Of a stretch of 37,461 nt of DNA, positions 1-37,461 are shown piece after piece. Each line of letters opens with the position of its first letter. The stretch's first letter is position 1. The position numbers were made by a program, and so were the translations under genes. The notes beneath the pieces are model-generated. The model saw nothing but the letters and a program-made list of their open reading frames with translations. It had not been told where the DNA came from and did no database searches. Source of the stretch: Octopus bimaculoides (lineage: Eukaryota); the NCBI RefSeq assembly GCF_001194135.2, contig NC_068981.1:57930877-57968337 (forward strand), read 5' to 3'.

Positions 1-355
1 GAAATAAGGCATCAGTAGTGCTTTTACCTGGCACGAACCCAAACTGCATCTCATCTAAATTGATTCGCTCCCTAATTAGTTGGGCTATGACCCTCTCTGT
101 AACTTTCATAACCTGATCTAACAGCTTGATGCCTCTGTAATTATTTGTATCTAAAGCGTCACCTTTACCTTTGTAGCAGTTGACTATGATGCTGCTACAC
201 CAGTCATTGGGTATGACTCCTTCGTGTATCACCTGGTTCGTAATACGGGTGACTAGGCTATAGCCAACACTGCCAGATATTTTGAGCATCTCTGCAGTGA
301 TTCCTGATGGGCCGCGGGCTTTCCCGGTCTTCATACTCTTAATTGCTTTATCTTA
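1..355 (-). mobile_element. RTE-clade LINE, reverse transcriptase fragment
   Basis: Minus strand reads MKTGKARGPSGITAEMLK...YKGKGDALDTNNYRGIKLLD...LDEMQFGFVPGKSTTDALF. Same family as 32377-34027. Confidence 0.88.
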
Positions 356-1345
356 TTTAATAGTTTGTTTGTAAATTGATACCTAATTTTCATCCTGTCT
401 TCAACTTAGGAACAAAGGGTCAATTCAAATATTTCAACATCTGACCATAAAAAATTACTAAATGAATTCCATCTGATCCATGTAAGCATGGAAAAGTGGG
501 CATAAAAATGATGATAATGAGGATGAAAATGATGATAGATACAGTAATGAAATGTTCAAGCACAAAATTCTAAAATTTAAATACTACCATTAAAATATAA
601 ATCACAATAAATTTTAGTTTTCTACAAAGAAAGAAGACTGAACTACTGGAATCATGGAGAAAATTGTTATCAAGAAGTGGGGAGTAATAATGACTACAAG
701 GAATCTCTAATTCTTGATTTTCCAAGATTTAAAACATATTTGAATCCTGCAAACACTGCAGGATTCAATTCCTAACCACATCCTCTGACTTTTAGTTCAT
801 ACAATTGAAAAAACCACATTATTTATGGGATGATCCAATAGTAACTAATCATTTGGAATGCAGTTCCAGAGTCTAGACATATTGCCCTAGCACCACTGTC
901 CAGTCTGACTGTGTATGCTTGAAGATTCTAGTGGTTGCTCAACAATGACAGGCAACATGATCTCAGATGAAGTCTGACAATTGTGATTCCTCAACACTCA
1001 ATGCAGGTGTGAAACCCAGCTAAGTGTTGTTCATAGGATAATGAATCTATTTTTGATATTGCTAGTTGTATGTTGTGTGAATGTATTTTTATTTATGCTT
1101 ATCTGACTTGAGTGGGTGGCTGGGTTCATTTTAGTAGTGTTTAGGGTTGTTGTAGATATGTTTGCTTTGATTTTGAATGATTGGACTTGCAGAGACATGA
1201 ACTATAAGGATTTCAAGTTGCTGTGGCAATGAATTGAGCTCATAACATGTTGAGGTGATCTCAGATAACTATGATATAAAGCTGGTGGATTAAATCTTAA
1301 ATTTTTGTTCACATATTTATATACATACATTTATGTGTGTGTGTA

Positions 1346-1734
1346 TCCTTTTATTTGTTTCAGTCATTTGACTGTGGTCATGCTGGAGCATCACCTTTAG
1401 TCAAACAAATCGGCCCCAGGACTTATTCTTTGTGAGCCTTGTACATATTCTATTGGTCTCTTTTGCTGAGCTGCTAAGTTATGGGGATGTAAACACACCA
1501 GCATCGGCTGTCAAGTGATGGTGGGGGGACAAACACAGACACACAAATATATATATATATATATATAAATTTTTTATATGTATACCATGGGCTTCTTTCA
1601 GTTTCTGCATACCAAATCCACTCAGAAGGCTTTGGTTGGCCTAAGGCTATAGTAGAAGACACTTGCCCAAGGTGCCACACAGTGTGACTAAACCTGGAAC
1701 CATGTGGTTGAGAAGCAAGCTTCTTACCACACAG

Positions 1735-1735
<1 letters not shown>
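1346..1735 (-). mobile_element. tRNA-derived SINE (Octopus OR/OK-like)
   Basis: Reverse complement of the SINE at 14473-14815. tRNA-like head (gctgtgtggtaagaagcttgct...ggtttagtc), core ccttgggcaagtgtcttctactatagc, internal TA/CA tract, tail gtcaaatgactgaaac. Confidence 0.8.
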
Positions 1736-1767
<32 letters not shown>

Positions 1768-1772
<5 letters not shown>

Positions 1773-2360
1773 TAGCTGACGTACCCGGTAATTCCTGGGA
1801 AAGCAGGGCTTATCACTTGGTTCTATTCTCACAATTGTTTCACTAATCCAATAACAATACAAAGTATGTAGCCCTTAAAACGGTTTTTGTGCATTTACAG
1901 AGAATACCAAACTGTCTTACACAGGATCTTGTTTTTAGGAATTCCCAATAAGTTATGAATATCCAAATTGTGAAGTCAGTTATGTAATAACATGAAATTA
2001 GTTACCTGATAGTAAGAATTCAAATAAANNNNNNNNNNNNNNNNNNNNNNNNNNNNNNNNNNNNNNNNNNNNNNNNNNNNNNNNNNNNNNNNNNNNNNNN
2101 NNNNNNNNNNNNNNNNNNNNNNNNNNNNNNNNNNNNNNNNNAGGAGGAAATACTAATAAGGCATGTATACTAAAATCGTGAAGCATGTTACGTAATAACA
2201 GGCTAATCAGATATGAGATAATAACAATTCAAAGTAAATAACTCTGAAAAGGGCTTTTGTGCGTTCCCAGAAAATATTTTTCCTGACTTACGCTCTCTCA
2301 GATGGCTTACACAGACACACGCACTCATACCCACTCACACACGCACACACACATCCAGAT
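1768..2360 (+). mobile_element. Non-autonomous Helitron/Helentron-like (HINE/Lep1-type) element, copy 1, interrupted by an N-gap
   Basis: Starts actagctgacgtacccggtaattcctggga directly after (TA)n. Has internal imperfect repeats and ends in a CA-rich tract plus cagat. Confidence 0.5.
2029..2141. other. Assembly gap (113 N)
   Basis: Run of N. Confidence 1.
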
Positions 2361-2365
2361 ATATA

Positions 2366-2753
2366 TACTAGCTGACGTACCCGGTAATTCCCGGGGAAGT
2401 GGGGGCTTATCCTTTTACTATTTACTTGTTTAAGGGTTGTACTGGATAAATTGCGAAAATAACTCTAACAGTTATAAGTGTACTCAATTTGATTTATACC
2501 AAATAATATAGGAAAATGTATGGGCTTATTTCCCTTGGCTGTTAAAATAAAATATATTAGATATATATAAGGATCACTTCCAGGGGCCCTATTATCGATT
2601 TTTTTCAACAATCTGAGTATACCATGAGGTTTCCAGACATGAGTTCTACTCACGTGCCAAGTTTCATCAAAATCGATAAAACGATGTAGGAGGAGTTAGC
2701 TAACAACTCTGCAAACACACTCACAGACAGAATTTCTCACATATGTAGTAGAT
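2366..2753 (+). mobile_element. Non-autonomous Helitron/Helentron-like element, copy 2
   Basis: Same 5' end as copy 1 (actagctgacgtacccggtaattccccgggg). 3' part gccaagtttcatcaaaatcg...aggaggagtt...cacagacag...tagtagat resembles DINE-1/Lep1-type ends. Flanked by (TA)n. Confidence 0.6.
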
Positions 2754-2766
2754 ATATATAATCATC

Positions 2767-2802
<36 letters not shown>

Positions 2803-3021
2803 GGGGGGGGAGAAAATGTCGTCAGAATTTAGGAAAAAAATCATTTTATTTCTTCATTATCATTAGCACTTTTGTTTGTTTCTTGAACGAAAGCGCTAAT
2901 AATAATGAAGAAATAAAAAGATTTTTTTTTCCAAAATTTTGATTTTTTTCTCAGTATTCAATTTCTGTACCTCACACCTAACACTCTATGCATACATACA
3001 TACATACATACAAATGTGTTT

Positions 3022-3545
3022 GTAGTGAAACATGGGCTGTGACTGCGGAGGACATGCGTAGGCTCAAAAGAAATGAAGCTTGTATGATCCGCTGAATGTG
3101 TAATGTCAGTGTGCACACATGACAGAGTGTAAACGCCCTGAGAGAAATGTTGGATATAAGAAGCATCAGCTGTGGTGTGCAAGAGAGACGACTGCACTGG
3201 TATGGTCATGTGCTATGTATGGATGAGGAGAGCTCTGTGAGGAAGCGTCACTCCCTAACAGTGGAAGGAACTCGTAGAAGAGGGAGACCCAGGAAGACAT
3301 GGGATGAGGTGGTGAAGCATGACCTTCGAACGTTGGGCCTCACAGAGGCAATGACAAAAAACCAAGACCTCTGGAGATATGTTGTGATTGAGAAGACCCG
3401 GCAAGGAAAGTGAGATTACAGCCATAGCCTACACCAGTGTAACATAGCCAGCCCATTTAAAAAGTACCTTTGAATCATTGGGTGACATTCCTTGCTTGAG
3501 GAGACCTACTGAGTCAAGTAAGTCAAAATCAAATGAAATCACAAT
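3022..3545 (+). mobile_element. RTE LINE 3' end (5'-truncated)
   Basis: SETWAVTAEDMRRL; ORF 3147..3413 with RRLHWYGHV and RRGRPRKTWDEVVKHDL, followed by 3' UTR. Confidence 0.85.
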
Positions 3546-3718
3546 TAAATGGAAATTGTAGTTGTGGCTGTTTCCAGTGCTGGTGATATGAGGTTCTCAA
3601 AAAACTCACACTTCTTAGCAACACATATTTTGGTTCCTCCACCAGTTACATGGACTCACTTTCCTCATGTACTACGTGGACACGCACACACGCACACACA
3701 CACTTACATATACATATA

Positions 3719-3938
3719 CAGGAGTGGGGCTGAAAAGTTTCTGGCTTTAAGGGTATCATAAAAGGCCTGGTTAGAGGCCCAACTTTCCAAGTTCTTTTAC
3801 AAGGCTTATAAAAACTGAAGGGCTGCTACAATAAGTGTGTGAATCTGAGAGGGGAATATGCTGAATAAAATCATAATTAACTGATCTTCCTATATTTTGT
3901 TTTACCCAAAACCAGAAACTTTTCAGCAACCCCTCCTA
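3719..3938 (+). mobile_element. Internally deleted mariner element (MITE-like)
   Basis: TIRs caggagtggggctgaaaagtttctgg / ccagaaacttttcagcaacccctccta, with TA on both sides. The interior retains a mariner C-terminus (..NKCVNLRGEYAE*). Confidence 0.82.
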
Positions 3939-4314
3939 TATGTGGCTGGATTTGTGTTTGTGTATATGTGAGGGAGTGTGAGAGAGAGATATGTACTCTC
4001 AAATTTTTTCTCATGTGACAACCTATTTTCTAAAATGCATTTATCATTGAATAACACCTGAAGATGTTTACTGTCTGGATATAGCAAGAGAATATAGAGA
4101 TAACTTCATATAAATAATCATGATTTGAAATCCCTACCTTATCTGTAATGTTTACACATACACAAGTACTTTCAGGATATGTAAGTATGTCAATATTTTT
4201 TCATTGTCATTTTATCCTCTTCAACGACCACTTCTCCATACTCGCATGAGTCAGCGGGGATTTGTTGAATGTTGAGGCAGATTTTCAATAACAAGATGCT
4301 CTTCCTGTCACTAT

Positions 4315-4497
4315 GGTGCCATGTAAAAAGCATCCAATACATTCTGTTAAGTGGTTAGTGTTAAGAAGGGCATCCAGCCGTAGAAAACAAGTCAAAACAG
4401 TCTATGGAACCTGGTGTGGCACCTGGCCTTGCCAGCTCCTGTCAAGCCATCCAACCCATGCCAGCATGGAAAATGGACATTAGATGATGATGACGAC
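4315..4497 (+). mobile_element. Abundant retroposon 3' tail (RTE-type UTR/SINE) ending in (GAT)n
   Basis: Motifs aagggcatccagc, ccaacccatgccagcatgga, (gat)n. Homologous to 4956-5272, 9454-9756 and 9973-10176. Confidence 0.7.
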
Positions 4498-4955
4498 GGA
4501 ACATTTACGAAAATGCCAATTTTTAAACACACACATTAGAATATTTGAGAAATACATTAGGGAATAATTACAAATACAATAACATTTTACTACAATACAT
4601 ACTCTCCATAAATAATACTGTAACTGATGGGAGTCTTTGAGAAGACAGACCCCATCTTCTACCTAATAGATCATTAGTTTCAGAATCTACTACAAGGAAG
4701 AAATCTAAAATTATTTGATAATCATAGCAAACTATCTTATTGTACAGCTCAGTACAGAAACTGAGCTTATTACAAACTCCTCTTGTAATTTTTATAATTA
4801 TCTTCATAATCATGATTTTTATTAGCAAAGAGATGAAGAGCTTCTTCAATAAGAGCCAATATTTAAGCCATAGTCTTTGCAGTCAACTTCTTCTAGTGCT
4901 GCAGCTTTCTATGTCCCTCTCTCAGCTGGGAGGTTCAAGTCTTGTTGGCTTGTAG

Positions 4956-5272
4956 GTGCTGGTGCCACATAAAAGCATCCATGCCACATAAAAACACCCA
5001 TGCCACATAAAAGCACTTAAAAACACCTATGTTGGTGCCACATAAAAGCGCCCATGCCAGTGCCATGTAAAAGTACCTGTGTTGGTGCCATTTTAAAAGC
5101 ATCCAGTACACTCTGTAAAGTGGTTGGCATTAGGAAAGCTATCCAGCCATAGAAACCATGCCTAAACAGACAAAATGGAGCTTGGGCAGCTCTCCAGATA
5201 ACGAGCTTCTCTCAAGCTGCCAAAACTATACCAGCATGGAGAATGGTTATTAAATGATGATGATGATGATGA
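4956..5272 (+). mobile_element. Same retroposon tail, with an internal gccacataaaagcac-like minisatellite
   Basis: About 5-6 degenerate gcca(c/t)ataaaagcac units, then ggttggcattaggaa...ccagcatgga...(gat)n. Confidence 0.7.
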
Positions 5273-5748
5273 CAACATTCAAATAAATATTTGTATTTTT
5301 GTTTACAGTTCATAATCGTTATTTTCAACCAGAAATGCCAGTTTTCCTGCACTTTCAGTGTCACATGACAGGAAAAATATTTATTTTGTCAAAAGCAAAT
5401 GTTTTCCTGGTTAAAAAGTGAATGTGTTTCTCTTTACCAAACACAGTGAAAGTGCTTTTGGTGGGATGGGTGGATTGAAAGTGTTTGTATTGGCTGTTAT
5501 TTGATTGCTTTCTATGTCATAGATTCAATAGTACTGAAGCAGTCATTTGAAACTTAATTACTAGGTAATTGGTCAGACACCACAAGTGAATCACCATAGT
5601 TTCACATGATCAGTCTATTAGTCAACTCATCAAAGTGAGGCTGTGATGTGATATAGTTTTCTGAAATGTTCTTCTTATAAAAGATCATTTTGCCACTCAA
5701 CTAATTGCAGAGTTTTGAAGGCAGCAGACTATTTCATGTGCCTCCCCT

Positions 5749-6144
5749 CAGGGCCATTGCTAGGCCCCTGCAACTCCTGTGATTTCAGGAAGCCTCCATG
5801 GTTGAGGGGCCCCATGTTAAAATCAAAGTACATAGATGAGTCATCTATTTACTTTGGTTAAGATGTTGAACAAGAATTGAACTATATATGTTAACTAAAA
5901 ATTTCAAGAAATAAATTGGTAATACATTGTACCTGCAAAAGTTCTTGTTAAAATATTACATTGTACCACGAATGTCCCTATCTAAATATGTTCTTTAGGA
6001 TAACGTGAAATATTGAAATTCAGATAGAATAAAGTAAAATATAACTATGAATAAAAGGTGAGTAGATCATGAATTTTGATTGAAGGGATGGGGCCTCAAA
6101 ACAAAAAGTTGCAGGGGGCCTCTAAAAGTCATGTGACATGCCTG
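5749..6144. mobile_element. hAT-type MITE (396 bp)
   Basis: CAGG...CCTG ends. Subterminal inverted motifs (ggcccctgcaac / gttgcagggggcc and ggggccccat / atggggcc). 8-bp flanking repeat cctcccct (5741-5748) / cctccact (6145-6152). Confidence 0.65.
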
Positions 6145-6774
6145 CCTCCACTCTTGCCATTGCAGATGGCCAAGGATCTCTGTTACCATGGAGATTTGTG
6201 TATTTGACTTTGTATATTTTTGGATAAATCCCATATTGTCACACAAATAGCTTTCTGCAATTTCAGAGCAGTCTCCCTCCCTCCCAGTCAGCAATTACTA
6301 AAGTTGTTCACTGTAAATTGCCAACACCAAATATTTTTATGCCCAGCAAATAATTTTTGATTAAATGTTTGCAAGTGGCTTGAGTTATTATTCACACAGC
6401 CAACAAAATATATTTTCATTTCCCCGCTATTCAAGCAACAGCTACCAATGACAAGAAACTATTGATAGTACAAGAGCTCAATAAATGACACAAACAATAG
6501 TTTTCATGGGAGAAATATGTTCCCAGTGTCAATTTCTTGAAATTAACTTTTACGGTATATTTTCCTTTGTACCTATCTGCATAATGTGGGGCTTCAATAA
6601 GCTTTACATCCTCATCCCAAGTAGAACAGAAGCAAATACAATGAAAGCCATAGTTTTTCAGAATAGTAATTTTTACCTTGTGTATATACTGTTAATCATT
6701 CTAAATTTCTTCAATTAATATTTGATTTACTTGAGTAGATAATTGCCATGTTTTGCTCAAGTTAAGAAGGGTGC

Positions 6775-7245
6775 ACTTGACTTGATGGGTCCTCTCAAGC
6801 AAAGCACATCACTAAAGATCTCAATCACTAGTCATTGCCTCTGTGGGGCTTAAAGTTCGAAGATCATGCTACACCACCTCATTCCTTGTCTTCTTGGGTC
6901 TACCTCTGCTACAGGTTCCCTCCATAGTTACAGATCAGCACTTCTTTACACTGCTGTCCGTGTCTATGTGCATCACATGACCATACCAGCACAGTCGTCT
7001 CTCTTGCACACCACATCTGATGCCTCTTATGCCTAAATTTTCTCTCAAGATGCTTACACTATCAAACACACACATTGACATTGCACATCCAGTGAAGCAT
7101 ACTGGCTTCATTTCTTTCACACCTACGCATGTTCTCAGCTGTCACAGCCCATGTTTCACTGCTATGCAGCATAGCTGTTTGCACACAGGCATCAAATAAT
7201 CTGCCTTTCACTCTGAGAGAGAGGACCTTTGTTACCAGCAGTACA
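6775..7245 (-). mobile_element. RTE LINE 3' end (5'-truncated)
   Basis: ORFs 6935..7120 and 7062..7280 (RLFDACVQTAMLHSSETWAVT; RRLCWYGHV). UTR homologous to the 3022-3545 copy. Confidence 0.85.
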
Positions 7246-7289
7246 TAAGTATGCAGGCCTATATAATAGTGCAGATACACACATATATG

Positions 7290-8130
7290 TACATGTGTGC
7301 GTGCATGCCTATATCAATATACACTTCTTTTTTTCTCTCTCTGATTCCTCAGCCCCCATTATTACATTAGCCGGTACAATAAACATCTCCATCTATTTTC
7401 AGGTTTACTACTTTTTACTACTCATTTTAGTAACCACACCCCCGTACCATTTTCTGTACCCATCCCTCCACCTTAGTGCCTTTCAAACATATCATCCCCC
7501 CCCACTCTTCACACATATTCATTCCTTACATTCTTATCTCTTCCTATCCCTCCCCTACTCTTCTCCCATCCTCCTGATAATATTTTGACCACAAACTAAC
7601 ACTCCTTTTTTTCATTCTTTTTCATTTTCTCTTCCTCTTTCTTTCTTCTTTCGTCACCTATTTCTTTTGACCATTCTCCTCATTTTAACACACACATCTT
7701 GTCTCCCCTCTCTATCCACTTAATACTACCACTACATTCTCACACCACAAGACCCCTTTGAATGAACAGCACCTGGAATCTACGTCTTCATACTTTCCAT
7801 TTGTAATGACAAAATATGAACTTCTATTGGAATTTACATACCATGACAAAAAATAATTTCTACAACTTCTATGCACCACTTTCCTTGGATAATGGAACTG
7901 CAACTATAACATCCTACATATATTCTTATTTTTACTTTTAAACGATTATGATGATGATTACCATCCTTTTCCAAAATAATTCCTTATATTGAACTCAACC
8001 ATCTCACATCATCTCTGATGAAGGGAAATCTCTAATATCCCAGAAACAACTGTAAGACTAACTTTCTCTTTATAAATCTTCTGAAAATTCCACACAGCCT
8101 TGGCTTTGTTGTCTCATTTTATTTAACCTA
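7290..8130 (+). mobile_element. Possible Penelope-like terminal repeat (pLTR) remnant
   Basis: Pyrimidine-rich tract, a weak ..TPLNEQ..* coding remnant near 7750-7805, and a downstream hammerhead-like motif. Boundaries approximate. Confidence 0.35.
8012..8057 (+). ncRNA. Degenerate minimal type I hammerhead ribozyme-like motif
   Basis: UCU-CUGAUGA-aGGGA(11 nt)UCCCa-GAAA-C AACU GUA-AGA. Core intact. Stem I is only 3 bp, there is an A.A mismatch at the base of stem II, and stem III ACAACUGU is one change from the palindrome ACAGCUGU. Confidence 0.5.
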
Positions 8131-8133
8131 TAC

Positions 8134-8260
8134 ATGTATGTATGTAAGTATGTATGTATGTATGTATGTATGTATGTATGTATGTATATATGTGTGTGTG
8201 TGTATGTGTGTGTGTGTGTGTGTGAGTATACATGTGTGTGTGTCATCATCATCATCATCA
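8134..8260. repeat. Compound microsatellite (TATG)n(TG)n(CAT)n
   Basis: Direct reading. Confidence 0.92.
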
Positions 8261-8701
8261 AATGATCAGGAATTGAGGAGCTATGGTGAATATGAATGGT
8301 GGATATATGGGATAGGGGAGACTAATGATGCATATAAGTTGGGATAATTTGAGGAGGTGGGGGAATAGGAAATGACTGACAGTACAGAAAAAGAATGTGA
8401 GTGAAGAGCAGCAAAATAATGATAATGGTACAATAGATATGGGAAGGATGGCAGAAGATGCGTGGATTTGGTGATCAATGTAAAGAGTGAGTGGAGAGGA
8501 CATTATTAAGAATGAAAGATAACAAGGGAAATGGTTTCAGGTAATAAGACAGAGAAGTGGTATCAGGTAAAAGCTGGTGAAGTATGCAGTTCTGCTTACA
8601 TTTAATTACAATAGCTGAATACTGCAGTCAGAGAGAAGAGATGATGGTGGTGATGTCTCAAGGAGGAAATTGGGCAGTACATACACACATGTGCATACGT
8701 G

Positions 8702-8703
<2 letters not shown>

Positions 8704-8756
<53 letters not shown>
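8704..8756. repeat. (TG)n microsatellite
   Basis: Direct reading. Confidence 0.95.
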
Positions 8757-8758
<2 letters not shown>

Positions 8759-9039
8759 GTCAGAACTCTTTCTTGAGATTCCAGTAACCATTCCAGCCTC
8801 ACATGCATTGCCATTGCATTGCCTATTATTAATTAGTCACTAAGCAATGATAACTTTTTAGCCCCACTGAATTTATTCCACAAAAATTTTCATAACCTAA
8901 AGAAAAATGTCAGGGTCATTCACATGTGAGGGGGATATGAATTGTCCTCTTTGACTGAAAAGGCATCGCTCACCATCAGTTTGTTCCATGAAGCTGGATG
9001 ATTAATGGTTTTACATAGTTTTATTTATACATGCTGAAG

Positions 9040-9432
9040 TTTTCAGAAGAAGCAATGTGAAGGCATGGACAAACAAGATCTGAATGATATATCATGATAG
9101 TTCATCTGTTCAAGCAATACATCCTAAGTATGACATTTTTTGACAAAGCACAAAATAACTTTTATCCTTGCCAGCCACTCCCTGTGTTCTTAAGCTGAAA
9201 TCTACCTTGAAAAGTGATTGATTTGATGCAGTAGAAAAGATCAAAGAAAATTCACAAGAATTTTGTACTCTCCTGAAAACAAGTTCCAAAATTGGGAAAA
9301 AAATTGGAAATAATGTATTGATAGTGGAGGGAGCTATTTTAAAGGAGACAAGTCCAGTTAAATTCTAAATGAAACAATGAAGCAATTAATTTATTTTTCA
9401 AAAGTCCAATTTGTTTTCAAAAACAAGAAACT
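9040..9432 (+). mobile_element. Decayed mariner transposase C-terminus and right end
   Basis: Reads ..FLTKHKI..LKSTLK..FDAVEKIKENSQ..FQNWEKNWK*CIDSGGSYFKGDK, with stops and frameshifts, ending at (TA)n. Confidence 0.6.
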
Positions 9433-9453
9433 ATATATATATATATATATATG

Positions 9454-9752
9454 TCGTTGCCAGTGCCGCTGGTCTGGCTCCCATGCAGGTGACATGTAAA
9501 AAAACACCTTTTTGAGCATAGCCGTTGCCAGTACTGTGTGACTGGCGCTCATGCCGGTGGCACGTAAAAGCACCCACTATACTCTTGGAGTGGTTGGCAT
9601 TAGGAAGGGCATCCAGCTGTAGAAACTCTGCCAGATCAGATTGGAGCCTGGTGCAGCCTTCTGACTTGCCAGTCCTCAGTCAAATCGTCCAACCCATGCT
9701 AGCATGGAAAGTGGACATTAAACGATGGTGATGATGATGATGATGATGATGA

Positions 9753-9756
<4 letters not shown>
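9454..9756 (+). mobile_element. Retroposon 3' tail with (GAT)n
   Basis: ggttggcattaggaagggcatccagctgtagaaactctgccagatcagattggagcc...ccaacccatgctagcatggaaag...(gat)n. Confidence 0.75.
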
Positions 9757-9812
<56 letters not shown>

Positions 9813-9829
9813 ATGTATATGTATATAGT

Positions 9830-9955
9830 CTTCTACTCTAGCCTCAGCTCTGCCTGAGACTAGAGTAGAAGACACTTGCCAAAGTGCCATGCAGTGGAAC
9901 TGAATACAGAATTATCTGGTTGAGAAGCAAGCTTCTTCCCACACAGCCACACCCA
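9830..9955 (-). mobile_element. tRNA-SINE head fragment
   Basis: agtagaagacacttgcc...gagaagcaagcttcttcccacacagccacaccc matches the 1346-1735 SINE head. Confidence 0.65.
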
Positions 9956-9972
9956 TGCTATATATACATATA

Positions 9973-10132
9973 TGTAAAAAGCACCCATTACACTCTTGCA
10001 GTAGCTAGCGTTAGGAAGAGCATTCCAGCCATAGAAACCATGCCAAATCAGATTGGAACCTGGTGTGGCTCTCCAGCTTATCAGTTCCAGTCAAACCATC
10101 TAACCCATGCCAGCATGGAAAGCAGACGCTAT

Positions 10133-10176
<44 letters not shown>
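9973..10176 (+). mobile_element. Retroposon 3' tail with (GAT)n
   Basis: Same family as 9454-9756. Confidence 0.7.
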
Positions 10177-10246
10177 ATATATATATTTTGTTTTGAGATT
10201 TGGTTTGCAAGATTCTTTATGTGAGTTCGTGTGTTGAAGCATATTT

Positions 10247-11363
<1,117 letters not shown>

Positions 11364-11559
11364 AGTAGTCACCATATTTCATTCCATATTGATTACCTCC
11401 GATGAACACAGGGTTACATGATCAGATTGTTACCTAACACTCCATTGAATTCCAAGTGTGAAACGGATTGGTAAGATTGGCCGTCATGGATATATGATAC
11501 TATACACTTCGGATAATATACCCACTCTACTGATAGATACATGAGTGCATATTTTCCTT

Positions 11560-12018
11560 ATGGATTCTTCGACCACATACACACACGTTTATTAATTTGT
11601 TTTGCACGATTCCTGATGTGAAATCGTGTGCTGAAACAGAAATTGTTATATTTCACGGTGGTTGATTTTTTTTTTTGCACTCTTATTTGGCAAGGAAAAA
11701 AAAATGACCATCCCAAAATATAACATACCCGCGCGCGCACGCACACGCACACACACATTTGTTTTTAAAAAACATTTGACGATACAGCAAGCAGAAATGG
11801 AGAGAACCAAATATTGGTGACGCGACCTGACATACACGCAGCTCCACCTGATAAACACACATATATATATCGCCTTCACTAGTGATAGTTGTTACTTTCA
11901 ACATCTGCTCGCTGTACTTACTAATCTCGGTTTGTTTTCAGTCAAGTACATAAAATCGCCTGACACCGGGTTACATTACATTAATAATTTCTTGTTTGTG
12001 GACGCCAGTGATCACACG
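11560..12018 (+). promoter_or_regulatory. Putative promoter / 5' UTR of the PLA2G15-like gene
   Basis: Visibly CpG-richer than its surroundings (e.g. cgcgcgcgcacg, gtgacgcgac, atcgcc) and directly upstream of the ATG. The TSS cannot be located from sequence. Confidence 0.4.
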
Positions 12019-12109
12019 ATGGCAGCTTCTGCTAGAACTCTGTTGGAGCTTCTTTTACTCTTGATTCTTACTATAACATTTACTATTTCTATAAATCCAG
12101 TCATTTTGG
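12019..12109 (+). CDS. PLA2G15: PLA2G15-like exon 1 (signal peptide)
   Basis: MAASARTLLELLLLLILTITFTISINPVIL, a hydrophobic signal peptide. Donor G|GTAAGA at 12110. Confidence 0.88.
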
Positions 12110-14620
12110 GTAAGAAAATTTAACTATTGTCTACCATGATAAATTGTCTCATTTTAATGTTGCTTCTTCGAGTTTTAAAACTTTTTAGAAATCCCAAACA
12201 CGAATTTCTCGGCTTGCCCCTCTCTTTATAATTAATTACATTTCCATCCTGTATATTTTTAAAATTTCGTTATTAATTCAATATATGAATGCTACAGTGC
12301 GATTTTTACTCTTTCGTTCGTTGCATGTTTCTCTAATCAGTCGTTGTATATGCAGCATCAGTGCTCTTAGAATATTGAATAATTCCTTCTTTTAGACAAT
12401 AGTTTGTTTATCTGGCCTCTAAATAATTAACTCAATTTCGAAGTTGTGAAAGCGTTGAAATATTGTCATGAAAAGCTATTACATTTCGACTTTGTAATAT
12501 TCTAATCCAGTTTGAAATATTCTAATTCCTAACAATAAAGCAAAGAACTTAATTTTTATTAAAGGCAGCTTTCACAATTATAAAACTACATTTAATTAGA
12601 GCCACATAACACTTAATCACAGTTAATTATCATGTTTTAGCTATGAACGTATTTAATCTAAAAGTTGATCCACATTTCTGACATAATCTCTACTGTCCCC
12701 AACCTCGAGATGTCCCAAAGTGACACTGACCGTTTTGCATTAAATTACAGAAAAACATTGTTCTCTGTGAGAATTTCCACTGTCAGTTGACTAACATTCA
12801 CCCTTGCACTTTAAACTACAAGCTAACGTGGGACATTAAATTACAAGCTAACGTGGGACATTAAATTACAAGCTCCTTCCTCTTTCAAATCATACCATTT
12901 GCCATAAAAATAATGAATTAACGTAGTTCTAGGTGCCCATAAAAAGATGGTGACGGTAGGAATGGCTTACATCACGCCGTTGTTTAGCCCCTAGGGGACT
13001 AAACAATAATCGTACTGATCGAATATTTCTTCTTTCTGATTTTTCATATTTTTTCATAGTTTAGATTTGAAAGGAGAAAAATTATTACATAAAAACTTAC
13101 ATGATAGTAATGTTAGGTATGTACACACATACAGCGCACAGTCAATCCACAAATAAAGTATGTGTGCGTGCACGTATATAACTGAATATAAATTTCACAA
13201 AACTGAACATTAATCATTTTGTGTTGAGTATTCTGTTTTAATATCTAAAAGATTTTCAAAAATGCTGTTATTATATTTTAGTTAAGGTAGGATGGTCATG
13301 GGCGGAATGTCTTTGATAATAGGTTTGCTGGATGGGGGCTGATCAAGGGGCTAAGCAATAATAACTAACCACAAATATATTGTGTGTGTATATAGGAGTG
13401 TGCGTTAGTATGTACCACTATATTCGAACATGGGTCCAACTTTCTTAACATGAATCCGTAGAAATATTGGTTTCACATTTTGGCGCAAGGCCATCAATTT
13501 CGGGAGTGGGACAAATCAATTACATCGACCCAGTATTCATTTTATTGACCCCAAAAAGATGAAATGCAAAGTCAGCCTGGGTGAATTTGAACTCAGAATG
13601 TAAAGACAGGTGAAATACTGGTAAGCATTTTGTCTGGTGAGCTAACGATTCTGCCAGCTTACCTCCTTAATCCATAGAAATATTGGAAGAACAGAAATTA
13701 TTTGAAAGGAGATTTGAATTTAAAAAAAAAAAATAGAAGAGGATGGTTATGGTTTGAATGCCTTTGATTATAGATCTGCTGGATCAGAGACAATCCAAGA
13801 AAGAAGTGACTCTTTTCTGATACCATGACATGAGTTCAAAAAATGATGTGAGTTCCAGGTAGTAATAATCTATATTAAAAGTGCTATTAATTATCTTTAT
13901 TGTATCTGGGTAGAAAATATATGAAAGAAGCAGTTGGAGCATTTGTTGGATCTGATAGAGATTATAGAGAAATTGTAAAAAAAAAAGAAAATGATATCTT
14001 TGACAGTTTGTCTCAGTTCAAGAGACTGCAATTTGAGTTTATTTAAGTTTGGAATTCTGGATGCAAGAGATATACCTCTAATTTTCATCAGAAATAATGT
14101 TTCTCAACTTGTTTAATCTATTTATACTTTGAAAATAAGATGGGTTCCAAATTTCAGTAGCATACTCTAATTTTGAAAAAAAGCTTAGGAGTGGCTGTGT
14201 GTGGCACCAGGTAAGTGGAAGCCAAAAACAAGGGAAAGAAAAAGCAAGGGGTCTACCCTGGTGGTCGGATGTCTATACTTCAGAAAGCCATTACAAATTG
14301 CATCTGTAATGAGCAATGCTTTAATCGAACATTGTAAATATAGTCAAACTATTATTGTATATTTAAAATTGTAAATATTTAATCGATACAGCTACTTCAC
14401 CGCTTTTATGTTTGTCTGTCCTTGTTCGTTCCCTCTTTGTAATGCCTTTATGGCAAATACTTATGAAATAAAGTAACTTGCTTACGAACCACATGGTTCC
14501 GGGTTCAGTCCCACTGTGTGGCACCTTGGGCAAGTGTCTTCTACTATAGCGTCGGGCCGACCAAAGCCTTGTGAGTGGATTTGGTAGACAGAAACTAAAG
14601 AAGCCCGTTGTATATATGTG

Positions 14621-14651
<31 letters not shown>

Positions 14652-17600
14652 GTATATGTTTGTGTGTTTACATCCCCGTAACCTAGTGGTTCGGCAAAAG
14701 AGACCGATAGAATCAGTACTAGGCTTACAAAGAATAAGTCCTGGGTTGATTTGCTCGACTAAAGGCGATGCTCCAGCATGACCACAGTCAAATGACTGAA
14801 ACAAGTAAAAGAGTATATGACATAGAAATTTTTGTCTTTAGTTAAGAACACTTTGAAAACCATTACCGATATAGATTTTGCTTCTTTTTACAAATTTGCT
14901 GAGAATGTATATTAAATTTTAGATAATTAGAAATAATTACTTTTAAATCCTTAATTGTAGAAAATTCATATTGTTTTTTTAGTTTTGTCACAATCAAATG
15001 TATTGCATTTAGACATGTAATACACATTCAGGATTCTTCACAATAGGTTTAGAGCCATTGAATGTAGGTACTGGTGTACCAGTGGAAATAAAGTTATTTT
15101 AATCAATTGTGTGTTTTTCTTGAAGCATAGCTAACCTATTTACCTCTTAAGTTTGAACTGTACATATGTCTTCAGTTACTGGCATAATTGTTGCTCTCCC
15201 ATTCTAGGTCACATCTGATGAAGCAGACTTATGGTCAAAGGCCTTCTGCCTCTAACAATCCCATCTATTCAGACACAATAACAGCTCCATCTATTCAAAT
15301 ACAGGATATAACAATCCTATTTATTCAAACTTCATTATCAAATTTGTTCGGTTTAAGATTTTAGTTGTGGTTAAAATTATGATTTGAAGATTTGGCTCCT
15401 ATTTCTAGCAGATGAAGCAGTATTGTAGAGCCTCCTTCTTTTGGCTTGAATGGCATCGTTTGATTGTTCATTGATTCCTCTGGGGAATAGATCTCTTATA
15501 GAAACCTTGTCTACCCTGCTATTTAGAAAACTTTAAATGTGTGTAATCAAGATTAACCTTTGCAATTAAAATTTTGAATCATGTACATGACGATGCAGAT
15601 AAACCATGCCAAGTTTGGAATGCCAGTGGGTGTGTTGTTCCATTTGAAGTCTTTCTAAAAACTAACCATTTGCAAACTGTCTTGTTGGAAACTGTGTATG
15701 GTTGTGGTCATATAGTTTGTTGAGCTAAAACATAAAACATTTCTATTGTGAAATGTTTAATCTCTTACTTTCAAGGGCTAACTTTTATCTGGTTCCTGAT
15801 AATCTCATTATTTTTTTCTCTCAATGCAAGTTCTCTGAGGGATTATTTGGCATTGTAAGACTTATAGAAATCCTATGGCTGTTTAGAAATTATTTCAACT
15901 TGGTAGACATGAAATAGAGCCTACCTCTGTCTTGATAAAAAATCAATGGTATTCCAAACATTCCAAAAATAGAAAAAAGTTGAGCTGTAAATTAGGCACC
16001 TTCTCACAGAAGTATTTGTATAATGGTATTAAGAAGCAAATGGAAGATGAGTATACTTGTTGATTATAACATGTATATATTTGAATTATTAGAATGAGGA
16101 AGAGGCAGCTTTTACAGTTTGAATATCTTGCTGATGATAAAAGTTTGATTTAATTTTAGCAAAAGAGCTGAGGGTAAATACCTTTGAGGAGTATTCTGCA
16201 CACAAAATACACAGACTCACTAGTGTGTTATGATGAGCTGGTAATTGCAATTAACTATGAGTTTTCATACATCCTTCAAAGGTTTTTTAAAAACATGATA
16301 AAAAAAAAAAATACAAGGGAGTTGACTTCAATAGTATTAGACCTATCAAGAATTTTGGAAAAATAAGACAATGCAATTTAAGAGCGGACCTTGTCTTTAA
16401 AGCCAACTGATAAAAACAAGATATTCAGACCTTATTAGATTTGGACAAAATATATCTAGCTCAGCTGACAGCACCTAAGTATCTATAGAAATTGAATGGA
16501 AGTAATGATGTTAAAATAATAATGAATTTATTATATACAGTGCTCAGGTGCACTCCAACTCATCAGAAAAAGTAACCAAAGCTGCATGAACAGTACGTAG
16601 GATATGTAAAGGAAGTGAATAGCGAAAAAGTCTTGAAAAAAAAGGAAGAAAGTGGGTGGGTGGTAGTATCAGGTGTACTGTTGGTGAATTTCCGGAAGCA
16701 TGGAAACTTTGAAGGATGTAGTGTTTCAACAGCTAACAACTGTTGGAGGTAATTTATTCCATGCTCCAGCTATTCTGAGTGAAAAAATGTTTCTGAAAGT
16801 CATAGGTACTGTGTTATTTTTTTGATTTTGTAAGCATGTCCATGAGTGTTATAGGCATATGGAATTCATAAAGATGCCCAAAGTTGTTTTTGGAAAGAAG
16901 GTGAATAATCTTGTGTGTTTACCAACATTAGACCAGAAGGGAGCATTCTGTATACTAAATACACATACAAAGAGGGTCTCACAAAGGTAATATAGTGAGT
17001 TGAAAAACTTCAGTTCAGATTTTCCATACAATTGGACAAAGAATATTTAAAATATACAAAAAGAAAAAGAAAAAAGCAAGAGACAACTCCCAGTTGATTT
17101 TAAAGACCCATTCCTACCTGCATTATCTTTATTTCTCCCAAAATTCTATTGGCTGATATTATTGATGTTATCTTCCTTTTCCTTTTGTTTAGATTTTAAA
17201 GACCTCTCGATAGATTTTTTTTGTTTCTTAATTGCATGGATAATTCAGTTGACCAGAGATTTTCATTTCAATCACATATACCATATTTCTTTATTCATAA
17301 GACATTTTTTTTTCCAGTAGAATATCTCTCCAGAAATCCCTTGTATCTTATCATTAAAATGTTAGGTTTGACTACTGAACCCAGTTTTCACTAGAATCCT
17401 AGTCTTGTAGATGTAAGTTTTCAATTACTATTCATATGTAATAAATATATCCCAATATCAATGTTGTAATATATTATAACCAGTAAGAAGTTTACAAGAA
17501 TTTACTAGCAGCAGTAATTGAATGCTATTTGTTTTGTTGGGCTTATGGTGAATTTACAATAATGATGATCTTTGTGCCATTTGTTAACAAGCAGAAATAC

Positions 17601-20600
17601 CCTTGAAATAGATGTCATCTGTTACCAGTCAGTTTAATTCAACTGCTGATAATAATGATCTATGAAACTACATGATAGCAAGCAGAGAACACTAACATGT
17701 ATAATTGATTACAAGCTATGATTTATTGAATGTATAAGCAACATAGCAACTGGATAACCGAGTGACAGTATCGACACCAGATGAAAAAAAAAAACAAAAC
17801 AATTTGTGAAAAGAGAAAACGGAAGGAGACATGAAAGAAAAACAAAAAAACACAGGAACGGAAAAATGTGAACTTCATCATAAACAAAATTCCAGCAACT
17901 AGAGGAAGACATAAAATTATGGAGTATACAGTCTCAACAAAGGTGATAATGTGTAAGACAAGATTGGCTGAAAAGGGGCAGATGAGTTTGCTGAATGTTC
18001 ATTTTGGTGCTACCTTTTTTTGAAGAGGCTTGTATGCATGAGAATGAGGACCTGAATTACAGAGAAGCGACTTGAAGAGTATGAACAAATAATCCTCAAG
18101 TTTTATAAGTAATCAGTATCAGGATGTAAACAAAATTCCAAATAGAGCAAGTTGGCAATATGGATGAATTGGCATTAACATCTGATGGGCTGTCAAATAA
18201 AATTGTTGAAAATAAAAGTGCAAAAACAGTTACTATAAAAACACATGCATTTGAAAGACCTACACTGTTGGAAAGACCTGTATAGTAGGCTTGTTAGAAA
18301 AACAACACGAAGCTCCTGCCTTTTCTATCTTTAAATAAAAACAGTGTCCAAAGAAATCATTCTGTCTATTGCTTTTGTTCATTACACAGGGCGCATTGAT
18401 GAAGTCAGAGTGAAGCTGTAGTTGTATTCAGAGTATCCAAGTGGTTTGTTGAAGAAACCAGCATTACTGGTGCGAGATTAATTTCAAGCTCACAAAACTG
18501 CAGGAACAAGGACAAAAGAAGTTGAGCGACTAAACAAGTAGTTACCCCTCGTCACGTATATGTCAGTGGGTGAAACCATCTTGGGTAATTGTGAGAGTAG
18601 AATTAATGACCAGAATATTTTTTGAAACGTGGAATTCATACTGCAATGGATTGCAGCACAGATATACTTCTTTATGAAAGTAACAATGACCAAGAAACAG
18701 TTAGCAGTAGTGATATTAGTCTAAATAACAGGAATGTTATTTTTTTGCTATCTGTCTTGAGCAATCCTAAGGCACATACATAAGTAGCCAGCCAAACAAC
18801 TAGCATTGATTCACAGATCCATACTGCTGTCTAGTTGAGAACCATATGGCATATTGTGGAAAGCAGAATGTGCCATAACCTATAACCTATCCAGACACCC
18901 ACTGTTTTTTTTTTTACAAACAATTGTTTGTAATAAAGAGTGGGAATCAGGGTAGGTTATGCTCTTTACTTCAAGTCAACCCTGATCCAGACCTATAAAG
19001 ATCTCAGCATTTCAACTGAGAATTTCCATTGTTTAAGATGGCAGGCTGGGGTTTGTGGGGGAATTGATTGCTATGTAAATGATAGTGGTACAGTAGTAAT
19101 GTAAATACCTTTACTGCTCTACTGAATTCCTTTAACTTATCCCTTGTGTCCCATAGCCCACTCTATTAAAAACATTCAGAATATCAACATTTTGAATTTT
19201 ATTGGAAGTTGACAAAATTCAAAGTAGAAACTGACCAATTTATAGAATTCATTCAAAATCTGTATGATTAAGAAGTTTGATTTACAACTGTAAAATTCTG
19301 GGTTCAATCTTCAACCCTACTGTGTGACTATGGTGTCTTCTGTCATAACTTCAGAGTCAACAAAAGCTTTGTGAGTGAAATTTAGTTGACAGAAACTGAA
19401 AGCCAGTTGATGTACTAATAGCCCAAATGTCTGGTAACCTATTTAATAAATAGGTTATCAGGCGTCTTATTTCATGTTTTTTGCTTCAAGTTATATTCAT
19501 GGTGCTGCAAGATGTCAATGACTGTGACACTTAACTTTTAAAATGATTCATTTCACCTTGTTGTAAATAGAGTCTGAGTTCAATTACAGCTGGAGAATAA
19601 AAAAAAAAACTGAACTCCAAAGGGAGGCAATAGTAAATTACCTCAATAATGTGCCAGGTAAGGTATGGAAGAGTTTAATCGTTATGCACAATAATTTACT
19701 GAACTGTGAAGTAATTTCCAAAATGTAGTACCAGTGTGTGGTAGTGAATACAGAAACGTTAAAGTATTGAAGGAAATACTTCATGGGACTTGTCCTGCTT
19801 TTGTGTTCCGAGTTCAAATCCTGCCCCAGCCTGCTAGGGTTGTTGACTTAATTTTTTGCTTGATTTATACACTACCACCTAGTCTTTGAGTATCTTTTGT
19901 AGAGTCTACTCTGTTTCAAGCATTCAAGCCATGTCTCCAGTTTAACAATACCTTTCTCCCTCCTTCACATGAATCTTCCAAGAAGGAAGCTTGACCTTAC
20001 CTTCTTGAATTGAAATATTAAAAAAAAAATCATTGAAATTTTTCTTAAATTGATATTGGAATCATTTGTATTGTTATAGGTTGTACTTTGCTTTTTTTTA
20101 TCTTCATTTATAGTTCCTGGAGATGGAGGTAGCCAGATTAATGCAAGATTGAATAAAAGTGCAACTCCTGTTGTCTACTGTGAGAAGAAAACTAATTATT
20201 ATTATACATTATGGCTGGATCTTACTCAAATAACTGTTGCTCAGGATTGTTTCGTTGACAACATGAGGTAGTTCATCAGATTTTAATCTACTTTATTTCA
20301 TAGATGGTAATATATTAGTATTTCAGATGCATGCTTTAAAGTATTAATAGTGCACATGCGCACACACACTTTATTTAAAAGTTCATTTTTGAATCATATG
20401 ATTTCAGGTTTAGTCCCATTGTGTAGCACTTTGGGCAAGTGTCTTCTAATTTAGCCTCAAGCTGATCAAAGTCTTTTGAGTAGATTTGAGAGACAAAAAT
20501 TGAAGGAAGTGTTGTGTATACTACATTTATGTATCCTTGTCTTGATGTTACATGATAATAGTAAACAAGCATCACTGTTATACAAGAGGTGTCTTAAAAT

Positions 20601-23600
20601 TTGTGATTATATAGGCTCAGGAATGGCTGTGTGGTTAAAAGCTTGCTTCTCATTAGTGTGGCTTTGGGTTCAGTCCTATTGTGCAACAACTTGGGAAATT
20701 ACAGCCCTGGGCTGGCCAATGCCTTATTTGGTTGATGGCAACTGAAAGAAACTCATTGTATATATGCGTGTGTGTGTGAATTTTACAATCGGTACTGAGC
20801 TACAACTACAAACTGCAAGCTATGACACCACTGTTTGTAGCTGAGCTACAAGGGTGATGTTTGTTGATATTTCCTCTTAACAAATTATCCACTAGTTCTG
20901 TACTTTTGAAATTCTCTGGAATAAAAAGACCCTTATTTGAAAAACAGGTAAGGGTTGGTAACAGAAAGAGCATCCAGCTGTAAAAATCTGGCCTCAAATA
21001 CCTCCCCATATAACCCATGCTAGTATGGAAAAGCAAGTTAAAGTGCATGAATGGACAATATATCTATTAGGCAAACAGATGTAAGTGGGTTAGCTACTAA
21101 GATACAATTTATTTAGTCATCTCAAAAGAAGGTATGAAGCTTATCGATTGGTTTGAGACTGACTTTCAGTATTCATTTTGTTCTTATATGCATGTAATAG
21201 TAGACTGTAAAATTAGATTTGATTTAAATTAATTATTAGCTATAATTTGGAAATGAAAGTGTTATCTTTTGTGTTTAGGTTATCTTGTTCTAATTTAGTT
21301 ATGGATTTTATTTTCCATGATTTCGGATGCTATAAAGAATAGCACACAAACCCTGTTGGCATGAAACATCTATATCTAGACAGATAGGAAGACTTAGTAT
21401 ATGTCTTTCTACCTACATAGCTGAAAATATATCTTGAAGTGCGCAATCTATTTCATCATTGTGATCGGCAAAGCACTCTTTAAACACAAAGAGTGCTTAA
21501 CTGTAAAATACTAACTCCAACTATTCCTGTAAACATATGAGTCTATAGAATCCTTCAAAGTGTGCTAGCATGGTAAAAGCATAATCATAATTTAATATGA
21601 AGTAGCTGTATGCTGTCAACTTAATGTGACAGTCCCATGAAGGGAATAATACTACTGTTGTTTAGACCTAGGAAGCTGCACCGCTTCTTGTCAGCCTTGA
21701 CACATTTCCTGTGTCCTTATGTTCACAAGGGGGAGACAAGCACCTCCACCCAGCTAAGCCTGGATCCAGAGACATGTTTCTGAGTTTTTTCTCATCATCA
21801 GTCTGGAGTAGCATGACCTGCTAGTCGAAGATGTCCATCAAGCTCTTGTAAACATATAATAATTCTAGTGAAATACATTCACTGATTTCAAATTTAGAAA
21901 TAATACATTTCTAAATCTCTCAGAGAGATTTATGCAGTAGTGATACAATGAAGTAGTTGTATGCTGTCAACTTAATGTGATAGTCCCATGAAGATAATAA
22001 TACTACTGTTGTTTAGACCTAGGAAGCTGCACCACTTCTTGTTGGCCTTGACACATTTCCAGTGTCCTTATGTTCACAAGGGGGAGACTAGCAGGTCATG
22101 CTACTCCAGACTGATGATGAACAAAGACTCAGAAACATGTCTCTGGATGCAGGCTTAGCTGGGTGGAGGTGCTTGTCTCCCCCTTGTGAACATAAGGACA
22201 CAGGAAATGTGTCAAGGCTGACAGGAAGCAGTGCACCTTCCTAGGTCTAAACAACAGTAGTATTATTCCCTTCATGGGACTATCACATTAAGTTGACAGC
22301 ATACAACTACTTCATCGTATCACTACTGCATAAATCTCTGAGAGATTTAGAAATGTATTATTTCATAATTTAATATATTTAATTTCATACTCAGTATTTG
22401 AAGTTAAATGTGAGTGTGGAATAAATATTAGGGAGATTTGTAATTGAGTTTATTTATATGCACTGTGAAATTGTTAATTGATCTAGAAATCATCATAGCT
22501 AGTGCTGAACTTTCTTTTACAATGCTGTGCTGTCAAAATACAGTTTTCTTAATATTGTTTTGTTTTTTTCTTGTTCTTTGTTTGCAGATTAGTGTATAAT
22601 AATGTAACTCGAAAAACATTAGATTCCCCAGGTGTTTCCATTGATATTCCTGGTTTTGGCAGCACTCCAACAGTAGAATATTTAGACCCTGGGAGAGAAA
22701 GATTCAGTGAGTTAATTCATTCCTTTTAATTATTTAAAAGATGTTTTTCTTAGATTTGATGTTACACATTTGTATTTATTAGTTTCTTTTCATAAGTTAT
22801 TTTCTGATTTTGTATTTTTCAAGTCAACCCTATTTTTGGTTTATGCTAATTGAATTCTTATAAATACACCTGCTGATGCTATTGATTCTCAGTCACTTTC
22901 TCAATATCATTATTCTTAACCAGTGTCCTAAGTTAGCATTAAGTATCTAACAGACTATACTCAATTCTTCAGCTATGAAACAGTCACAAATTAAATATAA
23001 TCCAATTTATCTTTTGTTTTTTTAGCTCTAAGACAGCTCTGATCAATTAGACCTATGATAAAATGTATTTCAGCCCTGTTGATCTGCTTTTAAAATATAG
23101 GCATAGTGTATTCAGGACTACACACCATCCAATATATTTTTCTATTTTTAAGTAAGCTAAATATTTCAAAAGTTGTGTGTGGTGACCTAAGATGTGAAGT
23201 TAGCCAGTCTAGAAGACCTTGAGATATATCATATTTTTAAATGATAATTGATTGCTCAATTTCAGAATTAGTGAATTCCTGCAAAACCCGTTTCTCCAAT
23301 ACTTTATTTTAAAAAAATCTATGTATTATTGCTGGAAAAAGAGAATTTAACAAAAAACACCTCTGTAAAACTATTTTTAAAGTACTTTTTTTCTAGATTC
23401 CATCGTTGTTATCTTCAATAGTTAATATTTGCTAATCATCATTGTTTTCTTAACTTATTCATTAAATTTTATTCATCAAGCTTCATTAATGTCTGTTTTC
23501 CATGCTGGCATTGGTTGGATAGTCTAACAAGCTGCATCAAGCTCCAATGTCTCTTTACAAATTTTTTCTTTGGTATTTCCATTATTTCATTAACTGTGTT

Positions 23601-25941
23601 AGAAGATAGATTACTGAGTCTTAGTGTGTTACAGATAGTTTATCTTGAGAAATCCAGGTACATAAAATTACAAATCAATTCTAAAAACTGTCAGCATTAT
23701 GATGCCAATTATTTTTCAATTAAATATATCAGAGCAAGTAGAGAATATAATGTACTGGCTATAACAAGGTTTAGGTTTACACCATTGAATTATGATATGA
23801 ACACCTTTAAATCAATATTAAAAGTTATGGTTTACATACAATATAATTCATTTTCTACTTCAAGGTTCCTGGTAAAGCATAAAATCACACTTGTAAAGAA
23901 GTTACAAGTAGAGTGTATGCCTATAGTAGATAGCAATTGTTAAACTAATTCAGCATTAACTGAACATTTCATTTCTTTCTGGCAAAAAGTTCTGTTTCAA
24001 ACATACAGCAACATTTTCTAAATTTGCAAAGATCTATTTCAATATAATTAAAGCATTTCATTGAAATTAAAGCCAATTTTTACTGTTTCTTTTAGCTACA
24101 TACTACTATTATATTGTTAAAGAACTTGTCAAACTGGGATTAACACGAAATGTATCTATTAGAGGAGCACCATATGATTTTAGACGTTCTCCGAGTAAGT
24201 GTCATTTTTTCATCTGTTTTAAGTATCTATGTTAGAAATACTGGTGCATGATTAGCTTGTAAAATGTATACTAAGATACATGTTACTTTAACTGATGTGT
24301 GACCTTAGCTTATGCTACATTAAAAAGAAAGGAATTATCTACAAACTTGCAGAAGTAAATATTGCATAACTTTTTTGTCAACTCCCACTTTCAAAATCTA
24401 AAGAAGGCCTGTATCTGTATGTGTGAAGGTTTATAAGGTTGATAATATGGCTTTGGATGTTTTAATTAAACCTGTGATAGGCACATCTGCTTAAATAAGT
24501 CCCGATGAATAGGTTTTTAATTAAACCTATTCAATGGGACTCATTTAACTGGGAAATAAAACTGAGATAAGCTTCAATTTAATAAGTCTGGTTCAAAAGG
24601 GAAAGTTTTGAATAACTATTGACTTCTGTTTCTAATTTTGTTTTTTTTTAACTTCCAGATGAATTTCAAAACTATTTTAAGAACTTTAAATCACTGGTTG
24701 AAGAAACTTACAACAAAAGCAATGGATCTAGAGTTACACTGATTGCACACAGCATGGGTTGTCCAACTATGCTATACTTTCTCAATTCTCAGACACAGGC
24801 TTGGAAAGATAAATATATTAACTGTTTTATCACAATTTCTGGAGTTTGGGGTGGTGCTGCAAAAACCCTCCGAGTCATGGCGTCAGGTAAGAAATAGTAA
24901 TTGTCAACATCCTTGAATTTTTTTATAGTATGTTTTAAAAAATAACGAAGTATTTAGTAATTATATTGTCTAAGAACAGAAGAAATTTTGATTAAATTAT
25001 TTTTGTTATTATCACATTTTCTCTTATAGAAGATTATTGTAGCAAATATATCTTTCATTTTACTGGGTGACTTTAGATTGAGAACGATAATTGCTGCCTA
25101 ACATTTCTAGAATATTTGCTTGAAATGATCAAAACATTGCAAGGTTTGCCTATTGGCAACAGTTAATTTAACTTAGATCTACATACAACTCTCTGGCCAC
25201 GGTTGAATAGATAACATATTTACTTATCATCATTGTCATCTCTATTGACATGGATTGAATGATACAGAGCTATATTTCTCAGTGTCACTAGTAAAAACAA
25301 TGCAAAAGTTCATACTATTATCTAAATGATGAATGTTCTTTTCTACTTTATTAAAAAAAATTTTATTAAAATATTTTTGTTTTTATTCATATTCAGGAGA
25401 TAATCTTGGTATTTTCATATTGAAAGATAATATTGTTCGGAAATACCAACGTACTGCAACTTCAACAGCTTGGCTTATGCCATATGATACTTTCTGGAAA
25501 CCTGATGAAATCCTTGTTTCCCATCCTGGCCGCAATTATACTGTTAAAGATTACAAACAGTTTTTTGAAGATTTGAATTTTACAACTGGCTTTGAAATGC
25601 GTAAAGACACAGAAAATCTTGTGAAAGACCTCCATCCACCTGGAGTGGAAGTTCATTGTATACATGGAATCAATGTATCTACACCAGCTAGCTTTGTTTA
25701 TGGTAAAGGATTTCCTAATGTTCAACCAACGACAATAAATGGAGATGGAGATGGGACAGTAAATGTACAAAGTTTACATGGTTGTCTTCGATGGTCAAAA
25801 CAACAAAAACAGCCTGTTTACCATCATACTTTAGAAGGAGCAGACCATTTGAAAATATTGAAAAATCAGACATTAATTGATCTAATTTCCCAAATAGTAA
25901 CCAAAAAATCTAAAAGCCCTAAAATCAAATTGAAAAAGTAA
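12019..25941 (+). CDS. PLA2G15: Group XV (lysosomal) phospholipase A2 / LCAT-family acyltransferase, 6 coding exons, 411 aa: join(12019..12109,20114..20267,22588..22706,24096..24194,24659..24886,25397..25941)
   Basis: The spliced frame is open over 1236 nt (91+154+119+99+228+545). All 5 introns are GT..AG, with phases 1,2,1,1,1. Family motifs: PVILVPGDGGSQ, RGAPYDFRRSP, IAHSMG (Ser186), GDGDGTV (Asp349), GADHL (His381). From memory, the exon layout resembles vertebrate PLA2G15/LCAT; orthology versus LCAT needs a tree. Confidence 0.93.
12811..12874 (+). repeat. 25-bp tandem repeat, about 2.6 copies
   Basis: ttaaa(c/t)tacaagctaacgtgggaca units at 12811 and 12836, partial at 12861. Confidence 0.92.
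13471..13668 (-). mobile_element. tRNA-derived SINE with Meta/MESC-like central domain and 18-bp TSD
   Basis: Reverse-complement homolog of 27369-27582. TSD aatcc(g/a)tagaaatattgg at 13453-13470 and 13669-13686. Confidence 0.8.
13750..14178 (-). mobile_element. CR1/L2-like LINE C-terminal fragment
   Basis: Minus strand KLEYATEIWNP, then ..LNKLKLQSLELRQ (ORF 13897..14088). Confidence 0.6.
14186..14815 (+). mobile_element. tRNA-derived SINE whose head is split by about 270 bp of other sequence
   Basis: Head taggagtggctgtgtg at 14186. The SINE resumes at about 14473 (gtaacttgcttacgaaccacatggttccgggttcagtccc) and runs to the tail at 14815. Confidence 0.75.
16150..16480 (+). mobile_element. Highly decayed CR1/L2-like RT fragment
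   Basis: ..ILQRFFKNMIK..; DFNSIRPI and SRILEKI resemble the NYRPISL..SKILEK motif. Confidence 0.35.
16520..17040 (-). mobile_element. CR1-like LINE 3' end
   Basis: Minus strand reads ..YITFVRP.. and ..HFQKHFFTQ.. with frameshifts, resembling the end of CR1 ORF2, then a UTR. Confidence 0.5.
17740..18340 (+). mobile_element. Decayed pogo/Tigger-type transposase (CENP-B HTH and start of DDE_1)
   Basis: KFQQLEEDIKLW..VSTKVIMCK; FAECSFWCYLFLKRLVCMRMRT; LEEYEQIILKFYK; GNMDELALTSDGLSNKIVENKSAKTVTIKTHAFE, in mixed frames. Confidence 0.62.
20114..20267 (+). CDS. PLA2G15: PLA2G15-like exon 2
   Basis: Acceptor tttatag. (V)PGDGGSQINARLNKSATPVVYCEKKTNYYYTLWLDLTQITVAQDCFVDNM(R), with the two conserved lid-region Cys. 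Donor AG|GTAGTT. Confidence 0.93.
20395..20770 (+). mobile_element. Two decayed tRNA-SINE fragments in intron 2
   Basis: tttagtcccattgtgtagcactttgggcaagtgtcttc (about 20408) and aggaatggctgtgtggttaaaagcttgct...gggttcagtcc (about 20617). Confidence 0.6.
21765..21807 (-). ncRNA. Minimal type I hammerhead ribozyme
   Basis: Minus strand: UCCAGA-CUGAUGA-UGAG(AAAAAA)CUCA-GAAA-CAUGUC^UCUGGA. 6-bp stem I, 4-bp stem II, palindromic ACAUGU stem III, GUC cleavage triplet. Confidence 0.85.
22105..22147 (+). ncRNA. Minimal type I hammerhead ribozyme (sense to the host pre-mRNA)
   Basis: UCCAGA(22105-10)-CUGAUGA(22111-17)-UGA(ACAAAGAC)UCA-GAAA(22132-35)-CAUGUC^(cut after 22141)-UCUGGA(22142-47). Confidence 0.82.
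22588..22706 (+). CDS. PLA2G15: PLA2G15-like exon 3
   Basis: Acceptor tttgcag. LVYNNVTRKTLDSPGVSIDIPGFGSTPTVEYLDPGRERF. Donor A|GTGAGT. Confidence 0.93.
24096..24194 (+). CDS. PLA2G15: PLA2G15-like exon 4
   Basis: Acceptor ttttag. TYYYYIVKELVKLGLTRNVSIRGAPYDFRRSP. Donor A|GTAAGT. Confidence 0.93.
24491..24548. other. 58-nt near-perfect hairpin in intron 4
   Basis: 26-position stem with 23 Watson-Crick pairs, 1 G.U and 2 mismatches; 6-nt loop ttaatt. Confidence 0.8.
24659..24886 (+). CDS. PLA2G15: PLA2G15-like exon 5 (nucleophile elbow)
   Basis: Acceptor cttccag. Contains IAHSMGC (Ser codon 24751-24753), QAWKDKYI and WGGAAKTLRVMAS. Donor G|GTAAGA. Confidence 0.95.
25397..25941 (+). CDS. PLA2G15: PLA2G15-like exon 6 (catalytic Asp and His, stop)
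   Basis: Acceptor attcag. Matches ORF 25333..25941 from GDNLG onward. GDGDGTV at 25741-25761, His codon 25846-25848, TAA at 25939-25941. Confidence 0.95.
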
Positions 25942-26960
25942 AAAATGAATGCCTGAATAGACTTTATTAAAACATCCCTCTCAAAAGCACATTTTTTTCT
26001 TATTGTGGCTGTCGAAGCTTAAAAATGCTTGCAATTTATTTTTGTTTGTATTTTTCTGCTGTTTTTTTTATGGTGTGACATGTCTTTTATGGTACATTTA
26101 TCTGACTTGTATAATTGTTGAAAATTAATGAATTTGTATATTGGCATGTACTGAACTGTTTCTACTATTCCATTTTAAAGAGAAATTCAGTTTTTAGTGA
26201 GCTCCTTGTCACTTAGTTTGTTTTTCAAGCCAATATTCTCTTCAGTTACTTTTTTCTAAGTCAAGTTTTTGTCTTCATGTTCTGAGCTGAAAAGTTTTCT
26301 AAATTTAGATATTGAATTTAAGTTTCATTTCTTTTAGGTATTTATCTTGACTATTTGCAGTTCTGTTGAATCCTAATGACTTGCTGCATTATAAGCAATT
26401 TTTATGAATAGATTTTATGTCAATAGTTGGAAACTTTTTCATAATACCAAAACACATCAAGATTATATTGTTATATTTCTATTAAAATATAAGAAAATAA
26501 TTAATTTTGCTTCTATGCTTCAGGAAATTAAAAATTATAAACTGGGTAAGTTATTCTGGTAATCTGTAATTTTTTTATGAACAGTTGAACATGAAAATAA
26601 GATTTTGGTTATTGACTTTTTGCAGTTTTATGTGCATTTAAATAACATTGGTTTACAATTATTTTGTAAATGTGTTGCTTATCCAAACAATCATATCATT
26701 TATTAAGTGTAAAATGACCATATTTCATTAAAATGGAAGCTATAGAGACTCTTAATTTTAACTTGAACCTCCAGCTTAGATGGTTTCACAAAGAAATTAT
26801 GCTGAGCTGTTAGATGAAATGCGATGTATTTCCTGTAATTTTATTTTAAAATTTTTGATTTGACTTGCCAAGTTTGCTCCCTAATGTCACAAAAATAGTC
26901 TGAACTTTATTCATCAAGCTTTACTTTATACCTGTGGACCTTATTGGCTTTAAGATGATG

Positions 26961-27112
26961 GATAAGTTTGTTATAAAGGAACATTTCTAATGCAATAGAT
27001 GTCTGCTTCATTATTTTCAAATATAAAAATTCTTGATAAGTTTGTTATAAAAAAAACATTTCTAATACTATTGATGTCTGCTTCATTATTTTCAAATATA
27101 AAAATTCTTGAT
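26961..27112 (+). repeat. 74-75 bp tandem duplication downstream of the stop codon
   Basis: gataagtttgttataaa...caaatataaaaattctt at 26961 and 27035, with few mismatches. Confidence 0.92.
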
Positions 27113-27368
27113 GTTATGACATAAATTGTTAGCAAATTCATTTTACTGGATGTAATATTTTTCTTTGATTTAATTGCATTAAAGTAATAGTTGCTATGTG
27201 AGAAAATCAGTTATGGTTGATCTTTAGATATTTCAAATAAGTGAAGCTACCATGATTTACTGTTTTGCCTGAATTATTGACTGTAATAAAATCATGTGTA
27301 TACAATATTCCAGTCTTAATCTTAGTTCTTTTCAAAACTAGAACTAACATAATATTCAGATTAACACT

Positions 27369-27582
27369 AAGGTGTGAGCTGGCAGAAATGTTAGCACGCC
27401 AGGTGAAATGCTTAGTGGTATTTTGCCCATTGCTACGTTCTGAGTTCAAATTCTGCCAAGGTTGACTTTGCCTTTCATCCTTTCGGGGTCAATGAATTAA
27501 GCAACAGCTGCGTACTGGGATCAATCTAATTGACTGGCCCCCCTCCCCAAAACTTTTGGGCCTTGTGCCTAGAATAGAAAAG
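27369..27582 (+). mobile_element. tRNA-derived SINE with Meta/MESC-like domain
   Basis: Head gagctggcagaaatgttagc...gagttcaaattc; core gttgactttgcctttcatcctttcggggtc. Degenerate 18-bp TSD aatattcaga(t/c)taa(c/t)ac(t/c) at 27351-27368 and 27583-27600. Confidence 0.78.
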
Positions 27583-29789
27583 AATATTCAGACTAATACC
27601 GAATGCTATCATATTTGAATTCAGCTTTTCCATTCTGACTTGATCAAGTTTGACACATTTGGCTTTCTTGATTACAGTTTGTAGATATTATAAAGAAAGT
27701 GTTTACTGTATGAAATTAATGTCTCATCTTACTGTTCCATCCTGCTGCATATGGTTTCTCTTTAGGATGAATTATTGAAAAGAAAAAGCCTTCTTCATAT
27801 CAAATGCTCTCAATTCTGTGACATATAAGTTCTTAACAAACTGAGGGCTTCATCAGGCTTTTGATTTCTATTTGGTGTTACTTCACCTACATGAAATTAT
27901 TTAATGAAAAACTTGAAGTCATGATTTATCACTTCCCTTCCTACATAAACCAGAATTTTTACATGCATGGAAAGCAGTCATTTCATGAACCTATCAATGT
28001 ATATTTTCTATTACTGTTACAATTATAAATATTGCCCTCATTTGTCTTCTTATTTTTAAAGCACTCTTGACAATTATTAAACTTCTGTGTGTGTGTGTGT
28101 GTGTGTGCATGTAACATTCATTCTGTAGTTGGATATTTTCCTTAATGCTAAAGCAAGAAAAACATATTACTTAATATGAACTATATATGACTGATTTTCT
28201 TTAAGAAATGTAGTATCTTGTTGGACCCTTTTAATCTCTACTTTCTGAACTATGGTTATGGCATTTGTACTTGGATTTTTTGTGATTGTATCACTGGATT
28301 TTATTTAACCTCTACACCTTCAAATTTGGCTCAGTAATATTTGAGCTGAAAATTACCAGAAATTCTAGTCAAATTTTTTTCTCTAAAAAATTTTATTTTC
28401 TACTTTGTATTTCAAAATGTATCTTGAGGTGGTGGACCACCGCCACTACTTTCCATGCTAGCATGGGTTAGGTTTAATATTTTATTGAGGTAGTGTTTCA
28501 TAGTCAAATACCTTTCCTGTTGCTAAACCATACCTCCTTTTCAATTGAGGGATATAATTTCAAATGTCTTTGAATGGCAGTAACATCATTGCCTATAACC
28601 AAGCAATTTTTGGAGAATGTAAACACATATGTGTACAAACACACACTTATATTTTGTTTTTTCCTTGAATTACTCATAGTTGTATGATTTGATTCCTATT
28701 CACATTAGCTACTATAACCCTGGATCAAGTGAAGTCTTGTCTGTAGATTTGGCAGATGAAAACTGAAAAAACTTACTGTGTACTTGTTTGTCCTTTCTAG
28801 GTGTCCTGTGATAGTTGCAAATTAGTGTTATTGTCATACAAACTGTGTCATTTGTTTCCAGTCTTCTGTGCAATCTAAAGGTTGATGACAGGAAAGGCAT
28901 TTGGCTGTAGAAAGTCTGCCTTTATGAATTCCACTTGACCTAATCAAGCATGGTAAAATGGACATTAAAATGGTGGTAATATTTTCTTGAATTTTGGATC
29001 TTGAATCATAAATCATGGAACTATTAACTGGGTAATCCCACTCTGTCAGATAAAGAGCATATTAGATTTGTAGGTTTCTAAACTTTTTTGCTGAAGAAAG
29101 ATCTTCTCTAAAGTTGGAAGTAAGAACCATGTTTAAAATTTACAACACATTCATGATACAAATAAGAATCGTTTTGTGATATTCTTTGAGTTAAATTATG
29201 TGACATCAGTAGTTTTGAAGCAACTGTGTTGATTAGGGGAGTGCAATAATGTAGTAAATTCCTGATATCACTAAACTTCAATTTCACATATATGTATAAG
29301 TTTTATTTTAATTTATATTTGATGAAAAAAATTATTACAGTACAGATAATGTTGGAGTATTTATTTTTAAAATTTCCAAAGAAAAATATAATTTTTCATA
29401 TTTCCAGAGTCATTTGTATTTTTGAATCAAACTTTTAATTTAATGCTTTCTATGGTGTTGTTTATTACTGTACTTAACTGTTGTGAAGTGAATTTTTCTA
29501 ATTAAAAAATGATTTTTTATAAAAATTATTTTCTTGTTATTATAAGGAAGATGTACGAAATGATAGCACAGCAGATTAACTTGATGTACATAGTTATGTC
29601 CCTTTATATTCAACGTTCATGTTCTGCCAAGGTCAACTTCACCTTACATCTTTCAGATTTGATAACTTAAGTACCAGCCAAGTACTGTGTTGATATTCAT
29701 TCATATACAATACCTGGTTCTCTGCCTATGTTTGTAATTGTTGTAGGTGGAGTGGCAGATATTGCAGTGTGAGACAAATTGTATTGCAA

Positions 29790-32326
29790 ATTGTAGAGTT
29801 AACAGAGAGTGTGAAAAGTTCAAACTGGATTAGTTAATGCCTACATATTCAAGTGCCTGATATTTACTCAGTGACTAACTGTAGAAAAAGATGCTGAAGT
29901 AAGAACAAGAATTCTCGCTAAGCTGGAACAAAACCAAGTTGTAACCTTACAACAAGTGTGAAAAGAGTGTGAAAGAATTGTAAATCTAAGACATGAAAAT
30001 TGAACATAAAGATTGCTCCCAAGTGAAACAAGTGTGAAATAAGCAGAATAGAAATCAAGTGTGTACTAAAATACAGTACAAACAGGACAAAAATCAGGAA
30101 ACAAACCTGTGTTTTACATGTGGAGGTGGAGGTCTACACCTGAGGAAAAAACTGCTCCTTTATGAAAGTGGAATGTTTCATGGAAAGATTGGACACGTAA
30201 AAGCACATTGTAAAACCAAGATGACAAAACATTGGAACAAAGAAAATAGAGTAAACGAGATGTTGTTGAAAGAAAATGGTAATGTAACAAAGAGGAAATA
30301 TGAAAATTGAAAATATAAGAGTAAAAATGCAGTTAAACACTGGAAGTGATATTACCATTGTGAATGAAGAAACTTGGAAGTATATCAGAGAGCCAAAATT
30401 AAGTAAGTCTGCAAAAGTAGTACACGATGTTACAGGTAAAAGATTGTATTTTGTAGGTGAATTTGTGTGTAATATGACATTTCGTGACCGAATGAAAACA
30501 GCAAAAGTATGTCTGTTAAAAGATTCAGTAACTTTGTTCAGTACAGGGTGGGTGGAACTGTTGAGCAACTGCAATAAAAAAAATATCCTCACACGAAATA
30601 ATGTGACTATGCTACTAGCATTTTTGGGGATTAGTAAATTGCTACCAAACTTATATTTTCAATATACACAATGTAATGGTCCCGCTAAATGATTTGTTAA
30701 AGAAAAATGCAAAATGGTGCTGGACTGATAAGTGCCAGAAGGCATTTGACAAATTAAAAAACATTTCAACGTTGAACTATTGTTAAAGCATTTTGATCTG
30801 AAGCTGGATATTATCTTGGCTACAAATGCGAGTGATTATGGTGTAGGAGCACTGCTTCTGTATAAATATGACAATGGGAGTAAAAAGGTTATAGCCCATG
30901 CCTCACGATCGTTATTACCAGCAGAAAGGAACTATAGCCAAATAGAAAAGAAAACATTAGGAATTATATTTCGTATGTGTATTTGATGTGCAAGGTTTAA
31001 TAGTTGTAGGAATTATATTTGGTGCAAAAAAATTCCATAGATTTAATCATGGAAGAAGTTTCTGTCTACAAACGGATCATCACCCACTACTGTCAGTATA
31101 CGATTCTAAAAAAAGGAATACCACCACACAGAGCTAATGGACTACAGCGATGGGGCACTGCATTATTGAATTATGATTTCAAAATGGAATATTTACCATA
31201 AAAAAAAACTAGGGCATGCGGTTAGTCTGTCCAGACTGATACTGAAACACTGTGAGCCATTCAAAGATACGGTAATCGCAGCATTAAGATCAGAAGGTGA
31301 AATAAAAAATGTAATGTGGAATGTGGAACACAAATTACCAGTGATCCTAGAAGACATAAAATGAAATACAGAAAAGAACAAATTCATAACAGAAATGAAA
31401 AAATTACTGTGGACAAGAAAAGTAAACAGGAACAGGATTGGTGCAAAACAAAATCAAGACATGGACCTACACTCAATTTGTGATAGTCTACTGAAACACT
31501 GCAAAAGAAAATAATGTTGAGGGAATTCCATGTTGGACATCTTGGTATTTCGAGGATGAAAGCTTTAATGCATAGATATGTGTACTGGCCAAAAATGGAT
31601 AGAGAAATTGAAAATTTAGTGAAAGGCTGCAGAGAATGTGCTCTAACAGCAAAATTAAAGACGATAAAGAGTGAACCTTGGCCATAAGTAGATGTTCAGT
31701 GGTCAAGACTACACATTGATTTCATTGGTCCCTTAAATGGTTCATACTACTTAGTCGTGGTAGATAGTTTCTCTAAATGGCCAGGAATTTTTGTGTGTAA
31801 AAAGCCAAGCTCCTCAGTAACGACAAACTTTCTACCTGAGTTGTTTGTGAAATTTTGCGTTTCCAGACACTATAGTGTCTGATAATGGAATGCAATTTGT
31901 GTCTTTTGAGTTTAAAAAGTTCTGTAAAACGTTCACTGAAGAAAATGTAACTACTGCATCATACCATCTTGTCAATACGTTCAAGAGAGCTCTAAGAAAG
32001 TCAAATAAGGAAGTTATGGATGAGGTAGCTCTATAACAATTCCTAAGAGTATACTAAGTGCCACCAATTCCAAATACACCAGCAGGTATGTTACCAGCGG
32101 AGCTGGTGTTTGTGAAGAAAATAAAATCAGTCTTCGACAAATTGCTACTTGGTAAAAAAAAAAAAAAACGAAAAATTGCAATGATAGAGCAAGATTTTTC
32201 AAAATTGGTGAAAATGTATTTATTAGGGCATATATGAACAGAAAACAAAGTTTGGAAGACAGCGTGATTACCAAACGCATAGGAAAAATGCTATACTTGG
32301 TAAAAGGAAGAAAATGGGTATATAAG
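29790..32326 (+). mobile_element. Decayed Ty3/Gypsy (K02A2.6-like) retrotransposon interior: gag, zinc knuckle, protease, RT thumb, RNase H, integrase
   Basis: gag RILAKLEQ; CFTCG..GHVKAHC; protease LNTGSDITIV; RNase H LATNASDYGVGA..AERNYSQIEK; integrase GISRMKAL..YWPKM..GCREC, RLHIDFIGP, IVSDNG. Many stops and frameshifts; no LTRs recognised. Confidence 0.9.
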
Positions 32327-32376
32327 CACTAGCGTAGCTAGAGTGTGTACCACTTGGGGCGGCCCTTCCGTTTGCC
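32327..32376 (+). mobile_element. Possible hAT-type terminal sequence between the Gypsy and RTE elements
   Basis: cactagcgtagctagagtgtgtaccacttggggcggccc resembles CAGTGGCGTAGC-type hAT termini. Confidence 0.35.
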
Positions 32377-34027
32377 ATCGCTATACTTGTTGTCAACCCT
32401 CACCTTACTGACAGCATACTTGTACAGCTCTTACCAACCACTCGTCTATCCCCGGTTTCCACATTGACCACCAGATAAGGGATCGGGGGACTCTGTCAAA
32501 GGCTTTCTCCAAGTCAACAAAAGCCAAGTACAGAGGTTTATCTTTGGCTAGGTATTTCTCCTGCAGTTGTCTTACCAGAAATATAGCATCAGTGATGATT
32601 CTGTCTGGTATAAAACCAAACTGCATCTCATCTAGACTAACTCTCTCCTTGATTAGTTGGGCTTTGATCCTCTCTGTAACTTTCATCATCTGATCCAAGA
32701 ATCTGATACCCCTGTGGTTATTTCTATCTAAAGCATCACCTTTACCCTTGTAGCAGTTGACTATGGTGCTGCTACACCAGTCATTGGGTATGACTCCTTC
32801 ATGAACTACCTGATTTATGATGCAGGTGACAAGACCATAACCCACACCGCCAGCTATTTTAAGCATCTCAGCGGTGATTCCTGATGGGCCAGGTGCTTTC
32901 CCTGTCTTCATATCCTTAATTGCTTTATCTACCAGGGTATTGTCAATTTGGGTAGCTGGTCCCTCAATTGGGTCAACCTTTGGCAGACTCTCCTCCTCCC
33001 ATTCATTCTCCACATTCAACAGTCTTTCATAATGGCATCTCCAAGCCTCTTTCTTTGCAGAATCATTAAATGGAAAGGCACCATCATCCATATGGACACA
33101 TTTCTCTCCTATGACATCACGATTTTCACTCACATGCTGTCTTGCAATCTGAAATACTTCAATTCTTCAGTCCTCATGTTGCTGAACATTGGCAAACATC
33201 TTTTCTGCTACTCCCTTGGCTAAATATACCTGCCTCCTATCTTCCCTTTTGGCTATCTGATACATTCTCCTGCCACCCCCCACTCTTCCAGGCCTTCCGA
33301 GCCTGTTTCTTTACTCGAATGGCTCTGTCTACAGTTTTGTTCTACCACCATAGTACCCTAGGTCTGGACGGGACTTTGTACCAGCCACAGATTTGGTCTG
33401 TGGCACTCAGCAAGCTGTCTTGCTGGAATTCCCAGCTGCCTTCTATGTCACAGGACTGTAGCTCCTCCCTATCATCAAATTTCTCGGTAAGGACATCCCT
33501 AAATCACTAACCATGTGAAGAGTTCTTAAGCTTCCAAGTCCTTCTTTTCCAGATTGGTCTGCTTTCTGGCATCCTTCTGACCTCCAGGCTAAAGTCACTA
33601 ATAACTAGTCTATGCTGGGGTGGGGGTTACATTCTTCACCAGCGAGGGTCTTTGTATTTAAGAGCAACCATGCATCCCATTGTCTGGTGTAAATGAAATC
33701 AATCTGGCTAGCAGAGTCACCTGATTGATAGGTTATCAGGTGGCTAGCTGGTTTCCTGAAGTTGGTGTTGCAGATCAATAGGTTATTTGCATCGCAGAAC
33801 TCCAGGAGCCTAGTTCCCTCTTCATGTTTGATACCAACTCTATGGCTCCCATGTATACCATGGAAGATACCAGGTTGCTGTCTGACATGCCCATGAAAAT
33901 CTCCAGCCACAAAGATGAGATCATTGTCACTCATCTTTGAGGTAGCCTGCAGAAAAATATCATAAAAGTGATCCTCCTGTTCATTTGGTCAGCCCACTTG
34001 TGGGGCATAGGCAGAGATAATTGTAGC
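32377..34027 (-). mobile_element. RTE-clade LINE fragment (APE endonuclease C-terminal part, linker, RT N-terminal half)
   Basis: ORF 33605..33934 (VAGDFHGHV, SQIDFI) and ORF 32405..33133 (KAPGPSGI, MQFGF, AFVDLEKAFDRV). Broken mid-RT at about 32377; 5' part lost in the N-gap. Confidence 0.92.
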
Positions 34028-34385
34028 NNNNNNNNNNNNNNNNNNNNNNNNNNNNNNNNNNNNNNNNNNNNNNNNNNNNNNNNNNNNNNNNNNNNNNNNN
34101 NNNNNNNNNNNNNNNNNNNNNNNNNNNNNNNNNNNNNNNNNNNNNNNNNNNNNNNNNNNNNNNNNNNNNNNNNNNNNNNNNNNNNNNNNNNNNNNNNNNN
34201 NNNNNNNNNNNNNNNNNNNNNNNNNNNNNNNNNNNNNNNNNNNNNNNNNNNNNNNNNNNNNNNNNNNNNNNNNNNNNNNNNNNNNNNNNNNNNNNNNNNN
34301 NNNNNNNNNNNNNNNNNNNNNNNNNNNNNNNNNNNNNNNNNNNNNNNNNNNNNNNNNNNNNNNNNNNNNNNNNNNNNNNNNNNNN

Positions 34386-34386
<1 letters not shown>
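34028..34386. other. Assembly gap (359 N)
   Basis: Run of N. Confidence 1.
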
Positions 34387-34423
<37 letters not shown>

Positions 34424-35059
34424 ACATATATATAAAGTTAAATTTTCTTATGAAGTATGTTTTTAAGTATACTTCACAATATATGGACTGTATTAAGAAG
34501 TGCTCAATGCAAGCTAAATTGAAGGATAAGGGAAATTATAGAAGGAACATATTTGGGCAATCAATACAAATTCCAAAGCATAATTTAAAACACACAACGA
34601 AATAAATATACATATAAATTTATAAATCAGTGAACAAAATTACATGTAAAATTCATATGTGAAAACTATGTGTCAAGTACATTGGGTTCTGTGGGTTCAG
34701 GTACCGAATTAGAGTTCATTGGGTTCAGGTACTGAATGGAGGAGTGACAAATAAAGGGATAAATATTCGAGGTAAGGACTTCCAAAAGGAACTGTCTGAA
34801 TCGACTAAGAATTTGATGTTTATATGAAATGTCAGATGAGAGTTCAAAATTTAAAAATTCATGGGTAAATAGGTAGATAAAATAAATATAAATAAGTATA
34901 CAGATTCGGGTGAATTCCAGTAAAGGATATCATTTACGGCCATTTCAGGGGTACAATGAATGTATAAATGGCGTTTTTAGCATTCCAAATACAGAAATAT
35001 AATGCCCCCCCCTTGTCAGGATGCTTTCTTTCTTGATAAAATGCCACATGGTAATAATT

Positions 35060-35195
35060 TCCCTTACATACATGCATACATACATATATATTTATATATA
35101 TATATATATGCACACACATATACATACATATGCATATATATGTACACATAAATACATATATATACATACATACATATATATATATATACATAAAT

Positions 35196-35264
<69 letters not shown>

Positions 35265-35400
35265 TCCATACACATATATATACACAAATATACATACATA
35301 AATAGATATATATACATATATATGTATACATATATATACATACATAAATATATCATAGTGAAAGTAATAGAATTGAAACTAATATATATATACATAGTGA
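35060..35400. repeat. Degenerate (TA)n/(TACA)n microsatellite tract
   Basis: Direct reading; source of the spurious YI/HT-rich ORFs. Confidence 0.95.
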
Positions 35401-35682
35401 AAGTATTAATAGTTTCACTCTCAAAACTGGAAGTATTATCTCACATTACAATAGAGACGTTATTGTTTCACTTTCGACACAAAATACTGAAATAGTGTAA
35501 GAGATAAGAGATTGCTCTGGACTCTCATTGGGCAAGAAGTTGAAAATGTTTTGGCCCATGACACTGCATGAACTTTAAGTAAGGCATGTGTAGAATTTGA
35601 ATGAAATCTGTTGGGTAGTTCTTGAGTTTTAGTGATTCACACACACACACACACACACACATTCTCAGTTTTATATATATAG

Positions 35683-36097
35683 ATATCTCTAAAGCTGGTT
35701 TTTGCTAGCTCACTGTGGTCTTCTTTTGACAAAAACATGCAGTTCTTTTTATTTTCTTTAATTCACTGCCCATATATGTATTTTTTCTCACTAGCTGCTT
35801 CCTAATTCACTATCTAGAAAACTATATGTCCCTCCATCCCTCTCTCTCGATTTCTCTATCCCTCTCCTTCTCCCTCTTTCTCTCATTGCCTCTGATGGAC
35901 TTTCAAACTCTTCAACAGTAAACTTGCTCTTGTTTCCTAAATTGATTCTGTTTCTAACATAGCAATGTTTTATTATATACTTATATGTCTAAAGTTTGTT
36001 TTTGCTGGCTCAGCATGGTCTTCTTTTGAAGAAAACATGCTGTTTTCTTTTTTTGTTTAATTCACTGCCTAGATACTGATATCTTCTAGCTTGCTTC
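35683..36097 (+). repeat. Diverged direct duplication (about 115 bp, 300-bp spacing)
   Basis: ctaaag...ggtcttcttttga..aaaacatgc...taattcactgcc at 35689 and 35989. Confidence 0.8.
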
Positions 36098-36300
36098 CGT
36101 TCTTCCTGTAGCCCTTTTGTTGGAATCTGTTGGACTGTTATAATGTCCACTCCGGTATAGCAGTATAGTTAGTTAGACACAACTATCTATAACTGACTTC
36201 AACGACTTCCTGACGACTTGACTTCCTACGTCACAGCATTTGTAACAACTAGCACATACCATCTGTCACGTAGGAGGGGTGTTTCATTATTATTATCATT

Positions 36301-37323
36301 GCCTTTACACAGCTTCTAACGCTGGAGATGTACTACAGTGTCAGCTGTTCACTACCAGTGAACTAAGGTAGCACCTCATATTTTTTGAGCACCTTCTAGA
36401 GTATTTGAGCAGTTCCACACAGTGCTGTTTTCTGCAAGTGCTCCACCCTTATTGCAGCCCCTATTTGTTCCACATATTTCTCAAGATTTTTGCTCACTGT
36501 TCCCAGGGCTCTGACAATTATTGGTACTACTGCTACCTTTTTCATCGACCACAGCTGCTTAAATTCCCAACATAATCTGTCATATCTCTCAACTTTTCTT
36601 TCTTCCTTATCACATACCTTGTTGTCAGTTGGGCATGCTATATCTATGATCCAGTAAAGTTTGTTTTCTTTCTCAATTAAGACTATGTCTGGCTTCCTAT
36701 TCTCTATCTCATGGTCACACTGAATCATAAAATCCCATAGGATCTTTGCATTTCTATTTTTGAGGATGCCTTCAGGTTTGTGGTCGTACCAATTTTTCGC
36801 TCTGTCAATTCCATACTTGTTGCAAAGTGTCCAATGGATAAGCCTGGCTATATTGTCGTGGTGTCTCTTACATTTCTTCTGAGCTAGTGGCATACATTGG
36901 CTGGTAATATGCCATACGGTTTCACCGTTTTGTCTACAGATTCTGCACTTACCACTTTCTGTTGTGTTGTCTATTCTGTATTTTATGTAGTTTGTTCTTA
37001 GTGCTTGCTCTTAGGCAGCACAGATTAGAGCCTCTTTTAGTCATCCACAGTCATTTTTTTCTGTCTGTCTTATCTTCAACATCTTTATGAAATTGACCAT
37101 GCATTCTTTTCTTTACCCACCTATTTCCAGTTTCATTCATTTTCAATTGCTTTTACAGTGCTTTATCTTTGTAATCTTTCATTGTACACAAACCTGATCT
37201 TCTTCTAATAATAGCGATTCTGTGGCATTTTTTACATACCATGCTATGTTGTTTTCTTCTGCTCTAATGCTGTGTTCGCATCCAATAAGTCCTCTTCTCC
37301 TCTTTTTCTTGGTACATACAGTC
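36301..37323 (-). mobile_element. R4/Dong-clade non-LTR retrotransposon 3' fragment (CCHC knuckle and restriction-like endonuclease)
   Basis: Minus strand RLYVPRK.., CRICRQNGETVWHITSQC, then ORF 36396..36893 with HDNIAR..H, ILWDF, RKPDIV, IIDIACP and VVPIIV, followed by a short 3' UTR. Confidence 0.88.

Positions 37324-37386
<63 letters not shown>
37324..37386. repeat. (TTA)21 microsatellite
   Basis: Direct reading. Confidence 0.98.
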
Positions 37387-37387
<1 letters not shown>

Positions 37388-37461
37388 CCCCATAACATCT
37401 CTTTTAAGCTTTTTTTTCCAGGGAGTGTAATTTTATTTCTTTTTATCAACAATAATTTTTA

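What the first reader, a model, noticed from the sequence alone, without database searches (positions are those of the whole stretch)
21765..22147. Two oppositely oriented minimal hammerhead ribozymes in intron 2 of the PLA2G15-like gene
Seen: the full core (CUGAUGA, GAAA, GUC) with a perfect 6-bp stem I (UCCAGA/UCUGGA) occurs on the + strand at 22105-22147 and on the - strand at 21765-21807. Within the motifs, all 3 differences between the copies fall in stem/loop II; core, stem I and stem III are identical. Known: type I minimal hammerheads with a palindromic stem III (here ACAUGU) occur in Penelope-like elements and metazoan non-LTR retrozymes, and cleave mainly as dimers. Inference: this is a ribozyme-bearing mobile family, possibly uncatalogued in this lineage, and one copy is sense to the host pre-mRNA. 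Caveats: pair 10.1-11.1 is U-A rather than the usual G-C, and there is only one copy per strand here.
Basis: partly seen in the sequence, partly recalled or inferred. Interest (0 to 1): 0.9.

Follow-up and report, generated by a model that had tools for sequence, protein, structure and literature searches.

The report
Hammerhead-bearing retroelement insertion in an intron
The two opposite hammerhead-ribozyme motifs are real, but both belong to one 764-bp insertion of a small non-coding, ribozyme-carrying retroelement in an intron, an already described kind of animal mobile element.

Summary
Both motifs sit exactly where reported: 22105-22147 (+) and 21765-21807 (-). Each has a complete hammerhead core, a 6-bp helix I, a 3-4-bp helix II and the palindrome ACAUGU as helix III. 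No such motif appeared in 3000 shuffled windows. They are not independent. Both lie in a block spanning 21599-22362, flanked by an exact 14-bp duplication (TCATAATTTAATAT). The block is built from a 351-nt non-coding unit: 1.4 units in tandem on the minus strand, joined head-to-head to 0.8 unit on the plus strand. A partial tandem with an adjacent inverted copy is the published signature of Penelope-like-element integration. Unit size, low GC, long target duplication and a self-paired fold match metazoan "non-LTR retrozymes". The block lies in the GT..AG intron 20269-22587 of an LCAT/PLA2G15-like gene, and the plus copy is sense to that gene. Three caveats apply. Rfam hammerhead models do not detect the motif. 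Pair 10.1-11.1 is U-A. No further copies could be retrieved, so covariation and copy number are untested. At this locus cleavage is unlikely: there is one ribozyme per strand, and a roughly 230-bp hairpin can sequester it. Verdict: a probable new member of a known kind, of modest interest.

The parts
21585..21598 (+). Left copy of the target-site duplication, TCATAATTTAATAT
   Evidence: It is an exact 14-mer, repeated at 22363-22376, and sits exactly at both homology breakpoints of the block. Only 2 isolated non-microsatellite 14-mer pairs 300-1500 bp apart exist in the whole window.
21599..21826 (-). Copy A: unit positions ~1-228 of the 351-nt element, carrying a hammerhead. It is the downstream member of the minus-strand partial tandem.
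   Evidence: It forms inverted repeat I1 with 22086-22315 (230 nt, 96%) and direct repeat D1 with 21948-22093 at spacing 351.
21765..21807 (-). Hammerhead motif of copy A. Helix II is 4 bp (UGAG/CUCA) and loop 2 is AAAAAA. Predicted cleavage lies between 21771 and 21770.
   Evidence: Found by the descriptor scan. The MFE fold contains helices I and II. Its best Rfam hit is Hammerhead_3 at 12.5 bits against a gathering score of 48.5.
21827..22088 (-). Copy C: unit positions ~90-351. It is the upstream partial unit of the minus-strand tandem and has no hammerhead, because the inversion junction truncates it.
   Evidence: It matches by direct repeat D1 (94%) and inverted repeat I2 with 22170-22345 (93%).
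22086..22088 (.). Head-to-head inversion junction, with GAC microhomology shared by both arms
   Evidence: Taken from the alignment of the three copies and the breakpoints of I1 and I2.
22086..22362 (+). Copy B: unit positions 1-277, in inverted orientation relative to A and C. It carries a hammerhead and is sense to the host gene.
   Evidence: Supported.
22105..22147 (+). Hammerhead motif of copy B. Helix II is 3 bp plus an A/C mismatch. Predicted cleavage lies between 22141 and 22142.
   Evidence: Supported. Rfam gives no hammerhead hit even at E<=10 on an 86-nt slice.
22363..22376 (+). Right copy of the target-site duplication, TCATAATTTAATAT
   Evidence: Supported.
20269..22587 (+). Host intron (GT..AG) of the LCAT/PLA2G15-like gene that contains the insertion. 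The flanking exons end at 20268 and start at 22588.
   Evidence: The exons were placed by tblastn with LCAT-family proteins. Splice sites and the reading frame across the junction (..DNM-R-LVYNN..) were checked.

Best explanation
One insertion (21599-22362) of a small, non-coding retroelement that carries a hammerhead. It is of the metazoan 'non-LTR retrozyme' / Penelope-like-element-dependent kind. Its unit is 351 nt, 38% GC, has no ORF longer than 52 codons, and carries one type-I hammerhead at unit positions 20-62. Inferred life cycle, taken from the described family: tandem genomic copies are transcribed as multimers. Neighbouring hammerheads pair through the palindrome ACAUGU into a double hammerhead with a 6-bp helix III and cut after GUC. 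This releases 351-nt RNAs with 5'-OH and 2',3'-cyclic-phosphate ends. A tRNA ligase (RtcB) circularises them, and a retroelement reverse transcriptase copies the multimeric or circular RNA into new sites. Here, integration produced 1.4 tandem units on the minus strand plus an adjacent inverted 0.8 unit, flanked by a 14-bp target duplication. That is why the two ribozymes face opposite ways. At this locus the ribozymes are probably inert passengers. Each strand has only one, so no cis dimer can form. In the host pre-mRNA the sense copy can be locked into a roughly 230-bp duplex with the inverted copy. Shown: the motif, the repeat anatomy, the target duplication, the intron position and the folds. 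Inferred: catalysis, circular RNA, and which reverse transcriptase mobilised it.
For: The core is complete and helices I and II appear in both copies. A motif with helix I of at least 6 bp and a short palindromic helix III occurred 0 times in 3000 shuffles. The 351-nt period, the inverted arms and a third partial copy are shown. An exact 14-bp duplication sits at both breakpoints and is essentially unique in the window. Cofolding predicts the double hammerhead with a 6-bp ACAUGU helix III as the minimum-energy dimer: B+B -32.6 against -28.2 kcal/mol for two monomers, A+B -29.9 against -27.1. The circularised unit folds to -89.9 kcal/mol, z = -2.5, and helix I continues into a long rod. The literature matches. 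Metazoan retrozyme units are 150-450 bp, have under 50% GC, TSDs longer than 4 bp and self-paired circRNAs, and mussel units are 350-390 bp (PMC7229834). Dual hammerheads 100-700 bp apart on opposite strands have been reported (PMC4209133). PLE insertions are partial tandems with an adjacent inverted 5'-truncated copy (PMC8557442). Retrozymes have been proposed to derive from PLE pLTRs, and about 43% overlap introns in Xenopus (bioRxiv 10.64898/2026.07.22.740005). A weak base of helix II has precedent: axolotl HHR_Amex2 has a U-U there and still cleaves.
Against: Rfam hammerhead models give nothing at gathering threshold. On short slices the best score is 12.5 bits against 48.5. Pair 10.1-11.1 is U-A, whereas G-C is highly conserved in natural hammerheads (PMC4209133). 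Helix II is only 3-4 bp, and the plus copy has lost one pair without compensation. Cofolds also show competing pairings of the core CUGA with UCAG. Only this one insertion is available. No other copy was found in the window, in two metagenome scans and one viral scan, among called ORFs of the protein collection, or in three related or other invertebrate loci. The multi-copy family, covariation and a PLE partner are therefore unshown. No PLE RT/GIY-YIG was seen among the TE-like ORFs scanned. The tandem part holds only one ribozyme.
Confidence: 0.72

Rival explanations
1. The element and insertion are as described, but a LINE reverse transcriptase mobilised it by twin priming on an uncleaved multimeric transcript, not a Penelope-like element. 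Both nicked target ends primed cDNA synthesis on one RNA of about 2.5 units, which gave the head-to-head inversion.
For: An inversion with both 3' ends facing outward, a 14-bp TSD and 2-3-nt microhomologies at the junction and ends are classic twin-priming features (the general mechanism is from my own knowledge of L1 biology). LINE APE+RT fragments are present in the window, while no PLE RT is. The three copies differ by 4-7%. This would follow directly if they were successive diverged units of one multimeric template.
Against: There is no poly(A) or simple-repeat 3' tail at either end. [quoted passage not shown] Retrozymes co-occur with PLEs and are related to them.
Confidence: 0.15
2. The hammerhead-like motif is a chance resemblance inside an ordinary non-catalytic repeat, such as a SINE or satellite fragment. 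Nothing is cleaved.
For: Rfam models do not recognise it. The 10.1-11.1 pair is U-A and helix II is short and A/U-rich. The monomer fold is no more stable than shuffles (z -0.3 to -1.9). There are only two non-independent copies and no covariation. Extrapolating the rates, roughly 1e-4 per 37 kb, gives a handful of chance motifs in a Gb-sized genome.
Against: All 13 core positions are canonical, the triplet is GUC, helix I is a perfect 6 bp and helix III is palindromic. This combination occurred 0 times in 3000 shuffles. The motif also sits in exactly the type of element in which such ribozymes are known: a unit of about 350 nt, a tandem/inverted insertion, a long TSD and a self-paired fold.
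Confidence: 0.1
3. The block is a DNA-level foldback element or MITE, or a local inverted duplication or assembly artefact. It is not a retroelement.
For: The inverted repeats are long (230 and 176 nt) and give a -508 kcal/mol hairpin. The assembly contains N gaps.
Against: The inverted repeat is not terminal: the right arm runs 47 nt further into the unit than the left, and there is an internal 351-nt tandem. A 14-bp TSD is longer than in cut-and-paste families (my own knowledge). The arms differ by 4-7%, which is unlike a foldback read artefact.
Confidence: 0.03

Closest known systems
Metazoan non-LTR retrozymes (Cervera & de la Pena 2020, PMC7229834), for example the mussel 350-390-bp and axolotl 330/350-bp repeats
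   Same: Both have a type-I hammerhead in a non-coding unit of about 350 nt, tandem arrangement, GC below 50%, a TSD longer than 4 bp and a self-paired predicted fold. Both have a short palindromic helix III that implies dimeric cleavage, as in amphibian retrozymes. A non-G-C base of helix II has precedent in the U-U of HHR_Amex2.
   Different: Here there are only 1.4 tandem units plus an inverted 0.8 unit, with one ribozyme per strand. The 10.1-11.1 pair is U-A. RNA circles, activity and genomic copy number are unknown. There is no detectable sequence similarity to anything retrievable.
Penelope-like elements and their pLTR 'min-HHRs' (PMC4209133; PMC8557442)
   Same: The insertion architecture matches: a partial tandem plus an adjacent inverted truncated copy, variable ends, and paired hammerheads 100-700 bp apart on opposite strands. 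The palindromic 15.2-16.2/helix III also matches.
   Different: There is no RT/GIY-YIG ORF, because the unit is only 351 nt. Helix II is 4 bp rather than 6-8 bp. There is no unpaired base between A9 and 10.1, and G10.1-C11.1 is absent.
Newt satellite 2 and Schistosoma Sm-alpha hammerheads (classic type-I motifs in repetitive DNA)
   Same: Both have a 6-bp helix I followed by an internal loop, a 4-bp helix II with a 6-nt A-rich loop, a very weak helix III and a dimer mechanism (PMC6155905).
   Different: The loop nucleotides that make the tertiary contacts could not be verified here. The stem II sequence and the 10.1-11.1 pair differ.
Conserved intronic hammerheads of amniotes (RECK, CTCL, DTNB)
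   Same: Both are type-I hammerheads in the sense orientation inside an intron of a protein-coding gene.
   Different: The amniote motifs are single, ultraconserved, domesticated copies. This one is a young TE insertion, with copies 93-96% alike and the TSD intact, and there is no evidence of conservation.

Membership tests
Hammerhead ribozyme | Conserved core: C3 U4 G5 A6 N7 G8 A9, G12 A13 A14, A15.1-U16.1, and H17 at the cleavage site | tested here: met
   Both copies read CUGAUGA ... GAAA ... GUC with an A2.1-U1.1 pair.
Hammerhead ribozyme | Three helices around the core | tested here: inconclusive
   Helix I is a perfect 6 bp. Helix II is 4 bp in copy A and 3 bp in copy B. Helix III is only 1-2 bp in a monomer but 6 bp (ACAUGU) in the predicted dimer.
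Hammerhead ribozyme | G10.1-C11.1 pair at the base of helix II | tested here: not met
   The pair is U-A in both copies. It is described as highly conserved in PMC4209133. Axolotl HHR_Amex2, which has U-U there, still cleaves.
Hammerhead ribozyme | Score at or above Rfam's gathering threshold for a hammerhead covariance model | tested here: not met
   There are no hits at gathering threshold. The best score is Hammerhead_3 at 12.5 bits against 48.5 on copy A, and copy B gives none.
Hammerhead ribozyme | Compensatory changes in the helices across copies | tested here: inconclusive
   Only two copies exist, with 3 differences. One is an uncompensated loss of a helix II pair.
Hammerhead ribozyme | Site-specific self-cleavage | not testable with these tools
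   This needs in vitro transcription of monomer and dimer constructs.
Metazoan non-LTR retrozyme | Type-I hammerhead inside a 150-450-bp unit arranged in tandem | tested here: met
   The period is 351 nt, and the span 22093->21599 on the minus strand equals 1.4 units. Only one complete ribozyme lies in the tandem part.
Metazoan non-LTR retrozyme | Non-coding, no LTR, GC below 50% | tested here: met
   GC is 38%. The longest stop-to-stop ORF is 52 codons. Those ORF translations have no protein homologues. PBS and PPT motifs were not searched for.
Metazoan non-LTR retrozyme | Target-site duplication longer than 4 bp when present | tested here: met
   An exact 14-bp duplication sits at both breakpoints.
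Metazoan non-LTR retrozyme | Highly self-paired unit-length (circular) RNA | tested here: met
   The circular MFE is -89.9 kcal/mol, 63% of bases are paired, and z = -2.5 (3 of 200 shuffles fold as well). This is a prediction only.
Metazoan non-LTR retrozyme | Multi-copy genomic family expressed as linear and circular RNA | not testable with these tools
   The source genome is not in the accessible collections. No other copy was found.
Penelope-like element (autonomous) | ORF encoding a PLE-type RT with a GIY-YIG endonuclease between pseudo-LTRs | tested here: not met
   The block has no ORF. The TE ORFs scanned in the window show LINE-type RT/endonuclease and LTR-retrotransposon RNase H/integrase domains, with no GIY-YIG.
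Penelope-like element (insertion signature) | Partial tandem plus an adjacent inverted truncated copy | tested here: met
   Read on the minus strand, the order is inverted copy B, then partial copy C, then copy A. This matches the description in PMC8557442.
C/D-box snoRNA (considered because of weak Rfam hits) | C box and D box (CUGA) with a terminal stem in an RNA of at least about 60 nt, scoring above threshold | tested here: not met
   Scores are 13-15 bits against a gathering score of 35. They are driven by UGAUGA alone, and no D box is present.

The most novel reading that the evidence does not exclude
The sense-strand hammerhead has a natural U10.1-A11.1 variant base pair. In one alternative fold it sits in the 76-nt apical loop (22094-22169) of a 176-bp hairpin. 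In this reading it is active in the host pre-mRNA, so the insertion acts on the LCAT/PLA2G15-like gene. It could do so by ribozyme cleavage of the intron, or by the long intronic dsRNA feeding RNA editing or small-RNA pathways against the element family.
Probability: 0.05. Interest if true: 0.55.

Novelty: new member of a known kind. Interest (0 to 1): 0.25.

Why it matters
If confirmed, this adds one more lineage and one more ribozyme variant (U-A at 10.1-11.1) to the catalogue of hammerhead-bearing retroelements of animals. It is also a clean, TSD-bounded example showing that these short elements integrate with the tandem/inverted signature of Penelope-like elements. That bears on the current proposal that animal retrozymes are non-autonomous PLE derivatives. 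It does not open a new mechanism. For annotation, the practical message is that the two 'ribozymes' are one TE insertion in an intron, and that this insertion also creates a very long intronic hairpin.

Tried and rejected
1. Rfam was run on the whole window at gathering threshold, at E<=10 on 1.2 kb, and on two 86-nt slices. No usable hammerhead hit appeared. The weak C/D snoRNA-like hits were rejected as UGAUGA noise.

2. I looked for more copies in several ways, all without result. These were blastn of the unit against the window, two metagenome scans and one viral scan with core-plus-helix patterns, and a protein search with the unit's spurious ORF translations to catch called ORFs in other assemblies. 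I also scanned three fetched loci: a related-species contig, an Argonauta hians locus and an ENA contig.

3. An empty-site test in the related species failed. The only contig obtained (L001, 82% identical) starts at window position 24049, downstream of the insertion. The window's own genome is not on record.

4. Organism identification is not settled. The best LCAT hit is an unnamed Logan contig at 88% amino-acid identity. The named hits are an annelid (Ridgeia, 54%) for LCAT and an octopod (Argonauta, 53%) for a LINE RT. The run accession appears in no paper.

5. A tRNA-like origin or Pol III A/B boxes were checked with ARAGORN, which finds nothing.

6. Alternative registers of CUGAUGAUGA that would restore G10.1-C11.1 were rejected, because they leave an extra base before G12.
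Full report
**Observation.** The plus strand at 22105-22147 reads UCCAGA CUGAUGA UGAACAAAGACUCA GAAA CAUGUC UCUGGA. The minus strand at 21765-21807 reads UCCAGA CUGAUGA UGAGAAAAAACUCA GAAA CAUGUC UCUGGA.

A type-I hammerhead descriptor that I wrote finds exactly these two motifs in the 37.5-kb window and nothing else. It requires CUGANGA, helix II of at least 3 bp, GAAA, helix III of at least 2 pairs, UH, and helix I of at least 4 bp.

All core positions are canonical: C3-A9, G12-A14, A15.1-U16.1 and C17, with a GUC triplet and an A2.1-U1.1 pair. Helix I is a perfect 6 bp. Helix II is UGAG/CUCA in the minus copy and UGA/UCA in the plus copy. Helix III is the palindrome ACAUGU, which can be read as 2 bp with a 2-nt loop or as 1 bp with a CAUG tetraloop.

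The predicted cleavage sites are 22141/22142 (+) and 21771/21770 (-).

**Chance.** I ran 3000 dinucleotide-preserving shuffles of the window.

| Descriptor | Hits per window |
|---|---|
| Relaxed | 0.066 |
| Helix I of at least 6 bp | 0.008 |
| Short palindromic helix III | 0.001 |
| Both of the last two | 0 in 3000 |

One such motif in a random 37-kb window is therefore unlikely by chance. A handful would still be expected in a genome of gigabase size. The second occurrence adds no independent weight, because the two motifs are copies of each other.

**Rfam.**
- There are no hits at gathering thresholds over the whole window.
- There is no hammerhead hit at E<=10 over 21400-22600.
- On 86-nt slices, the minus copy gets only a 12.5-bit Hammerhead_3 alignment against a gathering score of 48.5. 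The plus copy gets nothing.
- The other weak hits are C/D-box snoRNA models at 13-15 bits. They latch on to UGAUGA, there is no D box, and I reject them.

The published surveys of Penelope-type and minimal hammerheads used RNAmotif descriptors rather than covariance models (PMC4209133, PMC8557442). The Rfam negative therefore lowers the claim of membership but does not abolish it.

**Anatomy of the locus.** Repeat analysis gives three relationships:
- an inverted repeat, 21597-21826 against 22086-22315 (230 nt, 96%);
- a second inverted repeat, 21918-22093 against 22170-22345 (176 nt, 93%);
- a direct repeat, 21597-21742 = 21948-22093, at a spacing of 351 nt.

Read in the ribozyme's sense, there is a 351-nt unit with the hammerhead at unit positions 20-62. 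The minus strand from 22093 down to 21599 carries 1.4 tandem units. These are copy C (unit ~90-351, no ribozyme) followed by copy A (unit 1-228, with ribozyme). The plus strand from 22086 to 22362 carries copy B (unit 1-277, with ribozyme). Copy B is joined head-to-head to copy C at a GAC microhomology (22086-22088).

The whole block is bracketed by an exact 14-nt direct repeat, TCATAATTTAATAT, at 21585-21598 and 22363-22376. Both copies sit precisely at the homology breakpoints. Among all 14-mer pairs 300-1500 bp apart in the window, only two isolated non-microsatellite pairs exist, and this is one of them. I therefore take it as a target-site duplication of a single 764-bp insertion.

The unit is non-coding, since its longest stop-to-stop ORF is 52 codons. 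It is 38% GC, and no tRNA-like sequence was found.

**Host context.** LCAT-family exons (PF02450, PLA2G15-like) lie on the plus strand at about 20113-20268, 22588-22696, 24095-24196, 24652-24888 and 25393-25938. The intron 20269-22587 has GT..AG ends, and the reading frame runs correctly across it.

The insertion lies 1330 nt downstream of the donor site and 225 nt upstream of the acceptor site. Copy B and its hammerhead are sense to the gene.

**Folds.**
- As monomers, both motifs fold with helices I and II, but helix III is not stable. Their energies are not unusual (z -0.3 and -1.9).
- Two molecules cofold into the classical double hammerhead with a 6-bp ACAUGU helix III. This is the minimum-energy dimer for B+B and A+B. 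A+A instead prefers a duplex through the palindrome CUGGAUCCAG, and a competing CUGA/UCAG pairing is visible.
- The 351-nt unit, circularised at the cleavage site, folds to -89.9 kcal/mol with 63% of bases paired, z = -2.5. Helix I continues into a long imperfect rod. This is the general look of retrozyme RNAs.
- A transcript through the locus (21580-22380, plus strand) folds into a duplex of about 230 bp, at -508 kcal/mol and z = -44. In that fold the sense hammerhead is paired to its inverted copy.
- A kinetically plausible local alternative pairs C with the downstream part of B. That would leave the sense hammerhead in a 76-nt apical loop (22094-22169).

**Interpretation.** The features match two described and related things.

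First, metazoan non-LTR retrozymes. These carry a type-I hammerhead in tandem units of 150-450 bp, with low GC, TSDs longer than 4 bp and self-paired circular RNAs of 170-400 nt. Mussel units are 350-390 bp. Amphibian ribozymes have a 1-bp helix III with a palindromic tetraloop and cleave as dimers. One abundant axolotl family has a U-U mismatch at the base of helix II and still cleaves (PMC7229834).

Second, the integration signature of Penelope-like elements. These insert as partial tandems with an inverted 5'-truncated copy immediately adjacent (PMC8557442). Paired hammerheads 100-700 bp apart on opposite strands have been reported (PMC4209133). [quoted passage not shown] It finds about 43% of them overlapping introns in Xenopus.

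By the definitions in PMC4209133, this motif has a 6-bp helix I, a 4-bp helix II, a 6-nt loop 2 and a short palindromic helix III. That makes it closer to the 'canonical' metazoan type-I layout than to the PLE 'min-HHR'. The latter has a 7-8-bp helix II, an unpaired base after A9 and no helix III.

I therefore read the finding as one insertion of a retrozyme-type element. The opposite orientation of the two ribozymes is a by-product of how the element integrated.

**Mechanism.** The motif, unit, tandem/inverted structure, TSD, intron position and fold predictions are shown. The following steps are inferred from the family:
1. Multimeric transcripts are cut by dimerising hammerheads.
2. RtcB-type ligation circularises the unit-length RNAs.
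3. A retroelement RT copies the multimeric or circular RNA into new sites.

Which RT acted is open. The architecture favours a PLE, but LINE twin priming on an uncleaved multimer is a live rival. The window holds LINE fragments, and no PLE RT or GIY-YIG was seen among the ORFs scanned. In addition, the 4-7% differences among the three copies could reflect successive diverged units of one template.

At this locus the ribozymes are most likely inert. Each strand has a single copy, helix III is weak, and the inverted repeat competes for pairing.

**Limits.** I could not obtain any other copy of the unit.
- There is none elsewhere in the window.
- There is none in two metagenome scans and one viral scan.
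- There is none among called ORFs of the protein collection.
- There is none in three fetched loci.
- The source genome is not in the accessible collection.
- The only related-species contig (82% identical) stops short of the insertion site.

Family size, covariation, the empty site and 'uncatalogued' status are therefore untested, and catalysis is unproven. The organism is an AT-rich invertebrate-type genome. Its nearest named hits are an annelid LCAT and an octopod LINE RT, each at about 53-54% identity, so it remains unidentified.

**Verdict.** This is a probable new member of a known kind, namely a hammerhead-bearing, PLE-type non-autonomous retroelement. Interest is modest.

Noticed in passing
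window 21597-22345: The insertion creates near-perfect inverted repeats of 230 nt (96%) and 176 nt (93%). The intronic transcript is predicted to form a hairpin of about 230 bp (-508 kcal/mol, z = -44). This is a potential substrate for RNA editing or small-RNA pathways.
   Followed up: partly
window 21760-21769: In copy A, the helix I 3' strand runs into a perfect 10-nt palindrome, CTGGATCCAG. In cofolds it drives an alternative intermolecular duplex. Copy B has CTGGATGCAG at 22143-22152.
   Followed up: partly
window 1-353 and 32408-33988 (minus strand): There are two fragments of one LINE family, 82% identical over 353 nt, with RVT_1 and an AP-type endonuclease-RT domain. The best named homologue of the RT ORF is from Argonauta hians (53%).
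   Followed up: partly
window 30038-32330 (plus strand): A degraded LTR-retrotransposon pol region. RNase H and integrase zinc-binding domains are split over several short ORFs by frameshifts and stops.
   Followed up: partly
window 1348-1725, 9761-9976, 14471-14811, 20391-20520; also 4314-4496, 5083-5272, 9556-9772, 9972-10186: There are two families of short interspersed repeats, 72-81% identical between copies, often next to microsatellites. One fragment lies in the same intron as the hammerhead block.
   Followed up: no
window 36399-37010 (minus strand): A 204-codon open frame containing a CRICRQNGETVWHITSQC motif has no Pfam hit. It looks like the C-terminal part of another retroelement protein.
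   Followed up: no
window 35668-35776 and 35967-36075: A 110-nt direct repeat (82%) of unknown nature. It contains the only other isolated exact 14-mer pair in the window.
   Followed up: no
window 2029-2141 and 34028-34385: Runs of N (assembly gaps). The window is otherwise rich in (TA)n, (CA)n, (GA)n and trinucleotide microsatellites, and about 34% GC.
   Followed up: no
L001 (Logan SRR11869394 contig), 24-2334, against window 24049-26404: A genomic contig from a related, unidentified species is 81.6% identical across the last three LCAT-like exons and their introns. The encoded last exon is 88% identical at the protein level.
   Followed up: partly
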